Source of the DNA: a virus
IMG/VR virus record: IMGVR_UViG_3300045988_107973
Direction: 5' to 3' (one strand)
Length of the DNA: 64,000 nucleotides
A program made the translations under genes and the position numbers. Numbering within the stretch: position 1 is the stretch's first letter; every line of letters starts with the position of its first letter. Positions 1 to 64,000 of the stretch are shown here, piece by piece. Under the pieces are notes generated by a model. It had not been told where the DNA came from, did not search any database, and worked only from the letters and a program-made list of their open reading frames with translations.

Positions 1-8
1 GCAAAGTT

Positions 9-296
9 GTGAAGCAGATTGCCGAATGGATGGTCAAAGAAGGTACAAAAAATACTACAGAAGGCAATTGGATTTTTCATATTGACGAAATCACAAAAGA
101 ATTTAACGTAAGCAAAATGTTTGTTGCGGCCTATTGTGGAGAGATTTTTGATTCACTTTATGAACACGAATCGGTTGCTGACGTGGAATGTACTCTACAA
201 GAAGGCTCTGATTTTTATGTGAAAACTTTTGACGTTGATTTTTATACAAAATTTTGTCCCAATGTAGAGGATAAAGATTGGAGTGAGATTGTATGA
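9..296 (+). CDS. hypothetical protein; paralog of the 4120..4614 product
   Basis: ORF. By eye it shares motifs with the 4120..4614 product (IAxxMVxxGTKNT, VADVE, FDVxFYTxxCPN). Confidence 0.5.
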   Translation: MKQIAEWMVKEGTKNTTEGNWIFHIDEITKEFNVSKMFVAAYCGEIFDSLYEHESVADVECTLQEGSDFYVKTFDVDFYTKFCPNVEDKDWSEIV

Positions 297-478
297 CAAA
301 CATTGAAAAGAACATTGTTCTCGCAGCTCTTTCTTCTTATCGGCGTAAGCTTATGGATCAGAGCATTAGTTTTCTAAAAGCTGGCAATCACGAGGATGCA
401 AAGCAGTCAACGATGGAAGCGGCCAACGTGAATGCGCTGGTGATTAAGTTTACAAGAAAAAAGGAGTTTGCAATATGA
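293..478 (+). CDS. hypothetical small protein
   Basis: ORF with start/stop overlap to its neighbours, consistent with phage-type gene packing. Confidence 0.35.
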   Translation: MTNIEKNIVLAALSSYRRKLMDQSISFLKAGNHEDAKQSTMEAANVNALVIKFTRKKEFAI

Positions 479-795
479 ATAACGAAAATAAGATTGTTGT
501 GACTAGCTGGAATGGGAAGTCTTGGGAGATGACACCTGAACAGATTGAAGCAGCTTACCGTTATAAAGAGCGTCAGTATCGTATTGATGACGCTCTTTAT
601 CAGCTCGAACTTAATGCAGACTGGATTGAAGAAGAATATGGCTATTCATACAATGAAATTATCGATTTTTCGGAAGAGTTAGCTGAACGATTTCAGGATT
701 ATTTCGATTGCAATGAATCAGAAAATGACGCATGGATTGACCGTATCACAGAAATGTTTGACAGACTTGGAAGAAAGGAGAGCAACAATGACTAA
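475..795 (+). CDS. hypothetical acidic protein
   Basis: ORF preceded by AAGGAG, with ATGA overlap to the upstream gene. Confidence 0.4.
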   Translation: MNNENKIVVTSWNGKSWEMTPEQIEAAYRYKERQYRIDDALYQLELNADWIEEEYGYSYNEIIDFSEELAERFQDYFDCNESENDAWIDRITEMFDRLGRKESNND

Positions 796-1021
796 TCCCT
801 GCCGTTACTGTGTGGCACCGGAGCGTTATCCTGGTTGCCACGACCATTGCAAAAAGCTGAAAGCTCATCGTGAAAGTGACGAGTATAAGAAGCTGTGCGA
901 GTATAAGAATACATACTTAAAAAGCCCTCCAGAGAGTAGCGCAAAAATAGATAGAGTAATGCGTCGTTTTAAGCAAAAAGGATACCACTTGAATGGTTTC
1001 AAATCGGTAAGGAGTGTATAA
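788..1021 (+). CDS. hypothetical Cys/His-rich small protein
   Basis: ATG at 788 after GGAGAG. Product contains CRYC...CHDHC. Confidence 0.4.
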   Translation: MTNPCRYCVAPERYPGCHDHCKKLKAHRESDEYKKLCEYKNTYLKSPPESSAKIDRVMRRFKQKGYHLNGFKSVRSV

Positions 1022-1022
1022 A

Positions 1023-1253
1023 ATGTGGGATTTAATTGAAGATAGATACTCTGAAGAATATAAAATCGGAAGAGCAAAATTCAAGAACAAACAAACAGGT
1101 CATTACCTTACAATCATGTATGTAGTGTTTGATTTTTGTGTTTCTTTTTATTATCCAGAGTATTCTTTCTCTATCACTTTTGCTACCGCAAGAGATAAAG
1201 AAGAAATGAAAGAAATTATTATTTTAAGACGTTCTAAAACTTTTGAGGACTAA
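1023..1253 (+). CDS. MWDL-family small protein, copy 1 of 5 tandem paralogs
   Basis: ATG at 1023 after AAGGAGTG. N-terminus MWDLIEDRY matches the next four genes. Confidence 0.5.
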   Translation: MWDLIEDRYSEEYKIGRAKFKNKQTGHYLTIMYVVFDFCVSFYYPEYSFSITFATARDKEEMKEIIILRRSKTFED

Positions 1254-1255
1254 CT

Positions 1256-1492
1256 ATGTGGGATTTAATGGGTAACAATTATTCAGAAGTGTACGGTATT
1301 GGATATGCTTTACTGAATGGAATTTCAGCTGGGTTTTATGTAAGTGTCATGTACAAGAACCTTGGAAATGAAATTTACTTCTATTATCTTGATGATGCTC
1401 CTTACGGAGAACTCGATGATAATACCAAAAATAAAATTGAGGATATTATTTATGATGACCTTAGCAAGCGTCATATTTTTGGGGAGGACTGA
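1256..1492 (+). CDS. MWDL-family small protein, copy 2
   Basis: Begins MWDLMGNNY; GAGGA RBS; 2-nt spacing from the previous stop. Confidence 0.55.
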   Translation: MWDLMGNNYSEVYGIGYALLNGISAGFYVSVMYKNLGNEIYFYYLDDAPYGELDDNTKNKIEDIIYDDLSKRHIFGED

Positions 1493-1494
1493 TT

Positions 1495-1716
1495 ATGTGG
1501 GTTTTAATTGCAAACGAATATGCAGAAGATCACAAATTTGGCTGTGCAGAGTTTAGATATAAAGAAGATGATGGAAACTCGTATGGATATTCGGTTATGT
1601 ATCTTGTTATGGACTACTGCATTATGATTTATAAGCCGTATGAAATTGACGAAGATCATATGGATGAAATTCGAGACCTTCTTTTTGAAGATTTGAATAA
1701 GAATTACGGAGTTTAA
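1495..1716 (+). CDS. MWDL-family small protein, copy 3
   Basis: Begins MWVLIANEY; GGGGAGGA RBS. Confidence 0.55.
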   Translation: MWVLIANEYAEDHKFGCAEFRYKEDDGNSYGYSVMYLVMDYCIMIYKPYEIDEDHMDEIRDLLFEDLNKNYGV

Positions 1717-1719
1717 ATT

Positions 1720-1983
1720 ATGTGGGATTTAATTGAAAACAATTACCATAAAGAAGATGGTACTGGCCACGCTTTGATGTTCAACACGAATGATAAATAC
1801 TATTTCGATGTTATGTATGTGTGTAAGCGGTTGTACAATTCAATTCGTGTTTTTTATCATCTTAACGTTTCAGAAAATGAAAAAGAGGATATCGAGGAAG
1901 TGCTCGTGAAAGAACTAAGAAAAACTGGAGTTTTAAGGAGTGATGATTATGTGGGATCTGAGGGAAGTTCACGCTTGTTTTGA
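1720..1983 (+). CDS. MWDL-family small protein, copy 4
   Basis: Begins MWDLIENNY. Confidence 0.55.
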   Translation: MWDLIENNYHKEDGTGHALMFNTNDKYYFDVMYVCKRLYNSIRVFYHLNVSENEKEDIEEVLVKELRKTGVLRSDDYVGSEGSSRLF

Positions 1984-2197
1984 TGGTGATGGCTGGGTTT
2001 GGAATGAATCTTTCCATCACAAGAATGTGTTCGTAGGAGAGAATGAATATCCGAAAGAAATCTTTTGGCAGGAATGTCAGATGTTCTTCCTTCAGGATTA
2101 TTTGAGAAAGTGTGAGATTGTAGATGACGGCGATATTCTGGAACTTCAGCTGAAAAATTCCGGTGAACCAGTTCTCGCTATGATTATGGAAGAATAA
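1949..2197 (+). CDS. MWDL-family small protein, copy 5 (diverged)
   Basis: Begins MWDLREVH after AAGGAGTG. Overlaps copy 4 by about 35 nt. Confidence 0.45.
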   Translation: MWDLREVHACFDGDGWVWNESFHHKNVFVGENEYPKEIFWQECQMFFLQDYLRKCEIVDDGDILELQLKNSGEPVLAMIMEE

Positions 2198-2210
2198 AGG
2201 AGAATGAGTT

Positions 2211-2507
2211 ATGTTGCTTTTCAGTTGTGTTTTGGGCGACTGCGTAGTAATTGTTAAGGATGATAATGGCAACAATAGAGTTATTTTTGGCAGCGCCGAT
2301 TCAATGCTTTATGACTGGTGGCATGAATGCAATTATGTGGCAAGTAATGATTCTTTAATTATTTATGCAGCTTGTTTTGGAGTGGAAGTGAAATGCAAAA
2401 CATTCGGAGAGTATATGGAAATGATTGATAAGATTACATTCGGAGAGTATATGGAAATGATTGATAAGATTGCCGGAAGCTGTGATGGAATGGAAAGAGG
2501 AGAATGA
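2211..2507 (+). CDS. hypothetical protein containing a perfect 36-bp in-frame tandem duplication
   Basis: ORF. Product contains TFGEYMEMIDKI twice in tandem. Confidence 0.45.
   Translation: MLLFSCVLGDCVVIVKDDNGNNRVIFGSADSMLYDWWHECNYVASNDSLIIYAACFGVEVKCKTFGEYMEMIDKITFGEYMEMIDKIAGSCDGMERGE
2400..2471 (+). repeat. perfect 36-bp direct tandem repeat (2 copies) inside a CDS
   Basis: acattcggagagtatatggaaatgattgataagatt occurs twice back to back. Confidence 0.85.
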
Positions 2508-2510
2508 ATT

Positions 2511-2783
2511 ATGACTCGGTTTTATCTTAATGCAGGTGCTCTTGGCCGTTGGATGCACCAGAATAAAGCACAATACACTGGTGCTTATGTTGAGGGTGTT
2601 CTAATTGATAGTTTTGTCGTTGAAACAAAGCGTGGAGTCGCAGCTATCTATGAACACTGCCTGAATGAGTGGACAAGCAACTATTATGTTGAGTTTACCG
2701 ATTATAAGAATGGTTTTAAGAATGGCGAGGTCGATAAGATTTGGTCTGATTGGTACACATTTGAAGAAAAGGCAAGCGCATAA
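2511..2783 (+). CDS. hypothetical protein
   Basis: ORF with RBS GAGGAG and 4-nt spacing after the upstream stop. Confidence 0.4.
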   Translation: MTRFYLNAGALGRWMHQNKAQYTGAYVEGVLIDSFVVETKRGVAAIYEHCLNEWTSNYYVEFTDYKNGFKNGEVDKIWSDWYTFEEKASA

Positions 2784-2790
2784 GAGGTGA

Positions 2791-2985
2791 ATGAATATGA
2801 ATTTACTTACATTTCTTTCTTTGGTCACTGATGGCACAAGCGTAGCTCTTTGGGATGACTACAAGGAGCAAAAAATCAAAGATTATTGTAAACGTGACCA
2901 GATTTCAATTTCAGAAGCCAGTCGGTACGAAGTGTCGTTCTTTACGGCAGATTGCGAAGGTATGATTACAATTTTTGTGCATTAA
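2791..2985 (+). CDS. hypothetical small protein
   Basis: ORF preceded by AGAGGTG. Confidence 0.35.
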   Translation: MNMNLLTFLSLVTDGTSVALWDDYKEQKIKDYCKRDQISISEASRYEVSFFTADCEGMITIFVH

Positions 2986-3013
2986 AAGGATTGATAAAAG
3001 GGAGATTTTAAAT

Positions 3014-3214
3014 ATGGAAGAGGCAATGGAATATATTGAAGATAAATTTACATTAAGTAGTGGACTTTGTAGTCATATCATATCAGATATTTTATGTTTT
3101 TTGAAAAAATCTTCTGGTTCTCGAATGGATAAAATCACTCTCCTTAATAATTTACTTAATTCACTTGGTCTTACGATAGAAGAAGAGAAACAGATTATTG
3201 ATTGGCTCGTATAA
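3014..3214 (+). CDS. hypothetical small protein
   Basis: ATG at 3014 after AAAGGGAG. The longer ORF from 2975 would overlap the upstream gene. Confidence 0.35.
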   Translation: MEEAMEYIEDKFTLSSGLCSHIISDILCFLKKSSGSRMDKITLLNNLLNSLGLTIEEEKQIIDWLV

Positions 3215-3232
3215 TGTAAGGAGATTTTAGAT

Positions 3233-4099
3233 ATGGAAAACTTATATTGCTACGATAATGAAATCATAAAATGGACTTACGGCGATAACCTATATTGCTT
3301 ACATATTCAGCACGACGACGTTGCAGACAATAACCCTCGTTGGTGGGATGACCATGATTCCGTGATGGCTTGTTTCCATTCTCGTTATCGTCTTGGTGAT
3401 AAGATTGATGCGAGTACGGCAGAAGAGTTTTGGAACAATCTGGTTTATAAGTATTGTTCTGATGAAGAAATTCTGGATGCACTTTTTAATATGAAGCTGG
3501 AAGATACTTGTGTCGTTGTTGATGAAAATTATAGCGATGAAAAACGATATACCATCTGCGGTATTGGAACTCTTTTTGGTGAAAAGGTTTCTGAAGACCC
3601 GATGTATGTGGGATTGAAATATAACGAAATCATTACATACGTTACTGATGAGTTTTCTATTCGTGATTGTCAGATTCTTCTTGATAAGTATATTGCATGG
3701 CTTCCTCTTTGGCTTCATGACCATTCTGGCTTGTCTATGGATTGCGATACCCGGTTTAGAGGTTCATGGGATGATAGTAATATTGGTTGGATTGTGACAG
3801 CTGTTACGGATGGTTCGGATGATACCAAAAATGAAGCAGAACGAATTATGCGTAATGAGGTGAAGGAATACAGTGACTATCTTTCTGGTGAGAACTATGG
3901 CTATACGCTTTATCGAGAAGAACACGGAGAATGGAAGGAGATTGACAGAGCATTTGGATTTATCGGTTCTGACGTGTTTGAAAACGGTATCACGTACAGC
4001 GCAGGCTGTGGTCTTGAAAAGGCATTGAGGGAAGATCGATGCCGTATTGGTGATGTAGAGAAGGTCGTTACTGTTACTTATAATTTTGATAAATGTTGA
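3233..4099 (+). CDS. hypothetical protein (288 aa)
   Basis: Long ORF after AAGGAG. No recognisable motif. Confidence 0.5.
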   Translation: MENLYCYDNEIIKWTYGDNLYCLHIQHDDVADNNPRWWDDHDSVMACFHSRYRLGDKIDASTAEEFWNNLVYKYCSDEEILDALFNMKLEDTCVVVDENYSDEKRYTICGIGTLFGEKVSEDPMYVGLKYNEIITYVTDEFSIRDCQILLDKYIAWLPLWLHDHSGLSMDCDTRFRGSWDDSNIGWIVTAVTDGSDDTKNEAERIMRNEVKEYSDYLSGENYGYTLYREEHGEWKEIDRAFGFIGSDVFENGITYSAGCGLEKALREDRCRIGDVEKVVTVTYNFDKC

Positions 4100-4119
4100 A
4101 TTTTAGGAGGAAAATAAAG

Positions 4120-4614
4120 ATGGATGACAACATGATGGAACGTCAGATTGCTGATTATATGGTAGAGTATGGCACTAAGAATACAAATTATGGCACATGG
4201 GTGTTTGAGGTTGATGAACTGGCGAAAAAGTTCAATATTACAGAGAAATGGATTCAGGAACATGAAGACGGTATTATGTCTGAGCTGTATCTCAGAGAAG
4301 AAGTGGCTGACGTTGAACGTGAATTAAGCGGCAATGATATGACTATCACACTTTTTGATGTGAATTTCTACACCGACTATTGCCCTAACTATATTGAAGA
4401 CGAACAGGAAAAGGATGATGGCGTAAATCAATATTGGTTTGCTGAAACTCGTTGGTGTATCGATGATATTATCGGTATTGCAAAAGACAATGGAATTGAA
4501 ATGACTCCGCAGCAAGCAGAACAGTGGTGGAAAAAGAATGAAAATTGGTTCAGAAATGCTCTTGTTGAATATGGCAATGAAGTTCTTGCCAACGCGGATT
4601 TTAGTGAGGTGTAA
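4120..4614 (+). CDS. hypothetical protein; paralog of the 9..296 product
   Basis: ATG at 4120 after AGGAGG. N-terminal ~90 aa alignable to the 9..296 product. Confidence 0.55.
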   Translation: MDDNMMERQIADYMVEYGTKNTNYGTWVFEVDELAKKFNITEKWIQEHEDGIMSELYLREEVADVERELSGNDMTITLFDVNFYTDYCPNYIEDEQEKDDGVNQYWFAETRWCIDDIIGIAKDNGIEMTPQQAEQWWKKNENWFRNALVEYGNEVLANADFSEV

Positions 4615-4616
4615 AT

Positions 4617-4853
4617 ATGTGGTGTGTTATCGAATGCGGTTTCAAAGGTGAAATTTTTGAGCCTGAGTTTTTTCAAAACGAAAAAGAAGCTATGAAATAT
4701 ATCGTGGATGATTCGAAAAAATGCTATGCAATGTATTCTGACCTTCCTAATGTTCTGGCTTATCATGACAATGACGAACTCGAAGCACAGGTTTGGACGG
4801 ATGAATTTGGTTTTAGATGGAAAGCATTTGATATTTCTAATAAATTGATGTAA
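4617..4853 (+). CDS. hypothetical small protein
   Basis: ORF 2 nt after the upstream stop. Confidence 0.4.
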   Translation: MWCVIECGFKGEIFEPEFFQNEKEAMKYIVDDSKKCYAMYSDLPNVLAYHDNDELEAQVWTDEFGFRWKAFDISNKLM

Positions 4854-4868
4854 AAGGAGAGTTTTATT

Positions 4869-5054
4869 ATGAAATATGACACTCAATCGATGGCCGAGGT
4901 CCTTTGTAAAACAGCAGGCGTTGAATACAGCTCTGATTTGGAAAAATTGCTGTACCATTTATATGTTCAAGCACGAAATCCTTACAATGCAGATTTTCTG
5001 CGTACAGGTTTGGCTATCATTGTAAAAGTGTGTGAGGAGTTGGAAAAACGATAA
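4869..5054 (+). CDS. hypothetical small protein
   Basis: ORF preceded by AAGGAGAG. Confidence 0.35.
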   Translation: MKYDTQSMAEVLCKTAGVEYSSDLEKLLYHLYVQARNPYNADFLRTGLAIIVKVCEELEKR

Positions 5055-5248
5055 TGTATTACCACCTTGAATATTCTGTCAGGCACTTTATGTACGGCGA
5101 TACATATAGAGGACATGAAATATATCCAACAAAAGAACTGCGTGACGCAGAGCTTGACTGGATGAAAACGTGTTACAGCAGGCCGACAGAGCTTGTCTAT
5201 GCAACGTATGAAACCGAAACTCTTAGTGAAGATAAGATAATAATATAA
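5054..5248 (+). CDS. hypothetical small protein
   Basis: ORF with ATGA-type overlap. Confidence 0.35.
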   Translation: MYYHLEYSVRHFMYGDTYRGHEIYPTKELRDAELDWMKTCYSRPTELVYATYETETLSEDKIII

Positions 5249-5261
5249 AGGAGAAAGATAT

Positions 5262-5522
5262 ATGTGTAATGTTGGTGAACATGATTTCAAAGTCAAAATT
5301 CATAATGGTTGGTTGATTGCCACGGGGTCGGCAGACAAAGAATGCTATCCGGGTATGCTGATTTTTTACTCTAAAGACGGAAAGACATTTTCGTGGTACG
5401 ATTTAATTACGGTTATTGAGCAAGATGCAGTAAATGATAAGATTCAAACCGACCTGTATAAGAAAGGCTGCGAAGATTGTTGTCATGTTTTTGATTACGA
5501 AGATGGTGAATTGAGAGGGTGA
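5262..5522 (+). CDS. hypothetical small protein
   Basis: ORF preceded by AAGGAGAAAG. Confidence 0.4.
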   Translation: MCNVGEHDFKVKIHNGWLIATGSADKECYPGMLIFYSKDGKTFSWYDLITVIEQDAVNDKIQTDLYKKGCEDCCHVFDYEDGELRG

Positions 5523-5713
5523 GTGTTGTGATTGTTTCCAATGGTGGATGGGATAACTCGATGGACGAGATTAAGGAAGCACTTGATATACTTTCTTATT
5601 GGTTAAGAGAAGGTGCGACGGTTGGAATTTTTAATGAAGAAACCGATAAATTTGAGTTACTAAAACCTTTTGATTCAAAAAAGGCTTTTATTTTAGGGAG
5701 TGTGAGTTTATGA
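5519..5713 (+). CDS. hypothetical small protein
   Basis: ORF with non-ATG start and overlapping stop/start. Confidence 0.3.
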   Translation: MSVVIVSNGGWDNSMDEIKEALDILSYWLREGATVGIFNEETDKFELLKPFDSKKAFILGSVSL

Positions 5714-6027
5714 CGGCGCGTGAAATTGCAAGAGATTTTCTTTCTAAGATGAATCCTTCTGGATGGAATGGACGTGGATACAAACCAGATACATTTAATG
5801 ATAAAAATCAGATTAAATATCATGTAGATGGTCACCCTGAAATTGATGTGGATGTTTATTATGAATATGATGCTGGCGATAATAGCTGGTGGCATTTTTG
5901 TGATGCACGTGATAATGCTTCTGGCGATAAAATTTTTGGTGTGTGTAATCCTAATGTTTGGTCTATTGATGCGATTGAAGAATCTGTTCAATATTTATTT
6001 AGCAAAATGAATATTGAAATTAAATAG
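5710..6027 (+). CDS. hypothetical protein
   Basis: ORF preceded by GGGAGTG. Confidence 0.4.
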   Translation: MTAREIARDFLSKMNPSGWNGRGYKPDTFNDKNQIKYHVDGHPEIDVDVYYEYDAGDNSWWHFCDARDNASGDKIFGVCNPNVWSIDAIEESVQYLFSKMNIEIK

Positions 6028-6043
6028 AATCGAGGTTTTAGAT

Positions 6044-6301
6044 ATGAAAAGTTATTTATTTGATATGAATAATGTATTTTGTATTGCGACAGGAGCAAGC
6101 AAAAAGATTGTTGTTTTCGATGAAGATTTTACAAGCAAGAACGTAGTTCTTTATTATTTGTGTAAACGAATTGTTGACCTCGAAAATGCTGGTTATTTAG
6201 TTTGCGGGGTCACAGAATTAAATCCAGATGGTTCTCATCCGAAGGTTGCGTTTCGTAATACGAAAGAATATAAGAGAGCTAAAAAGGAGTATAAATTGTG
6301 A
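6044..6301 (+). CDS. hypothetical protein
   Basis: ATG at 6044 after GAGGTT. Confidence 0.4.
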   Translation: MKSYLFDMNNVFCIATGASKKIVVFDEDFTSKNVVLYYLCKRIVDLENAGYLVCGVTELNPDGSHPKVAFRNTKEYKRAKKEYKL

Positions 6302-6507
6302 TGAATGTCAATGAAATTCGTTACTTTGAACGCAAGATGACCGACAGTGCATTTGACGATGCGGTGAAATACGATCCAGCGATTGCGGTTCGTGCAAAGC
6401 GAGCATGGGTTATGAAGATGCAAGGGCTGATTTCGTTCCGGGAGTACATTTCTTGCTTGCAAGATATCACAGGCAATGCGCGACTGTTCTGGAAATACCA
6501 GTTTTGA
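6298..6507 (+). CDS. hypothetical small protein
   Basis: ORF preceded by AAAAGGAG; overlapping stop/start. Confidence 0.4.
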   Translation: MMNVNEIRYFERKMTDSAFDDAVKYDPAIAVRAKRAWVMKMQGLISFREYISCLQDITGNARLFWKYQF

Positions 6508-6536
6508 TAAAACAGTTCTTCTAAGGAGATAGTAAT

Positions 6537-6788
6537 ATGAATGAAAAGAGATTTGAAATTGACACGCCCATCGGAAAACTGGTTGCTGAAGCTGGTGGAG
6601 ATTATAAGGATTATCCAGGAATTTATATTTATCTTCAGAGAGAAGATGGCGTTCAAATTGATTTATCTTGTACGGAAATTGATAAAGAAACTGGCGAAGG
6701 CAGGGTCTTTATCTGGGGAAATACGTCTACGGATGAATACACTAGGATGATGCGCTGGACTAAAGAACAACTTATGATTAAAGAGTGA
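6537..6788 (+). CDS. hypothetical small protein
   Basis: ORF preceded by AAGGAG. Confidence 0.4.
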   Translation: MNEKRFEIDTPIGKLVAEAGGDYKDYPGIYIYLQREDGVQIDLSCTEIDKETGEGRVFIWGNTSTDEYTRMMRWTKEQLMIKE

Positions 6789-6807
6789 GCGGAGGGAGTA
6801 AAACAAA

Positions 6808-8109
6808 ATGACTACTAACAATTCTATGACTGTAATAACCTCTAAGCCATTCGGCGCACTGAATGTGGACGTGTACCAGAATGATAAACACCAGTATTAT
6901 ATGACCCGTGAACAGATTGGGCGAGCACTGGAATGTAAAGAACCTCGGAAGTACATTGCGAAGATTCATGAGCGTAATGCAGACCGTCTTGACCCGTTGA
7001 GCTCGGTCGTCAATTTGACGACTGAGGTCGGAAATTATACGCAAGAACGTCAAACATATATGTACAGTTTGCGTGGTGTTATGGAAATCTGTCGTTTGTC
7101 TCGTCAGCCGAAGGCGGATGCGTTTATGGATTTCTGCTGGGACATTATGGAATCTCTGATGCGTGGCGATTCCGTTCTGGCTACTCCTCAGATGGATGCT
7201 GCACTGAGTAAGGAGTTCATTGATGTAAGACTTCACGCTCTGTTTGATAGCATGAAGAACCTTCAGAGTGAACTTGATTCCACTCGCAAGGAGCTCGGTG
7301 ACCAGATTGAGGAAGCTCGTGCTACTAGCAACGAAGCACTGAATATAATCAGCAGCGTGTCTCAGTGTGTCCATCAGATTAAGGATAAGCAGATGGATAA
7401 TTCGATTCGTGCTAAGAGCTATACTCCTCGCAATGTGTTTCAGGATGAAATGAGTGACTGGCGTAAAGATTTGTATAGCAAGATTGGTGTGATTGCAAAT
7501 ACCAAAGGCTATACGAATAAGGAAACGCTTCACAAGATATATGAATATCTGAATCGTAATTATGGTTTCGTTTTGGAAGACGCTCGTGCGAAGTATGTTA
7601 AAAGAACGAATCGTAGTGGGAAAATCTCTACGATTGATATTATCGAAGAGGACTCCACTTGGAAATCCGTTATGGGTGCTGTTGTCGCAGATATGTACGC
7701 GGCATCTATTGAACGTCTGCATCAGAATCAGAATGAACTTCGTCTGACTCCAAAGGCTGTCGAAGCTGTTTCTGAAGTAAACGTGAGCGACGCTCCCGTG
7801 GTTGAGGTGGAAGCCAAGGAAGTTGTTAATGAGAAGCCTAAGAAGCAGAGTGAGACGGCAAAGATTCTTTTCCCAATTATGATGCCTCTGGCGGAAAACC
7901 TTGGTGATAGGCCGCAATACAAGCACACTTATACCCTAATCTATGAGTGTATTGGTTATAAGAAAATGAATAATTTGTTTATTGCTTACGAGAAGGCTCA
8001 TGGTAAAGCACCAAGTCCGAAAACAAAGGTGTTTATCGAAAACGAAAAGAATCTCGCACTGTTTAAAAAGGCTGTAAAGCAGCTGATGAAAGAACGGGAG
8101 AACAAGTAA
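6808..8109 (+). CDS. phage antirepressor-like protein (Bro-N/ORF6N-type N-terminal domain)
   Basis: N-terminal ~115 aa has the shape of Bro-N/ORF6N Ant domains (FGALNVDVY..MTREQIGRAL...YSLRGVMEICRLSRQPKADAFMDFCWDIM). RBS GGAGGGAG. The antisense 382-aa ORF is judged spurious. Confidence 0.5.
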   Translation: MTTNNSMTVITSKPFGALNVDVYQNDKHQYYMTREQIGRALECKEPRKYIAKIHERNADRLDPLSSVVNLTTEVGNYTQERQTYMYSLRGVMEICRLSRQPKADAFMDFCWDIMESLMRGDSVLATPQMDAALSKEFIDVRLHALFDSMKNLQSELDSTRKELGDQIEEARATSNEALNIISSVSQCVHQIKDKQMDNSIRAKSYTPRNVFQDEMSDWRKDLYSKIGVIANTKGYTNKETLHKIYEYLNRNYGFVLEDARAKYVKRTNRSGKISTIDIIEEDSTWKSVMGAVVADMYAASIERLHQNQNELRLTPKAVEAVSEVNVSDAPVVEVEAKEVVNEKPKKQSETAKILFPIMMPLAENLGDRPQYKHTYTLIYECIGYKKMNNLFIAYEKAHGKAPSPKTKVFIENEKNLALFKKAVKQLMKERENK

Positions 8110-8733
8110 ATGTACGTAATATCGAACGGTCATAATTATATTATGAAACGGAAAGGGGGTCGGATTTGTGCCACCTGTGATATTAACCTAGCATTACAGT
8201 TTGAATCTAAGGGTCTGGCGATTTGTGAAATCAACAAGCTTCCCGCCGGGTATAAGAATGGACACTATGTACCGAAATCAATGGATGAAATCGAAGCTGC
8301 AAATAAGAGTCCGAATATAACAAATCAGGTTGCAAAGCCGAATACATACGCATTTCATATGAAAGATTCTGAATGGCTGATAGAGTTGAAGAAAAATCTT
8401 GAGGTCACAGACAAAACCATGGCCAGCCTCGATGATTTATATGCCAAAGTCTACAGTGATTTAACTGCGGCTAGTGATGAGATTGCTGATATTGAACACG
8501 CAATTGAGTTCAAAACAGTGAACGCAGCGCAAGGTTATCAACTTATGGCGGAATTAAAGAAGGCTCGTCGTAAGAGGAGAGAAGCCAAGGATGCAAAGTT
8601 TCTAATTGAAATTGCGATGAGTCATCGAAACAACAATGATTGGGGTCATAGTCGGCTTGAGACTGCCATTGAGCAACTTGACACTCGTCAGTTTACTCCG
8701 AAAGTTCGCAACGATCTGTTTGAAAAGAATTGA
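8110..8733 (+). CDS. hypothetical protein
   Basis: ORF directly after the upstream stop. Confidence 0.4.
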   Translation: MYVISNGHNYIMKRKGGRICATCDINLALQFESKGLAICEINKLPAGYKNGHYVPKSMDEIEAANKSPNITNQVAKPNTYAFHMKDSEWLIELKKNLEVTDKTMASLDDLYAKVYSDLTAASDEIADIEHAIEFKTVNAAQGYQLMAELKKARRKRREAKDAKFLIEIAMSHRNNNDWGHSRLETAIEQLDTRQFTPKVRNDLFEKN

Positions 8734-8744
8734 GGTACATAAAA

Positions 8745-8999
8745 ATGACGATTCATATTTTACATGAATGTATTGATTCTAGCGATTTCTACGCGGAAGG
8801 TAATATTATTACCATTAACAAAGATAAAGAGAAGTTGTCTGAAAAGATGTTCTCGCTTTATAAGGATTGCCGGGACTCGGAAGGAAATAGTGTGAACCAG
8901 GACGAAACGTGGTGTGATTCATGTGAGGCGTCCGTTGTTAGTGGGAGCTCTGGAAATTACTATCGACATCATTGGAAAATTGACAAGTTTGAGGTGTGA
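8745..8999 (+). CDS. hypothetical small protein
   Basis: ATG at 8745 after TTGAGGT. Confidence 0.4.
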   Translation: MTIHILHECIDSSDFYAEGNIITINKDKEKLSEKMFSLYKDCRDSEGNSVNQDETWCDSCEASVVSGSSGNYYRHHWKIDKFEV

Positions 9000-9002
9000 A
9001 TT

Positions 9003-9227
9003 ATGATGGTATATGGAAACATAACGTGTAATCGCTGTGGCATTACATGGTATGGCCCTAAATGTGGAAAGCTCTATTGTGATAAATGTCGTAAGATAAT
9101 AAGAAATGAGGCATCCATTCGATGTAAGAACAAAAAGAAACATAAACCAACATTTGTTGAGATTGTAAGAATGGCAGATGCTGAAGGATTATCTTACGGT
9201 AAGTATTGTTTGAAGTATGGAGTTTGA
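9003..9227 (+). CDS. hypothetical zinc-ribbon protein
   Basis: Product contains CNRCG...CGKLYCDKC. Confidence 0.35.
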   Translation: MMVYGNITCNRCGITWYGPKCGKLYCDKCRKIIRNEASIRCKNKKKHKPTFVEIVRMADAEGLSYGKYCLKYGV

Positions 9228-9237
9228 GGTGAATGTG

Positions 9238-10086
9238 ATGAGTGCGCTTGAAAACGAAAAGAAAATCGAAAATACTGTTGCTCTTGATTTTTCTGACTAC
9301 GATTCTTCTAAAGAAGAAAGGCACCAGAAAGTAATCAAAAGGAATTATAACCTGACTCGGATGGAAGCGAATCATGGAACGGTTCAGCCGATTAAGGACA
9401 AAGAAGATATTAAACGTATTTCAGAATATTTCTGGATTAAACGTCAGTACCGCAACTGGTGTTTGTTTAATGTAGGATGTTGCACAGGATTCAGAGCAAG
9501 TGATTTGCTTCGTTTGAAGGTTTCTGATGTAGCAGCTACAGATATGAATGGAAAGGTTGTGGTGAATTTCAACGCAAAACTTCGTGTTAAGGAAAAGAAA
9601 ACAAATAAGTATCGCATTCTTAAAGTTCCGGTCCCGGCACTAAAGTGTATTCAAACTTATATCAATATTGATGGATTGTCTTATGACGATTGGCTCTTCC
9701 CGTCTCGGCAAGGCAGTTGGAAGAACTCCATGAGAACAAACGGTGGAACAAGCGTAAGTAAATCTGATGTGTTCCGTAAGTATGATGCAAATCCAAAAGA
9801 AATGGGCGATCCGCTTGATGTGGATTCTTTTGGTAGAATCATGCGTCAAGTTGGTAAGGAGCTAAATCTTCCTGTCCAGCTTGGTTCTCATAGCTGCCGC
9901 AAAACTTTCGGATATCAGTTTATTGCATCTCGTCCAAATGACATAAAAGCTCTTGCGTGGTTGCAGCATAGTCTAAATCACAGTAGTCAGGCAATTACGC
10001 TTCGCTATATTGGTCTGGATGAAGAAGTGGATGATGAATACTACTCTGGGATTGATTATGGCGTGGACTGCCATGAAAACTCTTGA
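9238..10086 (+). CDS. tyrosine recombinase (short phage-integrase family, ~283 aa)
   Basis: Catalytic-domain signatures GFRASDLLRLK, LGSHSCRKTFGY, ITLRYIG and HxxR...Y. ATG at 9238 after GAGGTG. Confidence 0.65.
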   Translation: MSALENEKKIENTVALDFSDYDSSKEERHQKVIKRNYNLTRMEANHGTVQPIKDKEDIKRISEYFWIKRQYRNWCLFNVGCCTGFRASDLLRLKVSDVAATDMNGKVVVNFNAKLRVKEKKTNKYRILKVPVPALKCIQTYINIDGLSYDDWLFPSRQGSWKNSMRTNGGTSVSKSDVFRKYDANPKEMGDPLDVDSFGRIMRQVGKELNLPVQLGSHSCRKTFGYQFIASRPNDIKALAWLQHSLNHSSQAITLRYIGLDEEVDDEYYSGIDYGVDCHENS

Positions 10087-10094
10087 GGTGTGTT

Positions 10095-10775
10095 ATGGCT
10101 GATACTTATATTAAAATCTGGGATACTTATGAGAGCTACTTTGAGCCCCTTAGTGCTGCTGAGGTGGGGCGTCTAGTACTGGCGATGATGAAATATAAAT
10201 CGTCTGGAATGGAGCCTGAACTCAACGGAAATGAGCGGTATGTGTGGCCTGCTGTAAAGAGAGATTTAATTAAAGATGCCGAATACATCGAAGGTAAGCG
10301 CATTTCTGGAAAAGCTGGCGGTGAAAGCAAGCGTAAGCAAAACGAAGCAAACGCAAGCAAGAGCAAGCTAGAAAAAGAAAAAGAGAAAGAAAAAGATAAG
10401 ATATCGTCTTCGTCTTATGAAGAGACGACAACGACGAAATCTATCGAGGATGTATTTCGAGAGAATATCGGGAAGCTCGGTGCCACAGGAAAGAAGGCTC
10501 TTGATGGATATGTTGAGCGCATGGGCGATGAACTTGTGCTTGCCGTGATTGGAAAGTGTTCTGATCTAGGTGGTAGTAAATGGGCTTATGTGCGAAAAGC
10601 TCTGGATGAAGCGGAATCTTTTGGTTGCAAGACTGCCGATGATTATCGCCGGGTGTGTCCGACTGGTTGTGGTCGCAATACAAGAGTGGATAGACAAGCT
10701 CCCAGTGGAAACGATTGGCTAAAAAACGCAACAAAACGTCGTCCGCTGGTTAAAAGAGAGCTGGAAACAGCATGA
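10095..10775 (+). CDS. DnaD-domain replication initiation / replisome-organizer-like protein
   Basis: C-terminus (ALDGYVERMGDELVLAVIGKC...WAYVRKALDEAESFG) resembles the DnaD/DnaB_2 domain. The N-terminus is replisome-organizer N-domain-like. Confidence 0.45.
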   Translation: MADTYIKIWDTYESYFEPLSAAEVGRLVLAMMKYKSSGMEPELNGNERYVWPAVKRDLIKDAEYIEGKRISGKAGGESKRKQNEANASKSKLEKEKEKEKDKISSSSYEETTTTKSIEDVFRENIGKLGATGKKALDGYVERMGDELVLAVIGKCSDLGGSKWAYVRKALDEAESFGCKTADDYRRVCPTGCGRNTRVDRQAPSGNDWLKNATKRRPLVKRELETA

Positions 10776-10790
10776 ATGGAGGTTTGAATT

Positions 10791-11192
10791 ATGGGGTTGT
10801 TACTTGGTTTGGGTTTGCTTGGAGCAGCGTTTGGTATTGATGCGGTAAAGCAAGCACCGTTCGATAGGGCATATCGCCGTTTGGAAAATGAATGGGGCAC
10901 TTGTACATCGGAAGAGAGTAAGCGGTGTGATGCTTTGAAGTATGCCGTGCAGAACGGTTTATGTTTTGAGAATGAAAAGAAGCCTGTGATTGAGTGGCAG
11001 AAGCTGAGAGATCTTCAGTGGAAGTATCAGCTGGCTGGCATCTCTTGGCCGAGAGAATCTGCGATTCGAGATGTGTGCCGTCTGGCAGCTCGTGATCGTG
11101 GATTTGAGTATAAGGGGTATCTGCGAAACACGTTGACGTTTGGTTATATCACTGATCCGAAAAACATTTGCAAGCTTGGTATTGTAGATTGA
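10791..11192 (+). CDS. hypothetical protein
   Basis: ORF preceded by GGAGG. Confidence 0.4.
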   Translation: MGLLLGLGLLGAAFGIDAVKQAPFDRAYRRLENEWGTCTSEESKRCDALKYAVQNGLCFENEKKPVIEWQKLRDLQWKYQLAGISWPRESAIRDVCRLAARDRGFEYKGYLRNTLTFGYITDPKNICKLGIVD

Positions 11193-11206
11193 AAGGGGAT
11201 TTGAAA

Positions 11207-11512
11207 ATGAATAATAATCGCAGAAAAGCTATTAAGCAGACCATTGATCGCTTTGATTTCATCCGTAAGAAGCTGGAAGAGCTTGTATCGGAGGTCGAAA
11301 GTGTAAAATCAGACGTCGAGAACATCCAGTGGGAAGAAGAAGAGTATCGTGACAACATGCCGGAGAATCTGCAGGGGGGTGAGCGGTATGATAAAGCAGA
11401 TGATGCTTGCACGAATTTGTCTGATGCTGTGGATGCTCTGGAGGATATGATTGGTGCTCTGGATTTTGACTTTGGTGATGTGACCACATCTCTGGAGGAA
11501 GCGATGGAATGA
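11207..11512 (+). CDS. hypothetical acidic coiled-coil protein
   Basis: ATG at 11207 after AAAGGGGA. Confidence 0.4.
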   Translation: MNNNRRKAIKQTIDRFDFIRKKLEELVSEVESVKSDVENIQWEEEEYRDNMPENLQGGERYDKADDACTNLSDAVDALEDMIGALDFDFGDVTTSLEEAME

Positions 11513-11697
11513 TTAACACAACAAACCCATTGAGGAGAAATGCATGGGCTGTGTTCTTGTATAGAGGTAGGCAAGTTTGTTCGTATCTTTTGCGTAATAG
11601 CAATCTTGGGGACAAGGAACGCATGGTAGAACTGCTGGCACGAAGGTACATGACAGAGCCAGAAAATATTGTTGTCGATATTGAATTTAGAGATTGA
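11509..11697 (+). CDS. hypothetical small protein
   Basis: ORF with ATGA overlap. Confidence 0.3.
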   Translation: MINTTNPLRRNAWAVFLYRGRQVCSYLLRNSNLGDKERMVELLARRYMTEPENIVVDIEFRD

Positions 11698-11798
11698 GGT
11701 GATAAAGAATGACCGCGTTTATGATATTTGCTTTGAATGTGGTGTTGATAATGGCAGTGAATAGTAATCCGTTTGCGTTTTGATTAAGAGGTGTGGAT

Positions 11799-11987
11799 AT
11801 GAGTATGTTGCAAGAAGAGTATAATTTGACGGATGAAGCACTTAAACAGTTGCTTTATGATATTCGACATCCGAGTATGGAAGCTGCTATACGTCGTGAA
11901 AAGATGTACAAAACATATTTATCGAATGTAGATGTTGAATATGATGGTGAATCAGAAGTGGTTGATTTTAAAGATTTAGATATTTGA
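11799..11987 (+). CDS. hypothetical small protein
   Basis: ATG at 11799 after AAGAGGTG. Confidence 0.35.
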   Translation: MSMLQEEYNLTDEALKQLLYDIRHPSMEAAIRREKMYKTYLSNVDVEYDGESEVVDFKDLDI

Positions 11988-12001
11988 CTGGAGGTGTAAA
12001 T

Positions 12002-12259
12002 ATGAATATTCTGAGTTTTAATGGAAATGAAAATCCAAAAGGGAGAGATGGTGATGCCGTTGTCAAGTTAAGTTATCAGGAACTGTTTAAGTTAAATAAT
12101 ATTTTGTATCACGCTCAAAAAGGCGGTGAGATAAAGGACGTAGTGGACTTTAATATTCGAAGGAATTTTTACATGGCGCTTAATTTGGTTCAATATGGTA
12201 GTCTGGATTCTGTTTCGCTAGAAATTATGTTAAAACTTTATGAAAACAATAAAACCTAA
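12002..12259 (+). CDS. hypothetical small protein
   Basis: ATG at 12002 after GGAGGTG. Confidence 0.35.
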   Translation: MNILSFNGNENPKGRDGDAVVKLSYQELFKLNNILYHAQKGGEIKDVVDFNIRRNFYMALNLVQYGSLDSVSLEIMLKLYENNKT

Positions 12260-12276
12260 ATTCTTTGAAAGGATAA

Positions 12277-12528
12277 ATGGGAATGGATAGTAAGAAAACA
12301 AAAGAACTGCGGGCTGGTGTTATGAAAGTTGTCAGCTGGTTGGATAATAATTGGCGTTGGATTCATACCAATGATTTTGGAAATGAAGAAAAGGCAATGG
12401 ATTCCGTTGAGATTTACCATACAGTCTTGAATACTGTTGAGATGCTTGGTGGTGATTGGCAGCGTGACGAGAATGGAAAGCATCGGGTGTTTATCGCCGG
12501 AGTTGGTGGAAAGGCAGAGACGGAGTAA
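12277..12528 (+). CDS. hypothetical small protein
   Basis: ORF preceded by AAAGGA. Confidence 0.4.
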   Translation: MGMDSKKTKELRAGVMKVVSWLDNNWRWIHTNDFGNEEKAMDSVEIYHTVLNTVEMLGGDWQRDENGKHRVFIAGVGGKAETE

Positions 12529-12633
12529 AATCCGGGTTCTTATGAGATTGCTGTAAAAAGCTTGACGATAACTGGTTATGCTGTTAAACTTTGCATAATC
12601 ACAGAATGCGCAAGCATGGAATGAGGTGGACTT

Positions 12634-12933
12634 ATGAATTTACAAGGACTTGAAAATAAAAAATGGGACTTTAATAAACAAGAGGAACTAGCTATCTCTT
12701 GGCTATTAAAACATGGCTTTGAGGTGAAATTGAAAAAACAGTATACATCAAAGGATATTTATACGGTAACAAAAGATGGTATTTTAGATGAATTTATCTT
12801 TCCGAATAACCAGAAGAACATGAACGTTCGGGCTTTTATGGAAAGATATGAGAAAAATTTTGAAACAAAGAAAGAACTCATAAAATTAAGAGCAGAGGCA
12901 TCGGCTAATGGTTTGATTAAAGAACGTAGTTGA
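12634..12933 (+). CDS. hypothetical protein
   Basis: ORF after GAGGTGGA. A TTGACG-N17-TAAACT promoter-like sequence lies at about 12566-12600. Confidence 0.4.
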   Translation: MNLQGLENKKWDFNKQEELAISWLLKHGFEVKLKKQYTSKDIYTVTKDGILDEFIFPNNQKNMNVRAFMERYEKNFETKKELIKLRAEASANGLIKERS

Positions 12934-12966
12934 TGTGATAAAAGTTAAGATTTAGGAGGATGTGTT

Positions 12967-13140
12967 ATGGAAGATAATACGAAGGAATTTGCAAGAGCTA
13001 TTGATACTGTAAATAAATTTTTGGATTGTGGAGCAATTGTTTTTGTCAAAGTAAAAGGAAATGAAAAATTGGTAAGACTTGAACAGATTGATATGTGTGC
13101 GCCATTATCATGCCGTTTTAAAAATTCTGATAAGAGCTGA
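12967..13140 (+). CDS. hypothetical small protein (58 aa; below the ORF-track cutoff)
   Basis: ATG after the conserved AGATTTAGGAGG leader shared with the next four genes. Confidence 0.3.
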   Translation: MEDNTKEFARAIDTVNKFLDCGAIVFVKVKGNEKLVRLEQIDMCAPLSCRFKNSDKS

Positions 13141-13159
13141 GATTTAAGGAGATTGTAGG

Positions 13160-13435
13160 ATGGTTAAATTGAATAAGTGCCCATTTTGTGGGCATGAAGC
13201 GATTTCCATTAGTGTGTACGATGTTGACGAAAAGTGGAAAGGTTCGCTCGGATGTGATTTTGAGAAAGACCCGGATTACGGTATGGCATTGTATGCCTTA
13301 CATCACGAAGAATGGATGAGCTGCATTCTTCGCTGTGATGACCAAGAAGAAGCACTTGGCGGGTTGTTTTTCAATTCTGCTAAAGAGGCTGAAAAGTATT
13401 GGAATGAAAAGACTGCAATGCTTGACAAAAGCTGA
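13160..13435 (+). CDS. Lar-family restriction alleviation-like protein, copy 1
   Basis: N-terminus LNKCPFCGHEA matches the Lar-family signature K/xPCPFCG. Confidence 0.5.
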   Translation: MVKLNKCPFCGHEAISISVYDVDEKWKGSLGCDFEKDPDYGMALYALHHEEWMSCILRCDDQEEALGGLFFNSAKEAEKYWNEKTAMLDKS

Positions 13436-13454
13436 GATTTAGGGAGACATAGTT

Positions 13455-13685
13455 ATGAGTGAATATAAATTAAAGCCGTGTCCTTTTTGTGGTGGAGAAG
13501 TTACCGTTGCAGAGGGCAGTTATCGCCAAACACGATGGATGTATGTTACGAGAGGAAACAAAGAAAATAGGTGCAACTGCCATGTTTTCATGGAAAGCAA
13601 AACTTACTACTTTGATTCCTCTGAAAAAGACAAGGAAAGAATCAAAGCCGACCTTATCGAAGCGTGGAATAAGCGAGTCGAATAA
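13455..13685 (+). CDS. Lar-family restriction alleviation-like protein, copy 2
   Basis: N-terminus MSEYKLKPCPFCGGEV is the canonical Lar-like start. Confidence 0.55.
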   Translation: MSEYKLKPCPFCGGEVTVAEGSYRQTRWMYVTRGNKENRCNCHVFMESKTYYFDSSEKDKERIKADLIEAWNKRVE

Positions 13686-13712
13686 AAACTAAGATTTAAG
13701 GAGAGATACATT

Positions 13713-13910
13713 ATGAAAAAATTCGTTGCTCTTTTTGAAGGTTGGAACGATAAGCATGACCATGAGTGTATGTGCTATGTTGTTGATGTAGATGATGACT
13801 TTGAAAGTATTTTGAGTATTGAAGAACAGGCAGAAAAGATGGCTCGAAGCGAATATCCTAATCTGAAAAATTTTGAGACGCTTTACATCAAAGAACTGCT
13901 TAACAGATAA
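13713..13910 (+). CDS. hypothetical small protein
   Basis: ORF after the conserved AGATTTAAGGAG leader. Confidence 0.35.
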   Translation: MKKFVALFEGWNDKHDHECMCYVVDVDDDFESILSIEEQAEKMARSEYPNLKNFETLYIKELLNR

Positions 13911-13936
13911 GAATTAAGATTTAGGAGGAAATAGTT

Positions 13937-14713
13937 ATGCCGAGAAGGAAAACAGTAGAAGCACTGCAATTAACGCCGAAAGAAATAGCTCGGAAGTCGC
14001 CTACTTTTATGGAGCTTCCTGAGATGGTAAGCCGTGCTGGTGAGCCTACATACTATTATGATGTGGGAGATGCTGTAGAGATTGGTCATCTTAGCGGATG
14101 CAAGATTGATGAAGTCTGCGACGGTGGTTTATATTACGGTGTTTCTTACGATGATGGATATAGGTACGAAACGTGGTTTAACATTCGTAAAGCAGGTGTT
14201 GAGAAGAAATCTCAACTGACAGAGAATGAAGATATTAAGATTTCTTACTCAAACGTGACCATTGAATCCTTGCTCCACAGGTATTACTTTTTTGGCATCA
14301 ACTGCAATCCGAGTTATCAACGCGGATCTGTGTGGACGGATGATGACCGTGAACTGCTTTTTGAGACAATTTTTATGGGTGGTGAAATCGGTCGATTTGT
14401 TCTAAAAAACATTGACATGGACGAATGGCATGAAAATCAGAACTACCTTTATGAAATCATTGACGGTAAGCAGAGACTTCTGACACTTGCTGCGTTCTAC
14501 GAAGATCGGTTCCGTTATAAAGGATATCTGTACAGTGAACTCTCTAAGAAGGATAAGAGAACCTTTGATGAGACTGCAATTGCTATCGCGGATTTGCGGA
14601 ATCTTTCTAAGAAGGATACGTTGCGTGTGTTCTTGCTTCTGAATCGTGGTGGCAAGGTCGTTTCCAATGCTGTGCTTGACCATGCAAAAGAGCTTCTGAA
14701 CGAAATGGAGTGA
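13937..14713 (+). CDS. DUF262 (ParB/Srx-like, GmrSD N-domain-type) protein
   Basis: Product contains NPSYQRGSVW...LLFETIFMGGEIGRFVL...YEIIDGKQRLLTL, the DUF262 signature (DGQQR-type). Confidence 0.6.
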   Translation: MPRRKTVEALQLTPKEIARKSPTFMELPEMVSRAGEPTYYYDVGDAVEIGHLSGCKIDEVCDGGLYYGVSYDDGYRYETWFNIRKAGVEKKSQLTENEDIKISYSNVTIESLLHRYYFFGINCNPSYQRGSVWTDDDRELLFETIFMGGEIGRFVLKNIDMDEWHENQNYLYEIIDGKQRLLTLAAFYEDRFRYKGYLYSELSKKDKRTFDETAIAIADLRNLSKKDTLRVFLLLNRGGKVVSNAVLDHAKELLNEME

Positions 14714-14719
14714 GTGAAT

Positions 14720-14875
14720 ATGAGTAGTGTACTTATTTATCGAAAAGTAGCTAAGAAGGTGGAGTTTATCTTCGAGCATCCTGGTAAGGTCTATTCGGTG
14801 TATTTGAAGGCTGGCGGAGATGTCGTTTGGCTGCAAAGTGAAATTGAACTGTATGAATTTTTGCGCAGCTTATAA
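14720..14875 (+). CDS. hypothetical small protein (51 aa)
   Basis: ATG after GGAGTGAG. Not in the ORF track because it is under 60 aa. Confidence 0.25.
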   Translation: MSSVLIYRKVAKKVEFIFEHPGKVYSVYLKAGGDVVWLQSEIELYEFLRSL

Positions 14876-14896
14876 AACCAATATTTTTGAAGGGAA

Positions 14897-15523
14897 GTGA
14901 TTTTTATTAACTCTAATTTGTTAATAAATCGTGAGCAAAGTGTTGCCATCGTGTGTATAATGTGCTTGCTGGCAGGGAATCTGGTATCGAAGATCAGCCC
15001 GGTAATTCAAAATCAGAGCAATTCGTACCTTTATAATAGTAGTCCTCCGGCAGTAAGTGTTGTGCAGCAAGAGGAAAAGGAACCAGAAGTCATCGTAAAA
15101 ACTGTTATCGAGACGCGTGTGGTAAACTTCAGTCAGGGAAAGCGCGAACTCACTAATGATGAGCGTGCTCTTGCGGAGCAGATCGTTGCTTGTGAAGCAG
15201 GTGCTGATAGCCTAGAAGGTCAGATGGCTGTGGCTCAATGTCTTTATGATTCTGCTGTACTTGATGGTCTAACCATCCAGCAGGTCTTTAAGAAGTATGG
15301 TTATAGTTCCTTATATAATAGGAAGGTGACGGCAGAGAACGAATTGGCTGTGTCTATGGTGTTTGATTACGGCGCTAAAATTTCAAACAAACCAATTCAA
15401 TGGTTTGTGACCCCGGCGGCAGCTTCCGGCAGTTGGCACGAGCGCGGAGCAACGTTCGCTGGACAATTTGGCGCACATAGGTTCTATTACAACGCGGAAC
15501 TGGTTGTGGATGATGCCGAGTGA
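14897..15523 (+). CDS. SleB/Hydrolase_2-like cell wall hydrolase with N-terminal hydrophobic anchor
   Basis: Product contains ERALAEQIVACEAGADSLEGQMAVAQCLYDS, the SleB-type signature, with a TM-like N-terminus. The start codon is uncertain (GTG 14897 or ATG 14960). Confidence 0.5.
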   Translation: MIFINSNLLINREQSVAIVCIMCLLAGNLVSKISPVIQNQSNSYLYNSSPPAVSVVQQEEKEPEVIVKTVIETRVVNFSQGKRELTNDERALAEQIVACEAGADSLEGQMAVAQCLYDSAVLDGLTIQQVFKKYGYSSLYNRKVTAENELAVSMVFDYGAKISNKPIQWFVTPAAASGSWHERGATFAGQFGAHRFYYNAELVVDDAE

Positions 15524-15577
15524 ATGGCATCATCTAAAATTTTAAACTTTTACAACAACAAAAAGATGTATAATATA

Positions 15578-15605
15578 TTGACCAAAACAAAAAGATGTGT
15601 ATAAT
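15578..15605 (+). promoter_or_regulatory. sigma70-like promoter (TTGACC-N16-TGTGTATAAT) within a duplicated 20-bp element
   Basis: TTGACC 15578-83 and TATAAT 15600-05 with a TGn extended -10. The element aaaaagatgt(g)tataatata occurs twice, at about 15559-15580 and 15586-15608. Confidence 0.45.
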
Positions 15606-15647
15606 ATATCTTGAAAGTTGTCTAAATGAGTGGAGGGCGGTGTTTTA

Positions 15648-15974
15648 ATGCGTGAGAGAAATGTTCTGAAGGTCATACGAGTTGATGACTTTTTAAAGTA
15701 CATAAGAAAAAAGAGAGTGTGGGTTTGTTTTATTTGCAATGGTGTAGATGTTCACATGGTCTGTAACAAAATGAACGATGTTGGAGCAGAGACACATGGG
15801 ATCGTTAAAGGCATTGGCTTCTTCGGAAACGAAAGTCATATTGAGCTGCGGCAAGAATGCCACGAAGTAAGGAGGATTGAGCTTAGACCGGGCGATAAAG
15901 AGAAAGCGTATGAGATGATCTTCGATAACACAAGCGTGTTCGTATCAGAGAACCCCGAGTTGTACGGGCACTAA
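15648..15974 (+). CDS. hypothetical protein
   Basis: ATG at 15648 after GGAGGG. Lies downstream of the tandem promoter element. Confidence 0.35.
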   Translation: MRERNVLKVIRVDDFLKYIRKKRVWVCFICNGVDVHMVCNKMNDVGAETHGIVKGIGFFGNESHIELRQECHEVRRIELRPGDKEKAYEMIFDNTSVFVSENPELYGH

Positions 15975-15992
15975 AAATATTTAAAAAACCTC

Positions 15993-16021
15993 TTGACTTC
16001 TGCAAGGGTATCCTGTATAAT
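15993..16021 (+). promoter_or_regulatory. strong sigma70-like promoter (TTGACT-N17-TATAAT) containing an inverted GTATCCTGT motif
   Basis: TTGACT 15993-98, 17-nt spacer, TATAAT 16016-21. GTATCCTGT lies inside the spacer. Confidence 0.55.
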
Positions 16022-16064
16022 ATAGCTATGGAACGGAGCTACACTATTATAGAGGAGAAAGACT

Positions 16065-16484
16065 ATGGATAGTAATATTGACCCAAAGGTCGGAGAGGTT
16101 TGGTTGGTTGATCTATCCAATGCGACAGGTCACCAGCAGCGCGGTATTCGACCGTTTGTTGTGACGAGCAACAACAAGCGCAACTTCTTCAGTCCCACAA
16201 TCAAAGGGAATCCGTTGTCTTCCAGAATATACAAGCGTTCTCCGGTTCATGTCCTGCTCTCAAAGGAAGATTGCGATTTTCTGGATGTTGACAGTATCGT
16301 TCTTTGTGAAGAGACCGATACACTTAACAAAGGACAGTTCATCAAGAAACTTGGTGTCTTATCGGAGCGTCAGATGAATATGATCGCAATGGCAAGATGC
16401 AAGGATGAACCGTTCTTACTCGCAGCATTCCTGAGCGGCGTACAACATACTATGGAATTTCAGAATTTTGCCGCATTTGCTTGA
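16065..16484 (+). CDS. MazF/PemK-family toxin-like endoribonuclease homolog (solo)
   Basis: N-terminus VGEVWLVDLSNATGHQQRGIRPFVVTS fits the MazF/PemK consensus (G-x-[IV]-x-x-V-D-[FL]...G-x-E-Q-x-G-x-RP-x-VV[VI]S). C-terminus is extended to 139 aa. RBS GAGGAG. Confidence 0.55.
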   Translation: MDSNIDPKVGEVWLVDLSNATGHQQRGIRPFVVTSNNKRNFFSPTIKGNPLSSRIYKRSPVHVLLSKEDCDFLDVDSIVLCEETDTLNKGQFIKKLGVLSERQMNMIAMARCKDEPFLLAAFLSGVQHTMEFQNFAAFA

Positions 16485-16537
16485 TTTTTTATAAGGGTTA
16501 ATGGTACACTACATATAATAAGAAGGAGTGTGCCACT

Positions 16538-17464
16538 ATGCTTACTGAAGAGAAAATCAACGCTTTTGCCGAAAAGTATTCTGATAGAAGCGGTGAGTTT
16601 GTTATATCGACACTTAACCATGTTATGGATTACGAGGCCGAGCGTGGGTATGAGTTGTTTGACTTCACAAAAGATGATTTTGTAAAGATGTTTGCCAAAT
16701 ACAATTGGGTGAATTCAAGTCGGTCGTTCAGAAATGTAAAGTCAATAATTACAGGTTACATCAAAAGTGAGTATCGAGCGAGCATGTATGACTTAGCTGA
16801 ATTCTCGGAGAGCGACGTGAGTTCAGACAATATGTACGAGGACAAGTATTTTGCGTCAGCTGATGAGTTTGTTGATTTCTTGGACAAGTATGAAGAACCA
16901 TATCAGATTCGTATGAACGTGATTGCCGTGCTGTACTGGATTGGTCTTACTTCCGAAGAGGTTTCTAATCTGACAATTAACGATGTTGATTTTGAATCAT
17001 GTACTGTTCTGAATAAGACCGGTGTTGACGCGAGATTGATGAATATCATTAAGCAGTGTTATGAAATGAAACAATACGATGCTCCAAATATGGGAGGATA
17101 CAGAACGTTTTATGTCATAAATGGTGATTACATTCTTCGCAAAACAGAGGATAGAACTGGTGCAGACAGTGACTCAAGAATGTCTACAAATACGATTCAT
17201 AGTTATTTCACGCGCTTGAATGATATTCTCGAAAGAAGATATCATTCAAAGGCTTTAGACCGAAGACATCTGACCAGAAACGGCGAGTATGTCAAGGTTT
17301 ATAACTACTGTAAAACTCATCCAGAATTTAATCTTGCAGAACTTAGTTTCGGAAATGGTAAAGATCCTCTTGCGGACATTATCGGAAGAAAGTGCAGCAA
17401 GGTTGCCTACATTAGTTTCCGGCAAGGATACAAGGGCTGGATCGAATACTTCCACAAAAATTAA
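16538..17464 (+). CDS. hypothetical protein with a degenerate tyrosine-recombinase-like central segment
   Basis: IRMNVIAVLYWIGLTSEEVSNLTINDVDF resembles the start of an integrase catalytic domain, but the catalytic Arg is replaced by Thr. Downstream motifs are unclear. Confidence 0.4.
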   Translation: MLTEEKINAFAEKYSDRSGEFVISTLNHVMDYEAERGYELFDFTKDDFVKMFAKYNWVNSSRSFRNVKSIITGYIKSEYRASMYDLAEFSESDVSSDNMYEDKYFASADEFVDFLDKYEEPYQIRMNVIAVLYWIGLTSEEVSNLTINDVDFESCTVLNKTGVDARLMNIIKQCYEMKQYDAPNMGGYRTFYVINGDYILRKTEDRTGADSDSRMSTNTIHSYFTRLNDILERRYHSKALDRRHLTRNGEYVKVYNYCKTHPEFNLAELSFGNGKDPLADIIGRKCSKVAYISFRQGYKGWIEYFHKN

Positions 17465-17468
17465 AAAC

Positions 17469-17492
17469 AGGGGGCTTCAGCCCCTTGATTTT
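17469..17492 (+). terminator. rho-independent terminator-like hairpin
   Basis: aGGGGGCttcaGCCCCtt followed by gatttt, immediately after the 16538..17464 stop. Confidence 0.5.
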
Positions 17493-17511
17493 AACATTGT
17501 AACTATATAAC

Positions 17512-17520
17512 ACAGGATAC
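17512..17520 (+). promoter_or_regulatory. conserved motif AACTATATAACACAGGATAC (copy upstream of 17544 gene)
   Basis: Exact 20-mer shared with 42241-42260; the 9-mer core recurs five times in direct orientation. Confidence 0.5.
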
Positions 17521-17543
17521 AGAAAATAGTATTTGAATGGAGA

Positions 17544-19619
17544 ATGATAACAATGTCTGATTTCAAGAAATTTCGTGCACTGCTGCAGGACCACTTCAAT
17601 GAGATGGTGAAGGGCGAAAACCCTCTGTTTATCACCGATGCAGACGAGGATGAACTGTATAACCTGTATCTCGACAGCTTCCCAGCTGGCACGAATGAGT
17701 TGTTCCGTAAGCGGCGCGAGTATGACTGTTCCTGCTGCCGCCGTTTCGTAAAGAACATCGGTAAGCTGGTTTCCTTTATGGATGGTCAGATGGTTACCGT
17801 CTGGGATTTCGATACCAAGTCCGATGTTTATCAGCCGGTTGTGGATGCGCTGGCTGCCTATGTGAAAACCTGCGCTGTTGTGAACCCGTATTACGTCAGC
17901 CGCAATATGATCTCTGATAGCAAGTTTGGCACTGAGATGAACTATGAGTATGACGCTGATCATAAGGCGGTTCATACCTGGGATCATTTCGTTGTCGAGA
18001 TTCCTCAGCGGTTCATTGTGCGTCCCGATGACGTACCTACCAAGATGGCTCAGTGGCGTGATTCCGCCAATGTGTTCAAGCGCTCTCTGGAGGAGCTAAC
18101 CATGGATGCCGTGGACACCGTGCTTGAGCTGATTGCGCAGAACAGCCTGTATCGCGGTAAGGAGTTTGAATCTCTGGTTCGTGGCTTCAAAATCGATAAG
18201 CAAGTGTATGATCGTCTGCCTGATGAAAAGAAGTCCGCTTATGTTTGGATGGCTCCCGGCGGAGCTTCGATGAACCGGCTTCGCATCCGCAATACGGCAA
18301 TCGGTACTCTGCTGGTGAACCTGAGCGAGGGCATGGACGTGGATGCTGCTGTGTCTGCGTTTGAGGCCATTGTTGCTCCCGCCAACTATAAGCGTCCTAA
18401 GGCGATTTTTACCAAGAAGATGCTGGAAGACGCACAGAAAACCGTCACTGAGTTGGGCTATATGAACAGTCTGGGTCGCCGGTTTGCTACTCTGGACGAC
18501 ATCACCGTAAATAACGTTTTATTCTGTAACCGAGACGCAGCCCCTCGTATTACTGGCGCTGTGAATCCGTTTGAAGCAATGGCGAAGACTGTCGCAATCG
18601 ATCCTAAGAAGTTCGGCCGCGCAGAGGAAATCGGTATTGATAAGTTTATCAAGGACGTGCTGCCCACCGCGACTGGTCTGGAACTGTTTATGGAGAATCG
18701 GTTTGAGAAGAATATGACGTCTCTGATTGCTCCGCAGGATAAGAACGCGCCGTCTATGTTCAAGTGGGCGAATGGTTTCAGTTGGGCGTATACGGGTAAC
18801 GTGGCTGACAGCCAGATCCGTGAGAACGTCAAGAATGCAGGCGGTAAGGTTGATGGCGTGTTGCGTTTCTCTATTCAGTGGAACGATAAGCAGTGCGAGT
18901 GGGATGGAAATGACCTTGATGCCCACTGTGTTGAACCGAACGACTTTGAGATCTATTTTGGCAACAAACGAGATTGGAGTACTGGTGGCAATCTGGATGT
19001 AGATATTATTCATCCTGATCGCGATGAGGCCGCTGTTGAGAATATTACATGGCCTGACATCAAAAAGATGAAGGATGGTAAATACGAGTTCTTTGTTCAT
19101 TGCTTCTCTAACCGTGGCGGCAAAACCGGCTTCCGCGCAGAGATTGAATTTGATGGTCAAATCTACTCCTTCAATTACAATATTCCGCTGCGTCAGACTC
19201 AGAATGTTTCTGTTGCTACTGTTGTGTTGAATGATGGGCAGTTTACTATTAAGGAACATCTCAATAGTTCTACTTCTTCCCGTGAAATCTGGGGTGTGAA
19301 TTCCAATCAGTTTGTACCGGTGTCCGTAGCAATGTATTCTCCGAACTACTGGGACGAGCAGAGTGGTAACGGTAATCGTCATTACTTCTTCATGCTCAAG
19401 GATTGTGTAAACCCTGAAAAGCCCAATGGATTCTACAATGAATTCCTGAAGGCGGAACTGCTACAGCATAAGCGAGTATTCGAGGCTCTTGGTTCTCAGA
19501 TGGCAGTTCAGTCGGTAGATGACCAGCTGTCCGGCGTTGGGTTCTCTGAGACGAAACATGATTCCTTTGTTGTCAAGGTTCAGGGCGCTACTGAGCGGGT
19601 TCTGAAAGTTGTTATTTAA
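17544..19619 (+). CDS. large hypothetical protein (691 aa), first gene of the Pnkp/tRNA operon
   Basis: Long ORF after GGAGAATG. No confident family assignment. Antisense ORFs are judged spurious. Confidence 0.5.
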   Translation: MITMSDFKKFRALLQDHFNEMVKGENPLFITDADEDELYNLYLDSFPAGTNELFRKRREYDCSCCRRFVKNIGKLVSFMDGQMVTVWDFDTKSDVYQPVVDALAAYVKTCAVVNPYYVSRNMISDSKFGTEMNYEYDADHKAVHTWDHFVVEIPQRFIVRPDDVPTKMAQWRDSANVFKRSLEELTMDAVDTVLELIAQNSLYRGKEFESLVRGFKIDKQVYDRLPDEKKSAYVWMAPGGASMNRLRIRNTAIGTLLVNLSEGMDVDAAVSAFEAIVAPANYKRPKAIFTKKMLEDAQKTVTELGYMNSLGRRFATLDDITVNNVLFCNRDAAPRITGAVNPFEAMAKTVAIDPKKFGRAEEIGIDKFIKDVLPTATGLELFMENRFEKNMTSLIAPQDKNAPSMFKWANGFSWAYTGNVADSQIRENVKNAGGKVDGVLRFSIQWNDKQCEWDGNDLDAHCVEPNDFEIYFGNKRDWSTGGNLDVDIIHPDRDEAAVENITWPDIKKMKDGKYEFFVHCFSNRGGKTGFRAEIEFDGQIYSFNYNIPLRQTQNVSVATVVLNDGQFTIKEHLNSSTSSREIWGVNSNQFVPVSVAMYSPNYWDEQSGNGNRHYFFMLKDCVNPEKPNGFYNEFLKAELLQHKRVFEALGSQMAVQSVDDQLSGVGFSETKHDSFVVKVQGATERVLKVVI

Positions 19620-19633
19620 GAGGAGAAATTATT

Positions 19634-20017
19634 ATGGAAAAGAATCTGTTTGAAATTGCAACCCGTAATCGCTATCGCTTCAACTATAAGGGTATTATGA
19701 CTGTTGAAGATCTGTGGGCTCTGAGTGTCGAGGCACTAGATGCGATTTTTAAGACCCTGAATCGTCAGAAGAAGACCGCAGACGAAGACTCCCTGCTGGC
19801 TGTTAAGAGTGCCGAAAATACCGAACTGGCAAACAAGATTGAGCTGGTCAAGTATATCGTGTCTGTCAAGCTGGCTGAATCTGAGGCTCGTGTGGATGCA
19901 GCCGAGAAGAAGGCGCAGCGCGATAAGATTATGAAGATTGTGGCAAAGAAGAAGGACAAGGAGCTGGAAGATATGGACGTAGACCAGCTGATGAAGAAGC
20001 TGGAAGAGTTGAACTAA
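19634..20017 (+). CDS. hypothetical coiled-coil protein (127 aa)
   Basis: ORF after AGGAGAAA. K/E-rich and heptad-like. Confidence 0.45.
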   Translation: MEKNLFEIATRNRYRFNYKGIMTVEDLWALSVEALDAIFKTLNRQKKTADEDSLLAVKSAENTELANKIELVKYIVSVKLAESEARVDAAEKKAQRDKIMKIVAKKKDKELEDMDVDQLMKKLEELN

Positions 20018-20086
20018 AATAGACATTTTATCGTGATTTGGCAACAAATAAATGACGATAATACGTTAAATAAAGGGAGAAAAACG

Positions 20087-22297
20087 ATGAGAACTTTGCT
20101 TCTTTTCCGTGGAGCACCCGGATGCGGGAAGTCCACCTATATTAAAGAGCATGATCTGGAAAAGTATACGCTTAGTGCAGATACGATTCGCCTTATGTGT
20201 CAGGGTGGTCAGGAAACCCCGGCTGGCACAATGGAAATCTCTCCCCAGAACGATGATGTTGTCTGGGATATGCTCTTTAAGCTGTTGGAGGTTCGGATGT
20301 CTCACGGTGAATTTACCGTGATTGATGCAACGAATTCCAAGACGGTCGAAATGAATCGTTATAAGAATCTTGCAAAACAGTATCGTTATCGGATGTATGT
20401 TATTAACATGACGGACCTTCCGATCGAGGAATGCAAACGAAGAAACGCTCAGAGAGAATGGCTGAAGCGAGTTCCTGAAGCGGCTATTGATAAGATGTAC
20501 GCTCGGTTTGCTACTCAAAAAGTTCCTTCTGGCGTGACAGTTCTTCCTTCTACTACGGATGTGATGTCCGATTTGAACTACTGTCCGAATGACTTCAACC
20601 AGTGGAAGAAGATTCATGTCATCGGTGATGTTCATGGCTGTTATACTTGTTTAAGTGAATACCTTGGTGAGATGAAGGACGATGAACTTTATATCTTCGT
20701 TGGTGATTATCTCGATCGTGGCATTGAAAACGTTGAGGTATTCAAGTTCTTGTGTGATGTTGTAAATAACAACCGCAAGAATGTGATCCTTTTGGAAGGG
20801 AATCACGAGCGTTGGCTGAACAAGTGGGGGCATGATGAACCGGTTCAGAGTGAAGAGTTTGCAAACTACACTCGTCCGCAGCTCTTTAAAGCCGGTATTG
20901 ACAAGAACACTGCTCGTAAAATCTATTCCAGAGTTGGCCAATGTGCCTACTTTGAGTATGATGGGAAGCGGTACTTCGTGAGCCACGGTGGTTTGAGTTA
21001 TCTGCCTTATTTTCTTCCTTTTGTATCTGCTGACCAGATGATTAAAGGTGTAGGTCGCTATCCTGATATGCTAACCGTGGCTGAGTCTTGGGAAAAATCG
21101 ATGCCGGATAGCTACATTCAGATCTTCGGTCATCGAAATGTGCAGGATGTTCCTATTGATATGGGGCATCGGTGCTACAACCTCGAAGGAAAAATCGAGT
21201 TTGGTGGATATCTCCGTTGCGTGGAACTTGAACACGGTCAGTCAATCAAATGTGTAGAAACAAAGAACGATGTGTTCCGAAAAGAGGAGCCAAAGACTGA
21301 AACTGCCGTTGAAATGAAAACTGAGTTCGATAACGCAGAACTTGTCAGTAAGATGCGTCAAAGCAAATATGTGTTTGAGAAGCGATTCGGAGATATTTCT
21401 TCTTTCAACTTCTCTCGTGAAGCATTTTATAAGAAGCACTGGGATGAGGTTTCTACCAAAGCAAGGGGGCTGTTCATTAACACAAAGACGAATAAGATTG
21501 TAGCTCGAAGCTATGATAAGTTCTTTGCGGTCGATGAGCGGAATGAAACGAGAATTGGAAACCTACAGAACACTTTGAAGTTCCCGGTGACTGCATATCT
21601 GAAGGAAAACGGATTTCTTGGCATTGTCTCGTATGATGCAGAACAGGATGGTCTGTTCATTGCAAGTAAATCCACTCCTGAAGGGCCTTTTGCAGATATG
21701 TTCCGAAAGATTCTCATGGATACGACTTCCGATGAAGACCGTAAGAATCTGAAGGAAGTTGCAAAAGAGAATGGTTCAGTCATTTTTGAAGTGATTGATC
21801 CTGTAAATGACCCGCATATCATCGAATACATGACACCATATATTGTTTTGCTGGATATTGTTGCGAATGATATGAACTTCAGTGTGATGGATTACGATGA
21901 TCTGAAGCGTGTTGCTGAAAAGTGTCATTTGCAGATTAAGGAGAAGGTTAAGATCTTTGAGAGCTGGAGTGAATTCTATCCTTGGTATGAAGAAGTCATG
22001 AATGAGAATTATCTGTACCGTGGCATCGAGCATATTGAAGGCTTTGTTTTGAGAGATAACAACAATTTTATGTTTAAGCTGAAGCTTCCTTATTATAAGC
22101 ACTGGAAGTTCTTGCGTGGTGTTATGCAGAGCGTCCAGAAGCGTGGCTATTACGAAAATACCGCAAAGTTGTTTACTGCTGAGGATAACCTGTTCTATGG
22201 TTGGATGCGTGAGCAACGAGAGAAAGACCAGGAATCTTTCTGCAAGAAGGGTATTATTCAGTTACGGAATGAATTCTATGAGAATCGGCACGAATAA
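20087..22297 (+). CDS. Pnkp-like polynucleotide kinase-phosphatase with C-terminal ligase-like region (RNA repair enzyme)
   Basis: N-terminal P-loop LLFRGAPGCGKST (kinase). Central calcineurin-like phosphoesterase motifs GDVHGC, GDYLDRG, GNHE, GHR. About 330 further C-terminal residues contain a KENG candidate adenylyltransferase motif I. The domain order matches bacterial Pnkp. Confidence 0.6.
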   Translation: MRTLLLFRGAPGCGKSTYIKEHDLEKYTLSADTIRLMCQGGQETPAGTMEISPQNDDVVWDMLFKLLEVRMSHGEFTVIDATNSKTVEMNRYKNLAKQYRYRMYVINMTDLPIEECKRRNAQREWLKRVPEAAIDKMYARFATQKVPSGVTVLPSTTDVMSDLNYCPNDFNQWKKIHVIGDVHGCYTCLSEYLGEMKDDELYIFVGDYLDRGIENVEVFKFLCDVVNNNRKNVILLEGNHERWLNKWGHDEPVQSEEFANYTRPQLFKAGIDKNTARKIYSRVGQCAYFEYDGKRYFVSHGGLSYLPYFLPFVSADQMIKGVGRYPDMLTVAESWEKSMPDSYIQIFGHRNVQDVPIDMGHRCYNLEGKIEFGGYLRCVELEHGQSIKCVETKNDVFRKEEPKTETAVEMKTEFDNAELVSKMRQSKYVFEKRFGDISSFNFSREAFYKKHWDEVSTKARGLFINTKTNKIVARSYDKFFAVDERNETRIGNLQNTLKFPVTAYLKENGFLGIVSYDAEQDGLFIASKSTPEGPFADMFRKILMDTTSDEDRKNLKEVAKENGSVIFEVIDPVNDPHIIEYMTPYIVLLDIVANDMNFSVMDYDDLKRVAEKCHLQIKEKVKIFESWSEFYPWYEEVMNENYLYRGIEHIEGFVLRDNNNFMFKLKLPYYKHWKFLRGVMQSVQKRGYYENTAKLFTAEDNLFYGWMREQREKDQESFCKKGIIQLRNEFYENRHE

Positions 22298-22363
22298 CTA
22301 AGATATTTTCTTCCTCCGAAAATGCCCTGCGCGGGGCTGACAGCCGGGAAAGACCGGCAATAT

Positions 22364-22446
22364 GGGGATATGGCGGAATTGACAGACGCAAACGATTCAA
22401 ACTCGTTCGGGAAACCATGTGGGTTTAAATCCCACTATCCCTACCA
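22364..22446 (+). tRNA. tRNA-Leu (anticodon CAA), type II, CCA encoded
   Basis: Hand-folded. Acceptor GGGGATA/TATCCCT. D-arm TGGCGGAATTGACAGACGC is nearly identical to the E. coli tRNA-Leu D-arm. Anticodon stem AACGA/TCGTT with loop TTCAAAC. T-arm GTGGGTTTAAATCCCAC. 3' end ACCA. Confidence 0.55.
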
Positions 22447-22522
22447 GTTCATTTACAGATGAGCATGAGTTAGAATGGCAAATCGGAAAGACGGTTGACT
22501 CTTGGACAGACAGGGTTGATAT

Positions 22523-22610
22523 GCCGCAGTGATGGAGTGACATACATTTCCCGCTTAAACCGGGACGCCTGAAACATGGATCGTGGGTTTGAATCCCACC
22601 TGCGGCACCA
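22523..22610 (+). tRNA. tRNA-Leu (anticodon TAA), type II, CCA encoded
   Basis: Acceptor GCCGCAG/CTGCGGC. Anticodon stem TCCCG/CGGGA with loop CTTAAAC. 17-nt variable arm. T-arm GTGGGTTTGAATCCCAC. Confidence 0.55.
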
Positions 22611-22613
22611 TAT

Positions 22614-22687
22614 CCAGAATGTAGTGTAATGGCAGCACGCTGCGTTTGGGACGCAGAAGAGCGATTCGAATTCGACATTTTGGACCA
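22614..22687 (+). tRNA. tRNA-like element with a Pro(TGG)-type anticodon arm; T-arm non-canonical (possible pseudogene)
   Basis: Acceptor CCAGAAT/ATTTTGG + A + CCA pairs perfectly. Anticodon arm CTGCG-TTTGGGA-CGCAG matches E. coli tRNA-Pro. No 5-bp T-stem could be found around TTCGAAT. Confidence 0.25.
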
Positions 22688-22783
22688 GTAGAGTATTCCA
22701 TTTGCTTTTCATGAATACCTTCCTATTATTCTTGGCTCTCCAAAAAAACGGAGCAGTAGGACGCAGCAAGCCAAGTTACATAA

Positions 22784-22873
22784 TGAGGGTTCGCCAAGTG
22801 GTAAATGGCATCTGGCTTTGACCCAGACAGCGTGCTTTATAGCCGATCGTCGGTTCGATCCCGACACCCTCAA
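22784..22873 (+). tRNA. tRNA-Gln (anticodon TTG)-like with an abnormal 21-nt variable region
   Basis: U1-A72 acceptor TGAGGGT/ACCCTCA and D-arm TCGCCAAGTGGTAAATGGC resemble E. coli tRNA-Gln. Anticodon stem TCTGG/CCAGA with loop CTTTGAC. T-arm GTCGGTTCGATCCCGAC. The segment CAGCGTGCTTTATAGCCGATC is inserted at the variable position. No encoded CCA. Confidence 0.45.
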
Positions 22874-22878
22874 TTTAT

Positions 22879-22967
22879 GGACACGTGATGGAATCGCAGA
22901 CATGAAAGATTTAGGCTCTTTTGCCGTTAACAGCGGTGTGCCCGTTCAAATCGGGTCGTGTCCACCA
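22879..22967 (+). tRNA. tRNA-Leu (anticodon TAG), type II, CCA encoded
   Basis: Acceptor GGACACG/CGTGTCC. Anticodon stem AAAGA/TCTTT with loop TTTAGGC. Variable-arm hairpin CCG-TTAACAG-CGG. T-arm GCCCGTTCAAATCGGGT. 3' end ACCA. Confidence 0.6.
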
Positions 22968-23066
22968 TTATCAACTTATGGTTGCGTACCGTTTGTTGAT
23001 CTCCTTTACTATTATTCCCGGCTCGCCAGTGATGGTGCAGTAGTGCTTTGTAAGCTGGGTTTTCAT

Positions 23067-23141
23067 GCAGCGGTCGTACAACGGCTAGTACATCAGCCTT
23101 CCAAGCTGAGGATGAGGTTTCGACTACCTTTCGCTGCTCCA
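23067..23141 (+). tRNA. tRNA-Gly (anticodon TCC), CCA encoded
   Basis: Acceptor GCAGCGG/TCGCTGC. D-stem GTAC/GTAC. Anticodon arm TCAGC-CTTCCAA-GCTGA is identical to E. coli glyT. T-arm GAGGTTTCGACTACCTT. Confidence 0.65.
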
Positions 23142-23322
23142 ATCTTGTATGGGTAGGATCTTTAGCGGTCAGATCCGGCCGCGCCTGTGCAAGATACCAC
23201 CCCGAAAGGGGCTAACGAAATTTTCTATGTCAATTATTCTCGGCTCACTTAAAAGAGTGCAGTTGACCTTTGTAAGCCGAGTATCCCAGCCTAGTGATGC
23301 CAGTTGCTAGGTTGGTTCTTAT

Positions 23323-23398
23323 GCGACTGTAGTTCAATTGGTAGAGCGTCAGATTTCCAATCTGAATGTTGCGGGATCGTGCCCCGTCAGTCGCTCCA
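23323..23398 (+). tRNA. tRNA-Gly (TCC)-like second copy with a non-canonical T-loop (ATCGTGC)
   Basis: Perfect acceptor GCGACTG/CAGTCGC. D-arm TAGTTCAATTGGTAGAGC. Anticodon arm TCAGA-TTTCCAA-TCTGA. T-arm GCGGG-ATCGTGC-CCCGT lacks T54/A58. CCA encoded. Confidence 0.4.
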
Positions 23399-23529
23399 CA
23401 CGCAGCCCATGACGCTGCACCGGTTACTCAGAGCCGAAAGGAACCTATATGTTACGACATGGTTGCTAAGAGTGATCATATTGGAACGCGACGTAGCTTT
23501 GATAGTGGGAATTAAATTCTGAGGTATAC

Positions 23530-23598
23530 GGCTGGATAGCTTAATGGTAAAAGCGCTCGGAAACACCGAGAGATGAGGTTCGATTCCTCCGCTGGCAT
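23530..23598 (+). other. tRNA-like remnant (good D-arm and T-arm, no acceptor pairing, defective anticodon arm)
   Basis: TAGCTTAATGGTAAAAGC D-arm and GAGGTTCGATTCCTC T-arm. The anticodon region CTCGG-AAACA-CCGAG has a 5-nt loop. The ends are a direct repeat (GCTGG), not complementary. Confidence 0.2.
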
Positions 23599-23625
23599 CG
23601 CGCCGACGAAAGTCGGCGTTTGCAT

Positions 23626-23702
23626 GGGATAGTAGCTCAGTTGGTCAGAGCTGGCGGCTCATAACCGCTTGGTCGCGAGTTCAAATCTTGCCTGTCCCAC
23701 CA
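23626..23702 (+). tRNA. tRNA-Met (anticodon CAT; elongator or Ile-lysidine type), CCA encoded
   Basis: Acceptor GGGATAG/CTGTCCC. D-arm TAGCTCAGTTGGTCAGAGC. Anticodon stem GGCGG/CCGCT with loop CTCATAA. T-arm GCGAGTTCAAATCTTGC. Confidence 0.6.
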
Positions 23703-23817
23703 GCCCGAAAGGGCGTACATAAAACCTGCTAGAACTTTTGTTTTATAGGCGAATGAATAATATGACGTTAATACGTCTATCACTTTTCGCTTATTTTCGG
23801 GAGTTTAACTATATTAC

Positions 23818-23826
23818 ACAGGATAC
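23818..23826 (+). promoter_or_regulatory. conserved motif AACTATATTACACAGGATAC (copy upstream of methyltransferase operon)
   Basis: 19 of 20 nt match the 17501-17520 and 42241-42260 copies. AAGGAGG lies 4 nt downstream. Confidence 0.5.
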
Positions 23827-23844
23827 GAAAAGGAGGAATGAAAC

Positions 23845-25305
23845 CTGAAGCATTACGGAGATATCACACAACTTCATGGATGGCAGATTGAACCGGTTTC
23901 CTGTATCACAGGAGGCAGTCCATGCCAAGATTTGAGTCAGGCCGGTAAACGTGAAGGTTTGACTGGTGAACGCTCTGGATTGTTCCTTGAAATGATTCGT
24001 GTGATTACAGAAATGAGGGAGGCCACCAATGGGGAATGTCCAAAATTCGCAATCTGGGAAAATGTCAGAGGAGCTTTTAGCTCAAGCAAAGGTGAAGACT
24101 TCAGATGTGTGTTGGAAAGATTTGCACGCATTGTCGAGCCAGACGTTTCAATTCCTCGACCTTCAGGAAAGAACGGAAAGTGGGCAAAATCTGGAGCGAT
24201 TTCCGGTAATGGATGGTCTCTTGCATGGAGATTGTTCGACGCTAAATACTGGGGAGTCGCCCAGCGCCGCCAAAGAATCGCGCTTGTCATGGATTTTGGA
24301 GGACAACGTGCCTCAGAAATTCTATTTGAGCGCACGAGCATGTCAGGGGATTCTTGTGAGAGCATCCCGGCGTGGAAAACCTTTGCCCGAACTCCTGAAG
24401 CAAGCGTTGCTGGATATGATCGAATGGTGGAATCCAGGAACTCTGTCACAGGTGGTGCAGAAAGTGAAGGAACAAGAAGGTCTGGAAGAGAAGGAATTGG
24501 ACGAGTATTGGAGTCAAACCATCGAGAGACTTCGACTCGATGCACAGAACCTACAGCCTACACTCTAAAAATCCGCTCTGGATGTGAAGGTGGCGGTAAA
24601 GGCGCTCTGGTTCAAACTGAATTGAGCGCAACGATTTCTACGTTGCAAGACCAGACGCTAATTTGCTTGGTAGAAAATCCCTCCTTACATAATTTAAAAC
24701 AAAAGATCTCGCCGGTAGTATTTGAGAGTCACAGCCAGGACGCTCGATACACTCAGCAGGGTGATACAAGTCCGACTTGTACTGCTCAGTGGGGAACAGG
24801 CGGTAATAATATGCCGCTGGTCGTTGAAAAGAAAGCCTTTGCAATGCAGCGCATTGGTGAGTACAAGGAAAGCGAACACGCCAGCACGATGAAATCTCGT
24901 GATTATAAGGACGCTACTGATCTGATTGCAGAGAAGGAAACGAAGAATCTACGATGGATTGTTCGCCGCTTGACTCCTTTGGAGGATGAACGGTTACAGG
25001 GTTTCCATGACGGATGGACTGATATCGGTGATTGGATCGATGAGAATGGGAAGAAGCACAAGACTTCTGACGCAGCTCGTTACAAGGCGCTCGGCAATTC
25101 GATTGCTTTGCCTCAGTGGTATTGGATTTGCCAGAAGATGAAACCGTATATTGGTGAAAATCCCACGCTTGGCAGTCTTTTCGATGGAATTGGTGGCTTT
25201 CCGCTTGTCTTTGAAAGTACGTATGGTGATGGTACTGCTATCTGGGCGAGCGAAGTGGATAGTTTTTGCATCGCAGTTACAAAGAAAAGATTCCCAGAAA
25301 ATTAA
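23845..25305 (+). CDS. circularly permuted DNA (cytosine-5)-methyltransferase (motif order IV-VI-VIII-TRD-X-I-II/III)
   Basis: In the frame opening after TGA 23839-41: GDITQLHGW...GGSPCQDLSQAGKREG (IV), FAIWENVRGAF (VI), QRRQRIALV (VIII), ALGNSIALP (X). At the C-terminus: SLFDGIGGF (I) and ASEVDSFCIAVTKKRFPEN (II/III). There is no in-frame ATG. CTG 23845 sits 8 nt after AAGGAGG. ATG 23838 is in the -1 frame (17-aa ORF). Confidence 0.6.
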   Translation: MKHYGDITQLHGWQIEPVSCITGGSPCQDLSQAGKREGLTGERSGLFLEMIRVITEMREATNGECPKFAIWENVRGAFSSSKGEDFRCVLERFARIVEPDVSIPRPSGKNGKWAKSGAISGNGWSLAWRLFDAKYWGVAQRRQRIALVMDFGGQRASEILFERTSMSGDSCESIPAWKTFARTPEASVAGYDRMVESRNSVTGGAESEGTRRSGREGIGRVLESNHRETSTRCTEPTAYTLKIRSGCEGGGKGALVQTELSATISTLQDQTLICLVENPSLHNLKQKISPVVFESHSQDARYTQQGDTSPTCTAQWGTGGNNMPLVVEKKAFAMQRIGEYKESEHASTMKSRDYKDATDLIAEKETKNLRWIVRRLTPLEDERLQGFHDGWTDIGDWIDENGKKHKTSDAARYKALGNSIALPQWYWICQKMKPYIGENPTLGSLFDGIGGFPLVFESTYGDGTAIWASEVDSFCIAVTKKRFPEN

Positions 25306-25314
25306 AAGGAGATA

Positions 25315-25863
25315 TTGATGCCAGAAAACAAAGGATATCTTACATCTGACCGATCTACGGCAGGCGACGAGCGATACACTCCGGTTTACGCAGTTGTTCC
25401 ATTGCTTGAATTTGCCCCCCCCCCATCGAGTAAAGCAGTGATTTGGTGTCCGTTTGATAAAGAATGGTCTGCTTTTGTGCAGGTGTTTAGAAATGCTGGG
25501 TACAAAGTAGAGTGTAGCCATATCGATAATGGGCAAGATTTCTTTACATATGAACCAGAACGTTGGGATGTTATGATTTCGAATCCTCCTTTTAGTAAGA
25601 AGGATGATGTGCTGCGTAGAGCATATGAACTTGAAAAACCGTTTGCTCTACTGCTTCCTGCAAATAGTATTCAGGGGAAAACACGATTTGACATTTTTAA
25701 AAATGATGTACAGATGTTGTGTTTTGATTCTCGAATCGGATTTATGGACCCTGAACACACAGACAGTCCTGTCGAGGGAGTGTCGTTTGGAAGTGCATAC
25801 TTCTGTAGAAATTTTCTTCCAAGTAAGTTAGAACTGCGGAAGCTTGATAAGAAAATCTCATAA
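25315..25863 (+). CDS. putative DNA N6-adenine methyltransferase (NPPF motif)
   Basis: Product contains DVMISNPPFS (motif IV, (D/N)PP(F/Y) type) and an N-terminal DERYTPVYAV phage-MTase-like segment. It lies 10 nt after the C5-MTase stop. Confidence 0.5.
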   Translation: MMPENKGYLTSDRSTAGDERYTPVYAVVPLLEFAPPPSSKAVIWCPFDKEWSAFVQVFRNAGYKVECSHIDNGQDFFTYEPERWDVMISNPPFSKKDDVLRRAYELEKPFALLLPANSIQGKTRFDIFKNDVQMLCFDSRIGFMDPEHTDSPVEGVSFGSAYFCRNFLPSKLELRKLDKKIS

Positions 25864-25891
25864 AAGGCTAATTCAAATAAGAGGTGACCTA

Positions 25892-26122
25892 ATGAACAGC
25901 AAAACTCCTATCAATATATCTATCGACCACGGTTCATTGAGCCTTCCGGCAAGTCCTATCTTTCAGAAGGAGAAGAACACGTATCTCTGTCCGTTTTGCG
26001 TGACGAAGCTGGAAAAGTTCGAGTGTGAATGTTCTGATTGTCATCGCAAGATGGATTGGAGTGTGTGGATGGATAAGAATGCAAAGCATAACTATGCATG
26101 TGCTGAAAGTGGTGTGTTATGA
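25892..26122 (+). CDS. hypothetical zinc-ribbon protein
   Basis: ATG at 25892 after AAGAGGTG. Product contains CPFC...CECSDC. Confidence 0.35.
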   Translation: MNSKTPINISIDHGSLSLPASPIFQKEKNTYLCPFCVTKLEKFECECSDCHRKMDWSVWMDKNAKHNYACAESGVL

Positions 26123-26343
26123 AAGATTGGCTCCATGCAAGAAAAAAAGAAATTGAGAACATGACTTTCGACCAGGCAAAGGAAATTGTAGAGAAACAAA
26201 TCCGACTTGGCAAGGAAGGTGGAATGTGGTGTCCTCGTGAGCACACCACCCGCGCATATGAGATGATTCTTAAACGAGCTGTCGATTATGAGATTTTTCT
26301 AAGCACTTATAGAGACTGTCTAAAGAGGTTGGGCTATTTATGA
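26119..26343 (+). CDS. hypothetical small protein
   Basis: ORF with ATGA overlap. Confidence 0.35.
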   Translation: MKDWLHARKKEIENMTFDQAKEIVEKQIRLGKEGGMWCPREHTTRAYEMILKRAVDYEIFLSTYRDCLKRLGYL

Positions 26344-26618
26344 ATATAGATTTCTTCCAACGGCGTAAGACTCAGCTTGAAGATGCACTTCTTTTGAAGA
26401 ATCAGGCGGTCGATATGCTTGATTATCTAAAGATACACTATATCAGCAGTGACCAGTATTGTGCAATTCGAGATTATATTGAAGAAGCTGCTAAGATTTT
26501 GGAGAGTGACCTCGAATACGCAAACAACAAGCTGCAGTCCGCATTCAGACCTAAGTATAGTCGGAATAATAGATTGACTCGTGCTCAATCTAAGATGTTC
26601 CGTGATAGGGAATATTAA
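26340..26618 (+). CDS. hypothetical small protein
   Basis: ORF with ATGA overlap. Confidence 0.35.
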   Translation: MNIDFFQRRKTQLEDALLLKNQAVDMLDYLKIHYISSDQYCAIRDYIEEAAKILESDLEYANNKLQSAFRPKYSRNNRLTRAQSKMFRDREY

Positions 26619-26634
26619 AATGGGGTGATGCCGT

Positions 26635-26847
26635 ATGAACACATGTAAGAAAATATGCAACTGGTGTGGTCGTGAAATCAAGCCGATAGGCAGCGAGCAG
26701 GGAATCAGTTTTGAACATCAATACTCTTACGGTAGCCAACTTGATGGTTCGTTTTTGAGTTTTGATTTGTGTCCTGAGTGTTCAGAACGGCTCCCAGTAG
26801 TGCTCGGCGCGATGTTTTTACATAATCCCTTAAAGGACGATTTCTAA
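26635..26847 (+). CDS. hypothetical zinc-ribbon protein
   Basis: Product contains CNWCG...CPEC. RBS GGGGTGATG. Confidence 0.35.
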   Translation: MNTCKKICNWCGREIKPIGSEQGISFEHQYSYGSQLDGSFLSFDLCPECSERLPVVLGAMFLHNPLKDDF

Positions 26848-26993
26848 CGGCAAAAGCCGTATGAAAATATAAGCCATCAATAAGCCAGACGGAGGACAAT
26901 ATATAGAATGAATAGTGCATGAATTGACTCGAGACAATAAAAAGAAACATAAGTGATTACCGATGAAACAAAATTACATAAAGGAGACTTGAT

Positions 26994-28097
26994 ATGGCAG
27001 ATAGAATTTTTAATCTTCCTCAGACCCGTGGTTCTTTTGAGATGGCTGGTAAGGTCACCGGCACCCAGCGTAGTAACTTCTATAACGAGAAGGAGACTAA
27101 GAGTGGTGCTATGCGCCGTGTCCTGAGCTTTGGCGTTCAGACTTCCAATGAAAACACTTTCTATGTTGATCTGGCTGGTATGCCTCGTGATAAGGTTTAC
27201 TTCTTCCGCCGTGCCGATAAGGACAAGGGCATCGAGAAGGATAAGAAGGAAGTTGCTTGGAAGGATCGTCTGACTTATGTTGCACCGGAAGGCTATGATA
27301 TGATTGGCGTCAAGGTCGGTGTTACCAAGAAGACGAATGAGTCTGGTAAGGTCGTCAATGATAACAAGACTCTGACCGATTTTGATGCAGCTAAGGAGAT
27401 TTCCGAGAATCTGCATGACGGTGACAACGTGTATGTCCGTGGTAACATCGAGTACAGCACTTACAACGATAAGCACCAGATTCGATTTGTTCCTACTCAG
27501 GTTTCTCTGAGTTCTAAGGAAATCGACTTCGATGCAGAGGACTTTGAAGAGCTGGCTCTGTTCACTCAGACCATTGTGTACACTAGTTGCCGTAAGAGCG
27601 ATGAGGACGATGAAGTAGTTGTCGATGCAAAGATCGTGAATTACAACACCATCGAGGATGCAGAGTTCTTCATTGACTATAAGGCAAACACTCAGAATAA
27701 GGTTCTGGCTGATTCTATTCGCAAGCGTCTGAAGCCCTACACCAGTTTCGAGTGCTTTGGTCCCATCGTTAATCAGCAGAAAGTTGAGGAAGTTGAGACT
27801 GAGAATATCTGGGGTGGTCCTAACAAGATGAAGCGTCAGGGCACTCCGGCAGTTCGCAAGCTGTATATCGAGGGTGTTAATCCTGATTCCTTTGATCCGA
27901 ATCCTGGTGATAAGGATGCGGAGCCCACTTACACTGAGGACAATATCTCTGAGGCACGGGCAAAAATTGCTGCCAACGCTCAGGCAAAGAAGGACTTCGA
28001 CGGCAAGGCTGCTGAGAACGACACTTCTTGGTGGGGTGGTTCTAACAAGTCTACTGCAACTCCTGTAAACGAGGAAGAGGATGACTGGGGAGTGTAA
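26994..28097 (+). CDS. putative phage ssDNA-binding protein (SSB-like, acidic C-terminal tail)
   Basis: 367-aa ORF after AAAGGAGA. Ends in the acidic tail NEEEDDWGV. Sits immediately upstream of the Sak4-like ATPase, a common SSB position. The assignment is weak and rests on position and tail. Confidence 0.35.
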   Translation: MADRIFNLPQTRGSFEMAGKVTGTQRSNFYNEKETKSGAMRRVLSFGVQTSNENTFYVDLAGMPRDKVYFFRRADKDKGIEKDKKEVAWKDRLTYVAPEGYDMIGVKVGVTKKTNESGKVVNDNKTLTDFDAAKEISENLHDGDNVYVRGNIEYSTYNDKHQIRFVPTQVSLSSKEIDFDAEDFEELALFTQTIVYTSCRKSDEDDEVVVDAKIVNYNTIEDAEFFIDYKANTQNKVLADSIRKRLKPYTSFECFGPIVNQQKVEEVETENIWGGPNKMKRQGTPAVRKLYIEGVNPDSFDPNPGDKDAEPTYTEDNISEARAKIAANAQAKKDFDGKAAENDTSWWGGSNKSTATPVNEEEDDWGV

Positions 28098-28119
28098 TTT
28101 TTAGTCTTAGCTAAGTAAT

Positions 28120-28128
28120 ACAGGATAC
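28120..28128 (+). promoter_or_regulatory. conserved ACAGGATAC motif copy upstream of 28144 gene
   Basis: agtaatACAGGATACataaggag lies directly before the RBS. Confidence 0.45.
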
Positions 28129-28143
28129 ATAAGGAGTTTAGTT

Positions 28144-28437
28144 ATGCAGAATACTCTTGAGTATACCGCTTATAATGGTATGAAATTTTACATTGTCTAT
28201 ATCGAAGCGCTTGAAAAGGAACCTGAAGAAGACTCTCCGATGATGTCTATTGTGTTTACTACGCATCCTGAGATTATTGCAGAAGCTAAAGCCGACGCGG
28301 AATGCAATGGTGGTGCTGTTCCGGTAGGGTGTAAAGACCTTCTGGTTGATAGTGTGGATAACATCACCCGTCAGTTGGATTATGTTGCTCATGCAGTTGA
28401 AACGGGTGATCCGTGGTATGAGTGTTTGAAAGTTTAA
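28144..28437 (+). CDS. hypothetical acidic protein
   Basis: ORF after AAGGAG. Confidence 0.4.
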   Translation: MQNTLEYTAYNGMKFYIVYIEALEKEPEEDSPMMSIVFTTHPEIIAEAKADAECNGGAVPVGCKDLLVDSVDNITRQLDYVAHAVETGDPWYECLKV

Positions 28438-28470
28438 TAAAAGAAAAGATTTAGAGAGGAATTTACATAT

Positions 28471-29619
28471 ATGGCTATGATTCGTAAGGCATCTGCTGTT
28501 CGTAAGAAGCTTCATATGCTGATTTATGGTGAACAGGGAACTGGTAAATCTCGTACTGCTATGCAGCTGTGCTATCTGAAGAATGCAGACGGTAAGCCAT
28601 TCCGTGTTCTGTATTTGGATACCGAGAATGGTTCTATTGATAATTACACCGAGGAACTGGAAGCTAATGGTGTGAATCCTGACAATCTGTTGATTGTTTA
28701 CACCCAGTCTCTGGCAGAAGTTCAGGATTATATCAAAATGGTTACCAACGATGAGGACATCGAGGATGAGAATGGAGATGTTTATCTGGACGCAAATGGC
28801 AAGCCGTTCCGTGCAGACGCTTTGGTTGTTGACTCTGCATCTATTCTCAAGATGACAGCCACTCAGGGGCTCACCGCCTTCTCGCAGAAGCGTGCCAAGG
28901 TTAAGGCCGCATCTCAGGGTCTGACTGGTGATGAAAAGGCAGTTAAGATTGAGGGTGCTGGCATGGAGCTCAAGGATTTCAATACCCTGAACTTCAAGGG
29001 TCAGTCTCTGATTTTGGATCTGAATGCATCTGGTGTGAACTACATCGTTGTTTGCCGAGAGAAGGACGAGAAGCATACTAAGGTTGTGAATGGTTCTATC
29101 GTAAGTGAGCCTACTGGTCGTAAGATTCCTGATGGGTTTGCTGGTCAGGAGTATAACGTTGATACGGAGTTCCGTCTGTATTTCCAAGATGGTCAGCAGC
29201 TCGCTTTCTTTGATAAGGATCGTACTGGTATGCACAAGGGCGGTGAGGTTGTCGAGGATCTGACCCTGCTTGAGTATCAGGATATTATTTCTAGCAGTGC
29301 AAAGAATCGAGAGAACATTATCAAAAACGGTCTGAATGATGCTGTTAAAACTGAGGTTAAGTTGAGTATGCGTGACCTTGGCATCGAAAATGATGAGACG
29401 GATGATGTTCCAGTGCACAAGAATTCTGAATCTAAGGAACCTTCCATGGATGACATCAAGAAAAAGCTGAACGACCTGGTTGCCGCAGCTTCTCCTGTAA
29501 AGAGCAGTGCCGCACAAAAGGCTGTGCGGGCAGCAGGTCTGTCTACTGCGTTCCGTTCTATGACTGATATCGAGGAACTGAAGAAGGTTGCCGCAATCAT
29601 GGAGAAGGAACTGGCTTAA
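28471..29619 (+). CDS. AAA_24 / Sak4-like RecA-fold ATPase (phage recombination protein)
   Basis: Walker A KLHMLIYGEQGTGKSRTA. Walker B-like RVLYLDTENG and ALVVDSAS. The antisense 459-aa ORF is judged spurious. Confidence 0.55.
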   Translation: MAMIRKASAVRKKLHMLIYGEQGTGKSRTAMQLCYLKNADGKPFRVLYLDTENGSIDNYTEELEANGVNPDNLLIVYTQSLAEVQDYIKMVTNDEDIEDENGDVYLDANGKPFRADALVVDSASILKMTATQGLTAFSQKRAKVKAASQGLTGDEKAVKIEGAGMELKDFNTLNFKGQSLILDLNASGVNYIVVCREKDEKHTKVVNGSIVSEPTGRKIPDGFAGQEYNVDTEFRLYFQDGQQLAFFDKDRTGMHKGGEVVEDLTLLEYQDIISSSAKNRENIIKNGLNDAVKTEVKLSMRDLGIENDETDDVPVHKNSESKEPSMDDIKKKLNDLVAAASPVKSSAAQKAVRAAGLSTAFRSMTDIEELKKVAAIMEKELA

Positions 29620-30311
29620 TGGAACTTACCCGTAAATGTATGATTTGCGGGAAGAATATTTTCATCGAGCGAGACCGTAGCACGTTTTTCTACGACAAGA
29701 CTGGTTTTTGTCATAAGGATTGTTTTGTAGAAAAAAAGAAAAATCAAAAACGCCCTTGGACAGATGACCTGCTAAGGGCATTTTTTGACAAAGCAAAACC
29801 CGCTACGGATAAAAAGGTCGATGATCTTCTTTCCAAAAAGAGAGAACAAGACCACAATCGTGAGCTTGCACATATCAAACAGGAAGAAAAAAAGATTCTT
29901 TTCGACCATATTCGAGATACATACGCCCCGGCGGTTGTTCCTGGTAGCTTCTACTCGAAACTTACGCAGTTGATTTCCGGTAATTATTACAAATATAGAG
30001 GTTCTATTCCTCCGCTAGAACTCTACGATATGTGGGTTCTAGCGAAACCCCGACTAGATAAGATAATTGCCGAGAAAGAAGCAAAGGGTTGCGATATGAG
30101 CCAGCGATGGAATTACGACTTGGCTATTTTGCTGGCTCAATATCCTAGTTATCTCGAACGAAAAGAAAAACTAGCTTCGATTCGCAGTGAAAGCGAGGGC
30201 AAAACGAAGGAAAATTTGACTGAAACGGTACTGAAACGGATGAAAACAGCACCGAAACAGAGTAAAAACGAGAATGAAATCGATATAAGTGCAATTCTCG
30301 ATGAGATATAA
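29619..30311 (+). CDS. hypothetical protein with N-terminal zinc finger
   Basis: Product contains CMICGK...CHKDC. Confidence 0.4.
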   Translation: MELTRKCMICGKNIFIERDRSTFFYDKTGFCHKDCFVEKKKNQKRPWTDDLLRAFFDKAKPATDKKVDDLLSKKREQDHNRELAHIKQEEKKILFDHIRDTYAPAVVPGSFYSKLTQLISGNYYKYRGSIPPLELYDMWVLAKPRLDKIIAEKEAKGCDMSQRWNYDLAILLAQYPSYLERKEKLASIRSESEGKTKENLTETVLKRMKTAPKQSKNENEIDISAILDEI

Positions 30312-30328
30312 AAGAGGGAGGTGGATGA

Positions 30329-31852
30329 GTGGAACTCATTTCAAATATCCCGAACGAAATTCTATTTGTTGGCGCAATTTACAAGCATCCTGACTATTTG
30401 GTCGAGTATGGGCATTATGTCAAGAGCAAGTACGATTTTGCCGATGAAGCAACAAAATTTTTCTACGATGCAGCGCTAATTATTTATGAAACTCGGACTC
30501 AAGAATTTAATAAAACATCTGTTTTAACGTTTATGGCTGAAGACGAGTCCAGATTGTCCCAATACAAGCGGCTGAAGGGCTGGTCAACCATTGAATACTA
30601 CATAAGCCTTGCGAATGACGATGACATCAAGGGGTACTTCAATATCCTGAAGAAATATTCTCTACTTCGTGAGTACCAGAGAAACGGATTTAACATTGAG
30701 GGAATCTTGAAGCATCGACAGTTTGAAATGTTTGGTGCTCAGGACATTTACAAATTGATTCGTGGCAAGGCAGACAAGATCAATACGGTTATCATCACAA
30801 ACGATGATGCTGAGATTTTGAATAATGGTCTGCTGCCAATGGTTAATGAACGTCTGAGTGTTCCTGATATGGGCTTGCCGTTCCAGTATCCTATCATGAA
30901 TGATTTGTTTCGAGGATTGAAGCTGGGCACTGTGATGTTCAATGGTATGCCATCTAACGCTGGTAAGACTAGATACATGATGGCGATTGTTGCATACGTC
31001 ACATTGGTTCAAAAGCAAAAAGCACTCCTGCTGCTGAACGAGATGGATCTTGAATCAGTCCGGTATTGCTTACTGGTCACCGCCATCAATAATCCTGAGT
31101 TTCAAGAGTTGCATGGTCATCGTTTCCATAAGGATGAGCGAGAGATCACTCTTGGAATGTACCGGGATGCAAACGGAAATTTCATCTTCCGAAAACAAAA
31201 TGAGGATGGAGAATACATAGAAAGCATTGATGAGTTCACCGCCCGTGTCTACGAGGAAAGCGAAGAGTACCGCAATGTGCTTGATGTTTGCCAGTGGATT
31301 GAGAGCGAATCACAAGGCTTGATTATCGCAAAGGATGTTTCAGCTGATTACAGTGATAAGTCTCTGCGATTCGAGATCCAAAAGGCAGCTCTCACTCAGG
31401 GAGTTAAGTATGTGTTCTACGATACTCTAAAGAACGACATTGCATCTATTGGTGAATGGGCAGCGTTCAAGGTCACGGCCACCGAGCTTGAAGAGATTGC
31501 GAAAAATCTGAAGATCTTTATCTACGGTAGCATCCAGTTGGCTGAAAATGCCCATGAGTATCTTCCTGATGAGCTGAATTCAAACAACATTGCTGAGTCA
31601 AAAATGATTAAGCATGTTGCTTGGACAATGGTTCTGTTCAAGGAGATTCCAAAAGATAAGTTCGTGAAGTATCAATACATCTCTCATGACCCTGAGTGGG
31701 GCGGTGACTGTGCCCATCGGCTAAATCCAGATAAGCGGTATTACGTTGGAAACATCGATAAGAACCGCTTTGGTGAGAAAAAGAAAATCATGTTTGAAGT
31801 GAATTTGAACCAGAATGTCTGGAAAGAGGTCGGTGTCTGCACCAGAAAGTAA
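30329..31852 (+). CDS. dnaB: DnaB-like replicative DNA helicase
   Basis: N-terminal DnaB-N-like segment (IPNEILFVGAIYKHPDYL). RecA-fold core with GLPFQYPIMNDLFRGLKLGTVMFNGMPSNAGKTRYMMAI (Walker A). GTG start after GGAGG. Confidence 0.6.
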   Translation: MELISNIPNEILFVGAIYKHPDYLVEYGHYVKSKYDFADEATKFFYDAALIIYETRTQEFNKTSVLTFMAEDESRLSQYKRLKGWSTIEYYISLANDDDIKGYFNILKKYSLLREYQRNGFNIEGILKHRQFEMFGAQDIYKLIRGKADKINTVIITNDDAEILNNGLLPMVNERLSVPDMGLPFQYPIMNDLFRGLKLGTVMFNGMPSNAGKTRYMMAIVAYVTLVQKQKALLLLNEMDLESVRYCLLVTAINNPEFQELHGHRFHKDEREITLGMYRDANGNFIFRKQNEDGEYIESIDEFTARVYEESEEYRNVLDVCQWIESESQGLIIAKDVSADYSDKSLRFEIQKAALTQGVKYVFYDTLKNDIASIGEWAAFKVTATELEEIAKNLKIFIYGSIQLAENAHEYLPDELNSNNIAESKMIKHVAWTMVLFKEIPKDKFVKYQYISHDPEWGGDCAHRLNPDKRYYVGNIDKNRFGEKKKIMFEVNLNQNVWKEVGVCTRK

Positions 31853-31861
31853 GGAACTACA

Positions 31862-32884
31862 ATGGTAAATATCGCAGATCTGAAAAATTACATTCTTGAA
31901 GAACAGCAGATTGAACCGATTCTGGAGGAACTTGGTTGTCATCATATCAGTCACAAGACTGGTTATTACCAGTGTACAAATCCAGATGGTGACAATAGAA
32001 CGGCACTCTGTATCTACGAGAATGAAAATCTTACTGCGGTAGATTACACACGAGATATTGCCAATGGAAAGACCAGTTATGATTTGATTTCTGTCGTCCA
32101 GTTCTTTCTGGAACTGTCTTTCCCAAAAGCTATCAAGCAAATCTGCGAATGGGTTGGTCTTGACTACTATCACAACTTCGAGGAAGACCTTCCTAAAAGT
32201 ATGTTGATTCTAAAAGAGCTCATTACCATGCAAAATGAAAGTGAAGAACACGAGGATGATCGTCCGATAGTCCCCATCTCCGAAGCCATCCTCGGTTATT
32301 ACAAACCTTATGTGAACCAGATTTTTGCTGACGATGGGATATCTTATGAGACGCAGCGGGAGTTTGAGATTGGCTTTGATGAACTGACAAATAGAATCAC
32401 GATTCCAATTAGAGATGAAATTGGTACTCTGGTTGGTGTAAAGGGAAGATATTTTGGTAAGCCGCCTGAAGGTGAATTGAAGTATCTATATCTTGAGCCG
32501 TGTGCCAGAAACCGTATTCTGTATGGTCTGTATAAGACAGAGCCATACATTAAGAATGAAGGTCTGGTATATGTTGGTGAAGCTGAAAAGTCTGTCATGC
32601 AGATGTGGAACATGGATGTTTATAACTGTGTGGCGACTTGCGGTAAGAAGGTTTCACAGAATCAAATTGAAATTTTAACACGTCTTTGCGTTGATATTTG
32701 TTTTGTATTTGATAAAGACGTTCGGCTTAGTGAGCTTATGGTTCTCGCCAATCGATTTGTCGATGGCGTAAGTGTGTATGCTGTAGTAGATGATAAAGGG
32801 ATTCTGGATGAAAAGGAAGCCCCGACTGACAATCCTGAAAAATTTAAAGCATTGATTGAGAATTGTGTTAGGAGAATTAAATGA
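31862..32884 (+). CDS. DnaG-like DNA primase (zinc-binding + TOPRIM)
   Basis: Zinc-binding segment CHHISHKTGYYQCTNPDG. TOPRIM-like segment VYVGEAEKSVMQM...CVDICFVFDKD. Confidence 0.55.
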   Translation: MVNIADLKNYILEEQQIEPILEELGCHHISHKTGYYQCTNPDGDNRTALCIYENENLTAVDYTRDIANGKTSYDLISVVQFFLELSFPKAIKQICEWVGLDYYHNFEEDLPKSMLILKELITMQNESEEHEDDRPIVPISEAILGYYKPYVNQIFADDGISYETQREFEIGFDELTNRITIPIRDEIGTLVGVKGRYFGKPPEGELKYLYLEPCARNRILYGLYKTEPYIKNEGLVYVGEAEKSVMQMWNMDVYNCVATCGKKVSQNQIEILTRLCVDICFVFDKDVRLSELMVLANRFVDGVSVYAVVDDKGILDEKEAPTDNPEKFKALIENCVRRIK

Positions 32885-34605
32885 ATGTAAAACTCTGGAA
32901 GGGGAGTAGGAACGACCTATCAGACCCGATTGGAACGATTATGGAGAACAGAGGGGTTGAGGATTATAAGACCTACATGAACCTAGATGATTCTTGTCTG
33001 AATTCTCCGTGGGAACTGGACAACATGGAAGATGCTGTCCGGCTGTTGAACAAACATATCTGGAATAAGTCTATTATCTCTATCCTTGTAGACTGTGATG
33101 TGGATGGATTCACAAGTGCTTCAATGATGTTTCAGTATTTGAAGACGATTGGTTATTTTGGAAAAATCAATGTTCTGCATCATAGTGGCAAGGAGCATGG
33201 ACTCTCTAAAGAAATTGAGGTTCCACCTGAAACTACCTTGCTGATTATTCCTGACGCTGGTAGTAACGATGTTGAGCAGTGTAAGGAACTCCGCGAAAAG
33301 GGCATCGATATTTTGATTCTTGACCATCATATCTGTGACAGAGAAAATCCTTACGCAGTGATCGTCAACAACCAGAAGGGTACATATTCTAACAAGGAAT
33401 TGTCTGGCGCTGGCGTAGTGTACAAGTTCCTTCAGGCTGTTGATGAATATAATTGGACTGATGTTGCAGACCGATATCTTGATCTGGTGGCTGTCGGAAA
33501 TATCGGTGATGTCATGGATATGCACTCGCATGAGACGAAACGTCTTTGCACGAAAGGTTTGGCACGAATTGTAAATCCGATGATTTGTGCTTTGATTGAG
33601 GCAAACAGTTTCAATATCAAGGGTGATCCGACCATCAATGATGTTCAATTCTACATTGTTCCCATGATGAACGCACTGATTCGCGTTGGCTCATCCGAGC
33701 AAAAGAAACGGATGTTCCGTGCGATGGTAGGTGAGGAACAGACTTTCCAGTATACTCCAACTCGTGGCAAGAATGCCGGTATCACAATTGATGAGACTCT
33801 GGCGCAGCATGTAGCTCGTGAGTGTTCCTCTTGTAAGTATCAGCAAAATAAAATCAAGGACAAGGCCGTCACAGAGCTTCAGAAACTGATTGAGAAGCAC
33901 AGTGCAGACCAGGACAAGATTCTCTTCTGCAACTCCACTGGCATTCTTGATAATACTCTGACTGGTGTTGTGGCAATTAAGCTGGCTGAAATGTATGCAA
34001 AACCGTGCGTACTACTTCGTACTTTCGCTGATGAACCAGACTATTACGGTGGTTCAATGAGAAATCCTGATGGTTCTCCGATTGAAAGCTTAAAGGAATT
34101 TTTGATGAGCACCGGAGATTTTGAGTCGGTTCTTGGTCATGATAATGCAGCTGGTGTGAAAATCAAGAAAGAAAATGTGCCAAAGGCGATTGCGGATTGC
34201 AATGAGCTGCTTAAAGATGTCACGATGAGTAAGGCAATCGTAGTTGACTTTGATTTTGACTATAGTAGGCTGACTGTTGCACTGCCGAAGACCATGTATG
34301 AAATGCATAAAATCTGGGCACAGGGAATCTCGGAGCCATATTTCTACATTAAAAATATTCCGCTGATTCATAGTGCGTGTGCTCCGATGGGCAAGAATGG
34401 AAACATGTGGAAGTATTCTGATGAAGAAAAAGGCATTGATTTTGTGTGCTTTGCTGATAATGGCCGGATGATTGGCTGGATCAACAATGACTTCTATGGT
34501 GGTCAAGAAGAAAAGTATATCAATGCCGTGTGCCGGTTGTCTTTGAATCAGTATGGAAACAAGGTGACTCCGCAGGCACAGATTGTTGATTTTGAGGTGA
34601 TTTGA
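32881..34605 (+). CDS. RecJ-like DHH-family phosphoesterase / ssDNA exonuclease
   Basis: DHH motifs ILVDCDVDGFTS, LLIIPDAG and ILILDHHI, followed by GAGVVYKF. Confidence 0.55.
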   Translation: MNVKLWKGSRNDLSDPIGTIMENRGVEDYKTYMNLDDSCLNSPWELDNMEDAVRLLNKHIWNKSIISILVDCDVDGFTSASMMFQYLKTIGYFGKINVLHHSGKEHGLSKEIEVPPETTLLIIPDAGSNDVEQCKELREKGIDILILDHHICDRENPYAVIVNNQKGTYSNKELSGAGVVYKFLQAVDEYNWTDVADRYLDLVAVGNIGDVMDMHSHETKRLCTKGLARIVNPMICALIEANSFNIKGDPTINDVQFYIVPMMNALIRVGSSEQKKRMFRAMVGEEQTFQYTPTRGKNAGITIDETLAQHVARECSSCKYQQNKIKDKAVTELQKLIEKHSADQDKILFCNSTGILDNTLTGVVAIKLAEMYAKPCVLLRTFADEPDYYGGSMRNPDGSPIESLKEFLMSTGDFESVLGHDNAAGVKIKKENVPKAIADCNELLKDVTMSKAIVVDFDFDYSRLTVALPKTMYEMHKIWAQGISEPYFYIKNIPLIHSACAPMGKNGNMWKYSDEEKGIDFVCFADNGRMIGWINNDFYGGQEEKYINAVCRLSLNQYGNKVTPQAQIVDFEVI

Positions 34606-34606
34606 T

Positions 34607-34948
34607 GTGGGAAATTGGAAACGTGCTATCGCCATCGACTTTGATGGCACTCTTTGTGAGAATAATTATCCTGATATCGGTGAGCCAAACTGGAATATAA
34701 TTTATGAAGCAATTCAGGAACAGAAGCATGGTGCTGGGTTGATTCTCTGGACTTGCCGGGAAGGAAAGCTTCTGTATGATGCGATGGAAGCTTGTTTTGA
34801 TTGGGGAATCCAGTTTGATGCCATCAATGAAAGTCTTCCTGAGTGGAAAGAGCATTTTGGTACTGCACCTAGAAAGGTCGGTGCTGATGAATATTGGGAT
34901 GACAAGGCTGTGCCAGTGAAGAATGGAGGGTTGGTTTATAATGACTAA
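34607..34948 (+). CDS. small HAD-superfamily hydrolase-like protein
   Basis: HAD motif I AIAIDFDGTLCEN. Confidence 0.4.
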   Translation: MGNWKRAIAIDFDGTLCENNYPDIGEPNWNIIYEAIQEQKHGAGLILWTCREGKLLYDAMEACFDWGIQFDAINESLPEWKEHFGTAPRKVGADEYWDDKAVPVKNGGLVYND

Positions 34949-35246
34949 TGCGAATAATTACGATTTGTCGTTAAATCTGTTGGATGGCGCATGTCAATCG
35001 CTTGCAAATGCTTCAAAAAACTTGAAGCTGCTTCGGGAAGGAACCGCATTTAATCAGGTTCTGAACAATGCTACACATATTATTGAACCGGATGAGCTAA
35101 CTCATATTCTTGATAAATTCGCAGAGCAGCATCCTGACTGGGAAATCTGTCTTGAAACTGACCATGGGACGGTTAGTGAAAAACTTAAAATGAATCATAA
35201 TTTCTACGAAGGAATGGGTAATATGATTGTCCTTGATTTTGAATGA
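34941..35246 (+). CDS. hypothetical protein
   Basis: ATG at 34941, overlapping the upstream stop. Confidence 0.3.
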   Translation: MTNANNYDLSLNLLDGACQSLANASKNLKLLREGTAFNQVLNNATHIIEPDELTHILDKFAEQHPDWEICLETDHGTVSEKLKMNHNFYEGMGNMIVLDFE

Positions 35247-35512
35247 AGATGACAAAACGACGATGACGATATAGACATTACATAATTGATTATCGCACAT
35301 ACAATTGTACGCTCAAGAAATATCATAATTTGCATAGAGAGATCTATGCTAAAAACGCAAGAGATGCAGTTAGAATGTTAAGAAGTAAAGAGTGTAATCG
35401 TGAATTTGAAATTGTTAAAGTCTGGTTTGTTGATATCTTTGGATATCGAAATGATAGGTTTTATCCACGAACTTATGTAATAGATAAAGAGGATTATGAG
35501 TGAGGTGAGTGT

Positions 35513-36274
35513 ATGGTTTACATTACAGGTGATATTCATGGCGAATTTTACCGTTTTTTTAAATTAGAGAAATTCTGCCATAAACATAATCTTGGAAAGA
35601 ATGACTGGATCATTTGCCTTGGCGATGTCGGTTTGAACTACTACGGCAAAGACGACCCTCGTGAATGGAGTATTAAGACTATTGCCGCAGATATCCCTGC
35701 GAATCTGTTTTGTATTCATGGAAATCATGAACGCCGCCCATCTCGTAAAGATGGCTATAAAATAAAGGAAATCAGTGGAGATATTTGCGGTAAAGTGTGG
35801 TATAACCCACATTATCCTAATCAGTATTTTGCTATTGATGGCGAGGTTTACCAGATTCTTGCTGATAGGGAAATTTTAAACTGTCTTGTCTGTGGCGGAG
35901 CCTATTCTGTAGATAAATATTATCGGTTAGATCGTGGATGGAATTGGTGGCCGGATGAACAGCCTAATGAGAAGACTAAGAAAAAGATCTGGAATATTAC
36001 ACATGACCATCAAATCGATGATATTGATGTTATGCTCACGCATACCTGTCCATTCTGGTTCATTCCAACTGAATTGTTTATCGGTGGTATTGATCAAAGC
36101 ACAGTAGACCAGTCAACTGAAATATTCTTTGATAATATATACGAATGCTATCCTAACGATTGTAAACCATTCTGGTACTTCGGCCATTTCCATGGTAACA
36201 AGTACACCGATGACTATGTGATGCTTTTCGACGATATTATTAAGTTTGGAGATAAGGTGAAGAGTGATGAGTGA
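35513..36274 (+). CDS. calcineurin-like metallophosphoesterase (lambda Ser/Thr phosphatase-like)
   Basis: Motifs GDIHGE, LGDVG, HGNHE and GHFHG. Confidence 0.55.
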   Translation: MVYITGDIHGEFYRFFKLEKFCHKHNLGKNDWIICLGDVGLNYYGKDDPREWSIKTIAADIPANLFCIHGNHERRPSRKDGYKIKEISGDICGKVWYNPHYPNQYFAIDGEVYQILADREILNCLVCGGAYSVDKYYRLDRGWNWWPDEQPNEKTKKKIWNITHDHQIDDIDVMLTHTCPFWFIPTELFIGGIDQSTVDQSTEIFFDNIYECYPNDCKPFWYFGHFHGNKYTDDYVMLFDDIIKFGDKVKSDE

Positions 36275-36509
36275 ATATCATGTGAGCTGTGGTATGTTTG
36301 GTATTTACGCAGGAACTGTTAAAAAGAATGGAACCGAATGGAAGGATAAAACTCGTGTCACGGATGAAGCTATTGAAGCAGTTCGTGATTGGCTTCTTTC
36401 TGGAACTCAGTTCAACAATAAAACTTCTAATGGATACTCATGGACAACAAAGGAAGGTAATACTGTAACTTTGAAAGTGTCTATCGAAGGTAAGGAGCAG
36501 ACAGAATGA
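36264..36509 (+). CDS. hypothetical small protein
   Basis: ORF overlapping the upstream stop. Confidence 0.35.
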   Translation: MMSEYHVSCGMFGIYAGTVKKNGTEWKDKTRVTDEAIEAVRDWLLSGTQFNNKTSNGYSWTTKEGNTVTLKVSIEGKEQTE

Positions 36510-36540
36510 ATTCAAATAGTATGAAAGGTGGTGTTGCCTG

Positions 36541-39500
36541 ATGAGTAGTAGTTTACATACGCACTCATACTTTTAGCTTACTCGACGGATTCTCTTCTCC
36601 TGAAGAAAATCTAAAAAGAGCATCAGAACTTGGTTTAAAAGCCATTGCCATTACGGAACATGGTGAGGTAACAAGCTGGCCGTACTACTCAGAACTGAAA
36701 GACAAGTATCCGAATGTAAAACTTCTTTATGGTATTGAGGCATATGAGTGTGAGGACAGGGAAGTTAAGGATAAGAACAGTAAATACTGGCACTTGATTA
36801 TCATTGCAAAAAACGAAGCTGGTCGTCAGGCTGTTAATCGCTTGTCTACACTCGGTCATCTTCATGGTTTTTATAGCCGTCCTCGTATCACAAAAGAGGA
36901 TATCGCTAAGGAAGATACGAATAATTTGATTATCCTGTCTGCTTGTTTAGTAAGTAGGCTATCCAGAACAGATGATTATAACGCTTGTATTAAGCTGGTT
37001 CAAGAGTATAAGAGCTTATTTCCTCACTATTATCTTGAAGTTCAGGCTCATGCAAACAGTGAACAGGCAAAATACAATCAAAAAATCATGCGGCTGGCGA
37101 ATGATACTCATACAAAAGTAGTTGTCACAAACGATGTTCACGCTGCCACCAAAGAAGATCTTTATTATCAAGATTATTTCCTTCGTATCGCTCATGATAC
37201 GGAAACCGCCGCAGAAATCTATGAAGGATGCTACTTCATGTCTCGTGAGGAACAGCATAGAGTTCTTGATAGCCAGATTGGATACGAAGCGGCAGAATGG
37301 TGTATCAATAATACTGACGAGGTTGCCGACCTGTGTGATGATGTAGATATGCCTTGGCATGAACCTGAACTTCCCAAAATTGAGATTCCGCCACAGTATT
37401 CTAATTCGGCAGCTTACCTGAAAGACCTTGTAAAAGAGGGATGGAAGAAACGTGGAATTGATAAGTTTGATGCAGAAAAGCAGAAAATCTATCGCAAACG
37501 TGTTGATGATGAGTTGTTTGTCATCGAGAAGAAAGACTTCTGTGACTACTTTTTGATTCTAGTCGATTACATCAACTGGTGTAAACAGAACGATGTTATT
37601 GTTGGCCCAGGGCGAGGTTCTGCTGCTGGTTCACTTGTATGTTACTTGATTGGTATTACGCAGCTTGACTCTATCAAATACGAGCTTGATTTCGGACGAT
37701 TCCTTACTATTGAACGAAAGGACCTTCCTGACGTTGATGTGGACGTTAGCGACCGTGCGAAGGTTGTTGAGTATTTGACACAGAAGTATGGAGAAGATCG
37801 AGTGGTTCAGGTTATGAATATCGTGTACACTACTCCGGTCACTTCGATTCAAGACGTTGGTAAAGTTCTCGGCTTTCCGTATGCTGAAATAAGAAAAATC
37901 AGCGAGAAGTTTGTTCAAAAGACATGGAAGGATTGCCTTGATGCCAACCCGGAAGTGGCTGAAAATCCGAAGTATAAGGAACTACTTGACATCGCAAGTC
38001 ATATCAATGGTCGCCCACGAGGATATGGTATTCATGCTGGCGGTGTTATTGTCTGCCGACATCCTTATTATGAGTATATCGGCATTCGGCACGGCACTGA
38101 CGGAGAACATGTTATTTCTGTTGATAAAGTGATGAACGAGAAGATTGGACTCGTCAAGTTTGATATTCTTGGTGTTGCGTCGCTGGTTGCTATCGATGAG
38201 GCAAAACGTGAAGACAATATTCCAGACTGGGAGATTGATATTAACAATCCAGAGTTTGAAAACGATAAGGCAACTTACGATTTGATTTGCTCCGGGCGGA
38301 CAGACAATCTATTCCAGATTGAGTCTTCGGGAATGAAGGATCTGGTTGCACAGCTTCAGCCGAGGTCGATTGAAGAGCTATCCGCTTTGATTGCACTTTA
38401 TCGCCCTGATGCAATGCCGTCCATTCCTACATACGTTGATTGCAAATACCATCCTGAGCACATTCATTATTTTCATCCTGATATGGAACCGATTTTCCGC
38501 AGCACATACGGTGTGAATATTTATCAGGAACAGAGTATGAAGCTCACGAAGGTGTTCGGTGGTCGAAACGATGCCGGAGCTGACAGAATGCGTAAGTGCT
38601 TGGCAAAGAAAAAACCTGAGAAAGTCAAGGAAGAGGTCGAGCTTCTTTACGATGAGATTCTTGCAAACGGATACGATAAAGCAACCGCCGAATATATTTG
38701 CGATGAACTGTCAACGAAGGGCGGCTACGGATTTAACAAGTCACATTCTCAGGCGTATGCCGTTATCTGCCTTCAAACAGCATACTTAAAAACACACCAT
38801 CCGCTTGCATTCTTTAAGGCTATGCTAAACCTGAATAAAGCAAAGGTCGGTAAGGTAAACAAGATTATGGTGGATGCACGGAGTTTTGGTGTTCAGGTTC
38901 TTCCTCCGAGTATCAATCGTTCCGGCATGGATTTTACTGTATCGAATGGGAAAATTCTATTTGACCTATCCGCAATCGGTGGTATTGGTGATACGCTTGC
39001 CGATGCTATTATTGCCGAAAGAGATAAGAATGGAAAGTTCAAGGGTCTTGATGACTTCACGAGCCGTGTCCGTGCAACAAAGGCACAGATCATCGCACTG
39101 GTTAAGTCTGGTGCCATTCCTACAAAGAATAAACGAGCATTCTTGGAAAAGTACATTGCGAGTGGTTTGGAGCAATCTGAGTTCAAACCGGTAAGCACAC
39201 TTCCTACAAAAGCTGTCCTGCTGAGTAAGTGGGATATTGATACGGAGCATTATAAGGTTGGTAAGAAGGTTGATAAAGAAACTGTCCTACGAATCTATAA
39301 CGAAAAACGCCGTGTTGTATATGAAACTGAAAAGCTCAAGAAAAAAGAAGCATACATGACTGAGCAGTCAGAGAAGTATTTGAAGGACGAGCAATTCTGG
39401 GAGTTCCAGACATTACAGACGTTCATCATCGATAAGAATCCGTTTGAAAAGGCATACGAGTACATTCAGGATTTCTCAGAGATTGAGAGTGGCGACTCTT

Positions 39501-39757
39501 GTGTGCTGGTTGGTATTATCGCAAAGATTCAGAAGAAGAAAACAAAGACTGGTATGCAGTTTGCATTTGTAAATCTGTACTCTGGTGATGGTATCATTGA
39601 GCTAACTGTGTGGCCGAGAATCCTTTCTGATTATCAGGATTTGATTGTTAAGGGAAGTCAGGTAGCTGTGCTTGGTAAGAAGGAAGATGATTCGCACGTT
39701 ATTGCAAATGACTTCAAGCCTTACAAGCAATGGCTGCATGATAGAGAGATAAGGTAA
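36541..39757 (+). CDS. dnaE: DNA polymerase III alpha subunit (DnaE-type, PHP + polymerase core + C-terminal OB); N-terminal +1 frameshift at a T4 run
   Basis: ATG 36541 after GGTGGTG gives MSSSLHTHSYF then TAG. The +1 frame continues SLLDGFSSPEE...AIAITEHG (canonical PHP HxHSxYSLLDG). Further on: GYGIHAGGVIV, FDILGV, and OB fold QFAFVNLYSGDG. The frames join inside tttt at 36571-74. Confidence 0.7.
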
Positions 39758-39769
39758 GAGGGTTGTAAG

Positions 39770-42100
39770 GTGGCAGATAAGAAATTTAATGAAAATATGA
39801 TCCGTTGCTATATCAGGATAAAACGAGTCTTTTATCCGAAAGATGGGAAGGGGGTGGAGCCCGGCGGCTTCGCCACCTTCTCTGCCGAGGTGGTAAAAGT
39901 CAAGCAGGGAAATCCTATCATGAGCCGATACAGCGACCTCCGACTGAAAGGCAACGTCCCTAGTCTTGATATGGATAAAACTTATTCATTCTGTGGTAAG
40001 TATGTTCATCATGAAAAGTTTGGTGACCAGTATAAAATCGTCTACATGAACGAGTTCCAAGAGATTACCGACCCAGAAGAACAGAAAAGCTTTCTCCGTT
40101 TTATCTTGACAGAACATCAGTTTGAGATGCTTTATGAAGCATTTGATAATCCGTATGAGATCATCAAGAACGGTGATATCAAGTCTCTTTGCACTGTTAG
40201 TGGCATCACAGAAGGTCGAGCACAGAAAATTATCGATGCCTTTGAAAATAACATTGATAACAGCGAAGCATACACGAAGCTGATTGAGTATGGCTTGACT
40301 CCCAGTGCTATCGGAAAACTTGTTCATCAATATCACGGTGCAGACACTCTTGTAAGAAAGATTGAAGAGAACCCTTATGTTTTGATTGACGATGTATATG
40401 GTATTGGTTGGAAGAAAGCTGACGCTCTTGCATTGAATATGGGATTAAAGCCAAACTCTCAATTCCGAATTGAAGCTTACGTTATGCATTTTCTTGCCGA
40501 CCGTGCCGAAGAAGGCAATTCTATCATCCCGGCAAACCAGACAATCAATAGTTGCATTAAGGAACTTGGCTTGGATGAGGGTGACCAAGAGATTATCAAG
40601 AGAGCACTTTTCCATCTGCACGATGTCCGCGAAACGCTTTGGTGGAGTGATGATCGTCAGGAATTTGCTTTAACAAGAGTGTGGAATCTGGAAGATAAGA
40701 TTGCAAAGGAAATTAAGCGTCTGGCGGATGCACCTGTCGAGCCGATTGGTCGAAACACGGATGCTGCAATCGATGAGGCAGAACGTGCTCTTGGCATCGA
40801 GTACACCGAGGAGCAAAGAGATGCTATTAAAAAGGTATGCTCTAGTAATGTCTGTATCTTGACGGGCTACGGAGGAACCGGTAAAAGTACCGTTGTCGCT
40901 GGTGTCCTAAAGGTTCTTCGTGGTAAGTCGTTTGCCCAGACTGCACTCTCTGGTCGTGCTGCTGCTCGTATGCAGGAGATTACTGGTCAGGACGGCAAGA
41001 CAATTCACCGCCTCCTTGGTTACGACATTGAAAATGGTGGCTTTATTCATAATAAGAACAATCCTTTAGAGGAGGATATCATCATTCTGGACGAGACCTC
41101 TATGGTTGGCGCTCAACTGTTTTACGATTTAATTCAGGCAATCGAAACTGGTAAACGATTTATCATGATTGGTGATGACGGCCAGCTTGAGAGTATTGGT
41201 ATGTGCAACATCTTCAAGGATATGCTTGCCTCCAAGGTTGTTCCGGTTGCTCGCTTGACTAAGATTCACCGTCAGGCTGCTAAGTCAGCGATTATCACTG
41301 AGAGTATCAAGGTTCGTAATGCCACGCAGTTGGTTCCTTACGGTTGGGCTGGTAATGAGATTCGTGGCGAGCTGCGTGATTTGGAGCTTAATATCTATAA
41401 GGATGCAGGCGAGTCATTTAGCCACATCATCAATCAGTATCGTACCTTATATAATAAGGTAGGGAACGATAGCGCAAAGATTCAGATTGTACTTCCGCAG
41501 AAGCTCCGTGGCAGCATCTGCACCTACGAGGTAAATAATGCTATTCAGGAAATTGTGAATCCGAGTCGTGGTCAGACCGAAGCGAAGATTTCTATCTATG
41601 GTGATGGCAAGGACAGAGTGTACACTCTGCGTGAGGGCGATCAGGTCATTATCAACAAGAACAATTATGAACTTCACACATACAATCTCAAGACAAAGAA
41701 AAAGGAAGAGAAGTGTCCGGTGTTCAACGGAAACCGTGGCATTATCCGAAAGATTGAGACTAGTTTTATTCTGGTTGATTTTGACCAATGGGGAACGATC
41801 TTCATTCCGCATTACTTTGGTGGGAATAACATCTGGGCAACGCTTGAACTTGCTTATGCTTTAAGTTGTCATAAACTACAGGGCAGTGAGGCTCCGTATG
41901 TGATTGTTGGTATGGACAACTCTGCATACCTGATGCTGACGAGAGAATGGCTCTATACGGCCATTACTCGTGCCAAGAAGTATTGTGTGATTTGCGCCGA
42001 AACTCATGCTCTTGATCGGGCTGTAAAGACTTCGAGGGTGCCATACAAGCGGACGTTCTTGAAGGAATTTTTACGGAAAGAATTTTCAGAAAAGCATTGA
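39770..42100 (+). CDS. RecD2/Dda-like SF1 DNA helicase
   Basis: Helix-hairpin-helix SGITEGRAQKIIDAF. Walker A ILTGYGGTGKST. Also IILDETSMV, IMIGDDGQL, and C-terminal LSCHKLQGSEAPYVIV..YTAITRAK. Confidence 0.6.
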   Translation: MADKKFNENMIRCYIRIKRVFYPKDGKGVEPGGFATFSAEVVKVKQGNPIMSRYSDLRLKGNVPSLDMDKTYSFCGKYVHHEKFGDQYKIVYMNEFQEITDPEEQKSFLRFILTEHQFEMLYEAFDNPYEIIKNGDIKSLCTVSGITEGRAQKIIDAFENNIDNSEAYTKLIEYGLTPSAIGKLVHQYHGADTLVRKIEENPYVLIDDVYGIGWKKADALALNMGLKPNSQFRIEAYVMHFLADRAEEGNSIIPANQTINSCIKELGLDEGDQEIIKRALFHLHDVRETLWWSDDRQEFALTRVWNLEDKIAKEIKRLADAPVEPIGRNTDAAIDEAERALGIEYTEEQRDAIKKVCSSNVCILTGYGGTGKSTVVAGVLKVLRGKSFAQTALSGRAAARMQEITGQDGKTIHRLLGYDIENGGFIHNKNNPLEEDIIILDETSMVGAQLFYDLIQAIETGKRFIMIGDDGQLESIGMCNIFKDMLASKVVPVARLTKIHRQAAKSAIITESIKVRNATQLVPYGWAGNEIRGELRDLELNIYKDAGESFSHIINQYRTLYNKVGNDSAKIQIVLPQKLRGSICTYEVNNAIQEIVNPSRGQTEAKISIYGDGKDRVYTLREGDQVIINKNNYELHTYNLKTKKKEEKCPVFNGNRGIIRKIETSFILVDFDQWGTIFIPHYFGGNNIWATLELAYALSCHKLQGSEAPYVIVGMDNSAYLMLTREWLYTAITRAKKYCVICAETHALDRAVKTSRVPYKRTFLKEFLRKEFSEKH

Positions 42101-42125
42101 CAATTATATTCGTATCCTGTATAAT
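42097..42125 (+). promoter_or_regulatory. strong sigma70-like promoter (TTGACA-N17-TATAAT) with an inverted GTATCCTGT motif in the spacer
   Basis: TTGACA 42097-102 and TATAAT 42120-25. The spacer is nearly identical to that of the 15993 promoter. Confidence 0.55.
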
Positions 42126-42182
42126 ATAGTTATAAAAAGTCTCCATCCCGGAGGCTTAAAATTCTCTCTTTAGATGCATAAC

Positions 42183-42191
42183 ACAGGATAC
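42183..42191 (+). promoter_or_regulatory. conserved ACAGGATAC motif copy (between promoter and terminator-like hairpin)
   Basis: Sequence gcataacACAGGATACgag. Confidence 0.45.
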
Positions 42192-42200
42192 GAGAAAGAG

Positions 42201-42236
42201 AAGGCTTGCTCGTAACGACAAGCCTTTCTTTATTAG
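42201..42236 (+). terminator. hairpin + T-tract terminator/attenuator-like structure in the ligase leader
   Basis: AAGGCTTG-ctcgtaacga-CAAGCCTT followed by tctttatt. Confidence 0.45.
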
Positions 42237-42251
42237 CTATAACTATATAAC

Positions 42252-42260
42252 ACAGGATAC
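42252..42260 (+). promoter_or_regulatory. conserved motif AACTATATAACACAGGATAC (copy upstream of ligase gene)
   Basis: Exact 20-mer also at 17501-17520, followed by AAGGAGG. Confidence 0.5.
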
Positions 42261-42273
42261 ACAAGGAGGCTTT

Positions 42274-43587
42274 ATGACAGATAAAGAGCTCATAGGTAAG
42301 CTTGATGCGATGGTTAAGGCATTGCAGAAAGCAAAGAAAAAGACGGACAAGACCCGCATTTTGCTGGATGCACGTAAGGATTTTGGAGATGAAGCTGATG
42401 AGTTAATGGCATTCTTTCGATTCCTGCTTGACCCGGCAATTGTTACTGGCCTGTCTAATGCAAAGATCAATAAGAAGGTAACCGCAAGGCCGGATTTCGA
42501 TGTTCAGTATCTCAGCTGCGGATACCTTTATATTATGGGTGCTAGTCACAATACAGGCTCTGATACATCCATCGCAACAATCCAGAATTATTTACATAAA
42601 AATCCTGAATACGAAGAGTTTCTGAAACGACTGTTCACTAAGAACCTGCCGATCGGAGTCGAGGCAGCTACCATCAATAAGGTGTACGGCGAAGAGATTG
42701 TTCCTGTCTGGGAGGTTCAGCAGGGATATCCGATTGACAAGGTTAAACTGAAGCGGAATGAAATGATTTTTGTATCGCGCAAATTAAATGGAGTGCGCGG
42801 CACCTTTATCAATGGTCAGCTCATTTCCAGACAGGCGCAAAAGTTTACTGGACTTGACCACATTATCAACGATATTAAAAATACTGGCTATTTTGGTTAT
42901 GTATTTGATGGAGAGTTAATTCGTAAGAATGTCGATGGTCTGTCAGATAACAAAAATTTCGTTGTTGGGACAGGCATTATTAACAGCGATTCTACAGATA
43001 AGAGCTGCATCAAGTTCGTAATTTTCGATATGGTTCTACAGAGACAGTTTGAAAATGACGAGTGTGTTGAACGGTATTCAGTTCGTAAACAGCGGCTTCT
43101 TGAGCTGAAAGAGAAAATCAAGCAGCACAATCTTCAAAACATTGAAGTTGTCGAGATGGTCTACGAAGGAACCGACCATTCACAGATTGCTAAATGGCTT
43201 GATTATGCTGTTGCAAATGACTGGGAAGGACTTGTCTGTAACAGAGATGTCCCTTACCGCCGGACACGACATAATGGATGCCTGAAAATAAAACGTTTCT
43301 ATACCGTTGACCTGCGAATCATCGCGATTGAGGAAGGTCAGAACCGTCTGGCTGGTACGATGGGTGCTCTGGTCGTTGACTACAATGGTAACGAGCTTCG
43401 TGTTGGTTCCGGTTTTGATGATACTACGAGAGCTACCGTTTGGGCGAATCCGGGTGACTATATCGGAAAAATCGTAGAAGTAAAATACAAGGAAAAGTCG
43501 TGCGACAAGAAAACTGGTGCTGAATCCCTGCAGTTCCCGACATTTGTGAGATTCCGAAATGACAAAAATGAGGTGTCTTATGGCTGA
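42274..43587 (+). CDS. ATP-dependent DNA ligase
   Basis: Motif I SRKLNGVRG (KxxGxR with Asn variant), III FDGELI, IV DWEGLVC, V GCLKIKR. Confidence 0.65.
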   Translation: MTDKELIGKLDAMVKALQKAKKKTDKTRILLDARKDFGDEADELMAFFRFLLDPAIVTGLSNAKINKKVTARPDFDVQYLSCGYLYIMGASHNTGSDTSIATIQNYLHKNPEYEEFLKRLFTKNLPIGVEAATINKVYGEEIVPVWEVQQGYPIDKVKLKRNEMIFVSRKLNGVRGTFINGQLISRQAQKFTGLDHIINDIKNTGYFGYVFDGELIRKNVDGLSDNKNFVVGTGIINSDSTDKSCIKFVIFDMVLQRQFENDECVERYSVRKQRLLELKEKIKQHNLQNIEVVEMVYEGTDHSQIAKWLDYAVANDWEGLVCNRDVPYRRTRHNGCLKIKRFYTVDLRIIAIEEGQNRLAGTMGALVVDYNGNELRVGSGFDDTTRATVWANPGDYIGKIVEVKYKEKSCDKKTGAESLQFPTFVRFRNDKNEVSYG

Positions 43588-43879
43588 TGTTAGGTTGATT
43601 GACGCAAATGCTTTGCTTGACAAAAATAATTGGACAATCAAGCAATACAGTGAAGAAGAAGCCAATGCTTGGAGAGACGGCATTGCCCTTATGAAGAAGA
43701 ACATTGAAAACGCTCCAACCATCGACCCGAAAACGCTGCGGCCGGTGGCACACTGGGAAGAGAGCGTTTGCTTCGACGATGCCTTTTGGGTGTGCTCGAA
43801 CTGCAAGTTTCCTAGTGAAGCGATAGCTGCACCCCGTCTTTATCACTATTGCCCGGTGTGCGGGTCGAAGATGGAGTGA
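43580..43879 (+). CDS. hypothetical zinc-ribbon protein; paralog of the 54370..54738 product
   Basis: C-terminus VAHWEESVCFDD...CSNC...YHYCPVCGSKME aligns to the 54370..54738 C-terminus (IAHWDHWSCDDEED...CSNC...YCPYCGAKMEG). Confidence 0.4.
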   Translation: MADVRLIDANALLDKNNWTIKQYSEEEANAWRDGIALMKKNIENAPTIDPKTLRPVAHWEESVCFDDAFWVCSNCKFPSEAIAAPRLYHYCPVCGSKME

Positions 43880-43967
43880 ATCATGGCTAAAAATAAGTTA
43901 AAAGATTCCTTTTATTGGATGGACGGGAATGATAAGAATGAAGTAAGTTTCGGCTAAGGAGAAGATT

Positions 43968-44351
43968 ATGAAAACTTATTATGCAGTAACTGAAGGCGAA
44001 TACTCAGACTATCGAATTATTACCATCACTGAAAACAAAGAAAAAGCGGAAAGAATCGCTGCGGCATACGACGGTGATGTCGAAGAGTATGAGGATTGTA
44101 TCATAAATCCGATTGGCGTTTGGAATGTTTATTACTACGAAAAAATAAAAAACTGGTTCGTAATCCATTCCAATAGAGATGTTGAAGATATTAAAGACAA
44201 AGAGTGGAAACCTGATTATTTTGATTCAGCTCCTTATGATAAGGGGATGGTGTGGACTATTTATGTAACCGCTGAGAATAGAGAGCTTGCTCAAAAGATT
44301 GCTTATGATAAGTATGCTCAGTGGAAAGCCGAACGGGAGGGGCTGGTATGA
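43968..44351 (+). CDS. hypothetical protein
   Basis: ORF after AAGGAGAAG. Confidence 0.4.
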   Translation: MKTYYAVTEGEYSDYRIITITENKEKAERIAAAYDGDVEEYEDCIINPIGVWNVYYYEKIKNWFVIHSNRDVEDIKDKEWKPDYFDSAPYDKGMVWTIYVTAENRELAQKIAYDKYAQWKAEREGLV

Positions 44352-44626
44352 ATCTTTCCAAGAAGTCCATTAAACACATTCTTCGGATTCTGGATAACAA
44401 ATGTGTTGAGAATCCATCCAAAACCACAACAATTAGCTTCGGCGGCAATCGAATTCCAACTCGTGAATTCACGCCTAAGAATAAAGAAGCGTATGGATGG
44501 TGGACTATTGTTTACGTTCCATCCGAAGGTTACTTTTGGGGAATCAAAAATGAAATGTCTGAGGAGTTTGGGATGGATTTGGATAGTCCAGATATCGATT
44601 CTCCTGCACAGCTTGCCGATTTGTGA
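44348..44626 (+). CDS. hypothetical protein
   Basis: ATG at 44348 with ATGA overlap. Confidence 0.4.
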   Translation: MNLSKKSIKHILRILDNKCVENPSKTTTISFGGNRIPTREFTPKNKEAYGWWTIVYVPSEGYFWGIKNEMSEEFGMDLDSPDIDSPAQLADL

Positions 44627-44634
44627 GGTGTAAA

Positions 44635-44850
44635 ATGCTACTTTTAACGCAAAACAAAGAAATCGTAAATCTTGACCGTATAGCCATCATTGATACTGCA
44701 AGCCTTAATATTTACGCAAGACAGGGAAATGGTGAGCGCGGAATCATTCTTGGAGGATACGATTCCGAAGAAAGGTGTAAGAGTGTTATTTGCGATATTT
44801 TTTATTGCTATAAGTTGAATGCACTTGCTTATATTATGCCAAATAACTAA
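44635..44850 (+). CDS. hypothetical small protein
   Basis: ATG at 44635 after GAGGTG. Confidence 0.3.
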   Translation: MLLLTQNKEIVNLDRIAIIDTASLNIYARQGNGERGIILGGYDSEERCKSVICDIFYCYKLNALAYIMPNN

Positions 44851-44851
44851 A

Positions 44852-45091
44852 ATGAATGATTTCAAAAAACTAGCTATCCCAAAGAAAGAACGACTTGAAG
44901 TTCAACTTACGGATGGCACAGAAGAACACAATATACTGTACATAATTACATCTCTAGCCACTATTAAAGGTGCTGAGATTTTTAAAAATTTTCGTTTGTA
45001 TTCTGTAGGCTCCGCCGGGGAGCTCAACTTATTAGAGAAGCGAGACGGCGATCCCTACTTTGATAAGCTGAAAGGAACAGAATATGAGTAA
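44852..45091 (+). CDS. hypothetical small protein
   Basis: ATG at 44852. Start uncertain; the alternative start is 44819. Confidence 0.3.
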   Translation: MNDFKKLAIPKKERLEVQLTDGTEEHNILYIITSLATIKGAEIFKNFRLYSVGSAGELNLLEKRDGDPYFDKLKGTEYE

Positions 45092-45431
45092 TTCGATGAA
45101 TCGAGAAGACCGGCGCAGAGAGCAGCGTAAGGCACGAATCCTTGCCCGGCGAATCAAAAAGGCCGGTGGTCCCGACTTTCTGGCTGGGATGCCAGTTGAA
45201 GAGTGGGAACCCAAGATTGGTGATGAGGTCACTATTAAGGTAAAGAGGATTCAGGGTAAGAAGGATTTCTTCAAGATGAGTCCGCAGTATCAGGACTTTA
45301 TCAATAGCCTTGAAGACGGAAAGCCTTACAAGATTACCAGTACCGGTATGAAGGGTCAGGTCTACGGCATTGATGCACATCCTTATTTTCAGATTTGGAA
45401 GGGTGATATGGAACCCTACAAGGAGTCCTAA
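45084..45431 (+). CDS. hypothetical basic protein
   Basis: ATG after AAAGGAACAG. Confidence 0.4.
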   Translation: MSNSMNREDRRREQRKARILARRIKKAGGPDFLAGMPVEEWEPKIGDEVTIKVKRIQGKKDFFKMSPQYQDFINSLEDGKPYKITSTGMKGQVYGIDAHPYFQIWKGDMEPYKES

Positions 45432-45679
45432 TGAGGATGTACTTCAGGACGGATTATAAAGAGTGGGGCCCGGCAGAAGCCACTTTGCAGAAAGGACGCT
45501 GGTATAAGGTTCTTTGTGATGCTGGCGACTTCTACATAATTGACAACAGACCAGAAAGTAACAAGTGCGGCCTGCGACTAGGAGAAATATCGTTTGTTGA
45601 TAAAGAAAATCTCGAAGATGACGTCTATGTCGTGACCGGAAAGAGTGAAGAATTTGAGGAAGGAGGTGGGGCGATATGA
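45431..45679 (+). CDS. hypothetical small protein
   Basis: ORF overlapping the upstream stop. Confidence 0.35.
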   Translation: MRMYFRTDYKEWGPAEATLQKGRWYKVLCDAGDFYIIDNRPESNKCGLRLGEISFVDKENLEDDVYVVTGKSEEFEEGGGAI

Positions 45680-45879
45680 TTGGTATTGACCATCGTGAGC
45701 AGGGTCGTAAGGAACGAGCCCTTGCAGAGTATTATAGAACCTTAGCTCGATATCCTGTCGAGTGTGGAGAGCCGATTACATATCAGTTATCGGAAGAGCA
45801 GCTTAAACAGGTTCTCTGTGGAGAGGTTACCGTGGATGAGTTGATTGAAAGAGGTGAGGTAGATGAGAGACAGGATTAA
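45676..45879 (+). CDS. hypothetical small protein
   Basis: ORF with ATGA overlap. Confidence 0.3.
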   Translation: MIGIDHREQGRKERALAEYYRTLARYPVECGEPITYQLSEEQLKQVLCGEVTVDELIERGEVDERQD

Positions 45880-46027
45880 AATGTGGATCGCTTTCATTAA
45901 GATTTTTAAGGATTATCTTATTGCGGTCGGAATCATGATTGCGTTGTGGTTATTGTCTTGCCTTATCAAGTATGGGATTTCAGTATCCAACTTCCCAGAT
46001 TGGTTTAAGTTTGCACTTCTAAAGTAA
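45863..46027 (+). CDS. hypothetical small membrane protein (54 aa)
   Basis: ATG after GAGGTGAGG. Hydrophobic core IAVGIMIALWLLSCLI. Not in the ORF track because it is under 60 aa. Confidence 0.25.
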   Translation: MRDRIKMWIAFIKIFKDYLIAVGIMIALWLLSCLIKYGISVSNFPDWFKFALLK

Positions 46028-46038
46028 TGGAGGATTAA

Positions 46039-46830
46039 ATGGTAGTTAAACTGATTACACATACTCCTGACCCTGAAAAGGTGGTAGCTGCCGCTGCAAA
46101 ACTGTGTTACTCCAATTCGAGTATTCAGGATTTGATGGATGGACTGACCGATGAGAAGGTCGATGAGTTTCTGAATCGGCTTTCTAGCCTTGGTCACGCT
46201 AGTCCTACGGAGCACGCGACTTTTACTTTTGGAATTGAAGATGTGAGCCGGTCTTTACTTACCCAGATTACCCGGCATCGCATTGCGTCATTCAGTGTAC
46301 AGAGTCAGCGCTATGTGCGAATGAATAATGTAGAGGTCATCGTCCCTGACGTTATCGATGATGATAGCGAAGCAAGAGAGGTATTCAAACAGGCAATTCA
46401 GACAGCTGAATATTCATATAAGCACCTGTGTCAGATTCTTGAGGACAAGATTACTGAGGAACTAATGGTTGCTGATTCTCGTCTGACTGAGAAAAAAGCA
46501 CGCGCAAAAGCATCCAAGATTGCAAATGAGAATGCACGTTCCGTTTTGCCAAATGCTTGTTCTACGAAGATGATTGTTACAATGAACGCTCGTTCGCTGA
46601 ATAATTTCTTTAACCTGCGTTGTTGTGAGCGAGCGCAGCCGGAAATCAGGGAGCTTGCAACTGAGATGCTGAAGCTTGTTTATCCGATTGCTCCTCATCT
46701 GTTTAAGTGTGCTGGTCCCAACTGCTGTGGTAACGGTTGTACCGAAGGTATGATGTCTTGTGGTAAATCCCATGAGATTCGTGATAAATACAACAAATTG
46801 AAACAGGAGGCATTAAATGGAAACACTTGA
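46039..46830 (+). CDS. thyX: flavin-dependent thymidylate synthase ThyX
   Basis: ThyX signature RHRIASFSVQSQRYV (RHRxxSxxxxSxRY). Confidence 0.75.
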   Translation: MVVKLITHTPDPEKVVAAAAKLCYSNSSIQDLMDGLTDEKVDEFLNRLSSLGHASPTEHATFTFGIEDVSRSLLTQITRHRIASFSVQSQRYVRMNNVEVIVPDVIDDDSEAREVFKQAIQTAEYSYKHLCQILEDKITEELMVADSRLTEKKARAKASKIANENARSVLPNACSTKMIVTMNARSLNNFFNLRCCERAQPEIRELATEMLKLVYPIAPHLFKCAGPNCCGNGCTEGMMSCGKSHEIRDKYNKLKQEALNGNT

Positions 46831-47257
46831 CGAAATTAAGAAGAACGTCGAGCACCCGTCTTATTACGGCGGTGCAGACAATCCCTATGAGGCTATCAAA
46901 GTGCTGCGAGAGTGGCAACTGGACAAGGATGCTTATCTTTGGAATGTTGGTAAATATTTGAGCCGGGCAGGACACAAAGATGGCAATTCTCAACTTCAAG
47001 ATTTGACGAAGGCACGTTGGTATTTGGACTATAAAATCCGGCTTTTAGAGGAACAGCAGAAGGTTGCTGAAAGTGTCGTAGATACGCTAAAGAAGATTCC
47101 TAACGAGGTGACTGATGAGCTGACTACGATGTCGGATTACATTCCTCGTCATGCAAAGCCTGACTATACGGATGATTTGGTTTTCCGTCCAGAAATCCAT
47201 ACTCCAAACATTGAGACTGCCGTCGTTCCTGATTGTGCCGACGAGGTAAAATTTTAA
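46817..47257 (+). CDS. DUF3310-family protein (phage nucleotide-metabolism-associated)
   Basis: HPSYYGGADNPYEAIKVLREW...NVGKYLSRAGHKDG...DLTKARWYL matches the DUF3310 pattern. Often found beside thymidylate synthase genes in phages. Confidence 0.45.
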   Translation: METLDEIKKNVEHPSYYGGADNPYEAIKVLREWQLDKDAYLWNVGKYLSRAGHKDGNSQLQDLTKARWYLDYKIRLLEEQQKVAESVVDTLKKIPNEVTDELTTMSDYIPRHAKPDYTDDLVFRPEIHTPNIETAVVPDCADEVKF

Positions 47258-47385
47258 GAGGTTTACATAAATGAGATACACGAGATACAACTGGGAAGGA
47301 CCATTTGCGGCATTCGCCCTGTTTGTTACAATGTTGATTTTTGGCTTTTCCAAATTTGTTTTAAGATAATCAAGGAGAAAAATAC

Positions 47386-48909
47386 ATGAATATGATGTTT
47401 ATTGCAATTCCTGTCGTTATTGTTCTTCTGGTCGCCTTTGCATTTACTTGCTACAAGAAGGCTCCTCCTACTCAGGCAATTGTCGTAACAGGTTTTGGAC
47501 TGTCTAAGCCGAAAGTTATCTGTGGTCGTGGCGTGTTCGTCCTTCCGGTTATTCAGCGAGCTGACCGTCTGAATATGCGACTGCTCAAGATTGATGTCAA
47601 GACTCCTGAAACCGGTGTCAAGACTAAAGAGGGTGTTTCTCTGTGGCTGGACTCTGTTGTTACTGTTCAGGTTTACTCTGAAAACTCTACTGTAACTGAT
47701 GATGAGATTAAGAGCGCCGGTTGCGAGGATGCAAAGACTTACATTAGTGCTCGTCAGCAGGCTGCTATTTCCAACTTCCTGGGCATGAGTGAAGATGGAA
47801 TCAACGAGAAGATCAACGATGTCCTTCAGGGCAATCTGCGAGAGATTGTCTCTGAGATGACTGTCAACGATATCCTGACTAATCGTAAACAGATGGCAAT
47901 TTCCGTTGTTGAGAATGCTCGTCCCGATCTCGCAAAGATGGGTCTGGAAGTTGTTACTTTTAATGTTCAGGATATCAAGGATGCTATTGATGCTCAGGGT
48001 CATAATCATGGTGTCATCGAGGCAATTGGTGTTCAGCAGGAAGAGCTGGTGAAGAAGCAGGCAGAGATTGCTAAGGCTGAAGCCGCTCGTGATATTGCTC
48101 GCGCTAAGGCAGATACTGCTCGTGAATCAAATGAAAAGGAAATTGAATCTAAGACTGCTATTGCACAGCGTAACAATGAGTATCTTCTGACTCAGGCTGC
48201 TCTGAAGGCAGAGGCTGATAAGGCAAATGCTGATGCAGAAGCTGCTGGTGAGATTCAAATGAATCTGCGTGATAAGGAAATCAAGGAAGCTGAGGCTGAC
48301 GCAGCTATTGCAAAGCAGAAGAAGATGGTTGAGTTGGCCGCTCAGGAAGCAGAAGTTCGTCAGCAGAAGCTGGATGCAGAGATTCGTAAGCAGGCAGATG
48401 CTGATTTGTACAAGCGTCAGAAAGAAGCTGAAGCGAAAAAGTACGAGGCAGAACGTTTTGCAGAATCTGCGAAGTTTGCCAAGGAGCAGGAGGCTGAAGG
48501 TATTCGTATGGTCGGTATGGCCGAGGCAGATGCTATCAAGCAGAAAGGTCTTGCTGAGGCAGAAGCTATGCTAAAGAAGGCTGAGGCTTACAAGCAGTAC
48601 AATGGCGCAGCAATGGGAGAGATGATTATCAAAATTCTGCCTAGCATTGCAGAGCAGGTTGCAAAGCCTCTGGCATCTATTGACAAGGTTTCTATTATCG
48701 GCGGTAATGCTAATGGTGTTTCTGAGATTTCTGGAAATGTCCCAGCAGTCATGGCACAGACTTTTGAGGCTGTCAAGGAAGCCACCGGCATTGATATGCG
48801 AGAAATCGTCCGTGCCAATAGTTACGATGCCAAGGTTACCAAGAATGTGAATCTGGTAAGTGATTCTACTATCACTTCCGACAAAGGTGAGACCCATGAC
48901 GCAGAGTAA
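47386..48909 (+). CDS. flotillin-like SPFH/band-7 protein (N-terminal TM, SPFH domain, long EA-rich coiled coil)
   Basis: N-terminal TM IAIPVVIVLLVAFAF. SPFH-like core. About 200 aa of AEAxxxA repeats typical of FloT/YuaG-type flotillins. Confidence 0.6.
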   Translation: MNMMFIAIPVVIVLLVAFAFTCYKKAPPTQAIVVTGFGLSKPKVICGRGVFVLPVIQRADRLNMRLLKIDVKTPETGVKTKEGVSLWLDSVVTVQVYSENSTVTDDEIKSAGCEDAKTYISARQQAAISNFLGMSEDGINEKINDVLQGNLREIVSEMTVNDILTNRKQMAISVVENARPDLAKMGLEVVTFNVQDIKDAIDAQGHNHGVIEAIGVQQEELVKKQAEIAKAEAARDIARAKADTARESNEKEIESKTAIAQRNNEYLLTQAALKAEADKANADAEAAGEIQMNLRDKEIKEAEADAAIAKQKKMVELAAQEAEVRQQKLDAEIRKQADADLYKRQKEAEAKKYEAERFAESAKFAKEQEAEGIRMVGMAEADAIKQKGLAEAEAMLKKAEAYKQYNGAAMGEMIIKILPSIAEQVAKPLASIDKVSIIGGNANGVSEISGNVPAVMAQTFEAVKEATGIDMREIVRANSYDAKVTKNVNLVSDSTITSDKGETHDAE

Positions 48910-48921
48910 AGGAGTGATTGC

Positions 48922-51117
48922 ATGGAATATGTGATTAAACGTGATGGAACGAAAGTTCCTTTTGATAAAAGTAAGATTGTAAACGCGATTGAGAAGGCAA
49001 TGACGAATACGACTGGAGGAGTTGATTCTCGCGTATCTAACGCCATTGCAGACTACATCGCAGACATCCCTGATACGATGTCTGTAGAGCAGATTCAGGA
49101 TGTGGTTATTGACCAGTTGAAAAATAGCCCTCTTTCGGATGTGGCTGATGCTTATAGTCACTGGCGTATTCTTCGGCAGGAGATTCGTGAGAAGCAGCGA
49201 GCATATGGCGAAATTCTTTCCATCTGTGATGTAGATAATGAGAAGGTCAAGCAAGAGAACAGTAACAAAAATCCTGTTGTGAATAGCGTACAGCGTGACT
49301 ATATGGCTGGCGAAGTCTCCAAAGATCTGAGCTTTAATCTGCTTCTTCCAAAAGATATTGTGGATGCTCACTATGATGGTAGAATTCACTTCCACGATTC
49401 CGACTACTTTGCCCAGCATATGTTTAACTGCTCGTTAGTTAATCTGGAAGATATGTTGCAAAACGGCACTGTGATTTCTGGTACAGGAATTGACAAACCA
49501 CATAGTTTCTCTACAGCGTGCAATATTGCAACCCAGATCATTGCACAGGTTGCTTCAAATCAGTATGGTGGTCAGAGTATTACTCTGTCTCATTTGGCTC
49601 CCTTCGTGGATATCTCTCGAAAGAAGATCGCGGGTGAAGTCTATGAGGAATTTTACGACATGATTCAAAACAATGAGATTGACAAAATGCCAAATCAGGA
49701 GACTATCAATCGAATTGTAGAGAAGCGTTTACATAAAGAAATCGTTGCAGGCGTTCAGACTATTCAGTATCAGGTTATTACTTTGATGACCACCAACGGG
49801 CAGGCTCCTTTTATTACCATTTTTATGTACCTTGATGAAGTTCCTGAAGGCCAGACCCGTGATGACCTTGCAATTATCATTGAAGAAGTCCTTCGTCAGC
49901 GCATTAAAGGTGTGAAGAATGAGACTGGAGCATGGATTACTCCGGCTTTCCCAAAGTTGATTTATGTGCTGGAAGAAGACAACATTCGAGATAATTCTAA
50001 GTATTATTATCTGACTGAACTGGCAGCTAAATGTACGGCCAAGAGATTCGTACCTGACTACATTTCTGAGAAGAAGATGTTGGAGTACAAAGGTGCTTGC
50101 TACCCCTGTATGGGATGTCGCAGCTTCCTGACTCCTGATCGAACCACCGAGAATATTTCTGGTGCCATGAATTGGGAGAAGGGTCACAAGTATTATGGTC
50201 GCTTTAATGCCGGTGTTGTCACCATCAATCTGGTAGATGTTGCTTGTAGCTCTAAAAAGGATGTTTCTGAGTTTTGGAAAATTTTTGATGAGCGTCTTGA
50301 ACTATGCCATCGAGCACTTCAGATTCGGTATAAGCGATTGATGGGTACGCCTTCTGATGTGAGTCCAATTCATTTTCAGCATGGTGCAATCGCACGTTTA
50401 AAGAAGGGTGAAAAGATTGATAAGCTCCTGTTTGACGGATATGCAACTATCAGTCTTGGTTATGCTGGTCTGTACGAGTGTGTAAAATATATGACCGGCA
50501 AGAGCCACACCGACGATGAAGCAAAACCTTTTGCCCTCGAAATCATGCAGCACATGAATGACAAGTGCAATGAGTGGAAAGCCGCTGAAAATATTGATTA
50601 TAGTTTGTACGGAACACCGTTGGAATCCACTACATTCAAGTTTGCTAAGTGCTTACAGAAGAAGTTCGGTATCATTCCAGATGTAACAGACCATGATTAC
50701 ATCACCAATAGCTATCATGTCGTGGTTCGTGAGCATATTGACGCATTCAAGAAGCTGGAGTTTGAGTCTGAATTTCAGCAGCTGTCTCCCGGCGGAGCCA
50801 TCTCGTATATCGAGTGCCCTAATATGACCAACAATATTCCTGCCGTGATGAATGTTATTAAGTACATTTACGACACCATTATCTACGCAGAACTGAATAT
50901 CAAATCTGATTATTGCCAGGTCTGTGGTTACGACGGCGAGATTAAGATTGTTGAAGATAACGGTAAGCTCGTTTGGGAATGCCCGAACTGTGGTAATCGT
51001 GACCAGAATAAACTGAATGTTGCACGACGTACCTGCGGATTTATCGGCACTCAGTTCTGGAATCAGGGTCGCACTCAGGAAATTCGAGATCGAGTGGTTC
51101 ATTTGAGCGATAATTAA
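48922..51117 (+). CDS. nrdD: anaerobic ribonucleoside-triphosphate reductase NrdD (class III)
   Basis: N-terminal ATP-cone (VIKRDGTKVPFDKSKI). C-terminal zinc ribbon CQVCGY...CPNCG. Glycyl-radical motif RRTCGFIG. Confidence 0.75.
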   Translation: MEYVIKRDGTKVPFDKSKIVNAIEKAMTNTTGGVDSRVSNAIADYIADIPDTMSVEQIQDVVIDQLKNSPLSDVADAYSHWRILRQEIREKQRAYGEILSICDVDNEKVKQENSNKNPVVNSVQRDYMAGEVSKDLSFNLLLPKDIVDAHYDGRIHFHDSDYFAQHMFNCSLVNLEDMLQNGTVISGTGIDKPHSFSTACNIATQIIAQVASNQYGGQSITLSHLAPFVDISRKKIAGEVYEEFYDMIQNNEIDKMPNQETINRIVEKRLHKEIVAGVQTIQYQVITLMTTNGQAPFITIFMYLDEVPEGQTRDDLAIIIEEVLRQRIKGVKNETGAWITPAFPKLIYVLEEDNIRDNSKYYYLTELAAKCTAKRFVPDYISEKKMLEYKGACYPCMGCRSFLTPDRTTENISGAMNWEKGHKYYGRFNAGVVTINLVDVACSSKKDVSEFWKIFDERLELCHRALQIRYKRLMGTPSDVSPIHFQHGAIARLKKGEKIDKLLFDGYATISLGYAGLYECVKYMTGKSHTDDEAKPFALEIMQHMNDKCNEWKAAENIDYSLYGTPLESTTFKFAKCLQKKFGIIPDVTDHDYITNSYHVVVREHIDAFKKLEFESEFQQLSPGGAISYIECPNMTNNIPAVMNVIKYIYDTIIYAELNIKSDYCQVCGYDGEIKIVEDNGKLVWECPNCGNRDQNKLNVARRTCGFIGTQFWNQGRTQEIRDRVVHLSDN

Positions 51118-51239
51118 ATAACGTGTAAGTGGTGGGTTGGTGGGATTACATATGAAAGAAATCATTGTTTTCTTTGTGATTGTATGGGTTATCGCCTATT
51201 ACATTTTAAAAGGTAACTATAAAGATTAAGGAGATACTT

Positions 51240-52091
51240 ATGAAGAAATTTATGGCAATTTTCGTTGCATTCCTCATTGCAGTCGGTGCGGTGCTTTGTA
51301 CCGAGCGAGTACATACTGGCTATGTTGGTGTTGTTTATTCTGCAAAGGGTGTTGAGCAGCAGACTATTTCTCAGGGCTGGCATTTCATGAGTCCACTGAA
51401 GCATGTGTCTGAGTTCCCGATTACTCAGCAGCGAGTGGTATTTTCTAATGCTCCGTCCGACTATGGCGTAAAGGAACACGCAGATTGGCACATTGATGCC
51501 CCTGCTAATGGCGGTACGATTGCAATCAACCTGACTGTCAATTATAACTTCCTGCCGGAGCATGTTGTTGAACTGTACACCAAGTTTGGTGGTATGGACG
51601 GTGAGAGCCTGATGGAGAGCAAGATTCAGAACGATATTATTGCTTACGTCAAGGAAGTTACTCCTCAGTTCAGTGTCATGCAGATTTATTCCGATGATCG
51701 AGCAGGTGTGAATACTGCAATCACCAACTATCTGAATGAGAAGCTGACCGCAGAGTATGGAATCAATGTTTCCTCTGCTCTGATTGTGGATGCACAGCCT
51801 GATGATACCCTGATGCAGAAGATTCGCGCAAAGGAGCAGGCAAAGCAGGACGCAGAGATTGCAGAGCTGAATAAGCAGACCGCTCTGGCTCAGGCGGAGA
51901 CTGATAAGGTTAAGGCACAGACGGAAGCTGACGTTAAGATGATTGAAGCACAGGCCGAGGCTGATGCAAATAAGGTGCTTTCCGAGTCTATCACTCCTGA
52001 GCTGATTCAGATGAAGGAAGCAGAAGCTCGTCTGAAGCATGGTTGGGTGACTGTACAGGGTGCTGATACCGTTGTAACTAAGGGTGAGTAA
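51240..52091 (+). CDS. SPFH/band-7 domain membrane protein (HflK/C- or prohibitin-like)
   Basis: Signal/TM N-terminus. SPFH-like core (GYVGVVYS...). C-terminal coiled coil (AKEQAKQDAEIAELNKQTALAQAE). Confidence 0.55.
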   Translation: MKKFMAIFVAFLIAVGAVLCTERVHTGYVGVVYSAKGVEQQTISQGWHFMSPLKHVSEFPITQQRVVFSNAPSDYGVKEHADWHIDAPANGGTIAINLTVNYNFLPEHVVELYTKFGGMDGESLMESKIQNDIIAYVKEVTPQFSVMQIYSDDRAGVNTAITNYLNEKLTAEYGINVSSALIVDAQPDDTLMQKIRAKEQAKQDAEIAELNKQTALAQAETDKVKAQTEADVKMIEAQAEADANKVLSESITPELIQMKEAEARLKHGWVTVQGADTVVTKGE

Positions 52092-52288
52092 GTAACATCT
52101 TATTGATGGAATAAAAGCAGGGTGGGTGTGGTGGCATGAAAACATGGATGTGGAACGTATACGTCAGTTGATTCTCGAAATTATTCGAGTCATACAACAA
52201 GCGAACAATATTAGTCAAAATGAAATGGAAGATATTATTTCTGATGTTGAGTTTGATTTTTATAACGGTCGATAAAGAAAGGAGTCTT

Positions 52289-52465
52289 ATGGATTATTGG
52301 TCTGTTGAAGTAATGTACTACGATGATGGGAATCAGGCATTCAATACATATATGGTAAAGGCGCAGGATCAGAATGATGCTATAAACAAGGCGCATCATC
52401 GCTTTGAAAAGGCTCATCCTAACATGAGCTGTATGATTCAGAGCATTGAAAAGGCAGGTGGCTGA
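52289..52465 (+). CDS. hypothetical small protein
   Basis: ATG at 52289 after AAAGGAG. Confidence 0.3.
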   Translation: MDYWSVEVMYYDDGNQAFNTYMVKAQDQNDAINKAHHRFEKAHPNMSCMIQSIEKAGG

Positions 52466-52466
52466 G

Positions 52467-52817
52467 ATGGACTTCAAATGTAAGTGTGGCAGTGAATCCT
52501 TCTTTATCCAGAGTAAAGGTAGCCAGATTGGTCTGTATTGCTCTGCTTGTGGCAAGTGGCAGAAATGGCTCACTAAGAATGAAGTGAGACAGTTTGAGTA
52601 CGAGACGAATACGTTGGACTCAAAAGAAAACAATCCTGATGATGATTTTTATGAAAAATTCGCCTTAACTCCATGGGGCTGCCTACACTGTGCTTTTAGA
52701 GATTTTGGACTAGATCTCCCTGAAATACCTGGTAAGATGGCCGATACTCTTATGGAAGATTTCTTCGAGATTATGAAAAAGCACGGATTATGGAGAAAGA
52801 GTAAGAATGATTGCTAA
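52467..52817 (+). CDS. hypothetical zinc-ribbon protein
   Basis: Product contains CKCG...CSACG. Confidence 0.4.
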   Translation: MDFKCKCGSESFFIQSKGSQIGLYCSACGKWQKWLTKNEVRQFEYETNTLDSKENNPDDDFYEKFALTPWGCLHCAFRDFGLDLPEIPGKMADTLMEDFFEIMKKHGLWRKSKNDC

Positions 52818-52962
52818 ACTTTTGAAACGTCTACTCCATTGGTTCCTTCCCGAATGCAGTAGCTGTGGCGGTGTTATGCTTTACGATAACACTCATAGCT
52901 GGCATGATAAATGGCACTTTGTATGTGATACATGTGGTAGAGAAAAGTGGGGTGCTTTATGA
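52807..52962 (+). CDS. hypothetical zinc-ribbon small protein (51 aa)
   Basis: ATG after GGAGAAAGAG. Product contains CSSCG...CDTCG. Under 60 aa, so not in the ORF track. Confidence 0.3.
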   Translation: MIAKLLKRLLHWFLPECSSCGGVMLYDNTHSWHDKWHFVCDTCGREKWGAL

Positions 52963-53210
52963 GTGTTGAGTCAAAATGTCACTTCAATATTGAGCCTCTG
53001 CTTAACCCATCATATAAGGAAGTGCTCATTATCGAAACCGACAATTGGGCATCTTGTGAGATTGTAAATAAAAACACTTATTATAAAGTGGAAGGTACAA
53101 TAAGGTACGAATACCGCAATAATGAACCAAATGAAACAAAATATCTTGAGGCAAAAAAGATAAATGGAATTCCGTTGAGAAATCTTTGGATAGAAATTCA
53201 TTCACGATAA
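52959..53210 (+). CDS. hypothetical small protein
   Basis: ATGA overlap with the previous gene. Confidence 0.35.
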   Translation: MSVESKCHFNIEPLLNPSYKEVLIIETDNWASCEIVNKNTYYKVEGTIRYEYRNNEPNETKYLEAKKINGIPLRNLWIEIHSR

Positions 53211-53236
53211 AAGTGCCGTTTTAGCGAGGTAAATGT

Positions 53237-53491
53237 GTGGAAAAGAAATACGTAAAAATCTTTAAATGCCGTGGATGTGATCGCTACATCACTTTTTATG
53301 ATGTTGATTTATCTGCTGTTGAGGAATGGACTCTTTCCGAAATGTTTAAAGATGGTCGTGAACCCGCTGAAGTGTCTGGCGGTTCTAGGCTTTCTGGACA
53401 GAATAAATTCCTGCTTCATCGGTGTGATCAAGAGAAGCTTTGTGTTTGTGATTTCATTGGATGGAAAGAAATCGAGGCTAAAAATGATTAA
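53237..53491 (+). CDS. hypothetical zinc-ribbon protein
   Basis: Product contains CRGCDRY. GTG start. Confidence 0.35.
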   Translation: MEKKYVKIFKCRGCDRYITFYDVDLSAVEEWTLSEMFKDGREPAEVSGGSRLSGQNKFLLHRCDQEKLCVCDFIGWKEIEAKND

Positions 53492-53816
53492 CAATCCTTT
53501 TGCAGAAGATGGTATTGTCGCTTGCCAGAATTGTGGTAGCGGCGAATACCTTTATAACGAAGACGAGGATCGAAATAGCTACTGCGGTCAGTGTGGCACT
53601 CGAATTGACTGGCCGGAAGATGAAGACGGTTGGAAGAGTACAAATACTGACCTTCCGAAATATGGAGTACTGTGCAAGATTAAATATAAAGATGGTCGAG
53701 AAGATACGGCTGTTTTAAGTTCTTATATCGGATGGCATACTGACGGCATGTTTAATACTCTCAAGGAGCCGGATTATTGGCGATACATGACGGAGGAAGA
53801 GAAGAATGGGGCTTAA
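53484..53816 (+). CDS. hypothetical zinc-ribbon protein
   Basis: ATG at 53484. Product contains CQNCG...CGQCG. The N-terminal part of the track ORF 53271.. is an alternative frame of the upstream gene. Confidence 0.4.
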   Translation: MINNPFAEDGIVACQNCGSGEYLYNEDEDRNSYCGQCGTRIDWPEDEDGWKSTNTDLPKYGVLCKIKYKDGREDTAVLSSYIGWHTDGMFNTLKEPDYWRYMTEEEKNGA

Positions 53817-53871
53817 AAACACAAAACAGGATGCGCTTTCTAAAATTCCGCTTTTAACAGAAAGGAAGGGT

Positions 53872-54180
53872 ATGTTTAAAATTTTTAAAAATACTGCCGT
53901 ATGCATACTTCTAGCAACGATTATACTGACTGGATGTAGTACAAGGGTGAAAGACTCAGTAGGAAATGTAACTGTAGCGAATGGCTGGTTCTATCGTATC
54001 GGTGACACTCCTATGGTGTACGACAAGGATACACACATCATGTATTATTTGTTCGGAAAAGGTGCAGGCTACACAGGCTACGGCTATATGTCTCCTTATT
54101 ATAATGAGCACGGTCAGATGTGCCACTACGTTGATGGTCAGATTATTCCTATCGAGGAGGTGCTAATCGATGTGGATTGA
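53872..54180 (+). CDS. phage-encoded lipoprotein (signal peptidase II substrate)
   Basis: MFKIFKNTAVCILLATIILTGCS: hydrophobic signal plus lipobox LTGC. RBS AAAGGAAGGG. Confidence 0.5.
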   Translation: MFKIFKNTAVCILLATIILTGCSTRVKDSVGNVTVANGWFYRIGDTPMVYDKDTHIMYYLFGKGAGYTGYGYMSPYYNEHGQMCHYVDGQIIPIEEVLIDVD

Positions 54181-54358
54181 TTTTACGATTGCTGTCTTAG
54201 CAACTCTAATTATGATGGGCTGTTGCATCCGATGTGAGCAGCTTATCGTTGAAGTGTCCAAGACAAGTTTTGATGACGAAAGCACACAGAAGTTCTTTTG
54301 TGGAGTTGTGAATGTTGCTATTGTCGTGTTTGCAGCATTACAGACGTTTAAGCATTGA
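54170..54358 (+). CDS. hypothetical small membrane protein
   Basis: Two hydrophobic segments. Confidence 0.3.
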   Translation: MWIDFTIAVLATLIMMGCCIRCEQLIVEVSKTSFDDESTQKFFCGVVNVAIVVFAALQTFKH

Positions 54359-54369
54359 GGTGGTTTAAG

Positions 54370-54738
54370 ATGGCGAAATACATTCCTGAAAATGCTCGAT
54401 GGGCGGATATCACTCCTTTGCTAGATGAGATTGACAGTGGCTTAAAACATATGCGCTTTTATGACGAACAAGATGACTATTCTGATTTTCTAGCAGAAGA
54501 ACGCGAAGATCTACTGAGGCTTCCGAAAGCAGAATCTAATACGGTTCGCGCTATCGCACACTGGGATCACTGGTCATGCGATGACGAAGAAGACTTTGTA
54601 TATCATTGCTCTAACTGTAGTGAACAGTTTTACGAAGATTTCTTTTATCCTCGTGAGAATCCTTGTGTTGGTTCTGAAAAGTATAAACCTTTTAAGTATT
54701 GCCCTTATTGCGGGGCGAAAATGGAGGGCGTTAAATGA
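54370..54738 (+). CDS. hypothetical zinc-ribbon protein; paralog of the 43580..43879 product
   Basis: C-terminal AHWDHWSCDDEED...YCPYCGAKMEG. Confidence 0.4.
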   Translation: MAKYIPENARWADITPLLDEIDSGLKHMRFYDEQDDYSDFLAEEREDLLRLPKAESNTVRAIAHWDHWSCDDEEDFVYHCSNCSEQFYEDFFYPRENPCVGSEKYKPFKYCPYCGAKMEGVK

Positions 54739-55262
54739 ACTACGCTAAAATTGTTCCATGTGATATTGCGAATGGGCCAGGCGTAAGAGTCACGTTGTTC
54801 TGCGCGGGATGTAACCATCATTGCCCCGGCTGTCAGAATCCTACCACATGGGACCCGAATGGTGGTCAGCCATTCACAGATGAAATGCTTGATAAAATTG
54901 TAGATTTACTTCGACCTGATTATATTCAAGGGCTTACGCTCACTGGTGGAGATCCACTATATCCTGAGAACAGAGAAGTTGTTGAGAAAATCGTCCGTCG
55001 TGTATGGGCTGAATTTCAGGACAAAAAAGACGTTTGGCTCTGGACTGGATATAAGTGGGAAGAATTGTGGAATCAGGATGGGCTCGTAGCTGACATTCTT
55101 GCTAACATCAACGTCCTCGTAGATGGTCCTTTTATTGAAGCAGAAAAAGATATTTCACTTCCATACATGGGAAGCAAGAACCAACGAGTAATTGATATTA
55201 AATGGAGTCTTGGATATAAAGAGCCAACCCTTTGGTGGGCTCCAGAAGAGAAAGGAAAATAA
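54735..55262 (+). CDS. nrdG: anaerobic ribonucleotide reductase activating protein NrdG (radical SAM)
   Basis: Product contains CDIANGPGVRVTLFCAGCNHHCPGCQN, the CxxxCxxC cluster typical of NrdG. Confidence 0.7.
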   Translation: MNYAKIVPCDIANGPGVRVTLFCAGCNHHCPGCQNPTTWDPNGGQPFTDEMLDKIVDLLRPDYIQGLTLTGGDPLYPENREVVEKIVRRVWAEFQDKKDVWLWTGYKWEELWNQDGLVADILANINVLVDGPFIEAEKDISLPYMGSKNQRVIDIKWSLGYKEPTLWWAPEEKGK

Positions 55263-55263
55263 T

Positions 55264-55797
55264 ATGGATTTAGGAAACGCAACTACTAATCTTGGCTATG
55301 GCATGAGTCGAATGCCGTATCGCCCAAACATTAAAATCAATAAACTACACGATGATGCTCATCTTCCGACTTATGGTTCTAAAAATGCTGCTTGTGCAGA
55401 CCTGTATGCCTATATCGGTTTTGATGACGCAACGATGGTAAACAAGAATGGTGACCGTTGCATCATGATTCAGCCGGGCGAAACCGTTAAGGTATCCACT
55501 GGGCTGCGGATGGCTCCGCCGGAAGGCTGGTACGTTGCTATCTATGCTCGCAGCGGTATGGCAACCAAGCAGGGTTTGGCTCCTGCGAATAAAACAGGAA
55601 TTTGTGATCAGGATTACCGTGGGGAATACATCGTAGCACTACATAATCATTCTAATATCCCTCAAATGATTACTCACGGTGATCGCATTGCTCAGATGGC
55701 GGTTGTTCCGTTCTGGCAGGCTGATTTTGAAGAAGTTTCCGAATTGGACGAAACTGAGCGTGGCGGCGGTGGGTTTGGATCTACTGGGGTGAAGTAA
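55264..55797 (+). CDS. dut: dUTP diphosphatase (trimeric dUTPase)
   Basis: Motifs AACADLYA, ARSGMATKQGL, GICDQDYRGE, GDRIAQM and GGGGFGSTG. Confidence 0.75.
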   Translation: MDLGNATTNLGYGMSRMPYRPNIKINKLHDDAHLPTYGSKNAACADLYAYIGFDDATMVNKNGDRCIMIQPGETVKVSTGLRMAPPEGWYVAIYARSGMATKQGLAPANKTGICDQDYRGEYIVALHNHSNIPQMITHGDRIAQMAVVPFWQADFEEVSELDETERGGGGFGSTGVK

Positions 55798-55809
55798 TGG
55801 AGAGTGTAT

Positions 55810-56121
55810 ATGAAGTATTACATTATTGAATCTCATTACGAGAAAGAAGCTCCATTTGGAATTGCATGGCAAGTAAAGCTGTTTGACAAGCACACGCTTC
55901 TGGAAGAGTACGACCACATCTTCTATAACGAGATTGCTGGCTACTGCAAGTGTCTTGAGGATATAGGATTCGTGGATGAGCGATGGACTTTTAAAAGGCC
56001 ACAGGACGAAGAAAATCATGACTTTGTTAAAATGTGCATAAAGGAAAAGGAGAATGCACTTCAGACGGAGTGGTATGAAATGACCGGTAACTGGCCGAAT
56101 GGCGCAGTGATTCTCGATTAA
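55810..56121 (+). CDS. hypothetical protein
   Basis: ATG at 55810 after GGAGAG. Confidence 0.35.
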   Translation: MKYYIIESHYEKEAPFGIAWQVKLFDKHTLLEEYDHIFYNEIAGYCKCLEDIGFVDERWTFKRPQDEENHDFVKMCIKEKENALQTEWYEMTGNWPNGAVILD

Positions 56122-56146
56122 AAGGTAAATTTTACGGAGGTTTTTT

Positions 56147-56620
56147 ATGATTGTTATTGGATATCCATGTGTTGGTAAAAGTACATACGCAGTTGGTCAT
56201 CCGTATCGTGCAATCGACCTTGAAAGTAGTAATTTTGTAAAGGATGATAATTGGGTCAAATCGTATTGCAATGTCGCTATTGATTTATCGAGACAGGGAC
56301 ATGTTGTGTTCGTATCTTCACATGATGCAGTTCGTAAACAGCTTTTGAAGAGTAATTACGAATATGTTTTTGTGATCTATCCAGCTCTTGATATTAAAGA
56401 AGAGTGGCTTGAACGGCTTCACGAAAGATATTCAGAAACTGAACTCGATAAAGATTATCGTGCATGGCAGCGTGCTCTGAATTATTACGATGAAGATATT
56501 GCAAAACTCAAAGAAGACGCAAAGAACTTTAGTGGGTTTTATGAAATTGGTCATGGCCGATATGACCTTACTGTAATTCTGGATGAATTTGACTATGGTT
56601 CGACTTGGGACCATTCGTAA
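56147..56620 (+). CDS. P-loop NTPase, putative (d)NMP/polynucleotide kinase-like
   Basis: Walker A IVIGYPCVGKST at the N-terminus. Small size and position among nucleotide-metabolism genes suggest a kinase role. Confidence 0.45.
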   Translation: MIVIGYPCVGKSTYAVGHPYRAIDLESSNFVKDDNWVKSYCNVAIDLSRQGHVVFVSSHDAVRKQLLKSNYEYVFVIYPALDIKEEWLERLHERYSETELDKDYRAWQRALNYYDEDIAKLKEDAKNFSGFYEIGHGRYDLTVILDEFDYGSTWDHS

Positions 56621-56665
56621 TTGTTAATTGAGCTTAACGGGTGGGTGGGAGAAATAAAAATCATT

Positions 56666-56896
56666 ATGCATAAGACTGATAGTTTGAAAAATCCAGTAAT
56701 CGTATTCCATTGTAAGAACTGCGGTTGTACAACTAAGATTCGAGTGACTTCTTTTGAAAATACTGATTTGAATATTCCTGAGAACAATGTGATTGCGTGC
56801 TATAGATGTAGAGCAGAAGTTGTTGGATCGGAGTTTATTTCTTGGAAAGAAGCAACTAAAACTATTTTTACCGTGGAGGTGCCAGATGGCGATTAA
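56666..56896 (+). CDS. hypothetical zinc-ribbon protein
   Basis: Product contains CKNCG...CYRC. Start uncertain. Confidence 0.35.
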   Translation: MHKTDSLKNPVIVFHCKNCGCTTKIRVTSFENTDLNIPENNVIACYRCRAEVVGSEFISWKEATKTIFTVEVPDGD

Positions 56897-57119
56897 AATT
56901 ATTCAACATAAGCAGACTCCAAAAGAACTTGCATATCATTTTAAATGTGGTTGTGGTTGTGAATTTTGGTCTGATTCGGGATTCGGAAGGTGTTTTGGTT
57001 GCGAAGTCATTAAATGTGATTTTATTTTATCAAACATAATGTCCAGAATGCGGCAGTCGTGCAGTCGTGTAGAGAGTCATGATGAGCCTGTTTTGAGAGA
57101 AGAAATTTTTGACGATTAA
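56886..57119 (+). CDS. small zinc-ribbon protein; paralog of the 58507..58743 product
   Basis: HFKCGCGCEFWSD...EIFDD aligns with HFECSCGCEFWAD...EVFDD in the 58507..58743 product. Confidence 0.4.
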   Translation: MAIKIIQHKQTPKELAYHFKCGCGCEFWSDSGFGRCFGCEVIKCDFILSNIMSRMRQSCSRVESHDEPVLREEIFDD

Positions 57120-57161
57120 AATGTAAATTTAGGGGTGGGTGGGAGGAATGAGAGGATGTGA

Positions 57162-57899
57162 ATGGAACTTTATAATGATGATTGTCTGAAAATTATGCCA
57201 CAAATCACAGATAAATCTATCGATATGATTCTTTGTGACTTGCCATATGGTGTCACTCACAATAAATGGGATTCTGTGATTCCTTTCGACAAGCTGTGGG
57301 AACAATACAATCGAATCATCAAAGATAACGGTGCGATTTGTCTGTTTGCTGATGGAATGTTCATGGCAGATCTTATGGAAAGTAACCGCAAAATGTGGCG
57401 ATATAATCTCGTGTGGGATAAAGTTCTTTCATCTGGATTTTTGAATGCAAAACGAATGCCACTCCGCAGTACAGAAGAAATTGTTGTTTTTTATAAGAAG
57501 CTTCCTACATATAATCCACAATTCACAGAAGGTAAACCGCTCCACGGAATGGGCACAAAATATAAAGAAGGAAACCGTAAAAACAACAACTACGGCAACT
57601 TTAATTCTACAAATCAGGCATCTGCGGAAAGAGCGGGTGACACGAAAAAGTATCCGAAATCGCTGGTGACATTTCAAAGAGCACATAGTTCCGTTATGCT
57701 CCATCCAACCGAGAAACCGGTAGCTTTGATGGAGTGGCTTATCAGTACTTACACAAATAAGGGTGAGATCATTCTTGATAATTGTATGGGTGTTGGTGGA
57801 AGTGGTATTGCCGCTAAAAATCTTGAACGAAATTATATTGGTATAGAACTTGACCAAAAATGTTTTGAGATTGCCAAAGAAAGAATCGAGGTATCATGA
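57162..57899 (+). CDS. DNA methyltransferase, N6_N4_Mtase family (beta-class; N6-adenine or N4-cytosine)
   Basis: Motif IV ILCDLPYG (DPPY type). C-terminal motif I HPTEKPVALMEWLI...DNCMGVGGSG. Confidence 0.65.
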   Translation: MELYNDDCLKIMPQITDKSIDMILCDLPYGVTHNKWDSVIPFDKLWEQYNRIIKDNGAICLFADGMFMADLMESNRKMWRYNLVWDKVLSSGFLNAKRMPLRSTEEIVVFYKKLPTYNPQFTEGKPLHGMGTKYKEGNRKNNNYGNFNSTNQASAERAGDTKKYPKSLVTFQRAHSSVMLHPTEKPVALMEWLISTYTNKGEIILDNCMGVGGSGIAAKNLERNYIGIELDQKCFEIAKERIEVS

Positions 57900-58132
57900 A
57901 AGCACATATTCAAAAAGAAAAGAAAACAACTCCATTAAAACTTGGTAAGGGAACTCTATTTCAAAATAAAGACGGCAAACTGTATAAGATTTGCGACACA
58001 GCAGAATATGACGAGACGCATACTGACGATGAAGTTATCAAGGTTGCTCTATCCGAAGAGAATATGATTCAAGAAAGAAATCTCCAAGATATTTTTAATA
58101 TGTCGTTTGTGTTTGCGGCGAATAATATTTGA
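57896..58132 (+). CDS. hypothetical small protein
   Basis: ORF with ATGA overlap. Confidence 0.3.
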   Translation: MKAHIQKEKKTTPLKLGKGTLFQNKDGKLYKICDTAEYDETHTDDEVIKVALSEENMIQERNLQDIFNMSFVFAANNI

Positions 58133-58142
58133 GGAATAAAAT

Positions 58143-58496
58143 ATGGTTTACGACATTAAAACAGTCCCAGAAGATACCCCTCTATGGTGTACTGGATTTA
58201 GATTTGACGATACAAAGGCTGGCATCAAATGTGAGCCTGTCTTTGGTACTTTTGAAGAAAGAAGTTGCTATTCTAAGTTCCATACCTTGAGTAACAAAAC
58301 TAGATCAAAGACTTTTAGCGTTGGGGCAAATCCTGATTGTTATCGTTTCGCAGACACTTATGAAGAAGCGGCAACTGAATATAATGGTATGATTTTCGCT
58401 GCCAAATACGAGCTTATGAAAAAACAAGAATATCTAGAGCAGTGCTTGCTGGCTGATAAGAATGGGTCAGTATATAATCGTGTGAGTATGCAGTAA
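58143..58496 (+). CDS. hypothetical protein
   Basis: ORF after GAGGAATAAAAT. Confidence 0.35.
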   Translation: MVYDIKTVPEDTPLWCTGFRFDDTKAGIKCEPVFGTFEERSCYSKFHTLSNKTRSKTFSVGANPDCYRFADTYEEAATEYNGMIFAAKYELMKKQEYLEQCLLADKNGSVYNRVSMQ

Positions 58497-58506
58497 GGAG
58501 TATAGT

Positions 58507-58743
58507 ATGGCATATCAAATTATTAAACATAGAATTGTGAAACCTATAGAGTACGCGGTACATTTCGAGTGCAGTTGTGGCTGTGAGTTTTGGGCAGACC
58601 AAAATTCTGTTACGGAATATTGTATGCGTGGAGGACTGGACGTTTCTAAGTTCCTTCATTATGAAACAAGATGCCCAGAATGTACTAGCATTGCTTATAG
58701 CGTAGAGGTAGCTGTTCCAAGGGACGAGGTTTTTGACGATTGA
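58507..58743 (+). CDS. small zinc-ribbon protein; paralog of the 56886..57119 product
   Basis: See the 56886 feature. RBS AAGGAG. Confidence 0.4.
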   Translation: MAYQIIKHRIVKPIEYAVHFECSCGCEFWADQNSVTEYCMRGGLDVSKFLHYETRCPECTSIAYSVEVAVPRDEVFDD

Positions 58744-58763
58744 AATGTATGTTTTAGAAAGAG

Positions 58764-59171
58764 GTGAGAACAATAGAAATTTGGGAGTTGAATCTTCTAC
58801 ATGATGGTGATATAGAACGAATATGTGTGTGCTCTGACGAGCAACCACTATTCGAAATGGCGGTCGATAGGGCAGTTAGTTTACTTGAAAAAATAAATGA
58901 ATGGCCGCTTGAACAAGAACATTGCTATACTTCTGTAAATGTAAACGCACATCTTCGTTCTATTTTTGTGAAAATCAGTACACAAGATAATAGTACAGTT
59001 GAACTCTGGGAGTATAAATGGGAATGTATTTATAAAGAACCTCATGAAGACAAAGCTAGTAACACCTTACTTCAGGAAGTTGTTTCTTGTGTACGAGACA
59101 TTCCAAAACTATTTTATGATTGGGCAGAGAATTTCTGTTGGAAAGCGAGAAAAAATGGCTATTTGCAGTAA
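58764..59171 (+). CDS. hypothetical protein
   Basis: ORF after AAGAGGTG (GTG start). Confidence 0.35.
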   Translation: MRTIEIWELNLLHDGDIERICVCSDEQPLFEMAVDRAVSLLEKINEWPLEQEHCYTSVNVNAHLRSIFVKISTQDNSTVELWEYKWECIYKEPHEDKASNTLLQEVVSCVRDIPKLFYDWAENFCWKARKNGYLQ

Positions 59172-59222
59172 ATGTTTACATAAAGAAGTATGCGCTTATA
59201 GAAAGCATTCAGGAGATTGATT

Positions 59223-59519
59223 ATGAAAGTTGTAGAGCTCATCAACAAACTAAACGAAATCGGATACGACGAGAATACTGAACTGACATTTGGATTCGCA
59301 GACGGTAATACTGGAGAATGGTACAATGCTCCATTTGATGAGATCACCTATGGTATTGATTTGACCGGAGAACCATACCATAATGATGTACTCAATATTG
59401 ATGTTGATGTTGATTCTGTAAAAGAATATCAAAAAGATAAAGCAGAGTGCGCTGTTATTGATATTGTAGAAGAAATGCAGGATGTTTTGAATAGACACAT
59501 TCGGAGGGTTAATTTTTAA
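59223..59519 (+). CDS. hypothetical acidic protein
   Basis: ATG after AGGAGATTG. Confidence 0.35.
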   Translation: MKVVELINKLNEIGYDENTELTFGFADGNTGEWYNAPFDEITYGIDLTGEPYHNDVLNIDVDVDSVKEYQKDKAECAVIDIVEEMQDVLNRHIRRVNF

Positions 59520-59842
59520 TGGTCGAAATTAACGGAAAGAAATACGAAATCGTAGGAATCTCTTTTGACACATCAAACAATCCAAACAAGAAGTTCTTCA
59601 AACCGGTTTACATAATGCCGGATGGAGATGTCGTAGCTTGCGATGGGACTCACGATTTCAATTATGATCCTAACAAAGAAATTCAAATTGTTCCAAAGGA
59701 ATCTATCCCATTTTATGGCAAGCCAACAGAGCCTGCTGTTTATTGTGATGATGATGGCAACTATGTGGATGTTGACGGTAATCCTCTCGGTATGAAATGG
59801 GACGACTTTATGGAGAAACAGTTCCGAACAGTAAATAAATAA
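59519..59842 (+). CDS. hypothetical protein
   Basis: ORF with ATG overlapping the upstream stop. Confidence 0.35.
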   Translation: MVEINGKKYEIVGISFDTSNNPNKKFFKPVYIMPDGDVVACDGTHDFNYDPNKEIQIVPKESIPFYGKPTEPAVYCDDDGNYVDVDGNPLGMKWDDFMEKQFRTVNK

Positions 59843-59906
59843 CGTATCATCGCTATAAAAATTAGAAAATAATACGGTAAAACTAGACTTTTATGAGGTG
59901 GATTGA

Positions 59907-60368
59907 TTGGACGATAGATTTTCAATCGAAAAAAATCACTGGGAAATACAAAATCCAGAATGGGAGAGCTATTCTCATTTCATCTGCACTAAAGACCATT
60001 ATTGGACTGGTGTACACGGTATCAGCAACTATTTTCTTCAATATAAGAATTTTGGCAGAAGTAAACCAGTCGAACGATTTTCTGTAGAATGGCCGAACTT
60101 CGTAGAGCACATGTGGTTTATCCATTGGCGTGGCCCATGGGACTATATCTTTGCTTCATATAAATTATCCGAGATTAAACGATTTTTAGAACTTGATATT
60201 GATACTATTAAAAAGAACCATTGGCCGGATGGACGCTGTACTTGCTACAGTATTTATGACTACGTGAAGAAAAAATGGTACTATTTTAAAATCGAAAATT
60301 TGGGAACATTTTATGGATGCAAGTGGCCGTTAGGTGATGATACTGGTGAGGTGATTAGTTGTGACTAA
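59907..60368 (+). CDS. hypothetical Trp-rich protein
   Basis: ORF after GAGGTGG. Confidence 0.4.
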   Translation: MDDRFSIEKNHWEIQNPEWESYSHFICTKDHYWTGVHGISNYFLQYKNFGRSKPVERFSVEWPNFVEHMWFIHWRGPWDYIFASYKLSEIKRFLELDIDTIKKNHWPDGRCTCYSIYDYVKKKWYYFKIENLGTFYGCKWPLGDDTGEVISCD

Positions 60369-60849
60369 GCAAATAGGCTGTTATAAATCCGACTGGTACA
60401 TTATGGGCATCGATGGAAAATATAACAATGCCTGTATCTCGCATACAGAATCACAGCTTCGGTATACAGTTCCAAGGTCGCCAGAATGGACTATCAATGG
60501 ATTGGGCTTTGCTTACCTTAGAGAACATGGATTTGAAGATTATCCTGAACTCTATGGTATTGTATTCTATGATATGGAGTGGTGGCGACGAAAACGCTAT
60601 CCGGGTGACTTTTATGTAGAGATACCAATTTGCGATTCGTGTGCGGATACCTTTCATTTAAAATGGCGTTGTAAGGAATTTCGTGTACACCAGTGGTCTA
60701 ACTTGAGAAAAGAAACAAAGTGGGTGAAAGGCAGAAGTAGTTACACTGTTTGTGAACTTGCACATAAGTTGCCACACGAAGAATTTATAGAATATCTTAA
60801 AGACAACGGCATCTATATTGTAAACGAAGGTGGTGTTGAACTTGGATGA
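60361..60849 (+). CDS. hypothetical Trp/Cys-rich protein
   Basis: ORF overlapping the upstream stop. Confidence 0.4.
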   Translation: MTKQIGCYKSDWYIMGIDGKYNNACISHTESQLRYTVPRSPEWTINGLGFAYLREHGFEDYPELYGIVFYDMEWWRRKRYPGDFYVEIPICDSCADTFHLKWRCKEFRVHQWSNLRKETKWVKGRSSYTVCELAHKLPHEEFIEYLKDNGIYIVNEGGVELG

Positions 60850-61288
60850 TAAAATTTGTTTTGTGAATTACCGACCATACCTTACAATAGTAGATTACGG
60901 AGATTGGACTCCAAGATGGAAAATCGCATATTGGATTGATATAGATGGATTTAAGCCTGGATTTAGAATCTCAAGGAACTTCATTCATCCATATCTAAAT
61001 AACGTCACGCGCCCATGTTTAAACGTAGTAGCCTATGTCGATATGTATGATCCATTCGTTAAAACACTTTTGTTGAGTTGTATGACAACAGATAAGTCAA
61101 ACCTAATTCCGGGTGATTTATATCTTGTGTGGAGATGTCCCGGTAATTTTTCATGGCCGGACTGCGAGCCACATTTTACATTAAGAAAGTTCAATCAGAA
61201 ATATTTATTCAAAGATGGCGACGTGAAATGTTGGGTGAATATGAAAAATATCGATTGGAGCAAACAATGGCTCCTTCATCGTATTTGA
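60830..61288 (+). CDS. hypothetical protein
   Basis: ORF with non-ATG start (GTG/TTG). Confidence 0.35.
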   Translation: MVLNLDDKICFVNYRPYLTIVDYGDWTPRWKIAYWIDIDGFKPGFRISRNFIHPYLNNVTRPCLNVVAYVDMYDPFVKTLLLSCMTTDKSNLIPGDLYLVWRCPGNFSWPDCEPHFTLRKFNQKYLFKDGDVKCWVNMKNIDWSKQWLLHRI

Positions 61289-61382
61289 GGCAATAAATGA
61301 GTAAAAATAATAGCGATAATTCGTTAAATAAAAGCGACAAATTTACAGTAGAATTAGGGTTTTATAAAGGAGAATGTTTATA

Positions 61383-61646
61383 ATGGATTACAAAGATGCA
61401 GATAGTCTTTCTTCTAAAATATTTGCGTTGATTGCTTCGGCTACAGTGTTGATTATAGCCATTGTTTTTCTTCGTATTATTCAAGTGGATTTTAATAATG
61501 CCAAGTGGCATGATGGCATCTGTCTAAAGGACAATACTCATTGGCAGTATAGTAATAGCACCCACAACAGATTTTGGAGATGCGACTATTATATATGCGA
61601 TAACGGTCATGTCATTGAACTTGTCAACGATTATGAAATACGATAA
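61383..61646 (+). CDS. hypothetical membrane protein
   Basis: ATG after AAAGGAGAATG. TM segment IFALIASATVLIIAIVFL. Confidence 0.35.
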   Translation: MDYKDADSLSSKIFALIASATVLIIAIVFLRIIQVDFNNAKWHDGICLKDNTHWQYSNSTHNRFWRCDYYICDNGHVIELVNDYEIR

Positions 61647-61675
61647 AACTTGAATTCTTATAAAGGAGGTTCACA

Positions 61676-62569
61676 ATGATTATTGATTGCAAATCTATTG
61701 CACAAGATATCAAAAATAAAATCAAGAATATTATCGCAGAAGCTGACTACGCTCCTGTTTTACTTATTTATCAAGTAGGGGACAACCCTGCATCCAATGC
61801 TTATATTCGCGGCAAGCTGCGTGACTGTGAAGAGGTTGGAATCGAAGCGGAGCTTATCAAGCTGCCAGAAAATATTACCGAAGATGAATTGAACAACAAG
61901 ATCTTAGAAGATTATAAGATCTTAGAAGATTATAATTGGGAAGATGTGGACGGTATTATTGTTCAGCTCCCGCTGCCAAAACATATCAATCCTAAGAATA
62001 TCATTATTCCAGACGAACTTGACGTTGATGGTTTTAATTCTACATCACCATTTCAGCCTTGCACTCCACTTGGCGTTATGAAGATTTTTGATTCCATCGG
62101 TTACAATTTGGATGGCAAGAATGTGCTTGTATGTGGTCAGTCTGATATTGTGGGTCGTCCACTGGTCAATATGCTGATTAAGCGGCATTGTAATGTGATT
62201 AGTATTAACAGCTCTACGGAGAAATACGTTCGTGATGAAATGCTTCTTCGTGCAGATGTTCTTATAACAGCTACTGGTCGCATGAATCTTATCACAGAGA
62301 ACGACCTTGATTATAAATGGTGCACTGAAATCAATGGCTATGAAAACTCTGGCTCTTGTCCAGATCTTATTATTGACGTTGGTATCAATTACAAGGATGG
62401 CAAGCAGTATGGGGATTGCTCCGATGAGCTGCGCTCTGAGAAATATAACCATTGCTTCGATATTACCCCTCGTATCGGCGGAGTTGGACTTATGACACGT
62501 GCCATGCTACTTTATAATGTATGTGTGGCAAGGTATGGGGAAGAGAAGATGGAGGAGGTGATTGAATGA
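61676..62569 (+). CDS. folD: bifunctional methylenetetrahydrofolate dehydrogenase/cyclohydrolase FolD
   Basis: FolD-typical motifs YIRGKLRDCEEVGI, DVDGFNSTSPFQPCTPLGVMKI, VLVCGQSDIVGRPL, and GGVGLMTRAMLLYN (GG-G-TxAxL). Contains an 18-bp in-frame tandem duplication (KILEDYKILEDY). Confidence 0.7.
   Translation: MIIDCKSIAQDIKNKIKNIIAEADYAPVLLIYQVGDNPASNAYIRGKLRDCEEVGIEAELIKLPENITEDELNNKILEDYKILEDYNWEDVDGIIVQLPLPKHINPKNIIIPDELDVDGFNSTSPFQPCTPLGVMKIFDSIGYNLDGKNVLVCGQSDIVGRPLVNMLIKRHCNVISINSSTEKYVRDEMLLRADVLITATGRMNLITENDLDYKWCTEINGYENSGSCPDLIIDVGINYKDGKQYGDCSDELRSEKYNHCFDITPRIGGVGLMTRAMLLYNVCVARYGEEKMEEVIE
61898..61933 (+). repeat. perfect 18-bp tandem duplication inside folD
   Basis: aagatcttagaagattat occurs twice in tandem. 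Confidence 0.85.
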
Positions 62570-62760
62570 AGGAAGTCCCAATTTGGGAAAAGACGACCTT
62601 GACGTTAGATGAAGCGGCTGCTTACACGGGGATTGGGGTCTGCCGACTAAGAGAGATTACTGATGATGAAAACTGTCCATTGGTACTTTGGGTGGGGAAT
62701 AAACGTCTTATCAAACGTAAAGCTCTCGAAAAATATATAGATCAAACGTATTCTGTTTGA
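62566..62760 (+). CDS. xis: excisionase-like HTH DNA-binding protein (Xis/HTH_17-type)
   Basis: LTLDEAAAYTGIGVCRLREIT is an Xis/MerR-type helix-turn-helix. 64 aa, directly upstream of the integrase. Confidence 0.5.
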   Translation: MKEVPIWEKTTLTLDEAAAYTGIGVCRLREITDDENCPLVLWVGNKRLIKRKALEKYIDQTYSV

Positions 62761-62766
62761 AATATA

Positions 62767-62805
62767 GGCTCTGATGTGATATACTCATGGTGTCACACCA
62801 GAGCT
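62767..62805 (+). promoter_or_regulatory. imperfect inverted repeat (13-bp arms) spanning a TATACT -10-like box upstream of the integrase: candidate operator/P_int
   Basis: GGCTCTGATGTGA-tatactcatgg-TGTCACACCAGAGCT with 11 of 13 arm matches. Confidence 0.4.
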
Positions 62806-62833
62806 TCTTATATAACGTAAGGAGTTCTGCATC

Positions 62834-64000
62834 ATGATAAGACGTAAAGATAATAATGGCAAAGTTTTAAAAGACGGCGAGAGCCAGAGAAAGGATGGGA
62901 GATACCAATATAGATGGACAAACAAACTTGGAAAACGCTCAATAATATACGCCACTTCACTTAAAGAATTGAGAGAAAAAGAAGCTGAAATCCAAGAAAA
63001 ACTTAATTTGGGTATAACATCTACTTCAAAAATCACAGTGTACCAATTAGCAAAAAGACATCTCGAAGAAACAAAACTCACTATTAGGCCAAGCAGCTAT
63101 AAAACAAAATCGCAGAATTTGAAAATCTTTCAGAATCACCTAATTGGGGAAATGAATGCAACCGATATTTTAGTGCGTGATGTAAAACAATTTGCACGAG
63201 AATTGGATAACGAAGGATATTGTTATACAACAATCAGAGATGTCATGTCTTTAGCTAGACCGGCATTTCAAGAAATGTTTGATGAGAATATAATTCCTAG
63301 AAATCCATTCGTTTTTAAATTAAATACAGTTGTCAAATGTGACTCAAAAGAAAAAGAAATATTAACAGAAGAGCAGTATCAAAATCTGATCAAGTTCATG
63401 AAATCTAGTCGAGTATATAAAAGGCATGTTGGCATGGTGATGCTTTTGCACGAGACAGGACTTCGAGCAGGAGAATTATGCGGGCTAACAAAAAAGTCAT
63501 TTGATTTTGATAACAACACTGTTACTATATCTCATCAGATGGTGTACGATGGAAAGAGCGGCGGGCTGTATTTAGCACCTACAAAAACAGAAAGTGGGAT
63601 AAGGACTATCCCATTATCTAAAGACGCCATCATTGCTTTTGAAGAAGCGATAAAACAACGACCGATTGTAAAAGCAGAGAGAATAATAGATGGGCAAGCC
63701 GACTTCTTGTTTATAGCAAAAACTGGAAGGCCCTATACAAATAAAAACCTTGTTAGAATTTTTGAAGGACTAATCAAAGCCTATAATAGTTGCCATGATG
63801 AACCATTGCCTGAAGTCACTGCCCATAGTATGCGTCACGAATATTGTACACGACTTGTCAAAGCCAAGATGGATGTTAAATCGGTTCAATACCTCATGGG
63901 ACATTCGTCGCCCGATATAACCTTGAAAGTGTATACTCATATCTTAAAAGAAGAGACCGAAGCAGAGGCAATCAAACAGTTTAATAGGATTGTTTCCTAA
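62834..64000 (+). CDS. int: tyrosine integrase (phage integrase family, N-terminal arm-binding/SAM-like + catalytic domain)
   Basis: Catalytic-domain segments LLHETGLRAGELCGLTKKSFDF and HSMRHEYCTRLVKAKMDVKSVQYLMGHSSPDITLKVYTHI (R...HxxR...Y). Stop is TAA at 63998-64000. Confidence 0.75.
   Translation: MIRRKDNNGKVLKDGESQRKDGRYQYRWTNKLGKRSIIYATSLKELREKEAEIQEKLNLGITSTSKITVYQLAKRHLEETKLTIRPSSYKTKSQNLKIFQNHLIGEMNATDILVRDVKQFARELDNEGYCYTTIRDVMSLARPAFQEMFDENIIPRNPFVFKLNTVVKCDSKEKEILTEEQYQNLIKFMKSSRVYKRHVGMVMLLHETGLRAGELCGLTKKSFDFDNNTVTISHQMVYDGKSGGLYLAPTKTESGIRTIPLSKDAIIAFEEAIKQRPIVKAERIIDGQADFLFIAKTGRPYTNKNLVRIFEGLIKAYNSCHDEPLPEVTAHSMRHEYCTRLVKAKMDVKSVQYLMGHSSPDITLKVYTHILKEETEAEAIKQFNRIVS

What the first reader, a model, noticed from the sequence alone, without database searches (positions are those of the whole stretch)
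22364..23720. Atypical phage tRNA cluster: three Leu isoacceptors, a Gln tRNA with a 21-nt insertion at the variable position, a duplicated Gly(TCC) with a defective T-loop, and tRNA-like remnants separated by GNRA-tetraloop hairpins
Hand-folding gives clean tRNAs for Leu-CAA, Leu-TAA, Leu-TAG, Gly-TCC and Met-CAT. 22784..22873 has a full E. coli Gln-like acceptor, D, anticodon and T arm but 21 nt (CAGCGTGCTTTATAGCCGATC) where a 4-5-nt variable loop belongs. 23323..23398 is a second Gly-TCC copy whose T-loop is ATCGTGC (no T54/A58). 22614..22687 and 23530..23598 retain tRNA arms but cannot close into a cloverleaf. Stable GAAA-tetraloop hairpins sit between and after the tRNAs: CCCCGAAAGGGG at ~23197-23208, GCCGACGAAAGTCGGC at ~23603-23618, and GCCCGAAAGGGC at ~23704-23715 just after the last tRNA. 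These could be processing or termination signals. Alternatively the degenerate copies could be decoy substrates for host tRNA-targeting nucleases or the repair enzyme encoded just upstream.
Basis: seen in the sequence. Interest (0 to 1): 0.55.

Follow-up and report, generated by a model that had tools for sequence, protein, structure and literature searches.

The report
Phage tRNA island with odd-shaped tRNAs
A large gut phage that probably infects Faecalibacterium-type bacteria carries eight transfer RNA genes for codons its host rarely uses, and most of these tRNAs have unusual but evolutionarily maintained shapes, so they look like working variants and not broken copies.

Summary
The cluster is real. 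ARAGORN and Rfam call eight tRNAs on the + strand: Leu-CAA, Leu-UAA, Pro-UGG, Gln-UUG, Leu-UAG, two Gly-UCC and one CAU tRNA. There is also one weak tRNA-like gene.

- 22614-22687 is a tRNA-Pro with an 8-bp acceptor stem and a shortened T-stem.
- The 21-nt Gln insertion is a base-paired variable arm. It recurs identically in independent assemblies and has three more allelic forms.
- The "defective" T-loop is an A54/U58 swap: 118 distinct sequences are U/A, 19 are A/U, none is mixed.
- Two of the window's Leu tRNAs (Leu-CAA and Leu-UAA) carry a compensated A19-U56 pair.

Related ~130-kb phages keep the same anticodon slots beside a kinase-phosphoesterase-RNA-ligase gene. They shuffle divergent alleles between slots, and some carry homing endonucleases between the tRNAs.

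The likely hosts are GC-rich Faecalibacterium/Gemmiger. All seven cognate codons are enriched in the 41%-GC phage, CUA most of all. The best reading is a codon-compensating tRNA island. A counter-defence role is plausible but untested.

The spacers also hold a new covarying leader RNA motif and a CCA-ended minihelix RNA.

The parts
20087..22297 (+). Gene immediately upstream: fusion of a polynucleotide kinase (AAA_33), a metallophosphoesterase and an Rnl1-type RNA ligase, 736 aa from the ATG at 20087
   Evidence: Pfam PF13671, PF00149 and PF09511; phrog_8238 RNA ligase. It is syntenic with the tRNA cluster in all 80 related loci. The exact protein is on 13 metagenomic contigs.
22364..22446 (+). 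tRNA-Leu(CAA), class II, CCA encoded. T-loop TTTAAAT (U56) with D-loop G18-A19, giving a compensated A19-U56 elbow pair.
   Evidence: ARAGORN; Rfam 50.5 bits; RNAfold cloverleaf; 19/56 table.
22523..22610 (+). tRNA-Leu(UAA), class II, CCA encoded. T-loop TTTGAAT (U56) with D-loop G18-A19.
   Evidence: ARAGORN; Rfam 47.0 bits.
22614..22687 (+). tRNA-Pro(UGG), 74 nt, CCA encoded. It has an 8-bp acceptor stem and a 3-bp T-stem plus a conserved G48·A62 (8/4-type acceptor branch). It starts 3 nt after Leu-UAA.
   Evidence: ARAGORN; Rfam 45.2 bits; RNAfold. In the 7/5 reading, pairs 47-63 and 48-62 are unpaired in 8/8 alleles. In the 8/4 reading, G8-C63 is paired in 8/8.
22724..22775 (+). Leader RNA motif, copy A: UAUUAUU, then P1 (7 bp) enclosing P2 (5 bp) and a 3' internal loop GCAGU...A. 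It ends 8 nt before the Gln tRNA.
   Evidence: Repeat family D2; nhmmer; covariation on alignment A2.
22784..22873 (+). tRNA-Gln(UUG), 90 nt, with a base-paired 21-nt variable arm (22828-22848: CAG-CG-U-GCU[UUAU]AGC-CG-AUC). U1-A72, A73, no encoded CCA. It lies 5 nt upstream of Leu-UAG.
   Evidence: ARAGORN; Rfam 52.8 bits; MFE is a cloverleaf plus an extra arm. The identical gene occurs in 23 fetched loci, a 1-nt variant in 2 more, and there are three other long-arm alleles. 99.1% of cells paired and 10 compensatory pairs on A6.
22879..22967 (+). tRNA-Leu(UAG), class II, CCA encoded. The D-loop AAUCGCAGA lacks the G18-G19 doublet.
   Evidence: ARAGORN; Rfam 44.1 bits in the regional scan, missed by the whole-window gathering scan.
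23010..23059 (+). Leader RNA motif, copy B (P2 capped by a GUGA tetraloop). It ends 7 nt before Gly1.
23067..23141 (+). tRNA-Gly(UCC) number 1, canonical, CCA encoded.
   Evidence: ARAGORN; Rfam 55.5 bits.
23142..23199 (+). "Mini": a 58-nt structured RNA that starts directly after the CCA of Gly1. It has a 13-bp helix and an internal 5-bp stem with an 11-nt loop, and ends in ACCA. It is a tRNA-derived minihelix that resembles the D-arm and 3' end of the CAT tRNA.
   Evidence: Direct repeats D8 and D9; fold z = -3.8. Present in 44 related loci by blastn; retrieved 61 copies (27 distinct) from the enlarged set that includes the loci fetched. Alignment A3: 97.2% paired, 6 pairs with compensatory double changes, slid controls 20-57%.
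23200..23211 (+). Hairpin CCCC-GAAA-GGGG directly after the ACCA of mini.
   Evidence: Sequence; fold; conserved in relatives; no U-tract.
23232..23281 (+). Leader RNA motif, copy C.
23286..23315 (+). 13-bp hairpin between leader motif C and Gly2. It is the only terminator-like call inside the cluster.
   Evidence: stem of 13 pairs, tail TTCTTATG; fold z = -4.1 for 23220-23322.
23323..23398 (+). tRNA-Gly(UCC) number 2, CCA encoded, with T-loop AUCGUGC (23376-23382): A54 and U58 replace U54 and A58.
   Evidence: ARAGORN; Rfam 62.3 bits, the second best in the window; 54/58 table. The closest catalogued homologues have canonical T-loops. It is the only Gly tRNA in 32 of 81 loci.
23531..23597 (+). 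tRNA-like gene ("slot X"): a cloverleaf with a 5-nt anticodon loop (AAACA), a 5-bp acceptor stem with mismatches, a 4-bp T-stem and no CCA.
   Evidence: Rfam 30.0 bits against a threshold of 29; not called by ARAGORN; MFE cloverleaf but z = -0.96. There are 46 copies, all with the 5-nt loop, and one compensatory G-C to A-U change in the T-stem.
23602..23617 (+). Hairpin GCCGAC-GAAA-GUCGGC after slot X.
   Evidence: Sequence; fold.
23626..23702 (+). tRNA with a CAU anticodon, canonical shape, CCA encoded. Probably tRNA-Ile2 (lysidine, reads AUA) and not Met. It is host-derived.
   Evidence: ARAGORN Met-CAT; Rfam 65.7 bits. The best E. coli matches are annotated tRNA-Ile although their anticodon is CAT. 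The slot is replaced by tRNA-Ile(UAU) in some relatives. Its 40-nt core is identical in Faecalibacterium and Gemmiger chromosomes.
23703..23714 (+). Hairpin GCCC-GAAA-GGGC directly after the last CCA. In relatives the loop is often GAUA or AAUA.
   Evidence: Sequence; variation; no U-tract.

Best explanation
This is the tRNA island of a roughly 130-kb, 41%-GC phage of anaerobic, GC-rich gut Oscillospiraceae, most likely Faecalibacterium or Gemmiger. It sits just downstream of an RNA-repair enzyme gene on the same strand and is probably co-transcribed with it.

The island supplies decoders for UUA, UUG, CUA, CCA, CAA, GGA and probably AUA. The phage uses all of these codons several-fold more often than the host does.

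The anticodon slots are fixed across the phage clade. The genes that fill them are exchanged as divergent alleles by recombination, probably helped by the free-standing homing endonucleases found in the spacers of relatives.

Most alleles have non-canonical architecture: a long variable arm on Gln, an 8/4 acceptor branch on Pro, an A54-U58 pair, an A19-U56 pair, or no G18-G19 doublet. In each case compensatory evolution keeps the fold, so these are working tRNAs and not pseudogenes.

The polycistronic precursor is probably cut by RNase P and by 3' processing enzymes. Short hairpins after each free CCA end, and a conserved leader motif 5-8 nt upstream of the Gln and Gly genes, probably act as processing or stability elements.

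What is shown: the gene calls, the covariation, the allele shuffling, the codon bias and the host match. What is inferred: expression, processing, aminoacylation, and any link to the repair enzyme.
For: Gene calls: ARAGORN and Rfam.

Conserved slot order beside the repair gene in 80 loci.

Allele diversity: 5-10 allele classes below 88% identity per slot and 30 haplotypes in 87 loci. Mean identity is 70-77% in the five upstream slots (86% for the CAT slot), against 88% for the adjacent gene. With a 100% identical repair protein, the 3' half of the cluster still varies.

HNH and GIY-YIG endonucleases and a TnpB-like protein lie between tRNAs in relatives.

Fold maintained:
- 54/58 is U/A in 118 distinct sequences, A/U in 19 and never mixed.
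- U56 always comes with G18-A19.
- Long-arm Gln: 99.1% of cells paired, 10 of 22 pairs compensatory.
- Pro 8/4.
- The swapped-loop Gly is the only Gly tRNA in 32 of 81 loci.

Host: exact 40-nt matches of the CAT tRNA core in 80 genome contigs, mostly Faecalibacterium, Gemmiger and related Oscillospirales, with a few bins labelled Bacteroides, Barnesiella or Oxalobacter. Those loci have about 60% GC.

Codons: CUA is 4.9 per 1000 in the phage against 0.36 in the host, the highest enrichment of any codon. UUA ranks fifth. CAA, CCA, GGA, UUG and AUA are enriched 2-4-fold.
Against: - No expression, processing or charging data exist.
- The host assignment rests on one tRNA. Host codon usage comes from heuristic ORFs in nine 8-kb loci.
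- Only the early or replication half of the phage was available for codon counts.
- AGA, UCA, ACA, GUA and GCA are equally enriched but have no tRNA here.
- Codon compensation does not explain why the elbow, the variable arm and the acceptor branch are so diversified, nor the adjacency to an RNA-repair enzyme.
- Slot X and mini have no obvious decoding role.
Confidence: 0.6

Rival explanations
1. The island is mainly a counter-defence module. Host immune nucleases or toxins cleave or disable host tRNAs during infection. The phage replaces them with variants of altered shape or sequence that escape recognition, repairs cut tRNAs with the adjacent kinase-phosphoesterase-ligase, and may use the CCA-ended minihelix or slot X as decoys.
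For: - The cluster lies next to an RNA-repair enzyme in every related locus.
- Allele turnover is extreme while the anticodons stay fixed.
- Diversification is concentrated on recognition surfaces: the elbow, the variable region and the acceptor branch.
- Conserved non-decoding tRNA-like RNAs are present.
- Published precedent exists for phage tRNAs that evade or replace tRNAs targeted by defence systems (PMC10264068, PMC11555353, PMC11464382). T4 Pnkp and Rnl1 repairing PrrC-cut tRNA-Lys is established knowledge, cited in PMC10264068.
Against: - No tRNA-targeting system of the host was identified.
- Anticodon loops, the documented evasion site, are largely canonical here.
- Known anticodon-nuclease targets such as Lys, Tyr and Arg are not represented.
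- Codon bias alone predicts the anticodon set well.
Confidence: 0.25
2. The odd genes are decaying or neutral copies: pseudogenes tolerated because host tRNAs do the work, with diversity caused only by homing-endonuclease-driven recombination and drift.
For: - Slot X barely passes Rfam (30.0 bits against 29), has a 5-nt anticodon loop and no CCA, and folds no better than shuffled sequence (z = -0.96).
- Position 35 of its loop varies.
- Homing endonucleases are present in relatives.
- The module containing the second Gly and slot X is absent from about half of the relatives.
Against: - Compensatory changes preserve every helix and two tertiary pairs.
- No single-sided 54/58 or 19/56 variants occur.
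- Variant genes are often the only occupant of their slot.
- Rfam scores of 44-62 bits.
Confidence: 0.1
3. The long-variable-arm UUG tRNA is charged with a different amino acid (Leu or Ser, whose synthetases ignore the anticodon) and recodes CAA codons, as the nematode nev-tRNAs do.
For: It has a class II-like arm on a non-Leu/Ser/Tyr anticodon and discriminator A73, as in tRNA-Leu. Nev-tRNAs carrying Gly or Ile anticodons and charged with Leu are a precedent (PMC3333845).
Against: - The acceptor stem, the D-arm and U1-A72 are those of the short-arm Gln alleles in the same slot.
- A73 is shared by all Gln alleles, long or short.
- The D-loop is not Leu-like.
- CAA makes up 24% of Gln codons in conserved replication genes, so recoding would be costly.
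Confidence: 0.04

Closest known systems
Phage T4 tRNA gene cluster with Pnkp/Rnl1 RNA repair and the SegB homing endonuclease; phage T5 tRNA region with HNH endonucleases (from established knowledge, not tested here)
   Same: A polycistronic cluster of about eight tRNAs, including closely spaced Gln-Leu and Leu-Pro pairs. Extra small stable RNAs sit inside the cluster, some CCA ends are not encoded, free-standing homing endonucleases lie between tRNA genes in relatives, and the same genome has a polynucleotide kinase/phosphatase and an Rnl1-type ligase.
   Different: Here kinase, metallophosphoesterase and ligase are fused in one 736-aa protein placed directly upstream. The host is an anaerobic Gram-positive gut bacterium. 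Most of the tRNAs have non-canonical architecture, and the alleles in each slot are far more diverse.
Codon-compensating tRNA sets of AT-rich phages infecting GC-richer hosts
   Same: The anticodons match codons that are enriched in phage genes relative to host genes.
   Different: Coverage is partial: there are no tRNAs for AGA, UCA, ACA, GUA or GCA. Compensation also does not account for the structural variants.
8/4 and 9/3 tRNAs (allo-tRNAs; 8/4 tRNA-Ser and tRNA-His in phage tRNA clusters), Mukai et al. 2017, PMC5389517
   Same: A 12-bp acceptor branch built from a longer acceptor stem and a shorter T-stem, found in a phage tRNA cluster.
   Different: Here the anticodon is Pro(UGG), which that paper does not mention. 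There is no long variable arm, the D-arm is ordinary, and the fourth T-stem pair is a conserved G·A.
Class II tRNAs with non-Leu/Ser/Tyr anticodons (nematode nev-tRNAs, PMC3333845)
   Same: A base-paired long variable arm on a tRNA whose anticodon normally belongs to class I.
   Different: The body of the phage tRNA is Gln-like and not Leu-like. The arm is a short insertion (4-5 bp) into an otherwise class I tRNA. Related arms occur on CAU tRNAs in the same clade.
Phage tRNAs that evade or replace tRNAs cut by host defences (van den Berg 2023 PMC10264068; Azam 2024 PMC11555353; Burman 2024 PMC11464382)
   Same: Phage-encoded tRNAs that differ from host tRNAs, within a genome also armed with RNA repair.
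   Different: Published evasion is by changes in the anticodon loop. Here the anticodon loops are ordinary, and the changes lie in the elbow, the variable arm and the acceptor branch. No cognate defence system is known.
Eukaryotic initiator tRNA A54-A58 T-loop (review PMC7912444)
   Same: It departs from the otherwise "universally conserved" U54.
   Different: The initiator keeps A58. Here both partners are exchanged (A54 with U58), in elongator tRNAs for Gly, Pro and Leu.

Membership tests
tRNA (Rfam RF00005) | Covariance-model score at or above the gathering threshold of 29 bits | tested here: met
   Nine hits at 65.7, 62.3, 55.5, 52.8, 50.5, 47.0, 45.2, 44.1 and 30.0 bits. The 30.0-bit hit (23531-23597) is marginal and ARAGORN does not call it.
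tRNA (canonical cloverleaf) | 7-bp acceptor stem plus 5-bp T-stem | tested here: not met
   This applies to the Pro gene 22614-22687 only. T-stem pairs 47-63 and 48-62 are unpaired in 8/8 alleles, while an 8th acceptor pair G8-C63 is present in 8/8. The other seven ARAGORN-called genes have 7/5 branches.
tRNA (canonical tertiary core) | U54-A58 reverse-Hoogsteen pair; G18-G19 pairing with U55-C56 | tested here: not met
   The second Gly has A54/U58. Leu-CAA and Leu-UAA have A19/U56, and Leu-UAG lacks the GG doublet. The features are met for Gly1, Gln, Pro and the CAU tRNA.
Class II (long variable arm) tRNA | A base-paired variable arm of more than 10 nt | tested here: met
   Gln 22784-22873 has a 21-nt region that folds as a 5-bp stem with one bulge and a UUAU loop in the MFE structure. 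The outer two pairs are invariant in 5 alleles and each allele forms at least 4 bp. Covariation inside the arm is weak because the registers differ.
Class II tRNA | Leu, Ser or Tyr identity (bacteria) | tested here: not met
   The anticodon is UUG, and the acceptor and D arms match the short-arm Gln alleles of the same slot. Charging was not tested.
8/4 tRNAs (Mukai et al. 2017) | 8-bp acceptor stem plus 4-bp T-stem, totalling 12 bp | tested here: inconclusive
   There are 8 acceptor pairs and 3 Watson-Crick T-stem pairs plus a conserved G48·A62. The 8th pair never varies, so it is compatible but not proven by covariation. A 9/3 reading (U9-A62) is also possible.
tRNA-Ile2 (CAU anticodon modified to lysidine) | CAU anticodon with Ile-type body; modification by TilS | tested here: inconclusive
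   The best E. coli matches (81% over 70 nt) are annotated tRNA-Ile although ARAGORN reads them as CAT. The slot alternates with tRNA-Ile(UAU). Lysidine itself cannot be tested with these tools.
Intrinsic (rho-independent) terminator | GC-rich hairpin followed by a U-tract | tested here: not met
   None of the three GAAA hairpins was called, and none is followed by a T run. The only call inside the cluster is 23286-23315, upstream of the second Gly. The number found does not exceed the number found in shuffled sequence.
T4-type tRNA repair (Pnkp plus Rnl1) | 5' kinase, 2',3'/3' phosphoesterase and Rnl1-family ligase activities encoded by the phage | tested here: met
   The AAA_33 kinase, Metallophos and RNA_lig_T4_1 domains are in one protein. 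This is domain-level evidence only. Activity and substrate were not tested. The phosphatase is a metallophosphoesterase and not the HAD type of T4 (the T4 type is from established knowledge).
Bacterial Pnkp/Hen1 repair system | Pnkp equivalog (TIGR04075) with an adjacent Hen1 methyltransferase | tested here: not met
   TIGR04075 scores 76 bits against a cut-off of 750 and covers only the N-terminal 300 residues. The neighbouring genes (691 aa and 127 aa) have no methyltransferase or any other Pfam, NCBIfam or PDB match.
Any described RNA family, for the spacer elements | A match to an Rfam 15 model | tested here: not met
   In 22250-23850 at E <= 10, only tRNA hits and two chance Plastid-ycf2 hits on the opposite strand were found.

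The most novel reading that the evidence does not exclude
This phage clade maintains a repertoire of deliberately reshaped tRNAs: a swapped 54-58 pair, a swapped 19-56 pair, an inserted variable arm and an 8/4 acceptor branch. These still decode, but they escape a host factor that recognises tRNA shape or the elbow, such as an immune tRNase, a toxin or a modification-dependent checkpoint. The adjacent repair ligase, a CCA-ended minihelix decoy and a dedicated leader RNA would form the rest of a multi-layer counter-defence. If so, structural diversification of tRNAs outside the anticodon loop would be a new arms-race strategy.
Probability: 0.2. Interest if true: 0.85.

Novelty: new variant of a known kind. 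Interest (0 to 1): 0.6.

Why it matters
Phage tRNA islands are common and usually treated as ordinary. This one shows that features considered nearly universal in tRNA can be exchanged in natural elongator tRNAs as long as the partner changes too. Those features are the U54-A58 pair, the G19-C56 pair, the 7/5 acceptor branch and the short variable loop on tRNA-Gln.

That gives tRNA structural biologists natural test cases for what the translation apparatus, RNase P, the CCA-adding enzyme and the modification enzymes actually require.

It also gives phage-defence researchers a concrete, testable system. The likely host, Faecalibacterium, is cultivable, and there are matched canonical and variant alleles in the same slot. 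This makes it possible to ask whether tRNA-targeting immunity selects for changes in tRNA shape.

The leader motif and the CCA-ended minihelix are new candidate non-coding RNAs in one of the most abundant bacterial groups of the human gut.

Tried and rejected
- The isolate-genome scan with the repair protein found no relatives. The look-up of the protein from its GTG start found nothing; it worked from the ATG at 20087.
- INPHARED holds no close relative of the cluster. The best match is an unannotated human-faecal fragment, MT835676.1.
- My first pattern for the leader motif had a gap one base too short and missed the commonest variant. The hits it did give outside the clade had only 3-4 of 7 P1 pairs and no nearby tRNA, so they are chance matches. 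I did not rescan.
- The RNAfold MFE for the inner part of mini (GCGGUC/GGCCGC) is not the helix supported by covariation, which is 15-19 with 31-35.
- I considered reading slot X as tRNA-Val(AAC) for the strongly enriched GUU codon. I rejected this because position 33 is A, the loop can close to 5 nt, and position 35 varies between copies.
- A promoter role for the leader motif is unlikely. The motif occurs only in the tRNA cluster (3 hits in 64 kb, none in host loci), and its G·U pairs point to RNA on the + strand.
- The promoter and terminator scans gave nothing above shuffled expectation.
- The literature searches found no paper with all of the terms A54, U58, T-loop and tRNA, and none describing a long-variable-arm tRNA-Gln in phages. 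The hyphenated search terms (A54-U58 and similar) were rejected by the tool and never run. The key mutagenesis paper on the 54-58 pair (Zagryadskaya 2003, PMC165963) is not in the library, so I do not know whether A54/U58 was functional in that screen.
- The two genes upstream of the ligase gave no Pfam, NCBIfam or PDB match.

Full report
**What is there.** ARAGORN finds eight tRNA genes on the + strand between 22364 and 23702: Leu-CAA, Leu-TAA, Pro-TGG, Gln-TTG, Leu-TAG, Gly-TCC, Gly-TCC and Met-CAT. Rfam's tRNA model scores all eight at 44-66 bits and adds a ninth, marginal hit at 23531-23597 (30.0 bits, threshold 29). Seven genes encode CCA. Gln and the marginal gene do not.

**Genomic setting.**
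- The gene ending 66 nt upstream (20087-22297) encodes a fusion of an AAA_33 kinase, a metallophosphoesterase and an Rnl1-type RNA ligase.
- The gene downstream is a C5 DNA methylase.
- The window also carries a DNA polymerase, helicases, RecJ, anaerobic ribonucleotide reductase NrdD, ThyX, FolD and several tyrosine recombinases, including a Tn916-type integrase. This is the replication region of a large phage of an anaerobe.
- The catalogued phage collection has no close relative of the cluster. The repair enzyme is at most 45% identical to proteins of SPbeta-like and Twort-like phages.

**Relatives.** IMG/VR holds at least 117 contigs with the repair enzyme. The 80 best are 89-99% identical and come from genomes of about 125-139 kb. 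All have the tRNA cluster directly downstream, in the same slot order. The exact 736-aa protein is on 13 further metagenomic contigs. On six of these the 5' half of the cluster is identical to the window, including the 90-nt Gln gene, while the 3' half differs. This rules out an assembly artefact and shows recombination inside the cluster.

**Allele diversity.**
- Each slot holds 15-24 distinct sequences that fall into 5-10 classes below 88% identity. There are 30 five-slot haplotypes among 87 loci.
- Mean pairwise identity is 70-77% for the five upstream slots and 86% for the CAT slot, against 88% for the last 900 nt of the repair gene.
- In some relatives the spacers hold roughly 0.8-1.8-kb insertions that encode HNH and GIY-YIG homing endonucleases and a TnpB-like protein. 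The window itself has none.

**The Gln tRNA.**
- The 21-nt segment (22828-22848) folds as an extra arm in the minimum-energy structure, which is otherwise a perfect cloverleaf.
- A pattern built from the arm's flanks finds it in 18 viral contigs, all from this clade.
- Four allelic forms exist, with arms CG-U-GCU[UUAU]AGC-CG, CG-A-GC[UUUAU]GC-CG, CGCU[GAACA]AGCG and CGCU[UUGAUCG]AGCG.
- Across the five distinct long-arm sequences, 99.1% of cells pair and 10 of 22 pairs show changes on both sides, against 29-45% pairing in the slid controls. The cloverleaf has therefore been under selection since the arm arose.
- Most relatives carry a 71-77-nt Gln gene in the same slot. A 92-nt CAU tRNA with a comparable arm occurs in about ten relatives.

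**The "defective" T-loop.**
- Among 137 distinct tRNA sequences from 80 related loci and the window, positions 54/58 are U/A in 118, A/U in 19 and never mixed.
- The A/U form occurs in Gly-UCC, Pro-UGG, Leu-UAG and Leu-UAA lineages.
- 63 of 81 loci carry at least one such tRNA. In 32 loci it is the only Gly tRNA present.
- The gene scores 62.3 bits with Rfam.
- Its nearest catalogued homologues, the tRNA-Gly genes of Serratia and Aeromonas phages, have canonical T-loops on a similar backbone.
- A recent review calls U54 universally conserved, with the eukaryotic initiator (A54-A58) as the exception (PMC7912444).
- I found no paper in the searched library that describes an A54-U58 pair.

- The Pro gene cannot form a 5-bp T-stem in any of its 8 alleles. 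It does have an eighth acceptor pair, G8-C63, and a conserved G48·A62 in all of them. This matches the 8/4 design described for phage tRNA-Ser and tRNA-His (PMC5389517).
- Leu-CAA and Leu-UAA have U56, and exactly those sequences have G18-A19 in the D-loop. This is a compensated A19-U56 pair, seen in 8 of 8 U56 sequences; 134 sequences are C56 with GG, and six more (five of them the Leu-UAG lineage) keep C56 without a GG doublet.
- Leu-UAG lacks the GG doublet.
- Only Gly1 and the CAU tRNA are canonical in every respect.
- The two Gly genes are 62% identical, so they are distinct isodecoders.

**The CAU tRNA.**
- Its best E. coli matches are annotated tRNA-Ile even though ARAGORN reads their anticodon as CAT. 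This is the signature of lysidine-type tRNA-Ile2.
- In some relatives the slot holds tRNA-Ile(UAU) instead.
- I therefore read the slot as an AUA decoder. Lysidine modification itself cannot be tested here.

**Host and codon usage.**
- A 40-nt core of the CAU tRNA matches exactly in 80 genome contigs. Almost all are from Faecalibacterium, Gemmiger, Subdoligranulum and other Oscillospirales, including complete F. prausnitzii genomes; a few bins are labelled Bacteroides, Barnesiella or Oxalobacter.
- These loci have about 60% GC, and their tRNA is 87-91% identical to the phage copy. The window has 41.4% GC.
- I compared 12,302 phage codons with 13,847 codons from heuristic Faecalibacterium ORFs. 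CUA shows the highest phage/host enrichment of any codon (18-fold by synonymous fraction) and UUA ranks fifth. CAA, CCA, GGA, UUG and AUA are enriched 2-5-fold by either measure (synonymous fraction or frequency per 1000 codons).
- This fits classical codon compensation.
- It is incomplete, because AGA, UCA, ACA, GUA and GCA are equally enriched and have no tRNA here.
- It also rests on a host inferred from one tRNA and on the early region of the phage only.

**Spacers: the leader motif.**
- Three spacers carry a repeat that is a structured RNA: conserved UUAUUC, then a 7-bp helix that encloses a 5-bp helix and a roughly 21-nt 3' internal loop beginning GCAGU. The inner helix is usually capped by a GNRA tetraloop.
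- nhmmer finds 196 copies in 95 loci, with 74 distinct sequences.
- On 42 distinct sequences, 97.6% of cells pair, against 24-44% when slid, and 8 of 12 pairs show compensatory changes. RNAalifold predicts the same structure.
- Frequent G·U pairs place the structure on the + strand.
- The motif ends 5-8 nt before the next tRNA in 176 of 195 copies and always precedes the Gln or Gly slots.
- It has no Rfam match. It is absent from the host loci and from the rest of the window.
- Its function is unknown. Because it sits at a fixed distance from the RNase P site, I favour a role in 5' processing or precursor folding.

**Spacers: mini and slot X.**
- Directly after Gly1, 23142-23199 ("mini") forms a 13-bp helix with an internal stem-loop and ends in ACCA. 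A GAAA hairpin follows, just as after the CAU tRNA (repeats D8 and D9).
- Sixteen variants of mini give 97.2% pairing and six compensatory pairs. It is a conserved, tRNA-derived minihelix RNA and not a decaying remnant.
- Slot X (23531-23597) is present in 46 copies that are all at least 94% identical. All have the 5-nt anticodon loop, and there is one compensatory T-stem change. The data cannot decide between a functional tRNA-like RNA and a young pseudogene.

**Hairpins.**
- The three GAAA hairpins are real, but none has a U-tract and the terminator scan does not call them.
- In relatives the loop after the CAU tRNA is often GAUA or AAUA, so the stem is conserved and not the tetraloop.
- From the sequence, every CCA end that is not followed at once by another tRNA is followed by a short hairpin. 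This suggests a role in 3' end definition or protection. That is an inference.

**Interpretation.** The best-supported reading is a codon-compensating tRNA island. Its slots are fixed by anticodon, its occupants are swapped by recombination, and its unusual shapes are maintained by selection. Codon compensation leaves three things unexplained: why the diversification falls on the elbow, the variable region and the acceptor branch; why the island is welded to an RNA-repair enzyme; and what the minihelix and slot X are for. An arms race with host factors that recognise tRNA shape would explain all three. It has published parallels for the anticodon loop (PMC10264068, PMC11555353, PMC11464382). 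Nothing here tests it, and the anticodon loops themselves are ordinary.

Noticed in passing
window 22724-22775, 23010-23059, 23232-23281: A new structured RNA motif in the tRNA leaders: a 7-bp helix enclosing a 5-bp helix (usually GNRA-capped) and a conserved GCAGU...A internal loop. It has strong covariation and no Rfam match, and it ends 5-8 nt before the Gln and Gly tRNAs.
   Followed up: yes
window 23142-23199: A 58-nt CCA-ended minihelix RNA derived from a tRNA, conserved and covarying in 44 relatives. It starts directly after the CCA of Gly1 and is followed by a GAAA hairpin.
   Followed up: yes
L055 6378-7331, L028 6417-7181, L037 6860-7706, L044 6821-7813, L059 7772-8981, L058 7181-8997: Relatives carry HNH and GIY-YIG homing endonuclease genes, and in L058 a TnpB-like gene (Cas12f1-like TNB domain), inserted between tRNA genes. 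The window has none.
   Followed up: partly
L002 6971-7044 and 18 other loci (the Gly1 slot): A 74-nt tRNA-like gene that ARAGORN calls His-ATG. Its anticodon loop is UGAUGAA (G at position 33), it has U1-A72 and no CCA. It is another non-canonical occupant of a slot.
   Followed up: no
L003 7234-7325, L045-L051, L063 and others; L026 7294-7369, L052 7695-7770: The last slot can hold a 92-nt CAU tRNA with a long variable arm (UGAG[AAUAACAC]CUCA), an 81-nt CAU tRNA, or a tRNA-Ile(UAU).
   Followed up: partly
Gln slot of L002, L004, L009, L028 and others: Several alleles with a UUG anticodon have C1-G72 instead of the U1-A72 pair typical of bacterial tRNA-Gln. This raises the question of how they are charged.
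   Followed up: no
window 17544-19619 and 19634-20017: Two conserved genes of unknown function (691 aa, phrog_1735/DUF8224; 127 aa, phrog_2018) precede the repair-ligase gene in the window and in all six exact-protein loci examined. Neither has a Pfam, NCBIfam or PDB sequence match.
   Followed up: partly
window 13937-14713, 23932-25305, 25315-25863, 57162-57899: A protein with a GmrSD N-terminal-like domain, and three DNA methyltransferases (one C5, one EcoRI-like and one N6/N4). These suggest heavy investment in restriction evasion. The region downstream of the tRNAs is itself highly variable among relatives (66% mean identity).
   Followed up: no
window 9217-10086, 16538-17464, 62834-64000: Three tyrosine-recombinase-like genes, one with a Tn916-type integrase DNA-binding domain, in a phage of about 130 kb.
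   Followed up: no
window 47386-48909: A phage-encoded SPFH/flotillin-family protein next to the anaerobic ribonucleotide reductase gene.
   Followed up: no
leader motif copy A, window 22743-22748 and relatives: The loop of the inner helix in copy A is an A-run whose length varies among otherwise identical copies. This is either homopolymer slippage or sequencing error.
   Followed up: no
L105 377-457 (E. coli prophage) and L125 144-200 (Aeromonas phage 65.2): The depositors' annotation marks "tRNA-OTHER" genes inside other phage and prophage tRNA clusters, so non-canonical tRNA-like genes may be a general feature of such clusters.
   Followed up: no

What the first reader, a model, noticed from the sequence alone, without database searches (positions are those of the whole stretch)
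23830..25305. Circularly permuted C5-cytosine methyltransferase with no in-frame ATG (CTG start or +1 frameshift)
The C5-MTase motifs appear in the order IV (GGSPCQDLSQAGKREG), VI (ENV), VIII (QRRQR), target-recognition region, X (ALGNSIAL), then I (SLFDGIGGF) and II/III (ASEVDSFCIAVTKKRFPEN) at the extreme C-terminus. This order fits a tandem duplication trimmed at both ends, a permutation known for only a few MTases. The reading frame opens right after a TGA at 23839-41 and has no ATG before motif IV. AAGGAGG is 8 nt upstream of CTG 23845. The only ATG (23838) is 2 nt from the SD, in the -1 frame, and encodes a 17-aa peptide. Expression therefore needs a non-canonical start, a +1 frameshift, or the gene is broken.
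Basis: partly seen in the sequence, partly recalled or inferred. Interest (0 to 1): 0.7.

Follow-up and report, generated by a model that had tools for sequence, protein, structure and literature searches.

The report
Permuted phage cytosine methylase hiding second gene
This gut-phage gene encodes a DNA cytosine methyltransferase whose first segment has moved to its end, an arrangement made in the lab but reported absent from nature; it starts at a rare CTG codon and carries a second, conserved protein-coding frame inside it that is also present in many other phage methylase genes, including that of phage P1.

Summary
Window 23845-25305 (+) is an intact C5-cytosine methyltransferase (Pfam PF00145, E=4.5e-33). 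Its motif order is III-IV-VI-VIII-TRD-IX-X-I-II. The break lies exactly between motifs II and III (M.HhaI residues 54/57). This is the "Type B" topology. A 2018 study engineered it, found it highly active, and reported it absent from natural enzymes.

About 80 related phage loci (66-99% identity) share the permutation, as does the cultured Faecalibacterium phage Toutatis. The gene is under purifying selection.

The missing ATG is explained. CTG 23845, 8 nt after AAGGAGG, sits at the exact position of the ATG or GTG start codon in relatives. No frameshift is needed and the gene is not broken.

An unexpected feature lies inside the gene. A +1-frame ORF (24029-24568, 179 codons) has its own Shine-Dalgarno sequence and a conserved ATG. 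In its core (24284-24430) the +1 frame is under purifying selection and the methylase frame is not. The same embedded ORF occurs in ordinary, non-permuted phage C5-methylases (P1 dmt; Vibrio, Streptococcus, Pseudomonas and Akkermansia phages). It has no known family, and its function is unknown. The closest precedent is the β chain of M.EcoHK31I.

The parts
23830..23836 (+). Shine-Dalgarno AAGGAGG for the methylase
   Evidence: Read from the sequence. Conserved at the same distance from the start codon in all ~130-kb phage relatives.
23838..23891 (+). Out-of-frame ATG mini-ORF (17 codons plus TGA), probably not the route to the methylase
   Evidence: The ATG is 1 nt after the SD. The bases between ATG and CTG vary among relatives (aaaa, aaac, aact, aaga, gaaa, ggaa), so there is no conserved slippery site.
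23845..23847 (+). CTG initiation codon of the methylase
   Evidence: Same aligned position as ATG (L072-L083, Toutatis) and GTG (clade B) in relatives. CTG occurs in ~45 loci, including the divergent L046 and L064.
23845..25305 (+). Circularly permuted (break between motifs II and III) C5-cytosine DNA methyltransferase CDS, 486 aa plus stop
   Evidence: Pfam PF00145 E=4.5e-33. Permutation mapped. Intact ORF in 44 of the 45 CTG-start (clade A plus L046/L064) loci and in 12 of 12 Toutatis-like loci. Main-frame dN/dS 0.11-0.30 outside the linker.
23857..23865 (+). Motif III (G-D-I)
   Evidence: Aligns to M.HhaI 57-61, PEGDI.
23920..23928 (+). Motif IV catalytic Pro-Cys-Gln
   Evidence: Aligns to M.HhaI GFPCQ.
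24058..24066 (+). Motif VI (E-N-V)
24262..24276 (+). Motif VIII (QRRQR)
   Evidence: This is a dual-coding stretch: both frames are constrained (alt dN/dS 0.19, main 0.11).
24331..24555 (+). [quoted passage not shown]
   Evidence: Main-frame dN/dS 1.90 [1.10-5.68] at 24325-24447 and 1.23 at 24448-24567. Codon-phase entropy is inverted here. This frame nevertheless stays open across the linker in all 13 diverse single-frame genes analysed (gene coordinates there; for the individual loci).
24017..24022 (+). Internal Shine-Dalgarno GGGAGG for the embedded +1 ORF, built from the methylase codons Met-Arg(AGG)-Glu
   Evidence: Lies 6 nt before ATG 24029. AGG makes up only 4% of Arg codons in 11 window ORFs, yet it is used at this position in the window and in most relatives. 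One relative has AGA-GGA-G, which still gives AGGAG. One other, L064, has ATG-ATG-GAG-G (Met in place of Arg), which gives GGAGG.
24029..24568 (+). Embedded overlapping ORF in the +1 frame (179 codons plus TAA)
   Evidence: The +1 open run is 183 codons, against a longest other run of 57 in this gene (P~10^-4.3). ATG is conserved in the ~75 IMG/VR loci where the ORF was located. It is kept while the methylase residue varies N/D/H (AAT/GAT/CAT + G). Gene callers sometimes call this ORF, for example P0121 at 98% identity.
24284..24430 (+). Conserved core of the embedded protein (LSWILEDNVPQKFYLSARACQGILVRASRRGKPLPELLKQALLDMIEWW)
   Evidence: tblastn hits in 132 phage records. Always in the +1 frame of the annotated methylase CDS. 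Alt-frame dN/dS 0.19-0.32 and 0.11 within clade B. AF2 predicts helices at aa 85-91, 102-115 and 121-134 with pLDDT 70-87.
24964..25005 (+). Motif IX (RRLTPLEDERLQGF)
   Evidence: Matches the motif IX region of normal-order homologues.
25078..25113 (+). Motif X (RYKALGNSIALP)
   Evidence: Aligns to M.HhaI 290-313.
25138..25173 (+). Permutation joint: relic initiator Met and N-terminal leader of the ancestral enzyme (MKPYIGENPTLG), now the linker from motif X to motif I
   Evidence: BLASTP gives window 441-485 = Javan191 6-48. The joint is conserved in all permuted relatives.
25174..25260 (+). Motif I (SLFDGIGGF) and motif II (..WASEVD..) at the C-terminus
   Evidence: Pfam profile positions 4-43. 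M.HhaI 16-54. Main-frame dN/dS 0.19 at 24901-25299.

Best explanation
Window 23845-25305 encodes a working orphan DNA (cytosine-5) methyltransferase of a ~130-kb gut phage that probably infects a Firmicute.

Origin of the permutation. An ancestral normal-order gene was tandemly duplicated and fused in frame, then trimmed. The polypeptide now begins at motif III, on the internal Val/Met codon of '..VKHLGD..'. It ends after motif II. The β1-αA-β2 AdoMet-binding piece (motifs I-II) is therefore supplied from the C-terminus, joined to motif X by the old N-terminal leader. The N- and C-termini of C5-methylases lie close together, so the fold can close. Engineered enzymes with this exact break are as active as wild type.

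Translation start. Translation starts at CTG 23845, positioned by AAGGAGG 8 nt upstream. A CTG start should give low-level synthesis.

Presumed role (inferred). The enzyme methylates phage DNA to escape host restriction.

Second gene. The same mRNA carries a second cistron in the +1 frame (24029-24568). It is started from an internal GGGAGG-N6-ATG. Its N-terminal ~80 residues are a disordered 'passenger' reading of methylase motifs VI-VIII. Its conserved helical core lies over the methylase's unconstrained inter-domain linker. My best guess is that this small protein acts with the methylase, as an accessory subunit or regulator, by analogy with the β chain of M.EcoHK31I.

Shown: the permutation, its conservation, selection in both frames, the homologous start-codon position, and the embedded ORF's start signals and wide distribution.

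Inferred: enzymatic activity, CTG usage in vivo, translation of the embedded ORF, and its function.
For: Permutation:
- Pfam stretches and the de-permuted control.
- M.HhaI alignment.
- Two-HSP BLASTP against normal-order homologues.

Family-wide conservation and integrity:
- 80 IMG/VR loci at 66-99% identity, all matching query residues 1-485.
- Intact ORFs.
- Hundreds of near-identical proteins in metagenomes.
- Faecalibacterium phage Toutatis has the same order.

Selection: main-frame dN/dS 0.11-0.30 everywhere except the linker.

Start codon: CTG, GTG and ATG occupy one aligned position with the same SD spacing.

Embedded gene:
- Codon-phase inversion.
- Alt-frame dN/dS 0.19-0.32 with main-frame 1.9 in the core, replicated within clade B at 0.11.
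- The matching peptide is in the +1 frame of the annotated CDS in P1 dmt, Vibrio CP-T1, Streptococcus Javan191, Akkermansia Chantilly and Pseudomonas D14E, and in bacterial MAG loci.
- +1 open runs of 130-194 codons in 13 diverse genes, each with P of 10^-2 to 10^-5.6.
- Conserved ATG and SD built from the rare AGG codon; the ATG is kept through N/D/H changes.
- 4234 cluster representatives match the profile.

Precedent: the M.EcoHK31I β chain is encoded entirely in another frame inside α (PMC2836561).
Against: - No experimental data exist for methylation, for CTG initiation or for the embedded protein.
- The AlphaFold model of the methylase failed (pLDDT 28.6, shallow alignment), so the closed fold is not modelled.
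- CTG is a poor initiator.
- One control region (24568-24900) also gave alt dN/dS of 0.47 in my OLGenie-like test, so that statistic alone is biased.
- Relatives show many frame variants, so some alt-frame ORFs in databases are products of indels: Toutatis poly-G9; type-2 loci where the C-terminal half is in the alt frame, such as L096; and the broken loci L084, L092, L094 and L101.
- The embedded protein has no hit in Pfam, NCBIfam, PADLOC or PDB, and no fold match, so its function is a guess.
- Motif IX carries Asp where most relatives have Cys, and GFHD instead of GFPD.
Confidence: 0.75

Rival explanations
1. The gene is a decaying pseudogene. The loss of an ATG start and the misplaced motifs would reflect a rearrangement that killed it.
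For: No in-frame ATG, GTG or TTG before the catalytic Cys. Several relatives carry frame disruptions: L059, clade B and the Toutatis reference.
Against: Purifying selection acts on all motifs, including the relocated I-II. The 486-489-codon ORF is intact in 44 of the 45 CTG-start loci and in 12 of 12 Toutatis-like loci. The SD and start position are conserved, with ATG or GTG in relatives. The same topology is active when engineered.
Confidence: 0.05
2. Translation starts at ATG 23838 and reaches the methylase frame by a programmed +1 ribosomal frameshift within the first few codons.
For: The out-of-frame ATG is conserved in the CTG clade. A sister clade may use +1 recoding at UGU_UAG_C inside motif IV.
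Against: The ATG is 1 nt from the SD, which is too close. The bases between ATG and CTG vary, so there is no conserved slippery or stop context. Relatives with ATG or GTG at the CTG position need no shift.
Confidence: 0.05
3. The +1-frame segment is not a separate gene. It is decoded as part of a methylase product. One version is a +1 frameshift from the main frame that gives an N-half/alt-core fusion. [quoted passage not shown]
For: Database proteins exist in which the alt core is in frame with TRD-IX-X(-I-II): about 35 of the top 150 cluster representatives, and locus L096. A few run from motif VI into the alt reading: P0271, P0346 and Toutatis gp14.
Against: The alt 'LS.ILE' overlaps the motif VIII strand, so one chain cannot hold both. 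The methylase frame stays open across the unconstrained linker in every one of the 13 diverse single-frame genes taken for the open-run count. No shared slippery site was seen. The alt ATG and SD are conserved, which a frameshift model does not need. Switch points differ among the fused examples and sit at homopolymers (poly-G9 in Toutatis, an A-run in L084). That pattern looks like indels.
Confidence: 0.12
4. The alt-frame conservation is a by-product of nucleotide-level constraint (RNA structure or a DNA site) or of codon bias. No second protein is made.
For: Part of the alt sequence is a forced reading of conserved methylase motifs (GKTSPE = +1 of WENVPG; STLNISEWPNDA = +1 of LDAQYFGVAQRR). 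One control region gave a spuriously low alt dN/dS.
Against: In the core, variation peaks at the alt-frame wobble position and methylase-frame dN/dS exceeds 1. The amino-acid sequence is conserved from Actinobacteria phages to Firmicutes and Proteobacteria phages despite very different GC content and codon usage. The ORF stays open for 130-194 codons.
Confidence: 0.08

Closest known systems
[quoted passage not shown] 2018, PMC5944983)
   Same: The new N-terminus lies between motifs II and III, and motifs I-II are moved behind motif X. Those constructs were the most active of all permutants made, comparable to wild type.
   Different: Those constructs are laboratory-made CG-specific enzymes. 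The authors found no natural example in REBASE. The enzyme here is a natural, widespread phage lineage of unknown specificity, and it belongs to a different subfamily.
Natural circularly permuted C5-methylases M.BssHII, M.Alw26I, M2.Eco31I, M.Esp3I, M2.BsaI ('Type H')
   Same: They are C5-methylases with circularly permuted motif order, explained by duplication, fusion and trimming.
   Different: [quoted passage not shown] Here the break is between II and III, so only I-II are moved.
M.EcoHK31I α/β (Lee, Kam & Shaw 1995, as described in PMC2836561 and PMC3404938)
   Same: A second polypeptide is encoded entirely inside a C5-methylase gene in another reading frame. It is made by internal initiation and has a dispensable N-terminal part. 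It is of similar size: 176 aa by my recollection of the primary paper, which I could not read, against 179 aa here.
   Different: In M.EcoHK31I the α chain lacks motif IX and β supplies it, and both chains are required. Here the main ORF has all ten motifs. The embedded protein shows no PF00145 or motif IX similarity, and whether it is needed is unknown. I could not obtain the M.EcoHK31I sequence to test homology.
M.AquI-type split C5-methylases (α = motifs I-VIII, β = distal variable region plus IX-X)
   Same: Some relatives ('type 2', for example L096) have the C-terminal half in the alt frame. They look like an α/β split at the same VIII/TRD boundary.
   Different: The window gene is one continuous ORF. 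The overlap in type-2 relatives is ~130 codons rather than a simple junction.
Out-of-frame HNH insertions ('ShiLan domain') in actinophage methylase genes (PMC11855218)
   Same: A hidden ORF lies in another frame of a phage methylase gene that still reads through in frame.
   Different: Those are mobile homing-endonuclease insertions with patchy distribution. The ORF here is not an insertion, not an HNH, and is conserved across the whole subfamily.

Membership tests
C5-cytosine DNA methyltransferase (Pfam PF00145) | Profile match above the curated cut-off | tested here: met
   115.5 bits against a cut-off of 22, E=4.5e-33.
C5-cytosine DNA methyltransferase (Pfam PF00145) | Catalytic and cofactor motifs present: I FxGxGG, II acidic, III D-I, IV P-C, VI E-N-V, VIII Q-R-R, IX, X G-N | tested here: met
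   All are found in one frame. Motif IX has Asp instead of the usual Cys.
C5-cytosine DNA methyltransferase (Pfam PF00145) | Transfers methyl to cytosine C5 in DNA | not testable with these tools
   Needs bisulfite, EM-seq or nanopore sequencing of phage DNA or of an expression clone.
Natural permuted C5-methylases of M.BssHII type (Type H) | N-terminus in the variable region; motifs IX-X precede I-VIII | tested here: not met
   The N-terminus aligns to M.HhaI residue 57 (motif III). Motifs IX-X follow VIII and the TRD.
Type B permutation topology (PMC5944983) | New termini between motifs II and III, with nothing lost or duplicated | tested here: met
   aa 444-484 = HhaI 16-54 and aa 3-89 = HhaI 57-136. 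Window 441-485 = Javan191 6-48 and window 1-439 = Javan191 49-522. The de-permuted protein is continuous over the Pfam profile.
M.EcoHK31I-like two-polypeptide methylase | Second ORF wholly inside the methylase gene in another frame | tested here: met
   The ORF 24029-24568 lies in the +1 frame inside 23845-25305.
M.EcoHK31I-like two-polypeptide methylase | Large chain lacks motif IX and the small chain supplies it | tested here: not met
   The main ORF has RRLTPLEDERLQGF. The embedded protein has no PF00145 hit and no profile similarity to the methylase.
M.EcoHK31I-like two-polypeptide methylase | Both polypeptides required for activity | not testable with these tools
   Needs silent knock-out of the embedded ORF followed by a methylation assay.
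Programmed +1 frameshift genes (prfB-like) | Conserved slippery codon with an in-frame stop or rare codon at the shift site | tested here: not met
   The bases between ATG 23838 and CTG 23845 vary freely among relatives.
Overlapping (embedded) protein-coding gene | Purifying selection in the alternative frame, beyond what the main frame imposes | tested here: met
   Alt dN/dS 0.19-0.32 with main dN/dS 1.9 in the core. Alt dN/dS 0.11 in clade B. Phase inversion. One control region shows that the method is somewhat biased.
Overlapping (embedded) protein-coding gene | Translation of the alternative frame demonstrated | not testable with these tools
   Only indirect signals are available: a conserved ATG and SD and an open frame.

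The most novel reading that the evidence does not exclude
A large, phylum-spanning family of phage and mobile-element C5-cytosine methyltransferase genes hides a second, separately translated gene in the +1 frame between motif VI and the TRD. The family includes dmt of the classic phage P1. The conserved ~45-aa helical core of the hidden protein (LSxILE..P.KYYLSAKACxGILRRAxKRGKxLPxxLxxAL) would be an obligatory partner of the enzyme. Possible roles are an accessory subunit, a regulator, or a counter-measure against methyl-directed restriction. This protein has so far been annotated only as 'hypothetical' where it is called at all. In the window it coexists with the first natural Type B permuted C5-methylase.
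Probability: 0.55. Interest if true: 0.85.

Novelty: new variant of a known kind. Interest (0 to 1): 0.74.

Why it matters
1. The 2018 permutation study found that a break between motifs II and III gives the best engineered C5-methylases. It remarked that nature seems not to use that break. This gene shows that nature does use it, in an abundant lineage of human-gut phages and in cultured Faecalibacterium phages. That gives protein engineers a natural scaffold and settles an explicit open remark.

2. The comparison shows a conserved CTG initiation codon, a rare case where gene callers truncate the protein behind its catalytic cysteine. Public annotations of this family (460-aa 'MSQAGK...' proteins) are therefore wrong.

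3. The embedded +1 ORF, if translated, is a conserved hidden gene inside many annotated methylase genes, including in phage P1. It is directly testable with silent mutations, and it would add a partner protein to the biology of phage DNA methylation and anti-restriction.

Tried and rejected
- AlphaFold2 of the methylase with 24 close homologues failed (pLDDT 28.6). No structural claim is made from it.
- AlphaFold2 of the embedded protein gave only a partly confident model (pLDDT 59 overall, core 70-87). Foldseek against the PDB found nothing (best E=0.86). The afdb50 library was unavailable.
- The embedded protein had no convincing hit in Pfam, NCBIfam, PADLOC or PDB sequence searches. PHROG 16143 ('DNA methyltransferase') matched with E=3e-4 for the window protein and 0.11 for the Vibrio CP-T1 version, at the C-terminal end of the profile only.
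- An eyeball resemblance between the alt core (YLSARACQGIL) and motif IX (RLTPxECxRLQGF) was not supported by hhalign (probability 0.14%). I dropped it.
- The idea that Toutatis gp14 is a designed N-half/alt fusion was rejected. It arises from a G9 homopolymer, and 12 Toutatis-like contigs are in frame.
- P0166, which shows the alt core in frame with the TRD, comes from locus L084, which has several frame breaks (an A-run indel). It is therefore not evidence for a designed arrangement. The contig of P0192, the other such protein, could not be retrieved, so it remains unchecked.
- The 8-bp ATGAAACC shared by 23838 and 25138 looked like a recombination scar. Most relatives have ATGAAAAC at the first site, so I treat it as coincidence.
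- megablast of the region against GenBank phages found only the tRNA.
- The promoter scan found nothing upstream of the gene.
- Literature searches found no description of a natural Type B enzyme or of the embedded ORF. The library lacks most subscription journals, and the primary M.EcoHK31I paper could not be read.
Full report
**1. What is in the sequence**

The frame that opens after TGA 23839-41 runs without a stop to TAA 25303-05. AAGGAGG lies at 23830-36 and CTG at 23845-47. The only nearby ATG (23838) is out of frame and opens a 17-codon ORF. The mechanical ORF list starts the gene at TTG 23932, which is behind the catalytic Pro-Cys.

Eight tRNA genes lie just upstream at 22364-23702. 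The neighbours are replication and repair genes: a kinase/phosphatase/RNA-ligase fusion, an SSB-like protein, a RecA-like ATPase and RecJ. This places the gene in the DNA-metabolism module of a large phage. No close relative is present among GenBank phages at the DNA level.

**2. The permutation is real and exact**

Pfam PF00145 matches with E=4.5e-33 in three stretches. The N-terminus corresponds to profile positions 46-131. The last 55 residues correspond to positions 4-43. Pasting those 55 residues in front of the protein turns the match into one continuous stretch (positions 4-131) and raises the score from 115.5 to 129 bits.

Against the solved M.HhaI:
- residues 444-484 align to HhaI 16-54 (motifs I-II);
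- residues 3-89 align to HhaI 57-136 (motifs III-VI);
- residues 403-427 align to HhaI 290-313 (motif X).

Against the normal-order methylase of Streptococcus phage Javan191, BLASTP gives two segments: window 1-439 = subject 49-522 and window 441-485 = subject 6-48. Nothing is lost or duplicated.

The break lies between motifs II and III. The motif order is III-IV-VI-VIII-TRD-IX-X-I-II.

The joint keeps the old initiator Met and leader (MKPYIGENPTLG, from 25138). The new start falls on the Val/Met codon of the ancestral '..P(D/E)VKH(L/Y)GD..'. Both facts fit the duplication-fusion-trimming model.

**3. It is a family, not an accident**

The protein search returned hundreds of 87-99% identical proteins from metagenome contigs of up to ~430 kb. 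All carry the same C-terminal motifs I-II.

A scan of IMG/VR gave 80 loci at 66-99% identity that cover residues 1-485. Most are ~130-kb phage genomes. A second group is ~57-60-kb phages related to Faecalibacterium phage Toutatis. The annotated Toutatis 'DNA methyltransferase' genes gp14 and gp15 have the same order.

The ORF is intact in 44 of the 45 loci that start with CTG (clade A plus the divergent L046 and L064). It is also intact in 12 of 12 Toutatis-like loci.

I ran a site-class test that separates the two overlapping frames, using 50 non-redundant sequences. It gives methylase-frame dN/dS of 0.11-0.30 for every part of the gene except the linker described below. That includes 0.19 for the stretch holding motifs IX, X, I and II. 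The gene is therefore under purifying selection.

**4. The start codon**

I aligned the 5' ends of all loci. One codon position carries:
- ATG in the Toutatis-like phages (ATG AAA CAC TTG GGC GAC ATC);
- GTG in a sister clade of the large phages (AAGGAGGtggtttgGTG AAA CAT TAT GGA);
- CTG in about 45 loci including the window and the divergent L046 and L064 (AAGGAGGaatgaaaaCTG AAG CAT TAC GGA).

The SD lies at the same distance in every case. The bases between the out-of-frame ATG and the CTG vary, so there is no conserved shift site. That ATG is also only 1 nt from the SD.

The best reading is initiation at CTG 23845. From general knowledge, a CTG start gives weak translation. A frameshift is not needed and the gene is not broken. 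Public gene calls for this family begin at MSQAGK.. or MSCITGG.., so they are truncated.

**5. Comparison with what is known about permuted C5-methylases**

Slaska-Kiss et al. (PMC5944983) list the natural permuted enzymes: M.BssHII, M.Alw26I, M2.Eco31I, M.Esp3I and M2.BsaI, plus 22 REBASE entries. [quoted passage not shown]

The same authors built ten topologies in M.MpeI and M.SssI. 'Type B', with the new N-terminus between motifs II and III, was by far the most active and comparable to wild type. [quoted passage not shown]

The window enzyme and its relatives have exactly that topology. I found no later report of a natural example, but my literature access is partial.

**6. An embedded gene in the +1 frame**

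The +1 frame is open from 24017 to 24568, with ATG at 24029 (179 codons). Its translation contains LSWILEDNVPQKFYLSARACQGILVRASRRGKPLPELLKQALLDMIEWW. tblastn finds that peptide in 132 phage genomes.

I checked five distant, normal-order methylases. In each, the matching peptide lies in the +1 frame of the annotated CDS, and that frame stays open for 135-194 codons. The five are:
- P1 dmt;
- Vibrio CP-T1 gp12;
- Streptococcus Javan191;
- Akkermansia Chantilly;
- Pseudomonas D14E.

The same holds in bacterial MAG loci, where the alt motif is always in the frame of motif VIII plus one.

In 13 diverse genes the +1 open run over this region is 130-194 codons. Elsewhere in the same genes the longest +1 open run is 44-118 codons. 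The per-gene probability is 10^-2.1 to 10^-5.6.

Along the window gene, variation sits at methylase codon position 3 everywhere except 24325-24445. There it sits at position 1, which is the wobble of the +1 frame, and position 3 is nearly invariant.

The site-class test gives these values:

| Region | alt-frame dN/dS [95% CI] | methylase-frame dN/dS [95% CI] |
|---|---|---|
| 24199-24324 (both frames constrained) | 0.19 [0.11-0.32] | 0.11 |
| 24325-24447 | 0.32 [0.18-0.51] | 1.90 [1.10-5.68] |
| alt core within the GTG clade | 0.11 | – |

Two control regions gave 0.95 and 1.03. A third gave 0.47, so I do not rest the case on this statistic alone.

The start signals are conserved:
- GGGAGG lies 6 nt before the ATG. 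It is made from methylase codons Met-Arg-Glu using AGG, which is only 4% of Arg codons in 11 window ORFs.
- AGG is used at this position in nearly all relatives, and the two exceptions (L093 AGA-GGA-G, L064 ATG-ATG-GAG-G) still form an SD-like purine run.
- The ATG is preserved while the methylase residue changes among Asn, Asp and His (AAT, GAT or CAT followed by G).
- In proteobacterial versions a GGAG-N7-10-ATG is built from '..VE..(N/D)A..'.

The N-terminal ~80 residues are a forced reading of methylase motifs VI-VIII (GKTSPE is +1 of WENVPG). AlphaFold predicts them to be disordered. The core forms three helices plus a long C-terminal helix at pLDDT 70-87.

The core lies over the methylase's inter-domain linker (24331-24555). 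That linker stays open but is free to vary. This is the usual anatomy of an overprinted gene.

**7. How widespread and how variable**

A profile of the embedded protein finds 4234 cluster representatives (E<=1e-3) among 1.84 billion proteins. Where named at all, they are 'hypothetical' or 'uncharacterised'.

Of the top 150:
- 88 are the small ORF alone;
- about 35 have it in frame with TRD-IX-X(-I-II);
- a few run from motif VI into the alt reading.

At the DNA level most loci are like the window, with one continuous methylase frame plus the embedded ORF. One locus (L096) has the C-terminal half in the alt frame. Several are multiply frameshifted: L084, L092, L094, L101, and the Toutatis reference at a G9 run.

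The embedded ORF ends exactly where the conserved TRD begins (CTA AAA gives TAA in the +1 frame). A one-base indel in the linker would therefore create the 'fused' forms. Some of these may be functional α/β splits like M.AquI. I cannot tell from sequence.

The alt 'LS.ILE' overlaps the motif VIII strand, so one polypeptide cannot contain both. The methylase frame stays open across an unconstrained linker in all lineages. I therefore favour two separate products over frameshift decoding.

**8. Closest precedent and function of the embedded protein**

[quoted passage not shown] It is made by internal initiation, tolerates loss of its first 42 residues, and supplies motif IX (PMC2836561; PMC3404938).

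The architecture here is similar, but the main ORF has its own motif IX. The embedded protein shows no similarity to PF00145 or to the methylase profile. It has no match in Pfam, NCBIfam, PADLOC, PDB sequences or PDB folds.

My working guess is an accessory subunit or regulator of the methylase. That rests on its obligate co-encoding, on the EcoHK31I precedent, and on the fused forms. An anti-restriction partner is an equally open alternative.

**9. Verdict**

The permuted enzyme is a new natural variant of a known kind. The embedded, widely conserved +1 gene is the more surprising result, and it is directly testable, including in phage P1.

What is missing is experiment. No methylation, initiation or translation data exist, and the methylase structure model failed.

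Noticed in passing
window 25318-25863 (+), poly-C at 25416-25425: The next gene is an N6-adenine-methylase-like protein (NPPF motif; weak EcoRI_methylase and Dam Pfam hits). It carries a C10 tract near its 5' end. Among the related loci that have this gene, the tract is C6 in some, which gives a premature stop (EFAPRRVKQ*). It is C7 in others, which is in frame. The window's C10 is in frame. The two counts I ran differ in which loci they capture, so the split is roughly half and half among 8-9 loci. This looks like a homopolymer on/off (phase-variable) switch in a phage methylase.
   Followed up: partly
related loci L045-L073 (clade B, 21 loci), about 75 nt after the GTG start: A 4-nt insertion (TTAG) sits inside the catalytic Cys codon (CCT TGT TAG C CAA GAC). 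It puts a TAG right after Pro-Cys and shifts the frame. Despite this, the downstream methylase frame is under strong purifying selection within the clade (dN/dS 0.07-0.31). By my reading of the aligned sequences, the nine nucleotide differences from clade A in IEPVSCITGGSPC are all synonymous. This is either a candidate programmed +1 frameshift at UGU_UAG_C or a conserved catalytically dead derivative.
   Followed up: partly
related loci L038-L040 (protein P0107, 633-665 aa): An in-frame ~175-aa insertion with an HNH_3 domain (PF13392) splits motif IX (RLQGFP | ... | GWTDIGEW). It resembles an intein or homing-endonuclease insertion. Compare the out-of-frame HNH insertions in actinophage methylases (PMC11855218).
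   Followed up: no
L001 (Faecalibacterium phage FP_Toutatis, NC_047915) about 2385-2393: A G9 run shifts the frame between motifs VI and VIII. The reference genome therefore annotates the methylase as two genes (gp14 and gp15), and gp14 continues in the embedded-ORF frame. Twelve Toutatis-like metagenome loci are in frame. The cause is either a sequencing error or phase variation.
   Followed up: partly
L088 (Mycobacterium phage Schatzie) 821-2705: In this cluster J actinophage the methylase is interrupted after motif VIII by an HNH-encoding element. The record says 'unable to determine intron boundaries'. The conserved alt core (LSSILEPPGEHLRKYFLSAKACQGILRRTAKRGRKLP) follows in the +1 frame of the downstream methylase segment. 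Here the upstream part of the embedded ORF is not open.
   Followed up: partly
window 20033-22297 and 22364-23702 (+): A 754-aa fusion of an AAA_33 kinase, a metallophosphatase and a T4-type RNA ligase 1 domain (a tRNA-repair-like enzyme) is followed directly by an array of eight tRNA genes: Leu x3, Pro, Gln, Gly x2, Met.
   Followed up: no
window 13937-14713 (+): This ORF has a GmrSD_N domain (the N-terminal domain of a type IV restriction endonuclease; Pfam E=1.7e-15). That is unusual in a phage that appears to methylate its own DNA.
   Followed up: no
window 23937-24545 (-): A 202-codon antisense ORF overlaps the dual-coding stretch. It may simply result from the constrained sequence. I did not examine it.
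   Followed up: no
related locus L059, 44 codons after the CTG: This is the only clade A locus with a premature stop in the methylase frame. Its embedded +1 ORF is still intact at 179 codons.
   Followed up: no
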